From: Chlamydiota bacterium
GTDB taxonomy: Bacteria; Chlamydiota; Chlamydiia; Chlamydiales; Rhabdochlamydiaceae
Direction: 5' to 3'
Length of the DNA stretch: 36,464 bases
Assembly (NCBI GenBank): GCA_011065235.1
Contig: JAAKFB010000001.1
Location: 1 to 36,464 of the forward strand
The position numbers and the translations under genes are program-made. Under the pieces are notes generated by a model. That model was not told the origin of the DNA and ran no database searches. It saw only the letters and a program-made list of their open reading frames with translations. How positions within the stretch are numbered: the stretch's first letter is position 1; each line of letters starts with the position of its first letter. Shown here piece after piece: positions 1 through 36,464 of the stretch.

Positions 1-194
1 CCTTTACGCTTAAGCTTAGGTATCCATTCTTTTTTCAGTCTCTCCATACATTGTTCATATTTATGTGTGATAATGTACGCCACTCTTCTCTTAAAATCCT
101 TGTCAATCTCATCGATATGAATATCGTTGCAAATAACTTTTTTCTTTATTGGAGACAAGTCCAAAACCTCTTCACCATCTACTGCAAATTTCAT
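1..194 (-). CDS. P-family small protein P1, 5' portion (ORF starts at 194 and runs off the left edge)
   Basis: ATG at 194..192 with AAGGAG 6 nt upstream, 10 nt after the fibre stop. Hand translation MKFAVDGEEVLDLSPIKKKVICNDIHIDEIDKDFKRRVAYIITHKYEQCMERLKKEWIPKLKRK stays open to nt 1. The first 23 codons are copied (10 mismatches in 82 nt) at 35933..36014. Absent from the ORF track because it is truncated. Confidence 0.6.
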   Translation of the reverse strand, partial: MKFAVDGEEVLDLSPIKKKVICNDIHIDEIDKDFKRRVAYIITHKYEQCMERLKKEWIPKLKRK

Positions 195-218
195 TTTTTT
201 CTCCTTAACAAATTAGAG
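186..218. repeat. 33-bp linker repeat (fibre 3' end / stop / AAGGAG / ATGAAATTT), identical to 36282..36314; first 22 nt also at 35993..36014
   Basis: Direct string comparison: aaatttcatttttttctccttaacaaattagag occurs at both places in the same orientation. Confidence 0.9.
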
Positions 219-2211
219 CTCCTGTCAAACAAGTATATCTAAATCCATTTCCACCTTGAATATCAATATCTTTTGTTGACCCGGATACAGCTACATTTAA
301 GTTCAATGTGTCAGCAGCATCCATATCAACGATTCTTGCAAATGAAAGATTTACACCTCCAGACTGAACTATTTGACCTGGATCAAACCTAACTGCTTGT
401 TGGTTAGTGTTGTTAGACATATCTAGTTGAATCAAGTAATCAGTATAAGATGTAGTTAGTTGTGTAACAGAAACTGTTCCCGACATCATATATTTTCCCG
501 TTACTGGTGCAGTAAATATTCCTGTTGATGCGTTAAAATCACTGTTTTGGTCCCATATTTCATTATCGAATAATATTAGGTATCCCGTTCCATCCCCCGT
601 GGCTGACAATACGGTCGCACTTAAAGATACCGCAAAACAAGGCTGAGATGCATTCGTCATTTCTCCTGCATCTGAAACGAACATTGTGCTTAACTTAACA
701 CCTTTGGCTCCATCATCTCCAATTACCACAGAATTAGCAGTGATATTAGAGCCAGCAGTCACATCTCCAACAGTAGGAGCTTGAAATGTTGGTGCAACAC
801 CGGCTCCATTAGAAGTAAGTACCTCAGTAGCCGTTCCTACCGCTGTAGAAGCAACAGCATTTGCAGAATCTCCTACTAGAACACCAAATTCAGTTAGTGC
901 ACTTACTGTTACTGCCGAGGTTCCGTTTCCTGTTAGAACGCCTGTAAGTGTGGTAGCTCCTGTCCCACCATTAGCTACGAGTACCGGTGAATCAAGGTTA
1001 ACGGTAACAACGGTAGTAGCTCCAGCAGTCGTTAGGCCAGTACCACCAAGAACGGACAAAGCATTTGCTGTTGCTGTTGCGGTCCCGCTATCGGTAGGGG
1101 CTGATGTTACGACTGCTACGGATTCAGCTGCTGTTAAGTGATAAAATTCGTTTGTTGTTCCGCCTTGGAGGGAAGATAAATTATTGTGATTGGTAACTAG
1201 AGCTCCCTGAAAAGAAGTATCATAAACGCTTTCTATAGATTCAACAGTGGCGGCACTTTCCTGGAAGACGAAACGACCCAAAAGAGTAGATTGAACTATA
1301 ATTCTATCTGGAGCTGTGGCAGGAACTGCCTCGGCTTCCGCAGCTGCTTCAGAAGTATATTGGTTTCTTCCGTATTGCATGGTTACGCCACCATCTAGCT
1401 CTAAGTAAAACCAAAGAACAGCCCATCTATTATTAGAAATAGTCGCTAATACACCACTGTTATCATCATATTTAGTGTTAGGCCATTGAGTTGCCGAAGC
1501 AACTTCGGTAAAACCACCACTCCCATCTCTAAAGTAAATATCAAATGACCCGGAAGACGAGGTATCTAGAGCTGAAATAGAAAACTTAGTGATTCTATCC
1601 CAAAGAGCACCAGCAGAAAGGGTGAAATTTCTCGTTCCTGATTCCCCAAGTATGAGGCCTCCTGTTCTTGCGTCTCTAGCGTCCGGTAAAGTTTCAAACA
1701 CTCTCTCAATCAGTTTGCCGACACCTTCAGATACTTTATGAGGAGCATTTTCAAAATGAAGAGTGGTAGCATCATTTACAACATTGCCTAGAGGAAACTC
1801 AGTATCTAAATTCCAAGAATATGAAGTTTTAACGACTACTTGAGGAGTACCGCTGTTGTATTCTATGCCCACATATCTAGCTGTATCTGTAGGAATAGCT
1901 GTGCCTGAGACGGCTGGCCAGTCAAACATGATTAATTCGGCAGTATCAGAGTTCGTAGCTCGAATCAATCCAGTCCCAGCAGCGACATCAAAAGTTTCAC
2001 CTCCGGCATCTGAAATAACACCTCCAGATTCCTGACCTGCTGACCCTAATACGTTGATGGATTCCTGTAGCGTGGAAAAAGTCGATCCTGTGATGAAAGA
2101 AACTGCTGCTGTTCCCACATCTTCAAATGTAGGAGCTACAGCGCCGCCATTGCTTCGAAGAACTTTAGTTCCTGTTCCACCGTCTTGTCCTAATGCGTTA
2201 TTTATTGCCAT
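205..2211 (-). CDS. tail fibre protein (fibre B) with C-terminal C1q/TNF-like globular domain
   Basis: 668-aa ORF with a Gly/Thr/Ala/Ser-rich shaft. It carries the motif TDSGTATATANALSVLGGTGLTTAG shared with other fibre-like ORFs, and HNNLSSLQGGTTNEFYHLT. The last ~140 aa match the gC1q pattern (CFAVSL.., STGIFTAPVTGKYMMSGTV, DTLNLNV, LTGALI). Its start overlaps the upstream stop by 1 nt. Confidence 0.8.
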   Translation of the reverse strand: MAINNALGQDGGTGTKVLRSNGGAVAPTFEDVGTAAVSFITGSTFSTLQESINVLGSAGQESGGVISDAGGETFDVAAGTGLIRATNSDTAELIMFDWPAVSGTAIPTDTARYVGIEYNSGTPQVVVKTSYSWNLDTEFPLGNVVNDATTLHFENAPHKVSEGVGKLIERVFETLPDARDARTGGLILGESGTRNFTLSAGALWDRITKFSISALDTSSSGSFDIYFRDGSGGFTEVASATQWPNTKYDDNSGVLATISNNRWAVLWFYLELDGGVTMQYGRNQYTSEAAAEAEAVPATAPDRIIVQSTLLGRFVFQESAATVESIESVYDTSFQGALVTNHNNLSSLQGGTTNEFYHLTAAESVAVVTSAPTDSGTATATANALSVLGGTGLTTAGATTVVTVNLDSPVLVANGGTGATTLTGVLTGNGTSAVTVSALTEFGVLVGDSANAVASTAVGTATEVLTSNGAGVAPTFQAPTVGDVTAGSNITANSVVIGDDGAKGVKLSTMFVSDAGEMTNASQPCFAVSLSATVLSATGDGTGYLILFDNEIWDQNSDFNASTGIFTAPVTGKYMMSGTVSVTQLTTSYTDYLIQLDMSNNTNQQAVRFDPGQIVQSGGVNLSFARIVDMDAADTLNLNVAVSGSTKDIDIQGGNGFRYTCLTGALIC

Positions 2212-2738
2212 TAAACCACCGTAAAGTTACCCGAGGAGTCCAAAACGGCCCAATCGGTGTTTGCTGTTATACATACTAACTCAAGAGCTGCATATTGCTC
2301 AATTGCTGTGAGACTTCCTCCGACTCCGGTCGTGGTATCTGATGAAATGTAATGGATCGTCTGGCCTGCATTCTGAGCTATCTTGTATAGGCCGGCACCC
2401 TTTCCTATTACCTGAACTACCTCACCAATGGAAGCCGTTGCAGGGAGAGTTAGAGTGACTAACCCAGCATTGTTAGCAATGTAACCATTTTCAACGGCCA
2501 TCGATTGGCTTGTTCCAGTTACTTCATTCCATGTGAACCCACCAGCTGACGATGTAATTGTAACCGTGGAACCAGTTGCTGATGTGGCGATTCCAGCCCC
2601 ACCAGAAAAAGTAATTACTCCCGGGATAGTTGGGTTTGCAGTCCCAGAATCAGAATCAAATTCAATAGATGCAGTGCCAGTTCCTGGTCCTACAGTGTAG
2701 TCGAGCTCACCGGTGAATGGATTGTATTTATATGCCAT
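2211..2738 (-). CDS. fibre-like structural protein (175 aa)
   Basis: N-terminus MAYKYNPFTGELDY, then the motif DSDSGTANPTIPGVITFSGGAGIATSATGSTVTIT shared with the other fibres. Translationally coupled to the downstream fibre gene. Confidence 0.7.
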   Translation of the reverse strand: MAYKYNPFTGELDYTVGPGTGTASIEFDSDSGTANPTIPGVITFSGGAGIATSATGSTVTITSSAGGFTWNEVTGTSQSMAVENGYIANNAGLVTLTLPATASIGEVVQVIGKGAGLYKIAQNAGQTIHYISSDTTTGVGGSLTAIEQYAALELVCITANTDWAVLDSSGNFTVV

Positions 2739-2746
2739 TTTATCCC

Positions 2747-3301
2747 TTAGCTGTACGTTTTCTGTAAAACAGTTCCATATACCACCGTACCAGCTGAAGA
2801 GTAGGCAGTAAACGCAGTCGAATCGATTCCGGAAAGCTCAAATGTGGTTCCTACTAGACTTGCAACTGTGTAAATGTTAGATCCATCAAAATTTACTTCA
2901 GTCATTCCTGCAACCCCTTGAATGACGATTAAATCGCCATTGGCAAGTGTACCAGCTGACGACACTGTTACTGCGGCATCACTAGCTTGGGTGATATTTG
3001 TGATCGTTAAATCGCTTACTGTAGACCACACAAATTCATAGTCTGTTGATGCATTGCTGATATCATTTTCAGCCCATGTGAGGCTTGTGACGCTATTCAA
3101 GGAGTCATATTGAATTTTACGCAGTTGCCACTTAGGCTCGCTTACTGTTACCCCCGCAATCGCTCGACCTAGAAATATTGCGTTTCCTGAAGTATCGTTG
3201 ATAGTCCGTAATGCGACTTCACTATCCTGTACAATCAACTCACGTCGATCACGTTCACCAAATTTGAAAGGTCGATTAGCTCTTTGTCTACTTACAACCA
3301 T
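2747..3301 (-). CDS. virion structural protein with a ~70-aa beta-barrel-like module (FCCH-like)
   Basis: 184-aa ORF in the fibre cluster. Residues ~98-175 (ITNITQASDAAVTVSS..GDLIVIQGVAGMTEVN..TAYSSAGTV) repeat a module also seen in 10934..13051 (twice) and 15060..15662. Confidence 0.7.
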   Translation of the reverse strand: MVVSRQRANRPFKFGERDRRELIVQDSEVALRTINDTSGNAIFLGRAIAGVTVSEPKWQLRKIQYDSLNSVTSLTWAENDISNASTDYEFVWSTVSDLTITNITQASDAAVTVSSAGTLANGDLIVIQGVAGMTEVNFDGSNIYTVASLVGTTFELSGIDSTAFTAYSSAGTVVYGTVLQKTYS

Positions 3302-3322
3302 GATCTCTTCCTTGTGATAGAT

Positions 3323-3350
3323 ACATAGGCAGCACTAAGGCTGCCTATGT
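3323..3350 (-). terminator. intergenic hairpin, possible terminator or RNA-processing site
   Basis: Perfect 11-bp stem (acataggcagc / gctgcctatgt) with a 6-nt loop, located between the stop at 3359 and the next start at 3301. Only a weak U-run follows on the minus strand. Confidence 0.4.
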
Positions 3351-3358
3351 TCTGAGTT

Positions 3359-3556
3359 TTACTTTGACTTATCTTTTTTTTCATCTTTAGTTTTCTTGTT
3401 TTTTTCGTGATGTTCGTTGATCAATCTAACAATTTCATCCATGAACGCACCCACTACTTCGTAGGCTTCCCCCAATGGAGCACTTACAGGCATTGAGAAT
3501 CTGTAAATTCTGTCTTCTTTCTCAACTTCAAGTACAATGTCATTTTTTGCTTTCAT
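3359..3556 (-). CDS. small hypothetical protein downstream of the large fibre (possible fibre chaperone)
   Basis: The ORF-track frame is trimmed to the internal ATG at 3556 (MKAKNDIVLEVEKEDRIYRF..), which lies after the fibre stop at 3582. It has a lysine-rich C-tail. The functional call is positional only. Confidence 0.5.
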   Translation of the reverse strand: MKAKNDIVLEVEKEDRIYRFSMPVSAPLGEAYEVVGAFMDEIVRLINEHHEKNKKTKDEKKDKSK

Positions 3557-3581
3557 AAATAAGCCCTTTTTTTTCGGATCC

Positions 3582-5981
3582 TTATGCTTGGAACCCACAT
3601 TTCCACGATACAATGTTAACCACTCCCGGTGAAGTCGCTCCATGAATCAAGTGGATGAATGGTACCACAACATCAGCACTATCGAAAGTATAAGTTGGAG
3701 CTGCAGTAGCTGCGCTTCCAGCTACTTCAAATGTTACAACTCCTGCCGAACTTACCAAAACTTTAAGAGTCTGAGCTGTTCCATCTCCACCCCAAGCATC
3801 AGTGGTATTTGTTGCAGTCTGTCCAGTGCTGTTCAGCTCATCTAAGATGACAACTTCTGTGGAAGATGTTGCTTGGTTAAGACCGATCGCACAATAATCC
3901 GTGTAATTGGCAAATGTTGCATTGTTAGCTTCTACTTTTCTAAATCCGATCATGTACGGATCCCCACCAGTCATATCTCCTACATACAACCTAACCTCTA
4001 AGAAGAAAGCCAGTGCTGTGTTAACGACGAATGCGGTTCTTGAGTTGGTTCTAGCAGCACCTAGGTTGTATTCAAAACCTTCTGTTGCTGTGAGATCTCC
4101 AGAAATCAGCATTCCATTAGCGTCCATGATAGGCTTGATGATTGATTGACCACCACCCAAGATGAACTGTTCCATCATGAAACCTTGTTGGCAACTTATG
4201 ATATTCAGATCTCCTGTAGCTCCTGTTGGAGCAACACCTGTATTAAGGGCCGATCCTGAGGTAGGAGCCATTGAAAATGTGATGTCATCTCCACTGGCAT
4301 CTAAGAATTCGGCATTAATCTCTTTAACAGTACCAGTGAAAGAGATATCTCCTGTACCAGCAAGTAGAGACAATGAAGCGACTCCGTTTGAGGTCCCGAT
4401 CGTTACAACGTTGGCCACAGCCCCGTCAGCAATATTTACTGCTTTTGCCGAAGTAGCACCACCAGCGATATTGACTGTTGTCGCACCTTCACCAGATCCA
4501 ATTTGGACAATATTCGTGCCTGAGGAATCGCCTAGGGTCATTGTTCCAGTCTGAGCGGTTCCACCAATTGTTATTGTTCCACTAGTTGTTGAAGCACCGA
4601 CAGTGTAAGTGGATGTTGCTGCACCATTAAGAGTGTAGTTGCCTGTTCCAACCAAAAGGTCAAGTGACGATGCAGCATTTGATGAACCGATCGTGACCAC
4701 ATTATCAATAGCTCCTGAACCAATATTAACAGCATTTGCTCCCGTTCCTCCTGTTGCGATGTTTACAGTTGTAGCCCCAGTACCAATACCTAAGTTTAGG
4801 TTCATTGTTCCGGAACTTGTACCAATCACTAGGTTTCCTGTTTGAGCAGTTCCTCCGATTGTGATTGTTCCTGATGTTGCACTTGCTCCAACTGTATATG
4901 TGGTGGTTGCAGCTCCGTCTAGAGTGAAGTTACCTGTTCCAGCCAATAGGTCAAGTGAAGCGGCTGCTGAAGCACTCCCGATCGTGACAAGATTAGCTAC
5001 CGCACCATCTGCAATATTTACTACTTTAGCGTTGGTGGCTCCTCCAGCTATATTAACAGTAGTTGCGCCTTCACCAGACCCAATCTGTACGATATTTGTT
5101 CCCGAAGAGTCTCCTAGGGTCATGGTCCCTGTTTGTGCTGTTCCGCCGATCGAAATGGTACCTGAGGTAAGAGTTGTCCCAACTGTCATCGTTGTTGTAG
5201 CAGCACCATCTAAAGTAAAATTCCCTGTTCCAGCTAGAAGATCAAGAGAAGCAGCACCAGTTATGCTACCGATCGTGACGGTGTGCGCAGCAGCTGAATC
5301 AGCAATGCCAACGGCTCTGGCTGTTGTTCCGACACCAAGGTTTACTGCATCTCCTGAGTTGTCTGAACCCAAGTTAAGAGCTGCCCCAGCTGTTTCAATT
5401 GTTGCGCTGGCACTAGCTGTTAGAAGACCTGTGAAGGTGACGGCGCCCATTGTCAATCCACCATTTGAATCAACAGCAAATTGTTCTACATCAGCGCTGT
5501 CTGTAACAGAAAGTTTGTTAGATCCAGCAGCATCACCAAGTTTTATGACAACATCTTGTCCAGATGGAGCCGTTATATCCACATCAACACCGCCAGCAGC
5601 TGTGTAAAGAGGGCACGTTACTGAGGTGGCCACAGTGATCGCAGCATCAAGGTTGAAGGTAATGACATTTGTCGCTCCAGCAGTCGTTATGTTCGTTCCA
5701 CCAGTCATGACAATGTTGCCAGATGAAGGTGATCGATTTCCTCCGCTATCACCTGAAATAGTATCAACATCAGATGCGCCAGGTGCCATTGCGTTCCAAG
5801 TAGCGGAACCTGATGCTTTTTTTGCTAAAATGTACGAAAGGCCGTTGGTAGTGTCTAACCAAACTTGACCTAAAGGAAATTTGATGTCAGTTGATGCCGG
5901 GGCAGCAGCTGCCTTAATAGGAAGTGGTAGAATTTCTACGATTCCTGTAGGAAATGAATAGGCTGATTCAAGATTTGCCAT
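3582..5981 (-). CDS. large tail fibre/spike protein with internal tandem repeats and a SPRY/ConA-like C-terminal domain
   Basis: 799-aa ORF with an N-terminal anchor motif (FPLGQVWLDTTNGLSYIL..ATWNAM) like fibre A and a DSGGNRSPSSGNIVMTGGTNITTAG motif. It has 3.3 repeats of ~97 aa. The C-terminal ~200 aa carry a YFEV-type beta-sandwich pattern (AFFLEVRLYVGDMTGGDPYMIGF). Confidence 0.85.
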   Translation of the reverse strand: MANLESAYSFPTGIVEILPLPIKAAAAPASTDIKFPLGQVWLDTTNGLSYILAKKASGSATWNAMAPGASDVDTISGDSGGNRSPSSGNIVMTGGTNITTAGATNVITFNLDAAITVATSVTCPLYTAAGGVDVDITAPSGQDVVIKLGDAAGSNKLSVTDSADVEQFAVDSNGGLTMGAVTFTGLLTASASATIETAGAALNLGSDNSGDAVNLGVGTTARAVGIADSAAAHTVTIGSITGAASLDLLAGTGNFTLDGAATTTMTVGTTLTSGTISIGGTAQTGTMTLGDSSGTNIVQIGSGEGATTVNIAGGATNAKVVNIADGAVANLVTIGSASAAASLDLLAGTGNFTLDGAATTTYTVGASATSGTITIGGTAQTGNLVIGTSSGTMNLNLGIGTGATTVNIATGGTGANAVNIGSGAIDNVVTIGSSNAASSLDLLVGTGNYTLNGAATSTYTVGASTTSGTITIGGTAQTGTMTLGDSSGTNIVQIGSGEGATTVNIAGGATSAKAVNIADGAVANVVTIGTSNGVASLSLLAGTGDISFTGTVKEINAEFLDASGDDITFSMAPTSGSALNTGVAPTGATGDLNIISCQQGFMMEQFILGGGQSIIKPIMDANGMLISGDLTATEGFEYNLGAARTNSRTAFVVNTALAFFLEVRLYVGDMTGGDPYMIGFRKVEANNATFANYTDYCAIGLNQATSSTEVVILDELNSTGQTATNTTDAWGGDGTAQTLKVLVSSAGVVTFEVAGSAATAAPTYTFDSADVVVPFIHLIHGATSPGVVNIVSWKCGFQA
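4332..5282. repeat. tandem coding repeat, period ~291-294 nt, ~3.3 copies (aa 234-550 of the 799-aa fibre)
   Basis: Protein repeats VTIGS..ASLDLLAGTGNFTLDGAATTTYTVGA..SGTITIGGTAQTG..GATTVNIAGGAT..VNIADGAVAN. Copies 1 and 3 are near-identical in protein but differ at many third codon positions in DNA. Confidence 0.85.
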
Positions 5982-6160
5982 TGATGGGTGCTCCTAAAAT
6001 ATATCCTCTAGTGAATCCTAAAGTGGTTCTGATCCGCTAGAAGTAGTTCATATATTTTCTGGCAATCTCGCAGACTGCCTCTTATCCGAGAAATTCAGAA
6101 AGAACTCTCGGGATGTATCCCTACGATCATTCTATACCATAGAGATTTTTTTATCTTGTG

Positions 6161-7600
6161 CTATGAAGAATTCTTTTCCTCTTCTTTCAAGATTGCTTCA
6201 AAATCTTCCATATCCATCCCAGACAGCTTGATAGCAGCCTCAGCATCAATGGAGGAGACATAATTTAAGATTTGATCGTAGACTTTTTTTGCGATTGCCG
6301 GTTTGTTTCTTTTTACTCCGTTGAGAAATCGTCTTGATAGATTTTTCATCTTAGGATTAACAATCATTTCACGTGCAAGAATTCTTGCTCCTAATGGTCC
6401 AAGAAGTTTTTTTAACAGGGGGTAATTTCCAGTAGTGATACCCGATATCAGCATTCCTTTCTCGCCCTTTGTGATGAATTTTTCGATCATATCAGGTCCC
6501 ATTCTTTCAGCAAGTTTGGAAAAGTTTCCATATAGCTTATTGGTAGTGATGAAATCGGCTCCTAATTCAGGTGATAACTCTCTTAAAGCATCTCCAAGAG
6601 GACCTTTTAATCTCCCTAATCCAGCTTCTCCTTTATTTATATAATAATTTAACTTTTGCCAGAAATTCATTATATTTTTCCCGGTCATCTCTGTAGCTAA
6701 AAAATCGTTAAAGTCTTGTTGAACTCTCATTCTAGTTTCAGCAGGCATTTCTGATAATTCAGTTGAGATCTTATTGATCAATTTTGATTGTTGAACTCCA
6801 CTCATTGGCTTTTGTGCCTCAGGTGAGGCTTTTAGGACATCCCAGACTTTTCCAAGGGCTTGATATGCCTTATCAAATAACCTAGATGCTCTTGATCCTT
6901 TTGACGCAATATCTGCAGCAAAATCTTGGATCATACTTTCGTCTCTGATCATCAAATTTAATTGCTCTTCAGGAATTCCTTTTTCTCGAGCAAACGTCTT
7001 TAAGGCTTCTTCCTCAACAGCTTTCTCAGTTTTGAAAAGCTTAGTAGGGATTTTTTCTACGTTTGCAAGACCAACTTTTTCAATGACCTTTTTCATAAGG
7101 GGGCTTGATTCTTCGAGACGCTTTGGAATGCCGGTTGCTCTAAGTCCTACTTTAGCAAGTGAAGGACCTGCTAAACCCACCATTTCGGCTATATTTTGTG
7201 CTGTTTCCCCACCGCCAAGCTCTTTCACAGTTTGTCCGGCAGCTCCTGCTGATAAAGATTGAACAGCCGCTTGAGCAGGTTTTCCACCTGGAAAAGCCAT
7301 TATCGTAGGAAATATTTCACCTCCTGTTTCTGTCAAACCGCTTAAAAAATCTTGTTCTACAGGTAAATATTCGTCTAATAGCATTTGCCTCGTGTCGGCT
7401 TCCTCTTCCTCCGCTTCTTCTCCTATTTGAAGGGGACTCATCGTCCTTCCAAGAGCATGAACACCTTTTAGCAATCCTCTAGCACCTGCAGTAGGGATAG
7501 ATTGGTACCACGGTATTGCAGGAGGACCCTCGGGTAATCCTGTTGCCCATTCAGCATATTCTAATTCTTCTTCTGTAGGATCAAACTTAGAATTTGCCAT
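6161..7600 (-). CDS. virion-associated protein, internal/ejection-protein position
   Basis: 479-aa ORF, third of three consecutive large ORFs between the tail and fibre genes. No motif recognised; function is inferred from position only. Confidence 0.6.
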   Translation of the reverse strand: MANSKFDPTEEELEYAEWATGLPEGPPAIPWYQSIPTAGARGLLKGVHALGRTMSPLQIGEEAEEEEADTRQMLLDEYLPVEQDFLSGLTETGGEIFPTIMAFPGGKPAQAAVQSLSAGAAGQTVKELGGGETAQNIAEMVGLAGPSLAKVGLRATGIPKRLEESSPLMKKVIEKVGLANVEKIPTKLFKTEKAVEEEALKTFAREKGIPEEQLNLMIRDESMIQDFAADIASKGSRASRLFDKAYQALGKVWDVLKASPEAQKPMSGVQQSKLINKISTELSEMPAETRMRVQQDFNDFLATEMTGKNIMNFWQKLNYYINKGEAGLGRLKGPLGDALRELSPELGADFITTNKLYGNFSKLAERMGPDMIEKFITKGEKGMLISGITTGNYPLLKKLLGPLGARILAREMIVNPKMKNLSRRFLNGVKRNKPAIAKKVYDQILNYVSSIDAEAAIKLSGMDMEDFEAILKEEEKNSS

Positions 7601-7603
7601 TTT

Positions 7604-9106
7604 TTACTCTCCTTCATCTTTATATCGCGTCCATCTCTTAATGTTCTCCACTTGAGAAATCGAATACCCAAGTTTTTTAGCATTACGAACAGCTTTACTC
7701 ATGTCACCCTTGTATTTATGAACGAGTGCACCCAACGTATTTTTTGTAAGTTGTGTTCCAGGAGTAACTTTATCCCCAGCATGGTCTAGAATCCATTTAT
7801 CGCCTTTTTCTTCTTCATACAACTCACGTGTTTTGTAGGAAGTCTCAGTCAGAATATTTCTGTGAATATTTTCTGTAGCTTCGTAGGCTCTATCTTCGAT
7901 GTCATTTCGTTCGTAACCAAAATCTATCATATCTTGTTTGGCTATCCGTTGATATGCCTCGGTATATGCCTTGTCAAGAGCAAGTTCACCTGCAAGCATC
8001 GCATTTTTTGTTAATGCTGAATATAGAGGGTCTCCAACTTCAGATGCAAGAGATGCGATTCTTTGTTCCAACCATTGATTTTGCGCTTTGGCAGAAACTT
8101 TTTCCATATTCCCAAAGAAAAAAGTCTTTCCAGATTGGCTAAGCATAGTACCTGCAGAGTTCATTAATTCAGGAAGATCTAATTTTTTTGATACATTAGC
8201 CCAGGATATAGGTCCTGTTTCTCCTGATTCAATAGCTATTTTTGACGTCATCAATGCACTTTCTTTACCTCTAAGAGATCTTCTCAACGCATTAAATTCA
8301 TCTCTAGATTTTTGTGCGCCTTTGGCATGGAAAGTTCTATCAGCTGCGAAACGAGAGTGGTCTAATTTTCTTTTTTCTAATTCTGCCGCACCTCCTCTCC
8401 TAATTCTTTCTGTAGGAGCTGCTTGTGTTGCCACTAATTGGTCTTCGGTCATATCGCCAAATATACTTTTTTGTGGAGCAATCTGAGGTTGAGCTACAGG
8501 CTCTTGAGGCTGTTGAGCTTGCTGTTGGGGTTGTGGTTCAAGAAATTGTGGTACATCTGGTTGTTGTTCGGGCTGAAGAAATTGAGGCAGACCTTGTTGT
8601 TGAGTGGGAGATTGAAGAAATTGTGGTAGATCTCGTTGTATTTGAGGTTGTTCGAATTGAGGTTGTTCACCACTTGGAGGAGGAACCGCAGGTGCTCCAG
8701 GAGATGCACCTTGAGGAATACCCATACCCTGCATATATTCCTTTTCACGTTGAGATTCTAAGGATGATTTCATTTGAGATTCCATGAAAGAGTGTTCGGC
8801 CTTCACATAGTCAAGAGGTACTCCAGCTTCAATAGCTTTATTCAACGCTGATACCACTTGAATGGAAGAAGGATTTGGGCCCAATGAAGCTATTGTCTCC
8901 TTGAGAATTGATCCATATTTTTGAGTTTGCTCAAATTGAAGACGACTCTTTTTTTTAAGATCTTCCTCTTCTTCCCCTCTTATTTTTTGCCGTAGATCTT
9001 CTTTTTGCTGTGTCTGCACTCGTTGTCCAAGAGCTGTTGAGAGCGCTGAACCAGCTCCCGTGATTCCTTCCGCTAATCCTGAAAGATCTCGTGTAACTAA
9101 TACCAT
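7604..9106 (-). CDS. virion-associated protein with a Q/P-rich PQFL repeat region (internal/ejection-protein position)
   Basis: 500-aa ORF whose ATG overlaps the upstream stop by 1 nt (TAATG at 9106). It has a low-complexity central segment. No enzymatic motif recognised. Confidence 0.6.
   Translation of the reverse strand: MVLVTRDLSGLAEGITGAGSALSTALGQRVQTQQKEDLRQKIRGEEEEDLKKKSRLQFEQTQKYGSILKETIASLGPNPSSIQVVSALNKAIEAGVPLDYVKAEHSFMESQMKSSLESQREKEYMQGMGIPQGASPGAPAVPPPSGEQPQFEQPQIQRDLPQFLQSPTQQQGLPQFLQPEQQPDVPQFLEPQPQQQAQQPQEPVAQPQIAPQKSIFGDMTEDQLVATQAAPTERIRRGGAAELEKRKLDHSRFAADRTFHAKGAQKSRDEFNALRRSLRGKESALMTSKIAIESGETGPISWANVSKKLDLPELMNSAGTMLSQSGKTFFFGNMEKVSAKAQNQWLEQRIASLASEVGDPLYSALTKNAMLAGELALDKAYTEAYQRIAKQDMIDFGYERNDIEDRAYEATENIHRNILTETSYKTRELYEEEKGDKWILDHAGDKVTPGTQLTKNTLGALVHKYKGDMSKAVRNAKKLGYSISQVENIKRWTRYKDEGE
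8471..8716. repeat. low-complexity Q/P-rich coding segment with three LPQFL/VPQFL units (36-38-nt spacing)
   Basis: agaaattg(t/a)gg recurs at 8541, 8577 and 8615. Protein: DLPQFLQSPTQQQGLPQFLQPEQQPDVPQFLEPQPQQQAQQPQEP. The segment spawns several spurious ORFs in other frames. Confidence 0.8.
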
Positions 9107-9921
9107 TATCTTGCCTCCAGCATCTCAACTTTTTTGTTGAGGTCCTTGATCGAATTAATCATGATGCCCATCAAACCATAGAGATCGACGGCTTTGATTC
9201 CTGAAATTTCTGTTTGGATTTCTTCAGGAACTTTCTCAGCGATGACACCTACTTTATCCTTCAATCCTCCCACTTGTTCGATAAAATCGTACATCTTGAC
9301 ATCGAGATTTTTGAGTGTCTCTAATCCTGTTTTGTATTCTCGGATGTTTTCTTTGACATGTTCAGAAGACATCGCTGTAGTTATACCAAGTTGGGCGAGA
9401 ATTTGCATAAGAGGACCCATTATTCCCTGTTGTTCTTGTATATGAGGTTCAAATGTTCTCTGGTTAGAAAGTCCTCCTAGACCTGAAAGAGCAGAAATTC
9501 TATTTGATTGACCTTGTTGGTAGAAGTTAGCTTCTTGAGCGCCAAGGGACGTTGTAAGGTCTGTAGCGCTTTGAGCTAGGGCTTGGTTCAATGCTGAAGA
9601 AGACCCTGCATTCTCATCGACATAACGCTGCTGAATGGCAGGTAATACACGTTGCTCATATTGCTGCATTGCAGGATCTACAACTGATCGTTGAAACAAA
9701 TCTTGACTAGGTGGCTGAAGTAGATCGCTGTAGGCTTGACCCGCTTGTTCGCCCAGGCCCGGAAGACCTAGACCCTGTAAGAACTGTTGTTGTTCCGGAG
9801 ATAACAGGCCGATGTCTTTTTGTCTCGTCGTCCCTCCGGTTAGAGTCCTTTGACCCTGCTTCGTTGCTGCCAATCCTGCCACTGGCCCCCCCAATGCTGT
9901 CGCTAGTCCTGCCTTTCCCAT
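9106..9921 (-). CDS. virion-associated protein (internal/ejection-protein position)
   Basis: 271-aa ORF with ATG at 9921 preceded by GGAGG 7 nt upstream. Gly/Ala/Gln-rich N-part (MGKAGLATALGGPVAGLAATKQGQ). Confidence 0.6.
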   Translation of the reverse strand: MGKAGLATALGGPVAGLAATKQGQRTLTGGTTRQKDIGLLSPEQQQFLQGLGLPGLGEQAGQAYSDLLQPPSQDLFQRSVVDPAMQQYEQRVLPAIQQRYVDENAGSSSALNQALAQSATDLTTSLGAQEANFYQQGQSNRISALSGLGGLSNQRTFEPHIQEQQGIMGPLMQILAQLGITTAMSSEHVKENIREYKTGLETLKNLDVKMYDFIEQVGGLKDKVGVIAEKVPEEIQTEISGIKAVDLYGLMGIMINSIKDLNKKVEMLEAR

Positions 9922-10384
9922 TTTCTTCCTCCGTATATTCCATTAAAACATGTTTGGATCTCTTGAATCCATATCTTTCTTGATGCTTAGGATATTTCGA
10001 TATCCATAAAACTTTGTTGAGATTTCCTTTTTTTCGAAACTCCCCGATAAATTTTGCTAACTTCTCAACTGCCTTATTTTTGAACCAATATTCATTGTCC
10101 AAGGAATAGGTGTGAATGCAAATATCTTTCGAGAGAGGATCGACTGTAAACCATACGAATCCCTTAGTCAAATTCTCTTCATTTGCCAACACATAGAGAT
10201 GGTTGTAAGGATTCAGTTGTACGCCATTTTCGTACGACTGAACACATGCCACTTCTTGAAATTTGTAGAAATCGTCTACTTCAAAAGATCTATCTCTTAT
10301 CTGCTCAACAAGATATTTGGGGATGTGAACAGGAGTGAAAACGCGTATCCATTTCAGATTATCAAATTTCTTTTCATCACTCAT
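9707..10384 (-). CDS. hypothetical protein in the virion module; first ~155 aa weakly acetyltransferase-like, last ~70 aa overlap the next gene out of frame
   Basis: 225-aa ORF. The C-terminal part of the globular region (..KYPKHQERYGFKRSKHVLME) loosely resembles the end of a GNAT fold, but motif A is degenerate. The tail (GRTSDSIGGASGRIGSNEAG..) looks like an off-frame read of 9106..9921. Confidence 0.5.
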   Translation of the reverse strand: MSDEKKFDNLKWIRVFTPVHIPKYLVEQIRDRSFEVDDFYKFQEVACVQSYENGVQLNPYNHLYVLANEENLTKGFVWFTVDPLSKDICIHTYSLDNEYWFKNKAVEKLAKFIGEFRKKGNLNKVLWISKYPKHQERYGFKRSKHVLMEYTEEENGKGRTSDSIGGASGRIGSNEAGSKDSNRRDDETKRHRPVISGTTTVLTGSRSSGPGRTSGSSLQRSTSAT

Positions 10385-10937
10385 CTTGCTGTCCTATATA
10401 TCTGATATGCCCAATCAATTGACCACTTCCAACAACTGCCTGCCTAGCTGTTGTGAATGCACTTCCTACATTCCAAAACTCAGCTCTAAAGGTGTTTGAG
10501 ATGCCATTAACGACGATCCCCGTTCCACCGGTGTATGTTAGTGCTGATGATTGAACCACCCCAACAAAAGGCTTCTGATTTGCGAGAGCAACCTTGTAAG
10601 GTAGTTCAATAAAAAGATTCCCTGATGCTCCTCCAGTAGCTGACCATTGAATGTCAAACCATACATCGACTATAATGCCTTGTCTAAGGACCCAACCTGT
10701 ATTATGAGTGTAAGTGAATGATCCCGATGTGGTCGTTCCCTTAAGGAGTGGTGTCCATAGATCGCTATCTACACCAAAATCAGCTCTAATTGTTCCATTT
10801 ACAGCTTCGGCAATCATCTCATACATACGCTGTAAGCTGAAATTCAACTCACGCATGTAGTCATCCATATCTTTTGGTTCACCTGATTTGATGTAATCGG
10901 AATGCAAAGGGAGAATGATGTTAGAGGGTAACGTCAA
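10377..10937 (-). CDS. fibre-tip-like protein, paralogue of the fibre-A C-terminal domain
   Basis: 186 aa. Residues ~60-186 (WTPLLKGTTTSGSFTYTHNTGWVLRQGIIVDVWFDIQWSATGGASGNLFIELPY..) align by eye with fibre A residues ~178-306 (FTPVIDGAVSG..GIYARVGPLVILQFDLSWTDLNGASGNIVLSGFP..). 4-nt ATGA overlap with the upstream gene. Confidence 0.65.
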   Translation of the reverse strand: MTLPSNIILPLHSDYIKSGEPKDMDDYMRELNFSLQRMYEMIAEAVNGTIRADFGVDSDLWTPLLKGTTTSGSFTYTHNTGWVLRQGIIVDVWFDIQWSATGGASGNLFIELPYKVALANQKPFVGVVQSSALTYTGGTGIVVNGISNTFRAEFWNVGSAFTTARQAVVGSGQLIGHIRYIGQQDE

Positions 10938-13051
10938 TTGATTGTCCTCTTACCACGGGCTTTGAATGAAGGCTTGAAAGCCTCAATTCTTAACGGTTGA
11001 TTAGAGCCTTCATTGGATATTTTCATCGTATGTTGAAATCCAATCCCTCCAGCAATGATTCTCTTCCAGGATATCGTTCTGTAAAATTTCTTTCTGACAA
11101 CCTGTCCACCAGTTGTGTATGTAGAGAATAGGGAACCATCTATACCGTCTAGGGAAAAATTGTTCGCATCAACCAGGGTGATAGTGTACTCACCGTTAAT
11201 ACCAATCTTACCCTGAACACCATAGATGTATATGATGTCACCTGTTGATAATCCATGGTTGGACGCTTCTACAACTGCCGGGTTTGCGTCTGAGATATTT
11301 GCAACAGATGCCACATAGTCCAAGGGAGGTAAAATATCACTTTGGCGTGTGACATACGGAGCAGTATCAGAGTCTTTGAAAAATTGAACAGTAATTCGGG
11401 TAGTTGATTCGGTCTGGACAAGAAGATCAACGTAATTGAGTTGACACTCCTTACCCTCCTTCTGAAATGGGTTCCAGGCATTAGTCGTAAGATTACACGA
11501 AATATCGGTTTCATTATCTGTCCCTGTTGTTTGCAATGTATGGACTACACCACCTGTTGTTCCACCAACGAAAACCTCTGCATCGTCTTGCCAAAAATAG
11601 GATTGTAGTGTCTCTTCATTCATGTCCGATAGCTTAAAATCCAGTCCATTTTCAGCAGTAAAATCACTAAGTTTGTAGTCATATCCTTGGTTGGCTAATC
11701 CTAGAACATTCATTGCGATGTCATACTGAGAATATGCGGAAGATTCATCATCAAAAATTAGAGCTTTAGTGCTTTCCGTGGATCCTGAGGGAGGATAGAG
11801 AGTCCAAAATCTTTGGTTATTGAAGTCTCTCGCGCAAAATACTTTTTGGAAGTTGGTAGTGTCCACTTCATCAGATGTGAAGTCATGAATTCTCTCGTCG
11901 ATTCTTCTTGTTTCAACGCCGTCGGTTGCTGTTATTCCTCTGACACCAAAGCCAACGATATATCGATCGAATTGGGATGTTGCCATCTTGCCATCACAGG
12001 CCCTAAAATCATTAATTTTATCCCACCTAAATGGTTTTGCCGGATCGCCGGTATTAGGTCGTAAAGTCCATACTGAGTTCGTAAAAAACACGATGATAAT
12101 ATCCTGAAGTGGTCGAGCAGATATTATTTGTTGACCAGTAGGAGCATCGACGAAACCACCTTGTCCAGGTATTACATCATTCCAAATTGAAGGGCTTTGG
12201 ACTTGGCTAAACCTCGCCCGTTGAGGGAAGGTTTTTGTCGATGCAGTGGCTGAGTCAAATTCAAATGTGTGCAGAACAACTAGTCGTTGTCGGATTGAAA
12301 ATATTAGCTTTGATCCGTAGAGAGTTCGCGTAGAGCTAAGTGTGGGTCGAAATCCTGTCGTTATTGTTGTGGAAACTAATGGATCGTAAAAACGTATCCC
12401 GTCAAGACTTACATTATCGAAAGCCTTTCCATTAGTGAAATACATACGGTTGGTTCCGCCAGTACTTTGCCAATTCTCAGTCCATATATAATCAGTGTCA
12501 CTACCACTCATGATATCGGCTGTATCTAAAGGGTCAAACCTGTCCGATATTCTGTTATAGAAAGCTGCTCGCTTAGTGTCGAAAGCCAGAAATGTTTTGG
12601 ATCCGTCAGAGGCATAATATATATGCAAACCCATCATTCTGTTTGCATCAAATAGAGCTACCCGTCCACCTGTTGTATATGAAGTGAATGCCGAAGTATT
12701 TTCACCTGAAAGTTCAAGAGTATTTGGTGCAACATTAGCTGCCGTAAAGGTACGATTGTTGAGTTCTGTCATTCCTCCAACATTGGTAATCAATACTTTC
12801 TGACCATTTGTGATTCCATGTCCGTTAGCTGTAACTACTCCAGGATTTGCTTCAGTTATAGCTGTGATCGTTGTAGCAGGATTGTGAACCATGAATCCGA
12901 ATAGGCGAAATCCACCACGTTTTTCAATAAATCCGTGATGAACATGGAAGTTGTTTAGCTCTTCAAATGAATCGATAGGCGCGAGCCATGGCGAAACGTC
13001 AGTGTCTATGCCTGTTTTAAATGGTGCAATTAAGACAGGTTGGGTCATCAA
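10934..13051 (-). CDS. large tail structural protein (nozzle/tubular-protein position) carrying two FCCH-like modules
   Basis: 705-aa ORF. Module copies lie at aa ~60-132 (nt 12656..12874) and aa ~580-650 (nt 11102..11314). Coupled by 4-nt overlaps on both sides. Confidence 0.65.
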   Translation of the reverse strand: MMTQPVLIAPFKTGIDTDVSPWLAPIDSFEELNNFHVHHGFIEKRGGFRLFGFMVHNPATTITAITEANPGVVTANGHGITNGQKVLITNVGGMTELNNRTFTAANVAPNTLELSGENTSAFTSYTTGGRVALFDANRMMGLHIYYASDGSKTFLAFDTKRAAFYNRISDRFDPLDTADIMSGSDTDYIWTENWQSTGGTNRMYFTNGKAFDNVSLDGIRFYDPLVSTTITTGFRPTLSSTRTLYGSKLIFSIRQRLVVLHTFEFDSATASTKTFPQRARFSQVQSPSIWNDVIPGQGGFVDAPTGQQIISARPLQDIIIVFFTNSVWTLRPNTGDPAKPFRWDKINDFRACDGKMATSQFDRYIVGFGVRGITATDGVETRRIDERIHDFTSDEVDTTNFQKVFCARDFNNQRFWTLYPPSGSTESTKALIFDDESSAYSQYDIAMNVLGLANQGYDYKLSDFTAENGLDFKLSDMNEETLQSYFWQDDAEVFVGGTTGGVVHTLQTTGTDNETDISCNLTTNAWNPFQKEGKECQLNYVDLLVQTESTTRITVQFFKDSDTAPYVTRQSDILPPLDYVASVANISDANPAVVEASNHGLSTGDIIYIYGVQGKIGINGEYTITLVDANNFSLDGIDGSLFSTYTTGGQVVRKKFYRTISWKRIIAGGIGFQHTMKISNEGSNQPLRIEAFKPSFKARGKRTIN

Positions 13052-13704
13052 CGACCACCGATGACGATGAAGTCAAATATCTCAGCTTGGAAATCACCAG
13101 ATCCTGTTCCTGATTGGTCTGTACGTCTTATTGTAACCTTGAACGATCCAGGTAATTTGCTTTTAAAGTTACATACCCTTTGATGATTTTCACCATTTTG
13201 GTTCGCTGTAAGAAGAACTTGATAATTCGTATTTGCCATCGCATTCGTGAAAGTAACGGTAACTTGACCTGAATTCGCTCCTGTAAGCCCAGTCGTGCAG
13301 TTGAAAAGACCAGATCCAACACCTGTTTTTGATACTGTCCCTTTGGCTGTTACCATGTTGGCCTGGGTGTAGGTTAGGGTAGAACCAAATGCTAAGGATT
13401 TCACCTTAAATGGGACAGCTGTGCTCCCTATGCTTCCTCCAGATGTTAGCTGGAGAATGGTCCCAGCGCCTGTTCTCATGAATGTTTCTGCTGCTGCACT
13501 GGCTGTTTTTACATAGAATATTGTACTTCCCGCGATTGTAGCAGGATCATTTGATGCAGGTAAATCGGTTCGATTTTGTAGGTTTAATGCATGTGGCTTG
13601 AACGTTGAATCGCCAGATTCAATTGCTGCCCAGTTAGGTCGTATCACAACACCTAGGTCTCGTATAAGTGTTGTATCTGCTGGTTCTCCTACTACAAATG
13701 CCAT
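13048..13704 (-). CDS. virion structural protein (218 aa)
   Basis: ORF in the head-tail joining region, coupled to the 705-aa gene. No motif recognised. Confidence 0.6.
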   Translation of the reverse strand: MAFVVGEPADTTLIRDLGVVIRPNWAAIESGDSTFKPHALNLQNRTDLPASNDPATIAGSTIFYVKTASAAAETFMRTGAGTILQLTSGGSIGSTAVPFKVKSLAFGSTLTYTQANMVTAKGTVSKTGVGSGLFNCTTGLTGANSGQVTVTFTNAMANTNYQVLLTANQNGENHQRVCNFKSKLPGSFKVTIRRTDQSGTGSGDFQAEIFDFIVIGGR

Positions 13705-13715
13705 TTTTTATGCTC

Positions 13716-14609
13716 CTAAAAGTTCGGTTGTGCTCTTGTGTTAAGAAGATTCTGATTGGTCCTCTTAAGCACGTATGCAAGCTGTTCTTTGTATAATATC
13801 GTGATTTCTTGGTAAGCGTCCATCTCACCATTATCAGCTACAATATCCCTTGATGCTCCATATGCAATACATGGGCCCCATTGATCCAAATCGGGTCTAT
13901 CCGTGGCATTTGTCAAGGCTGAGACTACCGAATATGCTTGAGCTCTAAAGCGATAGGCGGTGTCTGGTGTTGGGAAAAACTGAAACTGATTGTTGTACAT
14001 CAAAACAGCTATAGGTCTTCCTACTGACATCTTGACAAATGAAAGTGTTATGTCTTGACCGTTAGCCGGTGCAGTAAAGAAAGAGACAGCGATAGCACCT
14101 GTGTTATAATTGACTGTACCGGTCCCCCCTAGGTCTCCTGTGATGTTTTGTGTTGTCGTCGACCATGTTTTATTTGTGTCTTCAAACGTCTCTGTTTCGT
14201 CAGTTATAACCAACGAATCAGGCATGATTGGTGGCGATGCAAGAGTTGTAGAGAATGAAACTGTCGATCCATCTCCAGTCCAAGGAATTTGTCTTTGGAT
14301 AGTCAAAGGATTTTGATCAAAAAATGCTGCAGAGCTTTGGTACCACAACATTTCAAGCTCGTCGATAGTAGCTGGGGGTTCAATGTTTGTGAATGTATCC
14401 TCAGGAAGATCATACCATGTGGTATTTTCGCTAGTCAGGAATTCATAGTACGTTAGCTTCCTGTCAAGTTTGAGTTCTGCAGGAAAGGTGAGCTGATAAT
14501 ATCTGTTGATATACTGATCTAAGATGACATTTGACATCTCACCATCAGTAAGTCTACCAGTCACTTGCCTAACTTTCGTTCGAATGTCTGCTAACGTATA
14601 TGTTGCCAT
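13716..14609 (-). CDS. virion structural protein, adaptor/connector position (297 aa)
   Basis: ORF between the capsid and tail genes. Function is inferred from position only. Confidence 0.55.
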   Translation of the reverse strand: MATYTLADIRTKVRQVTGRLTDGEMSNVILDQYINRYYQLTFPAELKLDRKLTYYEFLTSENTTWYDLPEDTFTNIEPPATIDELEMLWYQSSAAFFDQNPLTIQRQIPWTGDGSTVSFSTTLASPPIMPDSLVITDETETFEDTNKTWSTTTQNITGDLGGTGTVNYNTGAIAVSFFTAPANGQDITLSFVKMSVGRPIAVLMYNNQFQFFPTPDTAYRFRAQAYSVVSALTNATDRPDLDQWGPCIAYGASRDIVADNGEMDAYQEITILYKEQLAYVLKRTNQNLLNTRAQPNF

Positions 14610-14617
14610 TATTTACC

Positions 14618-14974
14618 TCAAGCAAATGATTGACTCATTCTGAATCGTGGTTTCGTTCCAACTTGTTTTTTTGTCATGCTTCCTTTTCCATCTGGTCGCC
14701 ATTCCCAGATAGGTGTTGTCCTAGATTCTAGGTGACGTGCAAGAAATCGAGGAACCATGTATTTTGTACTTTGGAAGAGGGTAAATGTATGCTGATTGTT
14801 AGTATCCCCATAGACAAATCGCTGACAAAGTCCAGGCTCTTCAAGATTGTAGAATTCATATTCTAAGACCTCTCTAAGGAACTTTTCTTCTTTCTCACTT
14901 TCCGGTTGTTTTCCAACAATTGGAAGGGACTCCAGTTTTTTCAAATCTAATTCTTTGTGTTTCAACTCACTCAT
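14618..14974 (-). CDS. small virion-module protein (118 aa)
   Basis: First ORF after the strong terminator. AAGGAG 8 nt upstream of the ATG at 14974. Confidence 0.6.
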   Translation of the reverse strand: MSELKHKELDLKKLESLPIVGKQPESEKEEKFLREVLEYEFYNLEEPGLCQRFVYGDTNNQHTFTLFQSTKYMVPRFLARHLESRTTPIWEWRPDGKGSMTKKQVGTKPRFRMSQSFA

Positions 14975-14987
14975 ATTTTCTCCTTGT

Positions 14988-15051
14988 AAAAGAGAGGGGA
15001 AGGGCTTTGAATTTTAAACTTGAGGCTTTCACGCTTAAACCTTCCCCTCTC
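14988..15051 (-). terminator. rho-independent-type terminator after the capsid/decoration genes
   Basis: 12-bp GC-rich stem (gagaggggaagg at 14992..15003 pairs with ccttcccctctc at 15040..15051), followed on the minus strand by UUUU (14988..14991). The loop is long (~36 nt). Confidence 0.6.
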
Positions 15052-15059
15052 AACATAAT

Positions 15060-15662
15060 TTACACTACAGATTCTTCTCCGTAGCAAATTGCAGTCATAA
15101 CAGCACTGTTCGCTCCTACAGCACCTGTACCAAGCGTGAGTCCACGAATAGCAAGGTTTTCAAGAACTATAGCTGCACCAGTAGTATCTGTAACACGTGT
15201 TACAACACCACCAGAGACCCAAACACTATACGCGGTAACGGTAGTGTTTTCGACCAAAGTGATGGTTGTAGCGGTTAAAGATGCTATGACGAATGTATTG
15301 TTCAGGCTTAGTGTGCCTGTCAAATCATCCGCCACGTCGGCCACTTTAATAGTGTCTCCAGCTGCAAAGCCAAACGTAGCAGTGTCGTTCACTGTGATTA
15401 CGCCCGGATTAGCATTCGTAAAGGCACTTATGGTTGCTCCATAAGCTGAACTTTGTGCTAGTGGTGTAACACCGTTAGTTGTGGTGAATGCCAAGGTACC
15501 CAACGTAAAATACGATGCGTCAGCCATGTTAGCCATCCACTCAAAACGGTTTGGTGTTGTCGTGTCCCAGATCTCAATCTTAGCTGTTGTGAAACCTACA
15601 TCTAGGTTCCTAGCTACGGCAGAGCTGGCATTTGTCCACGAAAATCTTTTGATTTGCGCCAT
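15060..15662 (-). CDS. head decoration/head-fibre-like protein with an FCCH-like module
   Basis: 200-aa ORF immediately downstream of the major capsid gene and upstream of the terminator. Module at aa ~76-154 (nt 15201..15437). Confidence 0.6.
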   Translation of the reverse strand: MAQIKRFSWTNASSAVARNLDVGFTTAKIEIWDTTTPNRFEWMANMADASYFTLGTLAFTTTNGVTPLAQSSAYGATISAFTNANPGVITVNDTATFGFAAGDTIKVADVADDLTGTLSLNNTFVIASLTATTITLVENTTVTAYSVWVSGGVVTRVTDTTGAAIVLENLAIRGLTLGTGAVGANSAVMTAICYGEESVV

Positions 15663-15673
15663 GATCTACCTCC

Positions 15674-16615
15674 TTAAGAATGGGTTGCCATTAGGTTTAA
15701 CATAAATGCATCGTTGAGAATTCGGCTAACGAAGGGATGTTGCCAACCCACCGACCCTCTTTGATGTAATGGATCTGCAGCTCCAGCAGATCCAAGCGGT
15801 TCGATATAGAAATCGCCACTTTCACTGCCGAGGTGAACCACGGCATAGGCTTCTTTTCCAATGATGAAGTTGTTGTATACAGCTGTTGCAGCGCTTGAAA
15901 CGCTACCCACAGAAGTGTACAACCATCTCACGTTGGAAGTAGAACCCCATTCATTATCAAGAACTCTAGAGTTATTAGGATAGTTAGCAGAACTAAGGAA
16001 GTTAGCAACTGCTTCTAAATCATCTAATAAATCTGTGTCCAGATATGCGAAGAAACTCGGCCGAACTGGAGCGGTGCCGAAGGCATCCCTGCCTTCTATG
16101 ACATCAGAAATCATCTCTGCATCGTTTCCGAGAAGAGTTTTGATCGCCGAATCGATATCAGCTTTTGTGAGTTCTGTTGGAGTGTTACCGTTAGTACCAT
16201 TGGCACATTGCAAGACTGAGCTTGTAGAGGCCAATACGTCACGTGTAACTTCATCCATCGTTTGAGCCAAGTTCTGAGCTAGAAGACGTGCAGACTCATT
16301 GAGAACGCGATCTTCAACTGTCAATTCAACTTGGTTAGTGATGGTTACAAAGTTCCCGTAGAAATCTACGCGAGCTTTGATATCCGTAGCTGATAATGGT
16401 GCTCCAGGAGGAGTGATACCATCAACCAACGGAATAGGCACGGTACTCAAACGTGAATACCTACGAAAAACAATAGTGTCGCCCATCTTTTCGGGAAGTA
16501 CTCTCTTCTGCGCAAAACGAGTGTGCACAAGAGCAGGGTATGCCGTCATCAGCAAAAGCCTGTCGTAGTACTCCCTAACAGCTGGAGGCAACACGGCGAC
16601 TGTTGTAATAGCCAT
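15674..16615 (-). CDS. major capsid protein, HK97 fold (N4-gp56-like family by recollection)
   Basis: 313 aa. The N-terminus ..REYYDRLLLMTAYPALVHTRFAQKRVLPEKMGDTIVFRRY and the C-terminal ..ADPLHQRGSVGWQHPF are hallmark strings of this capsid family. It sits after the scaffold gene. Confidence 0.85.
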   Translation of the reverse strand: MAITTVAVLPPAVREYYDRLLLMTAYPALVHTRFAQKRVLPEKMGDTIVFRRYSRLSTVPIPLVDGITPPGAPLSATDIKARVDFYGNFVTITNQVELTVEDRVLNESARLLAQNLAQTMDEVTRDVLASTSSVLQCANGTNGNTPTELTKADIDSAIKTLLGNDAEMISDVIEGRDAFGTAPVRPSFFAYLDTDLLDDLEAVANFLSSANYPNNSRVLDNEWGSTSNVRWLYTSVGSVSSAATAVYNNFIIGKEAYAVVHLGSESGDFYIEPLGSAGAADPLHQRGSVGWQHPFVSRILNDAFMLNLMATHS

Positions 16616-16626
16616 ATTTTATCTCC

Positions 16627-17304
16627 TTAAAATGAACCCATGTTGCGATTGACTAGAGATTTAAAATCAGTCTCATTCATCTCTTTGTAGCGCTTAGCTG
16701 TGTTCATAGGTGCGGTTGATCCAACACTTGAAAGAGATCCTGCTTTTTGAGAATTTTGCATGATTCTTTCGGCGTCTTGGTTCTTCTTCCCTGTCTTCAT
16801 ATCAGACTTATATGTGTCTGAATTTTTAGCTAAGTAGTACGCGAGATCATAGTCCTGACTCTGCTCTAGAGTGGATCTTAACTTTGGGTTCTGTTTCAAA
16901 ACTTCAGGTAAATACTTTTGAACTACGTCTTGGTAATCTGGATGTTTTTGCACCATCTTCATCTCTTCAATGGAGCTCTGATATTGATTGTTCATCTTCT
17001 TGAGGAACTTTTTAGCTTCCCCAACTGTCAAAACATCATCATCAGCCATTGCATCCATCTCATCAGTCGGCTTTTGCTGCTGTTGAGATGTTTGTTGAGC
17101 TTGCATCAGGGCAATATGATCTTTGATCACCCGTAGTTCATCTTGTAAATTCTGGCGTTGTGTACGTTCGGATTGAAGCGCATCAAGAGGTACCATTTGG
17201 GCTTCTTTTTGCTCTTCACCGGTGTGCAAATCATCCGTTACAGAATCTACAGGAGCGGCGGCCTCCATGACTTGTGCGCCCGAATCTTGTGGTTCTTCAC
17301 TCAT
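16627..17304 (-). CDS. scaffolding protein
   Basis: Start moved to the ATG at 17304 (GAGGAG 7 nt upstream). An acidic, Q/E/K-rich, helical-looking 225-aa protein directly upstream of the capsid gene. Confidence 0.7.
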   Translation of the reverse strand: MSEEPQDSGAQVMEAAAPVDSVTDDLHTGEEQKEAQMVPLDALQSERTQRQNLQDELRVIKDHIALMQAQQTSQQQQKPTDEMDAMADDDVLTVGEAKKFLKKMNNQYQSSIEEMKMVQKHPDYQDVVQKYLPEVLKQNPKLRSTLEQSQDYDLAYYLAKNSDTYKSDMKTGKKNQDAERIMQNSQKAGSLSSVGSTAPMNTAKRYKEMNETDFKSLVNRNMGSF

Positions 17305-17364
17305 TGTGTGGCTCCTCAATTTAACGCCCGATGACCTTCTTGTGGTTCTGGTCAGTCGGCGGCA

Positions 17365-17739
17365 CTATTGTGTTATGTAAGCACCAGGTATTGTAGTTGT
17401 CTCGGTGACAACTTCATTACATGGCTCAGCCCCCAAGCCTTGTAGGGCATCAAAGTCAAACGGCCTCTGAGGCATATTGACTTCCCACTTGATTTCTCCA
17501 GTGGAATTCGAAACTTCACCTACAATCATTCCAACTTGTGGAGTGGGTTTGGTGAAGTAAGGCTTGATGTGTTTAATCAGAGTGGGCTTCCCATCAACCG
17601 TTACCTTCGCAGGTTTCGCGAATAAGACAATCCAATAAGGTTCTGTAAGACCCTTGTTGGCGCTCACAATCTCTTGTATAAGCTTATCGTCATCCTCGAT
17701 GATAGCGTCGCGGGTTTCCCCAGTCTCTTGACTCATCAC
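17365..17739 (-). CDS. hypothetical protein (124 aa) between portal and scaffold
   Basis: ORF with ordinary composition lying in the operon. No motif recognised. Confidence 0.6.
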   Translation of the reverse strand: MMSQETGETRDAIIEDDDKLIQEIVSANKGLTEPYWIVLFAKPAKVTVDGKPTLIKHIKPYFTKPTPQVGMIVGEVSNSTGEIKWEVNMPQRPFDFDALQGLGAEPCNEVVTETTTIPGAYITQ

Positions 17740-17745
17740 AACTCC

Positions 17746-18051
17746 TTAATATTTATAGTCGTATGCTTGTTTGGGATAGCCTTTACCTTCATGGAAAGGT
17801 TTGATCTCCTTAAAGCCATATCCAACCATTAGACCTACTTTACTGGGACTTTTGTCATGTCCCATCACTTTGCCGGATCCTGCCATCCCTTTTTCCATAT
17901 ACTTTTCATTTGCATAATTGGATTCAGATTTAGCCATTCCTCGGCTTTCATTTCGACGAGCTTTGTAGGATTGATCCATGTACTTATCAGCTCCATTTTT
18001 CATTCCTAAACGCTCATCCATGCGGTCGTTATAGCCCTGTTTGTGCGCCAT
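17746..18051 (-). CDS. hypothetical protein (101 aa)
   Basis: ORF that overlaps the portal 3' end by 23 nt. Lys/Gly/Tyr/Met-rich. Confidence 0.5.
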   Translation of the reverse strand: MAHKQGYNDRMDERLGMKNGADKYMDQSYKARRNESRGMAKSESNYANEKYMEKGMAGSGKVMGHDKSPSKVGLMVGYGFKEIKPFHEGKGYPKQAYDYKY

Positions 18052-20122
18052 TTAGTACCTCCGTGGATTGTTGTTGAAATTCCGGTGTTCCTTGTGGAAC
18101 AACGGGTTGTTGCTGCGGTTGACCAATTTCTTGACCAATTGCAGAAATTTGTACATCTTCAGCTTTTATTTGATTCTCTCTAACTCGATTCATATCTTCC
18201 ATTGATCGGATAATGGCGAGATATTTCACTATCCTTTCGTCGTCCATCGATTCAAGTTCTTTCATAGCTTTAATGCGACTCAAAGCAGCATCTGATCGAT
18301 CTGCAACGGCCTTAGCTGCACGCTCATCTTCAAGCCCCATATTGGCTACAGCACGCGTATATCTCTCTTTAGATAGTGCGATGTCAGAAATTGCTTTCGC
18401 TTGAGACATTTCACCTTGAGATTGGAGAACTTTCGCTTGTATTTGTTGCTGTTCCTGCGCTTGCTGGGCCTGCTGCTGCTCCATTTGAGCGATCTGCTCA
18501 ATATATTTGGTTTTACCTTGAATAGGTGCAGCTTCAGCGAGCATTTCACCTGTAACAGGAGCACCAAGCTGCTTGAGGTCCACCAACTGACGAAAGTACA
18601 TCTGTTTCTGGGTCTCTGTTAACATTCCTTCTTGAACTGACACGTCATATTTGGTAAATTCTCTGTCGTAAAACTCTGCTGTAGGTTCCTCATTGATGAT
18701 TCGTTTGATTTTCTCGGGAGTCCACTGCTGAATTAGCTTGAGAACTTTCTGGGAGAGTTGTTTTTGTGCGAATCTTAAGTTGTCAAATACATCCTGGATA
18801 TTTACGATCGCAGCCCCCTGTCTCATCATCATCATCACACCAGATTCATTACCTGAATCAGCAATACCAAACGCAGCGTCGTTAATACCAGCGATCTCAG
18901 TCATATCTTTATCAAAGAGTTCTTGGAGTTGGAACATGGAAGGAGGGATTTGAGCAGGAGGTATTTTCTCAATTGCTCCAGGTGGCGCATCTTCTCGTCT
19001 CCAAATTACTTTACCCTGACTTGTCTGAAAGAGTGATCTAGGATTGACGACGCTATTCTCGTTGGCTATCCATCCAGAATTAATTTGGGAATCCAAGACA
19101 TCAATCATTTGGGATCTTCTACGATTTGCTTCACGTTGTGGGTCGCGCATGCAACGAATTAACGATTGAAGCTTTAGGCCCCACTGATCGGATTCAGGTT
19201 CCCATATGCTGGTAAAAGGGACGAAAGGATATTCATTCAAACCGTACGGATCCTCGTCGGTTTTCATGACAACATCGTTAACAATCACATGGCGTACAAT
19301 GTATCGTTGAGGTCGTTCCACAATCTTTAGATTTTCATGCATCGAAAGAAGAAGTTTTTGACGATCCTTAGGGACATCAAAGTCAGTGAAATCACCTGTT
19401 TCCATATCCACTAGAACAGGAACGTTTCGCCATTTCTGTAGGAAGAACTCATTGTAAGCCATGAGATCTTGACCGTTAGGTTGTCGTTGGTACGGAAGCC
19501 ATGTAAACTTTTCGTCTCTAGCCCATCCTGCTCTATAGATGTCATGGATCTCATCCTCCATACCTGGAAGGAGAGAAGCCACTTGGTCAGGGCCTAAGTA
19601 TTTTCTTCGCATAAGGAAATCGCAGTCGGACCAATCGAGCTTTGTGAAATAGGGATCTACAATGAAACCGTTGTAGGGATCTCTTCCAAATTTGATGTCT
19701 CCATTGATAGGATCATCTCGGTAATCCATCCAAACGGAACAGAGATTCCAACCAGTTTTGATTGCTCCACCAAAACAGTCAGAGATTGTGCGATATCCAT
19801 CCCCGTAATTCATTACATGCATGAGAAGCTGGGAGAGCTGATCAGCTGTTTTTTGATCGGAGTTTTCTACTGGAAGGACTATAGAAGAAAGACGATGTTT
19901 CCGCTGATATCCCGTGATCATGTTGATATTGCGTCTTACGCGGTTGAATACAAACGCATTCCTTCCCTCTTGGAAGAGCTGCCTTTTTTCTTGCTCGTCC
20001 CACTGATCCCCCAAGTAAAATCTAAGGTCTCTCTCAGCTTCAGGAAAAAATTGGTCCCACGCATAGTACGCATCGGTGTACAATTCGCTAAAGTCCTGGA
20101 GTATCGACTGATCAGTTGACAT
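18029..20122 (-). CDS. portal protein
   Basis: 697 aa. N-terminal pattern AERDLRFYLGDQWDEQEKRQLFQEGRNAFVFNRVRRNINMITGYQR is typical of portals. It has a long Q/A/E-rich C-terminal coiled-coil 'barrel' and follows terL. AGGAGG 9 nt upstream of the ATG. Confidence 0.85.
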   Translation of the reverse strand: MSTDQSILQDFSELYTDAYYAWDQFFPEAERDLRFYLGDQWDEQEKRQLFQEGRNAFVFNRVRRNINMITGYQRKHRLSSIVLPVENSDQKTADQLSQLLMHVMNYGDGYRTISDCFGGAIKTGWNLCSVWMDYRDDPINGDIKFGRDPYNGFIVDPYFTKLDWSDCDFLMRRKYLGPDQVASLLPGMEDEIHDIYRAGWARDEKFTWLPYQRQPNGQDLMAYNEFFLQKWRNVPVLVDMETGDFTDFDVPKDRQKLLLSMHENLKIVERPQRYIVRHVIVNDVVMKTDEDPYGLNEYPFVPFTSIWEPESDQWGLKLQSLIRCMRDPQREANRRRSQMIDVLDSQINSGWIANENSVVNPRSLFQTSQGKVIWRREDAPPGAIEKIPPAQIPPSMFQLQELFDKDMTEIAGINDAAFGIADSGNESGVMMMMRQGAAIVNIQDVFDNLRFAQKQLSQKVLKLIQQWTPEKIKRIINEEPTAEFYDREFTKYDVSVQEGMLTETQKQMYFRQLVDLKQLGAPVTGEMLAEAAPIQGKTKYIEQIAQMEQQQAQQAQEQQQIQAKVLQSQGEMSQAKAISDIALSKERYTRAVANMGLEDERAAKAVADRSDAALSRIKAMKELESMDDERIVKYLAIIRSMEDMNRVRENQIKAEDVQISAIGQEIGQPQQQPVVPQGTPEFQQQSTEVLNGAQTGL

Positions 20123-20172
20123 TAAACCAAACCTCCTATAAGCTTATTACACCCATATGGAGGAGTAAGCTT

Positions 20173-20802
20173 ATGAAACCACTTATCGATATGACCAACC
20201 AGACCTACGGTAGTTGGAAAGTTTTGAAAAGAGGACCAAATACTAAACAAGGTCAAGCGCAATGGATTTGTGAATGTCAGGGATGCTTTGAACTTAAAAT
20301 AGTCAAGGGGTCGCATCTTAGAGATGGAAGAAGTACCAAATGCAAAGACTGCCACAACAAATCTTTTAACAGAAGACATGGAATGTACAGATCCAATGTT
20401 TATGGAATTTGGGAGGAAATGATTCAACGATGCAGTAATTCTAATAATCAAAACTTCAAAAAATATGGAGGACGAGGAATCAAAGTTTGTGAATCTTGGA
20501 AAGATGATTTTCTTAATTTTTGGGGAGACATGGGAAACAAGCCTGAAGGAATGAGTTTGGATCGAATCGACAACGACGGAAACTACTCCAAATCCAACTG
20601 TCGTTGGGCAGACAGATTGACTCAATCTCAAAACACTAGAAGATCTCACCTTCCTGGAAATATTTACGGCGATTGGAGACTTCTTGAAAACACTCCGTAC
20701 AGCAAGAAATCTACCTTTGAATGTGTAAGATGCGGACGCAAAAGAACAGACGAGACGTTCTATGTCACTTCGAAGAAAGCGGCATGCTGTAAATGTACCT
20801 AA
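20173..20802 (+). CDS. HNH-family (IDR-type) homing-endonuclease-like protein with Zn-finger motifs
   Basis: Start set at the ATG at 20173 (GGAGG 8 nt upstream). Motif MSLDRIDNDGNYSKSNCRWADRLTQSQN, plus CxCxxC..CxxC near the N-terminus and CxxC..CCxC near the C-terminus. It is the only plus-strand gene inside the late operon. Confidence 0.75.
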   Translation: MKPLIDMTNQTYGSWKVLKRGPNTKQGQAQWICECQGCFELKIVKGSHLRDGRSTKCKDCHNKSFNRRHGMYRSNVYGIWEEMIQRCSNSNNQNFKKYGGRGIKVCESWKDDFLNFWGDMGNKPEGMSLDRIDNDGNYSKSNCRWADRLTQSQNTRRSHLPGNIYGDWRLLENTPYSKKSTFECVRCGRKRTDETFYVTSKKAACCKCT

Positions 20803-20900
20803 TATTTCTGACAATGTGGTCCTTGCTTGTGCTGAAGCCTCGATGTGGTTCTAGGCTACTTCTAATTCTACACTACACGTTCTTTGTAGTAAATTCAAAT

Positions 20901-22154
20901 TTAAATGTTCACTCTCCACGATCTTTCCATCGATTCTGCATCCTCTTCTAACATTTTCTTTCCGCTTTTCTCAAAGAAGTGCGAAAAACATGCATAACGA
21001 AGCGCGTCAAGCCCATGATCGTTCATCTTAATGGGCTTATCTTCCCCCTTCTTACTCGCCTTACTGTCCCATACATAAGTGGAGAATTCTTTGATAGTGT
21101 TCTCACAACATGAGCAGATTTTTAGCGTTCCATTCATAAGAAGTTGCCCAGTGAAACGGATTCCAGGGAGTACGTCATTTTTAGCGTCTCGTATGTATTG
21201 GACTCCGTTGCGTCTAAGTTCTTGTTTGAATGATGCAGCTGATGGGTCAACGTAGATTGCATCAACTGAAATGCCATCCATAAAATCGATAAGATCCTGG
21301 ACATATTCGTAATCGCTCTTCTGTCTCAAGGTCTTCTTGCTGTCGTAGTAATATTCCTTCTCCAGCCACATATTTGGGTAAACCGAAGGGTTATGTCCAA
21401 TCAGACTGAACACGCACGGATTGGTTGTGCCGTAGTCAATACCAATGATGTAACTCGTAGCATTCTCCTTGCTGAAAGGAATGACATGAATCTCATCTTC
21501 AAAGAAGTCAAAGACGGTTCCCTCGGCTAGAACCCAAAGCCCTTGAATGTACCTTTTGTACCAGAGACCTTGATATTCGTTTTTCAGATCATTCTTATAG
21601 TCTTCCGACAACGATGGATTGTCATCGATGTTGAAGCTAAAGACTGAGCAGTTTAACTCGTGTTTCCTATTGATAAAGTCAGTCTTGACCCAATGAAAAG
21701 GTGAATCGGCATTCGTCGAAGCAAACAGCTGAGCCCCGTGAACTGATAGCCGAGACAAGAGCATCTTACAGAAGTTCTCGGGAAGTAGCGTTAACTCATC
21801 AATGAGGGCACCAGCAAATTCAGAGCCACGTATCTTAGCTTCGGCTCTCTCGTCGTTAGCGCCTATCACGTACATGGTCCTACCATAAAGCTGAACCTCA
21901 CCCTTACCGCTCGCGTAACGCACAGCATCGCCTACTAGATCGATGATAGGGTTGATTATGTTACGTTTGATCGTCTTATCCGTACGGCCGCATATCACAA
22001 GTGGTCCAGGTGGTCCACTACGACAGAACTCAAGCCAACGAAGCAATGCGATGAATGATTTGCCAGCTCGCACAGGGCCTTCAAAGATGTTGATCCTGGA
22101 ATTGGAATCCTGGAAAGACTCTATCTGCTTGGCACTTAAGCTGCTGATGTTCAT
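20901..22154 (-). CDS. terL: terminase large subunit
   Basis: 417 aa. Walker A FEGPVRAGKSF near the N-terminus, an acidic nuclease-type C-terminal half (..MNDHGLDALRYA), and a position between terS and portal. Confidence 0.9.
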   Translation of the reverse strand: MNISSLSAKQIESFQDSNSRINIFEGPVRAGKSFIALLRWLEFCRSGPPGPLVICGRTDKTIKRNIINPIIDLVGDAVRYASGKGEVQLYGRTMYVIGANDERAEAKIRGSEFAGALIDELTLLPENFCKMLLSRLSVHGAQLFASTNADSPFHWVKTDFINRKHELNCSVFSFNIDDNPSLSEDYKNDLKNEYQGLWYKRYIQGLWVLAEGTVFDFFEDEIHVIPFSKENATSYIIGIDYGTTNPCVFSLIGHNPSVYPNMWLEKEYYYDSKKTLRQKSDYEYVQDLIDFMDGISVDAIYVDPSAASFKQELRRNGVQYIRDAKNDVLPGIRFTGQLLMNGTLKICSCCENTIKEFSTYVWDSKASKKGEDKPIKMNDHGLDALRYACFSHFFEKSGKKMLEEDAESMERSWRVNI

Positions 22155-22166
22155 AAGTTTATAAAG

Positions 22167-22709
22167 TTAACCCCCAACGCATGGAGTTACGCCAGGGGTC
22201 AACTGGGGTGCATGTTGACTGCATTCTTTTAGGTCTTCTCTTACTGCATCAGCGAGCAGAGAGGATTCATTGTTAGTCTTTCGCTCTTTAAAGTCTTGTT
22301 CTGATTTGATAGATTTTAGGGTGTCCAGCAACATCGCAAGCTTACCATTGAAGTGCTCAAGTTCTTGGGGTATATCCCTCTGGCCAAGGAGTTGCTTCCC
22401 AAGCCATATACACATAGCTGCGTTCGTTCTACTAAGATTCATTTGATTTCTACGTAGGCTTGCTTTTCCACCTTCAGCAAATCGTTTATAACAAGTGGAA
22501 AAAGATTCAGAATAATGCCTTTCACACCAACCATTTATGACTCTTTGATCAGATCCAAGTATAGCCTCTAATTCATTCACTGTACAATGGATATGACAAA
22601 GATTCTCAAAGGTCTTCTGATCGAATTCCTTGGGAGGTCTGCCATTCGGTTTGCCGTTAGGTTTGCCGTTAGGTTTGCCGTTAGGTTTGCCGTTAGGTTT
22701 GTTCGTCAT
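22167..22709 (-). CDS. terS: terminase small subunit (start uncertain: 22709 preferred, 22778 possible)
   Basis: GRPPKEFDQKTFENLCHIHCTVNELEAILG..INGWCERH..F (HTH) and ..AAMCIWLGKQLLGQRD are typical of small terminases. The ATG at 22709 has GGAG 6 nt upstream and avoids a long overlap with the DUF551-like ORF. Confidence 0.75.
   Translation of the reverse strand: MTNKPNGKPNGKPNGKPNGKPNGRPPKEFDQKTFENLCHIHCTVNELEAILGSDQRVINGWCERHYSESFSTCYKRFAEGGKASLRRNQMNLSRTNAAMCIWLGKQLLGQRDIPQELEHFNGKLAMLLDTLKSIKSEQDFKERKTNNESSLLADAVREDLKECSQHAPQLTPGVTPCVGG
22648..22695. repeat. perfect 12-bp tandem repeat x4 (ggtttgccgtta), degenerate copies on both sides (22636..22707)
   Basis: Direct reading. It encodes (KPNG)n at the terS N-terminus. 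Confidence 0.95.
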
Positions 22710-22905
22710 AACTTCTCCGTGTGTCTTCTGGTGTCTCAGGTAATCCACACCAGTATTGCCACTTTGGTTTTTCTCCATTTTCTCCTACCCAATGTCTATC
22801 CCACTTCTTGAATCGTCTTGTTTGAACAATGAACCCTCTTTCGTCAATTCCCAATATATGGGTATCAAAAGGGGGTAAGCTCTTAGGTATCTTTTTCCAT
22901 TCCAC
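22693..22905 (-). CDS. DUF551-like small protein
   Basis: 70 aa with a GTG start. Pattern W..IP..LPP.....VLG...........W......QYWCGLPETPED resembles DUF551 phage proteins. Confidence 0.5.
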   Translation of the reverse strand: MEWKKIPKSLPPFDTHILGIDERGFIVQTRRFKKWDRHWVGENGEKPKWQYWCGLPETPEDTRRSYDEQT

Positions 22906-23219
22906 TATCCATACCTCTTCATCATCTCACCGACGGCATGGAAACCCCATCCTTTAGGGGGGGGGAGTAAATGCCGCTCCTTTTTTTTGTTGTGGTTTTT
23001 GTACATATAAGCCACTCTTTCGCCTGTTCTTCGAGAGTCTGCCATATCTTGGTAACAAGGTAGTCGTGGGAATTGGGATGCGATTATGTCTCTCGAACCG
23101 TGGTTCCACTTGGATAGGGTTGCCCTGCCTGATGTCAACACGCGGAACGGCCTCAGGGTATAGAACATAGACCCTGGTAAAAGGCTAAGGTAGCAGTGTT
23201 TGAATGTAGCTTTGTGCAT
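22905..23219 (-). CDS. questionable ORF (104 aa, basic, Cys/His/Trp-rich) in an atypical segment
   Basis: Its stop overlaps the next start (TAGTG), which favours coding. However, the composition is unlike its neighbours, and the frame runs through A9 and C9 homopolymers (KKK, PPP). Confidence 0.3.
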   Translation of the reverse strand: MHKATFKHCYLSLLPGSMFYTLRPFRVLTSGRATLSKWNHGSRDIIASQFPRLPCYQDMADSRRTGERVAYMYKNHNKKKERHLLPPPKGWGFHAVGEMMKRYG

Positions 23220-23280
23220 ATCGTTCTCTCGCTAGTTACAAGCTCCTTCCTTCAGGATGGTGCAGTTGACTTGTCGATCT

Positions 23281-23526
23281 TCAGCAGCCATTTAAGGGTC
23301 CTTCAAAGTATGCCCACTTATCTGTAGATTTCGTTGGGTGGTTGAAAAAAACGGTGGTTGGTCTTTCTAATCCAGCGATATGTAACGTCATTGCCCATTC
23401 ATCTTCCTGTTGGTCTAATCTAGCGATAAAATATTCAAACGTTCCATCCTGGAACATATCTTTTCTTACAAACACTTCCACATATGAGTCGGGTATTTCG
23501 TCTTTGAGGTTTCTCCAAATCATCAC
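23281..23526 (-). CDS. small hypothetical protein, DUF551-like pattern
   Basis: 81 aa. W..L.DEIPDSYVEVFV ... DKWAYFEGP. 4-nt overlap with the ParB-like gene. Confidence 0.5.
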   Translation of the reverse strand: MMIWRNLKDEIPDSYVEVFVRKDMFQDGTFEYFIARLDQQEDEWAMTLHIAGLERPTTVFFNHPTKSTDKWAYFEGPLNGC

Positions 23527-24059
23527 TTCACCTTTATCTTGTAGGTTGCTCCTTGAAACGTATCCAGGATAAGAGAGATCTTACTCTCAGCCTCCTGGAG
23601 GTCTTCAGAATTAGCGAATTTTATGTTCATTGCGCACTTACCGGCTGCTCCTTTAGCTCCTGGCTCTTCTTCCCCTGGAAGGCAGTCCAAATGGAGCTCT
23701 TCGACTGAGAAACCCCAATCCATGAGATCAAGAGGATCCCAATTGTTAGCAAGTAGATCAAAGTCAAAGCTACCGTTATTCTTGTTGAGTCGAATGTTGA
23801 GTTCGTCTGTTTCTTCTGGGCTGAGCGGCTCATCAGGTACGTAAACTTCGGTCTCTTCATGTCCCATCTTCTCCATTGTTTTTACACGCTGATGGCCACC
23901 AATGATTAGACCCTCCTGTGTTATTACGATAGGCTCACATAGGCCAAACTTCTCAATGGACTTCTCAAGATGATCCGCATCCTTCTTTGACATCTTACGA
24001 GGATTCTTTGGATTAGGCTTGAGGTCTGAAAGTTTTCTTGTCTCTAATCTCCATTTCAT
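23523..24059 (-). CDS. ParB-like nuclease domain protein
   Basis: LSDLKPNPKNPRKMSKKDADHLEKSIEKFGLCEPIVIT.EGLIIGGHQRVKTMEKMG matches the ParB N-terminal domain pattern. Confidence 0.75.
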   Translation of the reverse strand: MKWRLETRKLSDLKPNPKNPRKMSKKDADHLEKSIEKFGLCEPIVITQEGLIIGGHQRVKTMEKMGHEETEVYVPDEPLSPEETDELNIRLNKNNGSFDFDLLANNWDPLDLMDWGFSVEELHLDCLPGEEEPGAKGAAGKCAMNIKFANSEDLQEAESKISLILDTFQGATYKIKVK

Positions 24060-24319
24060 ATTTTGGCTTCCTCGTCATTGTCGTCGAATTCATCTTGGTC
24101 TTCCTTAGGATCGGAGTCAGATTCTATACGTCTTTCTGCGAAGCATTGTACATAGCGCACTTTGTCTAGGTCAAGCCAGAATCCAACGGTGCCGTCTTCA
24201 TCGTTCCAATATACATTCTTTTCCTTGAGGCAGGTAAAGAAGTTCGTGAGACTTTCCTTATCAATCTTGATTTCCACCTCGTGTGTATCTAGAAAGGTAA
24301 ATTTTACTGAGTATAGCAT
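24056..24319 (-). CDS. small protein with a strongly acidic C-tail
   Basis: 87 aa, ends ..ESDSDPKEDQDEFDDNDEEAKI. 4-nt overlap with the downstream gene. Confidence 0.6.
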   Translation of the reverse strand: MLYSVKFTFLDTHEVEIKIDKESLTNFFTCLKEKNVYWNDEDGTVGFWLDLDKVRYVQCFAERRIESDSDPKEDQDEFDDNDEEAKI

Positions 24320-24353
24320 TGTTTTACCTCATTTTTTGGGTAAGATTCTCTTG

Positions 24354-24593
24354 TCATTCGCCACCTACCCAGTAGTGGAATTTATCCCTTATGCGTGACC
24401 AGATTGAGTACGAGTTTTGTGTAATCATTCTTTCTACTTTTCCACAGAGATGTGCATGTTGAACATGCCAAGAGTCATGACATTGACGGCAAAATATTCG
24501 TCTCCATTTCCTTTTTCCGTTGGTGAACCAAAGAACTCGGGTGAACCGATCTTCAGTGCATCGCCCGCACTCGCCTTTCGCTGCAAAATCCAT
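24354..24593 (-). CDS. small Zn-ribbon-like protein
   Basis: 79 aa with CGRC ... CRQC. AAGGA 3 nt upstream of the ATG. Confidence 0.55.
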   Translation of the reverse strand: MDFAAKGECGRCTEDRFTRVLWFTNGKRKWRRIFCRQCHDSWHVQHAHLCGKVERMITQNSYSIWSRIRDKFHYWVGGE

Positions 24594-24776
24594 TCCTTAA
24601 CCACCCCTTCCATGTTTCCCTAATTCACGAGCCAATAGCATAGAGACCTCCCTACAACACACCTACCGAAACACCCCCAGATCCAACAGTGGTTAATTGC
24701 CCATGAAAGGAGGAAAGCCAAAACACTACCAAGCTGAGAGAAGCCGGTACGAAAAAAGTAAGTATGTTTTTGGCCG

Positions 24777-25070
24777 TCATTGGTTCCCATTTTCCTCCGG
24801 TTGAAGTGAGCTTAAATGTTCTTGAATAGCGTGGGAGGCTTGATCCATGAAAGCTTGCCAGACTTGTTTTCTAGTGAACCTGAGAAAAGGAAGGTATTTC
24901 TTCTCTCCATCCTTTTCATACTCCTTACCTGGGAGGGATATCCATCTAGAATTTCCTTTTTTGAAGTACGCGCACCCGACTATCTCTGCTTCCCATTTCT
25001 CGATATACAGGTCAGCGAATCCCACTAGGTTACCCTTCTCATGGTACTTGAACTTTTTACACTCAATCAT
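24777..25070 (-). CDS. hypothetical protein (97 aa)
   Basis: Start moved to the ATG at 25070 (GAGGAGG upstream, ATGATTGA overlap with the upstream stop). MIECKKFKYHEKGNLVGFADLYIEKWEAEIVGCAYFKK.. Confidence 0.6.
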   Translation of the reverse strand: MIECKKFKYHEKGNLVGFADLYIEKWEAEIVGCAYFKKGNSRWISLPGKEYEKDGEKKYLPFLRFTRKQVWQAFMDQASHAIQEHLSSLQPEENGNQ

Positions 25071-25428
25071 TTTTTTCCTCCTCCTCACTCTCTTTATATT
25101 TCTCTTGTGACTCATGGAGTCGCCAAGTCATTCCTATTATTTTCTCATTTGCTTTCTTATCGATCATCCAGTCGCCTGGAGGAGAATTAGGAAGAAACCA
25201 GCCCTCACAAGACACTTCAATTTTCATGACAACACGATCACCATCTTCGGGAGAAACCTTTTCAGCATCTTGCCATTCTTTGATCGATCGCCCTTTGTCT
25301 AATTTAATCAATAGCTCTTTGGCTAATTGCTTCAATGGCTTGGCTCCTAGGCGTTTAACTTCTTTGACAGCAGCCTTAGCATCTGCAACATCTCTTTCAT
25401 CGTCTAGGTAATCCATATCATCACTCAT
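25063..25428 (-). CDS. acidic hypothetical protein (121 aa)
   Basis: ORF with acidic N- and C-termini, lying in an operon with overlapping stops and starts. Confidence 0.6.
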   Translation of the reverse strand: MSDDMDYLDDERDVADAKAAVKEVKRLGAKPLKQLAKELLIKLDKGRSIKEWQDAEKVSPEDGDRVVMKIEVSCEGWFLPNSPPGDWMIDKKANEKIIGMTWRLHESQEKYKESEEEEKND

Positions 25429-25660
25429 ATATTTTCTCTCCTATAGAGTCTAAAAAGTCAGTCCACACCGTGATATTGATGTGGCTCCTATTGTCTTCCG
25501 TCTTAAGGCCTTCACGAACTTCATTGAGGATCTTCTTTTTGTCTGGTGACTTCATTTTTGCCCATCTGGTTTTGAGGTGTTTAGCCATTGAATCCGCTGC
25601 CGTTGTTCTTTTGGCTATGCAATGTCTAAAAGCGCATAGGAGTAGTTCGTCGTTAGTCAT
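25421..25660 (-). CDS. hypothetical protein (79 aa)
   Basis: ORF whose 3' end overlaps the start of the downstream gene by 8 nt. Confidence 0.55.
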   Translation of the reverse strand: MTNDELLLCAFRHCIAKRTTAADSMAKHLKTRWAKMKSPDKKKILNEVREGLKTEDNRSHINITVWTDFLDSIGEKIYE

Positions 25661-25771
25661 TTGCCGACTGGTATCATTTCTCTAGGGCTGATTACCTCTA
25701 CTTCTGCCTCACCTTTGACCATGGCGCTGCAAGATGTGAGGACTAGAATTGTTGCTAATGCTGCTAATCTG

Positions 25772-26128
25772 CTAATTTTTTTCACGTCGTTTTTTCCCAC
25801 TTTCAAGTTTTTCATTCAGGCTTTTCCCCATTTCCTTGATCATATCTTTATCCTTCCAATACGTAGTGAAAGAAGATTTCATAATCGCTCTCGTAGCTTC
25901 CGTGTAAGCTTCGTTTATCTCTAGCAATGCTTCATCATCCTCCCCATTTCGGATGCATTCATCGGAGTAAATTAAGCATGCATCCGCTAACCTACGAATG
26001 AGCCGCCATTTGTCTGAATATTCCCACTCAATTTGAGAGGATGCAAAATCCATATCAGGCTTTTCATCTGTCCAATCACTAACCTTTTTCGCCATATATT
26101 GATCGCATCTTTCTTCGTCTTTAATCAT
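25772..26128 (-). CDS. hypothetical protein (118 aa)
   Basis: ORF with ordinary acidic composition. Confidence 0.6.
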   Translation of the reverse strand: MIKDEERCDQYMAKKVSDWTDEKPDMDFASSQIEWEYSDKWRLIRRLADACLIYSDECIRNGEDDEALLEINEAYTEATRAIMKSSFTTYWKDKDMIKEMGKSLNEKLESGKKRREKN

Positions 26129-26137
26129 TTTTTCCCC

Positions 26138-26464
26138 TTAACCTTTTTTGGAAGCTTTGCGCCCTTTGGAGTTTCTTTTTCCCACTTCTTGGCCATATTT
26201 GGTTTGTTGGCATGCATCCACGCTCGCTGTGCTTGCGACTTCATCGGCATTTTCAATCTCCTTTTCTTTCTCTTTCAATAACGATTTTAAGGATTGTGAC
26301 TGATGAATCGTCGATAAATTTTGCTTCTTCGATTCCTCGTCTGATGTTGCATTGTAGGTATCTTCTTGTGGGATACCTACAAAGCCGCGCTGACACCCAA
26401 GGCAGATGCCTGTGTTGTTTACTTGGACGATACCCTTGCATGTTTGACACTCCATAAATTTCAA
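26138..26464 (-). CDS. Zn-ribbon protein (108 aa)
   Basis: CQTC..(13)..CLGC at the N-terminus and a K/E-rich tail. Confidence 0.6.
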   Translation of the reverse strand: MKFMECQTCKGIVQVNNTGICLGCQRGFVGIPQEDTYNATSDEESKKQNLSTIHQSQSLKSLLKEKEKEIENADEVASTASVDACQQTKYGQEVGKRNSKGRKASKKG

Positions 26465-26670
26465 TCTAATTCCTCCATGTACAGCATCTCGCTCAATTCT
26501 TCTAGATTTTTAGCTTCTTGATCTGAAACATCTTCGGCATATTTTAGGCGTTCACGAATGTGTTGTCGGGCTTCCCAGATACAAGAATGAATGTCATGGG
26601 CATGGGTAAATATCTTGAAGTCTTGTTTATCTTCAAACGCATCTCCTTCAAAAATAACTGTCATCTTCAT
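26461..26670 (-). CDS. hypothetical protein (69 aa)
   Basis: ORF coupled by a 4-nt overlap. Confidence 0.55.
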   Translation of the reverse strand: MKMTVIFEGDAFEDKQDFKIFTHAHDIHSCIWEARQHIRERLKYAEDVSDQEAKNLEELSEMLYMEELD

Positions 26671-26671
26671 T

Positions 26672-26851
26672 CTATGGCCATGTGTGTGAAGGACAAGAGA
26701 AACCAGATCTTTCTCTCAACTCTTCGATCTCGCTCTTTTCATCCCCATTACTTCCAGGAATGGGAATATTCTTACCGTTCTTTCTACGGTAAGCGTCTTT
26801 AGGATCTTCGACAAAATGGGAAACATCTGAATGGTTGTATGCGTGGCTCAT
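26672..26851 (-). CDS. small hypothetical protein (59 aa, below the ORF-track cutoff)
   Basis: Hand translation MSHAYNHSDVSHFVEDPKDAYRRKNGKNIPIPGSNGDEKSEIEELRERSGFSCPSHTWP. AAGGAG 6 nt upstream of the ATG at 26851. The stop lies 1 nt before the next start. Confidence 0.55.
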   Translation of the reverse strand: MSHAYNHSDVSHFVEDPKDAYRRKNGKNIPIPGSNGDEKSEIEELRERSGFSCPSHTWP

Positions 26852-27110
26852 TTTTTGCTCCTTAGCGTTTGTTTATCAGCCTCTTTCTATGAGTGCTAAA
26901 GACTTGCGCAAAGGAGTTCTTTTTGTCTTCAAGTGGTCCTAAGACGATACCATTATGGCATATAAGATCTTTCTCCGCGAGTCTGTATTTAGATTTCAGA
27001 CTTCTTTAGCTGAGACTTATTGTTGTTGTGCACCTTCTTTTTTGAAGTGTGTATATTTTCTTTCTCAAACCCTGGTTTGGGGTTAGGTGATTTTTAGCAC
27101 CATAAAATCT

Positions 27111-27296
27111 TCAATACGCGTGTTGCTTTAAAGATTCAACCTCAAAATAAATATGCCTTCCTTCATCGTCTTCTTGTTGGTAAATCCTGGTGATCTTTCG
27201 ATGAGATTTACCTAGGCGATTGGCCTTTTTGATGAGATAATCGAGGTCAGCCATTGTGATCTCTCCTACCAATGTTTTTGCGTGTTCATTGATCAT
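27111..27296 (-). CDS. hypothetical protein (61 aa)
   Basis: ORF with a 4-nt overlap with the rusA stop. Confidence 0.5.
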   Translation of the reverse strand: MINEHAKTLVGEITMADLDYLIKKANRLGKSHRKITRIYQQEDDEGRHIYFEVESLKQHAY

Positions 27297-27742
27297 TCTT
27301 CACCTATTTTTTTGATGAATATTTCGGCTCGTGGATTTGATGAATAGCGCTTTTCGCAATGGATGATAGCGATTTGACTATCGTCGTGGTAAGCGATGCC
27401 ATTCAAGACATCACAATACAACTTTTGAAAGTTATCTGCATCTGGCTTTTTGAAGTGTAAAAGGGTCTCAGGATCGATACCTAGTTTAAACGTCTTCTTA
27501 GCGTCTATCTTTGGTTGAGGAAGGTACACGTACAGCTCCATCTCTATTGGGCCCTTCTCGAACGTTTTAAGGCCCTTCTCGCGCATTTGAGCAGCGAACA
27601 TGTATTTCTTTCCTACCATTAGATTCTCTTGAAGGTCATAAGTCCTTACGAAGTTTCCAATCTTGGTGAACCTGGGGCGTTGCTTCGCTACAGGGGTACT
27701 TGGGTCAGTCAAGTGGATTTCTCCCTCAGTATTTGAGCGCAT
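27293..27742 (-). CDS. rusA: RusA-family Holliday junction resolvase
   Basis: 149 aa. ..VAKQRPRFT.. near the N-terminus and ..KKPDADNFQKLYCDVLNGIAYHDDSQI.. match RusA catalytic-region patterns. Confidence 0.8.
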   Translation of the reverse strand: MRSNTEGEIHLTDPSTPVAKQRPRFTKIGNFVRTYDLQENLMVGKKYMFAAQMREKGLKTFEKGPIEMELYVYLPQPKIDAKKTFKLGIDPETLLHFKKPDADNFQKLYCDVLNGIAYHDDSQIAIIHCEKRYSSNPRAEIFIKKIGEE

Positions 27743-27899
27743 GCTGTCTTTTTGCTTGAGCTACTCGTTCCATATGTCTTTCCTTCCAGGATTTCGCGTA
27801 CCTACGATGACAGATTTTACAAGCTTTCTTGTTTCCATCAGTGAACGCATAAAACTCATTATCCTCTTTCATCTTTAGGCACTTAGAGCATTGGGTCAT
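27726..27899 (-). CDS. small Zn-ribbon protein (start 27899 preferred, 27941 possible)
   Basis: MTQCSKCLKMKEDNEFYAFTDGNKKACKICHRRY.., with two CxxC pairs. Confidence 0.55.
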   Translation of the reverse strand: MTQCSKCLKMKEDNEFYAFTDGNKKACKICHRRYAKSWKERHMERVAQAKRQHALKY

Positions 27900-28209
27900 A
27901 ATATTTATTCCTGTTTTGTCTTCGGATGGAACTTTTGTCACAGAACTTTACTGCCTTTTCTTCCAAGAGATTCGGGTTGAAGTCGTATAGTCTAGCGATT
28001 GCGGCAAGCACGGAGAGCGCTGGTACATCTCGGAAGTATCCGCTCTCGAGATTCTTAAGACGATTACACGTGACGCCGATGAATTCAGCTGCACGGTATT
28101 GCTTAAGGCCAATGGATTCTCTTGCATCTCGGATGATGGTCGGGAAATCACACTCATTCATCTGCTTTCGCAGCGGTTCAATTGCTTCTTCTAAAACGGG
28201 AAAAGCCAT
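27883..28209 (-). CDS. XRE-family helix-turn-helix protein
   Basis: Start set at the ATG at 28209 (GGAGG 8 nt upstream). IRDARESIGLKQYRAAEFIGVTCNRLKNLESG is a classic HTH_XRE pattern. Confidence 0.75.
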   Translation of the reverse strand: MAFPVLEEAIEPLRKQMNECDFPTIIRDARESIGLKQYRAAEFIGVTCNRLKNLESGYFRDVPALSVLAAIARLYDFNPNLLEEKAVKFCDKSSIRRQNRNKYYDPML

Positions 28210-28243
28210 TGGCTGGTCCTCCTTTTTTTTCATGTTCTTAGAG

Positions 28244-29224
28244 TCAAAGTAACCCCCATTTCCTCAAAGCAGAATGGACCTGCTCCTGGAATGCATTTTC
28301 TTTAAATTTTATGGTGAAAGGTTTCCGGGTGCTCGTGGGGTGAGTTGTGTAAATGACTAGAGAGTCCTGTGTTGTAGTCAATTGGACTTGACGCTGGGGA
28401 CCTCTTACGGCATTGAATTCTTCCGCAATACGTTGAGCGTGATCAACATTTGATTCTTGAGCGTCTAGGTTCTCTTGTTTTTTCTTCTTGAGTTCTCGGT
28501 CATTGAGAGCATCGTTTACCCACCGTAAGATCGAACGATAGTCGCTTTTCTTCCACTTGGATTTAGGAGTGTCCATTTTCCATTCGCTTAGGAGTTCGTA
28601 GAGGGATTTTACTCGATCCTCACCGAATGAATTCAAAAGCTTCTCATGCTCAACATCTGTGGTATGGATGTGAAGATTTCTCGGTATTTTTTGTGGAGGT
28701 GAAACGGAAATAGGGGGTTTGGGGGCGCTTGCCCCCTCTCTTTCTTTTGTTAGTCTTTCTTTTGGATAGTCTTTCTTTTGATGGTCTAATGGTTGGACCA
28801 CCCCCTGGTCTAATGGTTGGACCACCCCTGGTCTAATGGTTGGACCACCCCCCACAAAATTTGGACAGACAAATTCAGTCCTTTGGTCTTCTTGATCAAG
28901 TGCATCTTGATATTTTTCATCCAAAGGTTTTTCTATATTCAGACGATATTCGTTGGTTATTGGGCATCCATTTCTTTCTCTTTTGATCATCATGACTAAC
29001 CCACGTTCTTCTAGATTTTTTAGTGAAGAGATAATGCTTTGTTTGGCCATTCCAGTAGCCTTGGTGAGCTGCCTAACAGAGATAAAATCTGATGTTTTAT
29101 GCCATCCAAATATTTTTCTACATAACGTACATAGGGTCTTAAATTCTGTATGAGACAGTCTGTTCATCCAATAGTCAAAAACAACATTTGGAATTGCTGT
29201 GTAGTTGTTTGGTTCGATTGTCAT
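28244..29224 (-). CDS. replication initiator / replisome-organiser-like protein (winged helix N-domain, iterons inside the gene)
   Basis: 326 aa. The N-terminus YTAIPNVVFDYWMNRLSHTEFKTLCTLCRKIFGWHK...SVRQLTKATGMAKQSIISSLKNLEERGLV is wHTH-like. A central linker is encoded by DNA repeats (GVVQPLDQGVVQPLDH). Confidence 0.7.
   Translation of the reverse strand: MTIEPNNYTAIPNVVFDYWMNRLSHTEFKTLCTLCRKIFGWHKTSDFISVRQLTKATGMAKQSIISSLKNLEERGLVMMIKRERNGCPITNEYRLNIEKPLDEKYQDALDQEDQRTEFVCPNFVGGGPTIRPGVVQPLDQGVVQPLDHQKKDYPKERLTKEREGASAPKPPISVSPPQKIPRNLHIHTTDVEHEKLLNSFGEDRVKSLYELLSEWKMDTPKSKWKKSDYRSILRWVNDALNDRELKKKKQENLDAQESNVDHAQRIAEEFNAVRGPQRQVQLTTTQDSLVIYTTHPTSTRKPFTIKFKENAFQEQVHSALRKWGLL
28751..28853. 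promoter_or_regulatory. candidate replication origin: iteron cluster
   Basis: Three tandem copies of tggtctaatggttggaccacccc (28782..28805, 28806..28828, 28829..28853), preceded by two copies of tagtctttcttttg (28751..28764, 28767..28780). An A/T-richer stretch follows at ~28856..28960. Confidence 0.6.
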
Positions 29225-29550
29225 ACGTCACCTCCATCGAAGTTGATGGAGAAACATCGTTTGGGAGGCACTCCAATCACCTTCTTTTCGATTAGCCCAT
29301 GTTCGATCAATTTTTTTATTGCTGTGTCTTGTTCTTTTCTTGACTGAGCAAGCAAATCTTTTGCTGATTCCATTGGAAAGCATATCCATATTTTTTCATA
29401 AGGGGATTCACCGTCATAAAAAGACAACAATATTTCAAAGAAGATCGAGGCTTTGATACTTCCGAGTTTTTTAGCCAAATCGATGTTGTAGTGTGCATAG
29501 ATTCTCTGAATGCTAAGACTTTCTCTAGATTTTTCACGGATGATTGACAT
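29221..29550 (-). CDS. small winged-helix-like protein upstream of the replication initiator
   Basis: Start set at the ATG at 29550 (GGAG 7 nt upstream). ..DTAIKKLIEHGLIEKKVIGVPPKRCFSINF. 4-nt overlap with 28244..29224. Confidence 0.6.
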   Translation of the reverse strand: MSIIREKSRESLSIQRIYAHYNIDLAKKLGSIKASIFFEILLSFYDGESPYEKIWICFPMESAKDLLAQSRKEQDTAIKKLIEHGLIEKKVIGVPPKRCFSINFDGGDV

Positions 29551-29839
29551 TAGATTTCTCCAGTGCATCGAGATGTTTTTGTTGAAAAATATCCTTCCCG
29601 ATGCATAATGGGGATATCTTTCATTGGGGCCATTCCTATTGATTTCTTAGTGAAGGATTTAAAGGGTTTTTCATAGGACTCTCTTTTTTTGGTTAAGCCT
29701 CTCGAGTCACACGGCTTGAGAGGTTTTTTTTTGCTTACGTTCATCCTACTTCATCCATAGAAATATCTTTCTTCATGGAAATAAGATGACTTAAAAGTGT
29801 AGGGTAATGTAGAATGTTCCCAAACCATAGAAGGGGCGA

Positions 29840-29868
29840 GGTATATTTTTGATGGTCTTTAAGGTCAA
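29840..29868 (-). promoter_or_regulatory. candidate sigma70-type promoter for the replication genes
   Basis: On the minus strand: TTGACC (29868..29863), a 17-nt spacer, then TATACC (29845..29840). The -10 element lacks the final T, so the call is weak. Confidence 0.3.
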
Positions 29869-30086
29869 CAAGATATATCTCCTTCTTCAACAAAAAAGCC
29901 TCCTTTTTTGTCTCTCTGCGTTGATGTGGTTGTGTAACAGAAATGCCTTTTCTACAGAGAAAGAGACTCCAAGATGTTCATTATCAACTCTTTGGCTTTG
30001 TAACTGGTATAGGTTCATATCTTCTAGTTGTCCTCGCTCATGGGCAACGCCCAAGGTCTGGGATACCGGGCCTTGTTTGTGCTCCC

Positions 30087-30120
30087 GGTAAGTGAGGGGA
30101 ATGGTTCCTCCTCACTTACC
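30087..30120 (+). terminator. strong hairpin with plus-strand terminator character
   Basis: 11-bp perfect stem ggtaagtgagg / cctcacttacc (30087..30097 and 30110..30120), followed on the plus strand by AAATTTTTCTT. No U-run follows on the minus strand. Confidence 0.5.
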
Positions 30121-30165
30121 AAATTTTTCTTATAAGGCATTGAGACATAAAGGGAAAACTTTTTT

Positions 30166-30399
30166 TCATTTCTTCTTTCTCAAAAAAAACTCATTAAGTA
30201 TCTTTTGCTCAGGGCCTTTAAGCATTTCGTGGAAGGTCACCAATCCATTTGTAGCATGATGTATCTTGTTAGCATAAAGAAGGTTGGGGGTCTTTCTCTT
30301 GTTGGCATATTGGCATACCTGATTCGGAAGTACATTTAACTGTTCCGCGAATTTCGTCCTGGATATCTTATTTCTCCAAAGATATTCGTCTAACTCCAT
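30166..30399 (-). CDS. Cro-like HTH regulator, first gene of the leftward operon
   Basis: Start set at the ATG at 30399 (AGGAG 6 nt upstream). MELDEYLWRNKISRTKFAEQLNVLPNQVCQYANKRKTP.. is HTH-like. It is divergent from the rightward operon. Confidence 0.65.
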   Translation of the reverse strand: MELDEYLWRNKISRTKFAEQLNVLPNQVCQYANKRKTPNLLYANKIHHATNGLVTFHEMLKGPEQKILNEFFLRKKK

Positions 30400-30465
30400 G
30401 TGGTCTCCTGTAGGGCTATTTTTAAGAGGTCGATGCCATCTTACATGTGGCAAGACATGTTTTCA

Positions 30466-30540
30466 ATGATATTTTCTTTATCTTTATGTGGTGAAGAAAT
30501 ATGCGTTCGTATACAATGTGTTGCATAAGGGTGAAGAAAT
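30466..30540. promoter_or_regulatory. divergent promoter/operator region with two direct GGTGAAGAAAT boxes
   Basis: Boxes at 30490..30500 and 30530..30540. Candidate leftward promoter: TTCACC (30495..30490), 18 nt, TATCAT (30471..30466). Candidate rightward -10 TACAAT at 30512..30517 with a poor -35 that overlaps box 1. Confidence 0.4.
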
Positions 30541-30585
30541 GAACGTCTCACCTAGGAACATGATCCACAATAGAAGGAGAACCAC

Positions 30586-31605
30586 ATGTTACAAGAACAC
30601 GTAGAACCAGATGACCTCGTTGAACACACACAAGACATGACCATAACAGATGAAGAGTGGCATGGCATGCATGACAGCCTAAAAGGATTGCTAGATGCGC
30701 TCTATGAAACTGGAGACATCGATAAGGTAGAGGATAACCTAGAAGAAATTTGCTCGTTCTTTGGATACAAGATACCTGCTACGTCTCCAATCGTTTCGAG
30801 CATCAAGAACCAAACCAAAAAGGATAACACTATGACAACACAAATAGCTGTAAGAGATAGCTCAGAGCAAATGCTCGAAGACATTCAGAACACACAGAAA
30901 ATGTGCAAAGCACTCATTGAAACACCTCACTACAGAAAGATGGGAGCAGAGGGTATTTACGCTATCGTTGAGAAATCACGATCCATCGGAGTTAATCCTA
31001 TGGACTCTTTGAATGGTGGAATGTACTTTGTACAAGGCAAAGTTGAGATGTCCGCATTTATGATGAATGGGCTTATTCGGGGAGGTAAGCACAAGCACAG
31101 CATATCCAAGAGCAACAAATCTGACGAAACAATATGTATTCTTCATGGGAAACGTGCAGACAATGGCGACACTTGGGTTGAGTCATTCAGTATTGAGGAT
31201 GCAAAGAAAGCTGGAATCTATAGAAATCAGTGGATTAAATACCCTAAAGATATGCTTTTTGCTCGTGCTTTGAGCCGTCTAGCTAGGCAGTTGTTTCCTG
31301 ATGTTATCAAAGGATGCTATGTACAAGGTGAGATCGAGGAATCTCCTCTACAGCAACATTTGCCAGTTATTGAGATGAAAGAGTCACTACCTGAGATAAT
31401 TTCAGAAGATGAAGCAGAGCACCTTTATGACATGATCGGCACCGACGATAAATACCGCGCTTGTGTTCTTAACTTCCTTCAGTCTGCATACAAGACGAAG
31501 GATTTGAAGAAGATGCCACGAATTCTCTACGAAAAAATAATTCCTGTAGCGACAAGAAAATATGAAGAGAGAAAAGAGATAGTAGACGTGGAGGCAACAG
31601 CATGA
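30586..31605 (+). CDS. recT: RecT/Red-beta-family single-strand annealing protein with an 82-aa acidic N-terminal extension
   Basis: AAGGAG upstream of the ATG at 30586. The core from M83 (nt 30832) has ..IYAIVEKSRSIGVNPMDSLNGGMYFVQGK.. and ..QWIKYPKDMLFARALSRLARQLFPDV.., typical of RecT/Red-beta annealases. It is followed by an exonuclease gene. Confidence 0.75.
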   Translation: MLQEHVEPDDLVEHTQDMTITDEEWHGMHDSLKGLLDALYETGDIDKVEDNLEEICSFFGYKIPATSPIVSSIKNQTKKDNTMTTQIAVRDSSEQMLEDIQNTQKMCKALIETPHYRKMGAEGIYAIVEKSRSIGVNPMDSLNGGMYFVQGKVEMSAFMMNGLIRGGKHKHSISKSNKSDETICILHGKRADNGDTWVESFSIEDAKKAGIYRNQWIKYPKDMLFARALSRLARQLFPDVIKGCYVQGEIEESPLQQHLPVIEMKESLPEIISEDEAEHLYDMIGTDDKYRACVLNFLQSAYKTKDLKKMPRILYEKIIPVATRKYEERKEIVDVEATA

Positions 31606-32438
31606 ACCTACAAGAATATCAAGACTTCGTAAAGTCGCGTAAAAACTACCTGGGAGCCAGCGACGCTCCCGTTATAATGGGTGTGTCTCCTTGGAGCACA
31701 CCCTACCAGCTTTGGCAAGACAAACTAGACTTGGGTCCTGTTAAAGATGACAACTATGCCATGAAGAGGGGGAGAGACCTTGAGCCTATTGCTCGATCTG
31801 CCTACATGGCTGTCACTGGTAATTTGGTTGAGCCCAAGCAGCTTTTTCATCCTAATATCCCGTATATGATGGCTAATTTTGATGGGGTTTCAGAAGACTT
31901 AACCGTAGCTGTTGAAATCAAATGCCCAGGTAAAGAAGATCATGATCTCGCGAAGGATGGTATGGTACCTGTAAAATATTTTCCTCAACTTCAACATCAG
32001 CTTGCAGTTATTGGGATTAATAAGGTAGACTATTTTTCATACAGAGACGATGACGTTGCCCTGGTTACGGTAGAACGAGATGATGAATACATCGAGAAGC
32101 TATACCGGGTAGCAGAAAAGTTTTGGGACTGCGTAGAGTCTTTGACTGCACCACCGTTGGTCGAAAAGGACTACGTAGAACATTCAGATGAAGCTTGGAT
32201 TGAAGCTTCATCTGAATGGTCCCACATTAACGAAGAGATGAATATGCTCAAGGACAAGGAAAAGTTGCTTAGAGAAATATTGATCAACCATGCTGCTGGA
32301 TCGAATTCTAGAGGGAACGGCGTGAAAGTCCAGAAGGTAGTCAGAAAGGGCACCATCGACATGGAAGAGCTTTCAAAGCAGACAGATGTTGAGAAGTTTA
32401 GGAAGCCCCATGTGACTTCTTGGAGGATTTCAAGATGA
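31602..32438 (+). CDS. YqaJ/lambda-exonuclease-like PD-(D/E)XK recombination nuclease
   Basis: LGASDAPVIMGVSPWSTPYQLWQDKL.. and ..FDGVSEDLTVAVEIKCP match the YqaJ pattern. 4-nt overlap with recT. Confidence 0.8.
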   Translation: MNLQEYQDFVKSRKNYLGASDAPVIMGVSPWSTPYQLWQDKLDLGPVKDDNYAMKRGRDLEPIARSAYMAVTGNLVEPKQLFHPNIPYMMANFDGVSEDLTVAVEIKCPGKEDHDLAKDGMVPVKYFPQLQHQLAVIGINKVDYFSYRDDDVALVTVERDDEYIEKLYRVAEKFWDCVESLTAPPLVEKDYVEHSDEAWIEASSEWSHINEEMNMLKDKEKLLREILINHAAGSNSRGNGVKVQKVVRKGTIDMEELSKQTDVEKFRKPHVTSWRISR

Positions 32439-32543
32439 TTGGTATTTTTTTGGTCATATTTCTAGTTTATCTTTTTAGTGGAAATTAAGTTTAGGAGACC
32501 TTAGGAGTGGTAAATTTCATTACTGGGCACAGGAGGTGCTACG

Positions 32544-32627
32544 ATGTGGATTTATGGCGTTATTGGTCTCTTTATGGCAGCGGGCGTATTCCTGATGCAG
32601 TACAGTGACGAACATATCGATCTTTAG
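32544..32627 (+). CDS. mini membrane peptide (27 aa)
   Basis: AGGAGG 7 nt upstream. MWIYGVIGLFMAAGVFLMQYSDEHIDL is one hydrophobic helix. Below the ORF-track cutoff. Confidence 0.4.
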   Translation: MWIYGVIGLFMAAGVFLMQYSDEHIDL

Positions 32628-32655
32628 GGATCGGTATTCAAAAAAGGATGAGATT

Positions 32656-32904
32656 ATGCAGATTGAAGAGCAATTGACGTTTTGGGATGAGCCCCTGACA
32701 CAGGAGACCTTGATGTGGAAAGAAATCCACACACTAAAAGAAAGACAAGGATGCCTACGTAGAGGGTTGTTCCAAAGACATGATCAGCTCAAAAAAGATC
32801 TTAAAGATCTTAAAGATACAGTGAGTGAACTTAAATGTTTGCTCAAGCTGGAACCCAAAACCAAGGTGGTAGAATATGATTTCATTTCCCATGCACATGG
32901 TTAA
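32656..32904 (+). CDS. hypothetical coiled-coil-like protein (82 aa)
   Basis: Start set at the ATG at 32656 (AAGGATGAG upstream). MQIEEQLTFWDEPLTQETLMWKEIHTLKERQ.. Confidence 0.55.
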   Translation: MQIEEQLTFWDEPLTQETLMWKEIHTLKERQGCLRRGLFQRHDQLKKDLKDLKDTVSELKCLLKLEPKTKVVEYDFISHAHG

Positions 32905-33091
32905 TTGGGGTGTTAGGTGTGACATCGCAGTAAAAAACTCTATGGAAACTTATGGAAGACAGTGTAAGGTTTCTGGCGACGATGTTCCAGTTGTAGAGAT
33001 GAATGAGTCAGGAGTGTGCTGTGTGATCTTCAAGGGAGACTTTATCGATTGCACAGCTATTGAGGATTATCTGATGAAAAAGATAGGATGA
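32897..33091 (+). CDS. hypothetical protein (64 aa; start uncertain among 32876, 32891 and 32897)
   Basis: ATGGTTAA overlap with the upstream stop. Cys-containing small protein. Confidence 0.4.
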   Translation: MVNWGVRCDIAVKNSMETYGRQCKVSGDDVPVVEMNESGVCCVIFKGDFIDCTAIEDYLMKKIG

Positions 33092-33208
33092 AAATGTGGA
33101 AATGTTGCCATTTATGTGCTATTGGGTTGCTCAAGCAATATTTACGTGTTTATGTGTAGTTGATTCATTAAAATACAGGAAACTCCAAAATGGAAAATAG
33201 GTGAATTT

Positions 33209-33403
33209 ATGGATTTTGATATTATTTTTACAGTTGTTGCCTCAAGTCTCTCTGTTATCGGTGTAAACTTGGTCATTTTTTCTTGGTTTAGATCAGACAT
33301 GAAAATATTTGAGGTTGAAATACGCTCTTGGAAAGAAGAAATTAATCAAGAAATGAAAGATTTCCACGGACGTCTATGCACAATTGAAGAGAGGAGAAAG
33401 TAA
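33209..33403 (+). CDS. small single-pass membrane protein with a charged helical tail (64 aa)
   Basis: N-terminal hydrophobic helix IIFTVVASSLSVIGVNLVIFSWF, followed by RSDMKIFEVEIRSWKEEINQEMKDF.. Confidence 0.55.
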   Translation: MDFDIIFTVVASSLSVIGVNLVIFSWFRSDMKIFEVEIRSWKEEINQEMKDFHGRLCTIEERRK

Positions 33404-33495
33404 TGGCATGGTTTCAGATTTTAGCACTATTTTTTTTGCTAATGGACGATTGAAGAAAGCAAAAACGAAGAATAAACAACACATAAGGTAATCGC

Positions 33496-33627
33496 ATGGA
33501 GTGGATCCCTATCATTATTATTTCAATGCTGAACGTCACTTTTTTTGGAGGTCTCGTACTATGGGTACGGATTGATCGACTGAAGAGCGAAATTATAGAG
33601 CTCAGTCGTCGTATAGCTGACAGGTGA
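33496..33627 (+). CDS. small single-pass membrane protein (43 aa), same architecture as 33209..33403
   Basis: Hand translation MEWIPIIIISMLNVTFFGGLVLWVRIDRLKSEIIELSRRIADR. AAGG upstream. It lies antisense to the listed 97-aa minus ORF. Confidence 0.45.
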   Translation: MEWIPIIIISMLNVTFFGGLVLWVRIDRLKSEIIELSRRIADR

Positions 33628-33732
33628 AAGGAAAAAGATCTAAGGAACGTATCGCCGATTCCTGAAAATCCTATCAAGAGATACATAAATTTAAGTGAGT
33701 TCGTCAAAGAATCAAGAGCTTGTGAAGAAAAC

Positions 33733-33921
33733 TTGCATCGTCATCTATTCAAAAAATTTATGTACTCATGTCACCTTGATGGTGATGTTGTAAATTTGCT
33801 GCGTTCGATTCAGGCAGACATCGTGTACACCTTTGCAATGGACATTTTCAAAATATACCTTTACATGTATACTTCTCAGGAAGTGCGTTATCACATGTTA
33901 GGTACAAATGCCAGATCCTAA
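33733..33921 (+). CDS. questionable ORF (62 aa, TTG start)
   Basis: Only the ORF track supports it. No clear RBS. Confidence 0.25.
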   Translation: MHRHLFKKFMYSCHLDGDVVNLLRSIQADIVYTFAMDIFKIYLYMYTSQEVRYHMLGTNARS

Positions 33922-33949
33922 ATATATGCTCTTTGGATACATTATTCTA

Positions 33950-34159
33950 TCAATCTTGGTCTGCTTTATCGTTGGATTCTATGACATGTGGGGAGAGGAT
34001 TAGATCATCAGTTGATTTTACCTTTTCGACTGTCTCTTCCAATTCCTTATTTTGTAGGTTTTCTACTTTTTTTCCATTCCATATCGTTGAGATCCTTTGG
34101 GCAATTCTCTGAAATGGATTAGTCTTAGGTGCATGAGTTAAAGATACAGGGGCAGACAT
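33950..34159 (-). CDS. small hypothetical protein (69 aa) in the moron-like island
   Basis: AGAGG 6 nt upstream of the ATG at 34159. It lies downstream of a clear terminator, so it is an independent unit. Confidence 0.5.
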   Translation of the reverse strand: MSAPVSLTHAPKTNPFQRIAQRISTIWNGKKVENLQNKELEETVEKVKSTDDLILSPHVIESNDKADQD

Positions 34160-34220
34160 GTAAACCTCTTATTTTAAAACGTTTAAGAAACCATATGATA
34201 CCATATTCAGCTTTCTCACG

Positions 34221-34250
34221 CAACAAAAACGGCTTCCGAAGAAGCCGCCC
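34221..34250 (-). terminator. rho-independent terminator after the lipoprotein gene
   Basis: Minus strand: GGGCGGCTTCTTCGGAAGCCG followed by TTTTTGTTG. 7-bp GC stem (34230..34236 / 34241..34247), a tetraloop, and a U-run at 34225..34229. Confidence 0.8.
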
Positions 34251-34279
34251 CAAACAATAAAGGAGTGTTTTGGATAAAT

Positions 34280-34450
34280 TTATTCTGGATCTTCTTGAGT
34301 CAAGTCCACATCGATCCCCCAGACATGGAATATTTGCCATTCCATAGCTTCTTCCCAAGGATTATCGTTATCTAGACCCAGCTTTTGATTGACGTAACTG
34401 CAGCTTGAAATTAGGACTGCAAGAAGAAGAAAGCAGAAAAGTGTTCTCAT
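34280..34450 (-). CDS. small lipoprotein (56 aa; alternative start at 34495)
   Basis: MRTLFCFLLLAVLISSC|SYVN.. is a signal peptide with a lipobox-like LISSC. AAGGA 8 nt upstream of the ATG at 34450. Confidence 0.6.
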   Translation of the reverse strand: MRTLFCFLLLAVLISSCSYVNQKLGLDNDNPWEEAMEWQIFHVWGIDVDLTQEDPE

Positions 34451-34720
34451 GAAAAAATCCTTATGGTTCTGAAGAAATTCTTTGATGTACTTCATAGGTT
34501 CATCATCACCTTTTTTTGGTGAAATGTCAATGATGTATGATTCAATCAAAAGGTCGACAGGGATAACCTTTCTGATGACAATAATAGGAGTGAAAAGGGT
34601 CAACGGAAAAGGGTTGACACTGAGAAGTGATGACCCTTTTTTATGTCAAGTGAAGCTTTTGCGTTCAGGTTTTCAAATATTTCATAATAAGAACTTCCTC
34701 ATAGGGTGCCCGATAAGAAA

Positions 34721-34747
34721 TTGCCTAATATGCATGTATGGTAGAAT
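34721..34747 (+). promoter_or_regulatory. candidate extended -10 promoter for the secreted-protein gene
   Basis: TTGCCT (34721..34726), a 15-nt spacer, then TGgTAGAAT (34739..34747). Confidence 0.3.
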
Positions 34748-34769
34748 GGAGAAAACCAAGGAGCGGATC

Positions 34770-35051
34770 ATGAAAGTTTATGCTATTTTATTTTTGATTT
34801 TCTTTACGAATGCTTTTGCTATATGCCCTCTGAATGAAGAGGAGGAACATTTTTTTCTCTACCGTACGCTTATCATGGAAAATTCAGTCTACAACATCGA
34901 AAAAATCTTGCATCACAAAAAGATGGATCCTAAGTTAGCATGGAAGATTCAGAAAGAAGTCGATATCATCAAATTCAACCTAGGAATATGCGAGGATATC
35001 TCTAGGAAGAGGTCACACAATATGCTATTGATCCGTGAAGACTGCCGTTAG
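34770..35051 (+). CDS. small secreted protein (93 aa)
   Basis: AAGGAG 7 nt upstream. The signal peptide MKVYAILFLIFFTNAFA is followed by a 3-Cys mature part. It converges on fibre A, with the 3' ends overlapping by 50 nt. Confidence 0.6.
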   Translation: MKVYAILFLIFFTNAFAICPLNEEEEHFFLYRTLIMENSVYNIEKILHHKKMDPKLAWKIQKEVDIIKFNLGICEDISRKRSHNMLLIREDCR

Positions 35052-35922
35052 ATTGTATTTGGATTTGTGACCCTGATGCATTATCCTCCAGTCCCCATAC
35101 TCGTCCAGTTGTTCCCCCAGATATGATTTCAAATACGCAATAGGTCTTTGTAGAAGGCCACGTTTGTGTTTCTACCCAAATAGTCCCTACTGGAGTTCGA
35201 CTGAACGAACCGGCGGATGCTATTGGAAAACCACTCAACACAATATTTCCTGATGCTCCATTAAGATCAGTCCATGAAAGATCAAATTGAAGGATCACCA
35301 GAGGACCTACACGAGCATAAATACCCGCTTGAACGGTGTTGGTTGTTGGACCACTTACGGCACCATCAATGACTGGTGTAAACGAAGTTTTATTGACCCA
35401 ATTGTCAATAGTGATAGTGGCCGTGCTTCCAGATCCACTGGTAGAAATACCATTACCCCCCGCAATCGTTAGAGCATTAGACGCTGGCGTAGCTGTTCCT
35501 GAGTCCGTAGGGAAAGATAAGGGCACAGTGGCAGTCACATCTATTGTAACGGTCGTTGAAGGGTCTTGTCCTGATGTGACGATTCCAGTACCCCCTGCCA
35601 CAGTGGTAATACCGCTGCCATCAGGTCCGACAGCTGTAGGTCCATCATCAGTGAGAAGAAAGTCAATACCTGGAGCTCCTGCACCACCAGCAAATTGAAT
35701 CCAGAGAGCATCGCCACCGGAAAATTCAGATAGATACCAGAGTTCACCTGCTACACCTGTGGATGGATTTTTTCCAAGAAGAGCAAACTGTCCTACAGGA
35801 TATTTCTTATCAGTCGTAAGAGGCCTTCTAGGGAATCTTTGGATAGGAATGACATCAGCTTGAGGGCCTACATATCGATTAGGAATGCTATTTGGTACAC
35901 CTGTTCTATCAGACATCTGCAT
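35002..35922 (-). CDS. tail fibre protein (fibre A)
   Basis: 306 aa. N-terminal anchor motif (KKYPVGQFALLGKNPSTGVAGELWYLS..DALWIQF) like the 799-aa fibre, and two copies of the DSGTATP..L.I.GG.GI.TSG motif. The C-terminal domain is paralogous to 10377..10937. The start could be the second ATG at 35916. Confidence 0.8.
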   Translation of the reverse strand: MQMSDRTGVPNSIPNRYVGPQADVIPIQRFPRRPLTTDKKYPVGQFALLGKNPSTGVAGELWYLSEFSGGDALWIQFAGGAGAPGIDFLLTDDGPTAVGPDGSGITTVAGGTGIVTSGQDPSTTVTIDVTATVPLSFPTDSGTATPASNALTIAGGNGISTSGSGSTATITIDNWVNKTSFTPVIDGAVSGPTTNTVQAGIYARVGPLVILQFDLSWTDLNGASGNIVLSGFPIASAGSFSRTPVGTIWVETQTWPSTKTYCVFEIISGGTTGRVWGLEDNASGSQIQIQSNGSLHGSIAYCVTSS

Positions 35923-35932
35923 CTCTCTGTTT
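35898..35932. repeat. 35-nt 'fibre-A leader' repeat, copy 1 (identical to 36430..36464)
   Basis: cacctgttctatcagacatctgcatctctctgttt in both places, direct orientation, 532 nt apart. It contains the fibre-A RBS, start and first 8 codons. Confidence 0.95.
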
Positions 35933-36001
35933 ATTGCAAATGACTCTTTTCTTGATTGGATTCAAGTCCAAAATTTCTTCACCATCGACTGTAAATTTCA
36001 T
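35909..36001 (-). pseudogene. truncated P-family gene copy (P3, 30 codons)
   Basis: MKFTVDGEEILDLNPIKKRVICN matches P1 MKFAVDGEEVLDLSPIKKKVICN. It then reads off-frame through the fibre-A leader (KQRDADV*). It keeps the AAGGAG-N6-ATG linker. Confidence 0.5.
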
Positions 36002-36011
36002 TTTTTTCTCC

Positions 36012-36290
36012 TTACGTAATAGAATCCAAACGAACTTCCAATTTTGGTGGCCATCCATGGATGATGTTATTTGCATGTGCAGCGATTCCCGTTGGAGATC
36101 TACCAGGGGGGAACCTCGTGGGTTTTGCTGGTTTATGTGCACCTTTTCGTTTCAGATCGTTAAATTCCTCTTCCGAACGTCCAATTCTTACAAACTTAAC
36201 CATAGTCTCACTGATCCACTCTTTATGAAGGCATTGAGCTTCTAGGAGTTTAGTCTTTTTAACCTCTTTTTCATCACCCACAAATTTCAT
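36012..36290 (-). CDS. P-family small protein P2 (92 aa)
   Basis: AAGGAG-N6-ATG linker. MKFVGDEKEVKKTKLLEAQCLHKEWISETMVKF..FNDLKRKG, followed by the shared C-terminal block AHKPAKPTRFPPGRSPTGIAAHANNIIHGWPPKL. Confidence 0.6.
   Translation of the reverse strand: MKFVGDEKEVKKTKLLEAQCLHKEWISETMVKFVRIGRSEEEFNDLKRKGAHKPAKPTRFPPGRSPTGIAAHANNIIHGWPPKLEVRLDSIT
36039..36144. repeat. ~106-nt coding block 'R', copy 1 (1 mismatch to 36329..36434)
   Basis: Hand alignment at offset 290. The only difference is t36092 versus c36382. Confidence 0.95.
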
Positions 36291-36314
36291 TTTTTTCTCC
36301 TTAACAAATTAGAG
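36282..36314. repeat. 33-bp linker repeat (identical to 186..218), retaining a fibre-B-like 3' end remnant (..SLIC*)
   Basis: Direct string identity. In the linker frame the upstream codons read MCGLSLIC*, compared with ..TGALIC* at the end of fibre B. Confidence 0.9.
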
Positions 36315-36464
36315 ACAAACCGCACATTCAATTTTGGTGGCCATCCATGGATGATGTTATTTGCATGTGCAGCGATTCCCGCTGGAGATCTACCAGGGGG
36401 GAACCTCGTGGGTTTTGCTGGTTTATGTGCACCTGTTCTATCAGACATCTGCATCTCTCTGTTT
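36287..36464 (-). CDS. P1 3' portion (frame open to the right edge; internal ATGs at 36454 and 36448)
   Basis: Hand translation (G)NREMQMSDRTGAHKPAKPTRFPPGRSPAGIAAHANNIIHGWPPKLNVRFVSNLLRRKK*. The TGA stop overlaps the P2 ATG (ATGA). Below the ORF-track cutoff if started at 36454. Confidence 0.5.
   Translation of the reverse strand, partial: NREMQMSDRTGAHKPAKPTRFPPGRSPAGIAAHANNIIHGWPPKLNVRFVSNLLRRKK
36329..36434. repeat. ~106-nt coding block 'R', copy 2
   Basis: See 36039..36144. Confidence 0.95.
36430..36464. repeat. 35-nt 'fibre-A leader' repeat, copy 2 (ends at the window edge)
   Basis: Identical to 35898..35932. It shares CACCT with the end of R copy 2, which is crossover microhomology. 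Confidence 0.95.

Follow-up and report, generated by a model that had tools for sequence, protein, structure and literature searches.

Gene exchange between phages is exemplified by the boundary sequences of lambdoid phages and by the His-box exchange in T-even fibre genes, and copy-number change is known from the "gene accordion" in poxviruses and from the unstable tandem duplications of lambda and T4. Fibre assembly chaperones such as lambda Tfa, Mu U and T4 gp38 are encoded directly downstream of the fibre genes. Repeated sequences are usually lacking in phage genomes (PMC3945230). The window analysed here (the whole stretch of 36,464 nucleotides) contains several near-identical direct repeats in the tail-fibre module of a phage, which the initial annotation interpreted as a three-copy gene array and a potential recombinational switch of fibre architecture. 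We regard the locus as a fixed mosaic recombination scar and not as a fibre switch, and assign this reading a probability of roughly 0.6.

Fibre Genes, P1, and the Contig Ends

Coordinates of the repeats and of the locus refer to the minus strand. The fibre B gene (205..2211, 668 aa) encodes a tail fibre with a C-terminal C1q-like head and ends in ...TGALIC*; it matches PHROG 5668 (tail fiber) with E = 3.6e-39, and its score against the Pfam C1q profile (25.4 bits) exceeds the cut-off. The fibre A gene (35002..35916) encodes 304 aa from ATGTCT. The proposed position of the locus between two tail-fibre genes is thus borne out by the PHROG and C1q matches of fibre B and by an ENA contig that provides fibre-to-fibre continuity across the ends of the window. 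In the closest relative, L004, the gene order is fibre B, P1, fibre A, with P1 abutting fibre A through the same ATGTCTGA overlap. Fibre A and the gene after P1 in L004 share 68% identity, and homologues of the N-terminal part of fibre A come after P1 in many relatives. Moreover, many relatives possess two or three tandem C1q-head genes bearing exact repeats of 20–98 nt; duplication recurs in this region among relatives.

The window contains only the 5' two-thirds of P1 (1..193, minus strand, 64 codons), and the gene continues past the window end. The ENA contig, which matches the window at 99.98–100% identity, carries 73 nt of P1 that are absent from the window, and comparison of the two places this gap between positions 1 and 36464; with these 73 nt added, the closed circle would measure 36,537 bp. 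Complete P1 in the ENA contig has 96 aa and ends in KQRDADV*. The window is therefore not closed at 1/36464, and the reading of P1 across this junction as well as the claimed P1–fibre A fusion were wrong: the in-frame fusion had been predicted because the unclosed contig was taken as a circle, and with the true 3' end of P1 an exchange between the leader repeats described below recreates the arrangement of L004.

The NCBI record and the ENA contig show the insertion in the same arrangement, base for base, but both assemblies may go back to one set of reads and hence may not be independent. Both contigs end inside the 3' end of P1, within about 100 nt of each other. The overlapping ENA ends disagree at two positions (EYKDRK versus EDKDIK), altering the family-invariant residues Y86 and R89, which could reflect heterogeneity or a further hidden copy at the P1 3' end. 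Over the about 22 kb compared, the window and the ENA contig differ by two SNPs only, one of which sits in the insertion. A Logan contig from a different run, 99.76% identical, begins inside the leader, exactly 30 nt from its edge, as a k = 31 graph should if the leader is duplicated in that strain too. No blastn match was obtained among the known phages in INPHARED.

P1 belongs to a conserved family of proteins of about 96 aa, for which 80 related viral loci and several metagenome contigs were collected; a C1q-head homologue lies directly upstream in most of these 80+ related loci. The gaps are mostly 7–14 nt on the upstream side and −8 to +19 nt to the next large gene. P1 matches the family profile over its full length (144 bits, E = 1.2e-43) with the invariant residues, which include V20, D24, H44, K45, E47, C49, W57, Y86, and R89. 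The AF2 model of the family, built on the closest homologue P0002, reached a pLDDT of 94 and in structure comparison resembles only uncharacterised viral proteins; no significant PDB match was obtained by sequence or fold, and neither P1 nor the ORFs P2 and Q1 described below matched Pfam or PHROG. A small, confidently folded protein whose gene directly follows a C1q-headed fibre gene in the majority of the related phage loci studied is, by its size, fold, and position, a good candidate for experiments on fibre assembly.

Repeat Classes

The four classes of repeats listed by the initial annotation (leader, R, linker, and the copy of the P1 5' end) are all present at the positions given there. 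They are the sole dispersed exact repeats of at least 20 nt in the window; the remaining exact repeats of this length form two short local arrays elsewhere, and by calculation about 4e-5 exact repeats of at least 22 nt are expected by chance in a 36-kb sequence. All repeats of the locus are direct, as originally stated, with 0 inverted pairs in 35000–36464.

The leader is a 35-nt block (AAACAGAGAGATGCAGATGTCTGATAGAACAGGTG) that comprises the last seven codons and the stop of P1, the latter overlapping the fibre-A start (ATGTCTGA). Its copies are exact and spaced 532 nt apart: copy 2 (35898..35932) occupies the native position ahead of fibre A, and copy 1 (36430..36464), which is preceded by the 3' end of P1 in the ENA contig, starts the ORF Q1 with its ATGTCTGA overlap. 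The two 106-nt copies of the R block (copy 1, 36329..36434; copy 2, 36039..36144) lie 290 nt apart and are identical at 105 of 106 positions, with exact stretches of 52 and 53 nt on either side of a single G/A difference; the 53-nt stretch is the longest exact repeat at the locus. R encodes ...AHKPAKPTRFPPGRSP(A/T)GIAAHANNIIHGWPPKL near the 3' ends of the ORFs 36454..36287 and 36290..36012.

The linker TAAGGAGAAAAAAATGAAATTT occurs in exact form at three sites (207..186, 36303..36282, and 36014..35993). At the first two it forms part of a longer junction block: copy 1 (185..218), which is kept in L004, consists of the final 11 nt of fibre B, TAA, the Shine-Dalgarno sequence AAGGAG, and the P1 start ATGAAATTTG, and copy 2 (36281..36314) repeats all 34 nt exactly, including ..CTCTAATTTGT TAA as at the fibre-B end. 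Both thus give ..LIC*, as the initial annotation had noticed for the fibre-B-like last codons. Copy 3 (35993..36014) retains the 22-nt core, from which 36014..35933 continues as a copy of the linker and the P1 5' end (72 of 81 positions identical). The earlier description of near-identical blocks beside diverged flanks holds as well, since the identity profile is that of a mosaic: 105/106 in R, about half over the next ~25 nt, and 22/22 in the linker.

The Insertion and its Reading Frames

Between P1 and fibre A lie 532 bp (35898..36429, minus strand) that are not found in L004 and are flanked by the 35-nt repeat. They consist, in this order, of R1, a tail, a junction, the P2 body, R2, a second tail, a junction, the P1 5' copy, and the leader. 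Judged from the sequence comparison, this insertion is lineage-specific. Segment-by-segment mapping resolves it into copied local junctions and two orphan segments, in agreement with the original notion of a locus assembled from re-used blocks. The bodies between the repeats are unrelated, and only 148 of the 290 nt of the R period repeat.

Three small ORFs occupy the insertion. Q1 (36287..36448, minus strand) is an orphan of 53 aa, or 55 aa if counted from the ATG at 36454, composed of six fibre-A codons, the R peptide, and a tail, and its TGA overlaps the ATG of P2 (ATGA). It corresponds to gene call P0001 in the ENA contig, its tail shows a V/D polymorphism between the two assemblies, and P2 is the sole homologue found. 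P2 (36012..36290, minus strand), likewise an orphan, encodes 92 aa with a junction-derived start, a unique body, the R peptide, and a tail. It shares with P1 just the junction and about 10 codons, the ~40 nt after the start being weakly alike. P3' (35909..36001, minus strand) is what remains, at 30 aa, of a P1 paralogue after an in-frame internal deletion that joins VICN directly to KQRDADV*; its stop still overlaps the start of fibre A, and it is a gene call in both the NCBI and the ENA record. The idea of a three-copy P array has to be revised on this basis: P1 and the 30-aa fragment match the family HMM (for P3', E = 9e-5 over profile positions 1–25 only), whereas P2 does not (E = 6.4). Among relatives, 8 of 87 loci contain two copies of P1; the recovered phage contigs show one arrangement.

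A phmmer search with P2 of 1.84 billion representative proteins returned Q1 and one weak match, P0031 (1884 aa, with repeated C.W.EW motifs), which we treated as spurious since each repeat matched weakly. An indexed search of 5.8 billion proteins yielded no homologue of Q1 or P2. No DNA or protein similar to R was found elsewhere, nor do viral, metagenome, or GTDB genome collections contain its exact 22–28-mers, and none of the collections searched contained a donor bearing P2 or R. Against the 87 related loci, tblastx with the insertion matched junctions and P3' only.

Several local origins of the orphan segments were considered and rejected. Alignments of R and the P2 body to P1, fibre A, and fibre B, which would have revealed diverged local sequence, were no better than those of shuffles. 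As a 3' remnant of a C1q head in another frame, R was compared with a profile built from 72 C-termini of genes upstream of P1, and all real frames scored below the shuffled controls. Q1 is not a decayed fibre-A N-terminus either, for its first six residues align and no more. The antisense ORF of R has no homologue. Readings of R as an att site, a tRNA fragment, or an RNA element were discarded as well: it contains no tRNA, matches no Rfam family, and shows no enrichment of promoter-like or terminator-like sites.

Recombination Genes and Predicted Exchange

As originally proposed, the phage encodes a RecT/exonuclease pair. The RecT-like annealing protein (30586–31605, plus strand) matches PHROG 561 (RecT-like, E = 5.5e-17), and the RecE/YqaJ-like exonuclease (31602–32438, plus strand) matches PHROG 434 (RecE-like, E = 8.2e-50) and Pfam YqaJ (E = 1.5e-25). 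The minimal pairing segment of Red-beta is 23–27 bp (PMC3945230); the exact direct repeats of 53, 52, 35, and 34 nt exceed this length and the 22-nt linker core falls just short of it. The view that the repeats, with 22–53 exact nt, lie near or above the length used by this class of proteins is thereby upheld, and by length they would be long enough for a RecT-type deletion of the insertion by the predicted pair. An exchange between the leaders (Δ532) would restore the ancestral layout seen in L004, with the predicted joint P1 end, leader, TACCAAAT, while the predicted joint of a Δ290 product is leader, R (A-type), tail2. A +290 product would contain the joint P2 body, R (G-type), tail1, and exchange between linker copies would connect the fibre-B end and linker to P2 (Δ441) or to P3' (Δ730).

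None of the possible repeat-by-repeat deletions reaches into the coding sequence of either fibre gene, and the proposed switch of fibre architecture accordingly finds no support in the locus. Searches for exact copies of fibre A, P2, and P3' led to one arrangement, with no length variants among the recovered contigs. Pfam matches for ENA positions ~1–12,300 and 18,400–36,600, on either side of the capsid/tail middle, include no recombinase family, and Pfam/PHROG scans of selected proteins revealed no recombinase. A reverse transcriptase domain is absent among the recorded Pfam matches of the ENA gene calls on both sides of the capsid/tail middle.

Origin of the Insertion

The ancestral layout, which is shown by the sequences of the relatives, comprised a C1q-headed fibre B, a 10-nt Shine-Dalgarno linker, the 96-aa P1, and fibre A, whose start overlapped the stop of P1. 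Into this arrangement the lineage appears to have gained the 532 bp between P1 and fibre A. Each new joint re-uses a native junction, either the fibre-B end, linker, and ATGAAATTT(G), or the P1 end and fibre-A start, and downstream translation would thus have been kept. For the order of events we infer several recombination steps with a putative donor, a relative possessing the extra small gene P2 between fibre B and its P1 allele. An illegitimate join at an AGGTG microhomology could have put the 3' part of P2 (R plus tail) after the first leader, yielding Q1; a homologous crossover in the linker may then have imported P2 along with the terminal 11 nt of fibre B; finally, the second P1 copy would have lost 66 codons in frame, leaving P3'. 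As each piece brings its own translation signals, fibre A would still be translated behind a short upstream ORF, as in the ancestor. Q1, P2, and P3' are in this scenario by-products that are probably translated and that may or may not have a function. Future deletions via the direct repeats would only remove these small ORFs and leave the fibres unremodelled.

An active copy-number "accordion" would explain the repeats differently. Unequal exchange by the RecT/exonuclease pair at the 35-, 34-, and 52/53-nt direct repeats would continually produce genomes with 0, 1, 2, or more units, which would alter either the small-ORF dose or the coupling of translation into fibre A. A pair of this type is encoded by the phage, these exact repeats exceed the Red-beta minimum of 23–27 bp (PMC3945230), and P copy number differs among relatives. 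Furthermore, R and junction blocks are near-identical next to diverged flanks; at 99% identity in R versus ~50% in the adjoining tail, recent gene conversion, and with it some ongoing exchange, would explain the pattern no worse than a frozen scar does. The assemblies also break at the locus, the ENA ends overlap imperfectly, and one of the two SNPs between window and ENA contig (~22 kb) falls in the insertion. However, strain SNPs, or a circular graph opened at an arbitrary point, can account for the contig breaks, no recovered contig has another unit number, a strain diverged by 0.24% still seems to have the duplicated leader, and all predicted products keep the fibre genes unchanged. We therefore hold this alternative to be rather unlikely, and that the repeats are in active use, with 0-, 1-, and multi-unit genomes persisting side by side in the population, is less likely still. 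If true, such coexisting genomes would vary in how translation is coupled into fibre A or in the dosage of the new small proteins, and the locus would represent a homologous-recombination "accordion" in a phage host-range operon, with new genes born from junction duplications.

Selection for a functional accessory cassette, in which P2 and Q1 are new small proteins (for example, fibre adaptors, assembly factors, or host-interaction peptides) that share R as a C-terminal peptide module conserved by selection, is an unlikely explanation. Both ORFs retain strong native translation signals (the AAGGAG linker and the ATGA and ATGTCTGA overlaps) and use the same reading frame of R. The codon usage of P2 and in-frame R (0.19–0.25) lies inside the distribution of real genes, with an off-frame 95th percentile of −0.08, but the antisense frame of R scores equally well. 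Likewise, single-sequence AF2 predicts a helical P2 body (pLDDT ~75), but the R part stays below 50 and is predicted to be disordered. The lack of homologues among 1.84 billion representative and 5.8 billion indexed proteins, the absence from the closest relative, and the radical V/D replacement by which near-identical genomes differ in the Q1 tail also speak against a cassette. That mis-joined or collapsed reads produced the repeats and their order is very improbable. Both long contigs do end in the locus, the window lacks 73 nt, and the NCBI and ENA assemblies may share reads; nevertheless, the two agree base for base on the order, the k = 31 Logan contig from another run starts exactly at the expected repeat boundary, and all joints keep reading frames and start/stop overlaps, unlike a random mis-join. 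Moreover, ordinary reads are longer than the longest exact repeat (53 nt), which means that reads must contain every joint.

Comparison with Known Systems

Gin/Cin/Min invertible segments and diversity-generating retroelements share with this locus the tail-fibre region and repeated sequence. Unlike the Gin/Cin/shufflon invertase switches, however, the locus has no inverted repeats, and in contrast to a diversity-generating retroelement, which pairs a reverse transcriptase with template and variable repeats that differ at many adenines within a target gene, its R copies differ at one site (G/A) and lie outside the fibre genes. Like the genes for Tfa, U, and gp38, P1 is a small gene located 7–14 nt behind a fibre gene in nearly all relatives, but it matches no known chaperone family, such as Caudo_TAP/Tfa or gp38-like proteins, in sequence or fold.

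With the gene accordion the locus has in common the direct repeats, a unit-like period of 290 nt, the predicted loss and gain by unequal exchange, and a degraded copy (P3'). It differs in that its units are not copies of each other and in the single arrangement among the recovered contigs. A simple tandem duplication would show homology across the whole unit; here 148 of 290 nt repeat, and the P2 body has no significant similarity to P1 or either fibre gene.

The closest parallels to the scar that we favour are mosaic joints at gene-boundary linkers, which likewise use short border sequences as crossovers and combine the phage's own RecT/exonuclease with a fibre (host-range) module, and the mosaic joints arising from relaxed recombination by Rad52-like annealing proteins, where a similar patchwork of near-identical and diverged sequence is seen (De Paepe et al. 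2014, PMC3945230). In contrast to module swapping in phage mosaics, the junctions have here been left as two to three direct copies in one genome. With L004 as the "before" and the window genome as the "after," the locus would provide a clean, dated example of phage mosaicism at nucleotide resolution, in which the orphan ORFs Q1 and P2 can be seen arising within a hypervariable fibre module.

Repeat Architecture and Contig Closure

On the minus strand, a 35-nt block, the leader, stands at 36464..36430 and runs into R (36434..36329), a block of 106 nt followed by a 25-nt tail. Behind this tail lie the 22-nt junction or linker TAAGGAGAAAAAAATGAAATTT, a 137-nt unique body, a second R copy (36144..36039), a second tail and the junction again; between this third junction copy and the second leader copy (35932..35898), which is followed by the fibre-A gene, is a 59-nt stretch resembling the start of P1, the small gene after fibre B. 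A further junction copy is found behind fibre B (207..186). The leader copies are identical over 35 nt and the R copies at 105 of 106 positions. The three junction copies are exact, and two of them extend to 34 exact nt, which take in the 3'-terminal 11 nt of fibre B, while the P1-like piece matches P1 at 72 of 81 positions. Elsewhere in the window, only two short local repeat arrays contain other exact direct repeats of at least 20 nt. Since about 4e-5 exact repeats of this kind would be expected by chance (calculated), the re-use of blocks upstream of fibre A noticed in the initial annotation is confirmed.

A protein search with P2, an ORF containing the unique body, retrieved a single match, on ENA contig ERZ23486233 scaffold_1902 (36,628 nt), which is 99.98–100% identical to the window across 22 kb. 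In this contig, 73 nt separate window position 1 (...GCGTAAAGG) from position 36464 (AAACAGAGAG...), and the window is thus not a closed circle, as had been supposed. With these nucleotides restored, P1 (1–193, minus, in the window) comprises 96 aa and terminates in ...EYKDRKQRDADV; in the NCBI record it is cut short by the contig end and annotated as a 65-aa partial protein. The 35-nt block contains both the P1 stop codon, TGA, and the start codon, ATG, of the gene that follows (ATGTCTGA); the leader therefore is the native overlap of the P1 end with the fibre-A start. The ENA contig ends overlap by 91 nt (L001 1–91 vs. L002 12239–12329) with two mismatches (GAATATAAAGACAGA vs. GAAGATAAAGACATA), which alter the family-invariant P1 residues Tyr86 and Arg89 (EYKDRK vs. 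EDKDIK). An allele, a contig-tip error or an additional, hidden P1 3' end could account for this difference.

The P1 Family

P1 belongs to a well conserved family of ~96-aa proteins (29 protein-search clusters; 80 IMG/VR loci) that was matched by no Pfam or PHROG model. A confident AlphaFold (AF2) model (pLDDT 94), built on the closest homologue P0002, had no significant PDB match by sequence or fold and resembled uncharacterised viral proteins only. The P1 gene directly follows C1q-headed fibre genes in the majority of the 80+ related phage loci examined: it usually starts 7–14 nt behind a gene that shares C-terminal homology with the C1q-like head of fibre B, and the next large gene, frequently with a fibre-A-like N-terminus, often begins within -8 to +19 nt after P1. 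Two P1 copies, some of them fused into a single ORF, occur in 8 of 87 related loci. Relatives with two copies also encode a small predicted membrane protein (70–102 aa) beside the P1 genes of the fibre module (L063 4383–4691, L076 4317–4529), which has no counterpart at that position in the phage studied here.

A Lineage-Specific Insertion

In the closest relative (L004, Logan SRR31012004; 75% identity in P1, 68% in fibre A), fibre B ends in TGALIC and is followed by the linker, P1, the ATGTCTGA overlap and fibre A, with no sequence between. By this comparison, the 532 bp at 35898..36429 are a lineage-specific insertion bounded by the duplicated P1-end/fibre-A-start junction. The insertion consists of the first R copy (insert positions 1–101), 14 unique nucleotides (102–115), an exact copy of the fibre-B end, linker and ATGAAATTTG (116–149), the unique P2 body (150–285), the second R copy (286–391), a tail (392–415), the linker with the P1 5' end (416–496; 89%), and the leader (498–532).

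Three ORFs result: Q1 (53–55 aa; six fibre-A codons plus R), P2 (92 aa; body plus R) and P3' (30 aa). The three-copy array of P genes proposed initially is not supported on comparison with the P1-family HMM, as P2 has no detectable homology to P1 (E = 6.4) and P3' is a P1 fragment (E = 9e-5) that has lost 66 codons in frame and kept the stop/start overlap with fibre A. No relative of R or the P2 body was identified in an indexed search of 5.8 billion proteins, in the rest of the genome or in 87 related loci, and R likewise had none in DNA scans of three collections; its antisense frame also yielded no homologue. With phmmer, run in full against 1.84 billion representatives, only Q1 and one weak repeat-protein match to P2 were recovered, the latter judged spurious. 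Codon usage in the insertion is compatible with coding, and the R-encoded part is predicted to be disordered. Q1, P2 and P3' are best read as by-product ORFs.

Other Features of the Window

Three iteron-like direct repeats TGGTCTAATGGTTGGACCACCCC (23–27 nt each, spacing 23–24 nt) are located at 28782–28852 inside a Phage_rep_O-like gene (ORF 28244..29224, minus) and probably constitute the replication origin. ORF 22167..22778 (minus), which lies just upstream of the large terminase gene, contains NGKP repeats encoded by ~4.5 tandem copies of a 12-nt unit, GGTTTGCCGTTA (22648–22701). At 20116–20814, in the interval separating the terminase from the portal gene, both strands carry long ORFs (228 aa on plus, 230 aa on minus); here the ENA gene call has a 209-aa gene whose orientation is opposite to that of the late operon around it. 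The 799-aa protein at 3582–5981 (minus), with long internal near-repeats (GxxTxxxVNIA and SLDLLAGTGNFTLDGAATTT motifs) and no PHROG or Pfam family match, probably is another fibre or spike-like structural protein.

Origin and Recombination Potential

The phage encodes a RecT-like protein and a RecE/YqaJ-like exonuclease, in agreement with the initial annotation, and the exact repeats of the locus (34–53 nt) exceed the minimal pairing segment of Red-beta, 23–27 bp (PMC3945230). Deletion or duplication between the repeats is therefore mechanistically plausible. Exchange between the R copies is predicted to remove P2, and linker exchanges P1/Q1, P2 or both. Leader exchange had been thought to fuse P1 to fibre A; with the corrected P1 it is instead predicted to restore the layout of the closest relative. 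As the coding sequences of both fibres are unaltered in every predicted product, a recombinational switch of fibre architecture is not supported. Inverted repeats were not found at the locus, nor was a recombinase or reverse transcriptase among the ENA gene annotations covering ENA positions ~1–12,300 and ~18,400–36,600.

Several observations point to some instability: the long NCBI and ENA contigs both end inside the P1 3' end, within ~100 nt of each other, the ENA ends mismatch, one of only two SNPs between window and ENA contig falls within the Q1 tail, the R copies are far more similar to each other than their adjoining tails, and P1 and C1q-head genes are duplicated among relatives, many of which have 2–3 tandem C1q-head genes with common exact blocks of 20–98 nt. 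Given these tandem genes and the two-P1 loci, the region is a family-wide hot spot of duplication and exchange. An “accordion” reading of the locus itself seems unlikely, although low-frequency variants may be present. The NCBI and ENA assemblies have the identical arrangement, and fibre A, P2 and P3', looked up by exact match, occurred in this context only. The final 30 nt of the leader form the exact start of a 99.76% identical Logan contig of another run (SRR8452062), as is characteristic of a graph with k = 31 in which a 35-mer is duplicated.

Most likely, the insertion arose by recombination in four steps. A relative with the order fibre B–linker–P2–linker–P1*–fibre A would have recombined with a genome of the order fibre B–P1–fibre A; a join at the AGGTG microhomology, present both in the leader and at the border between the P2 body and R, would have created Q1; a homologous crossover in the linker would have imported P2 together with the 11 terminal nt of fibre B, which would account for the SLIC/ALIC resemblance of the terminal codons; and P1* would have been shortened in frame. 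The insertion is probably tolerated because it brought its own copies of the translation junctions. The feature is genuine and well ordered, and the most plausible reading of the locus is that of a mosaic recombination scar, its ORFs being by-products, within a hypervariable fibre module, a further example of an already known kind of feature.
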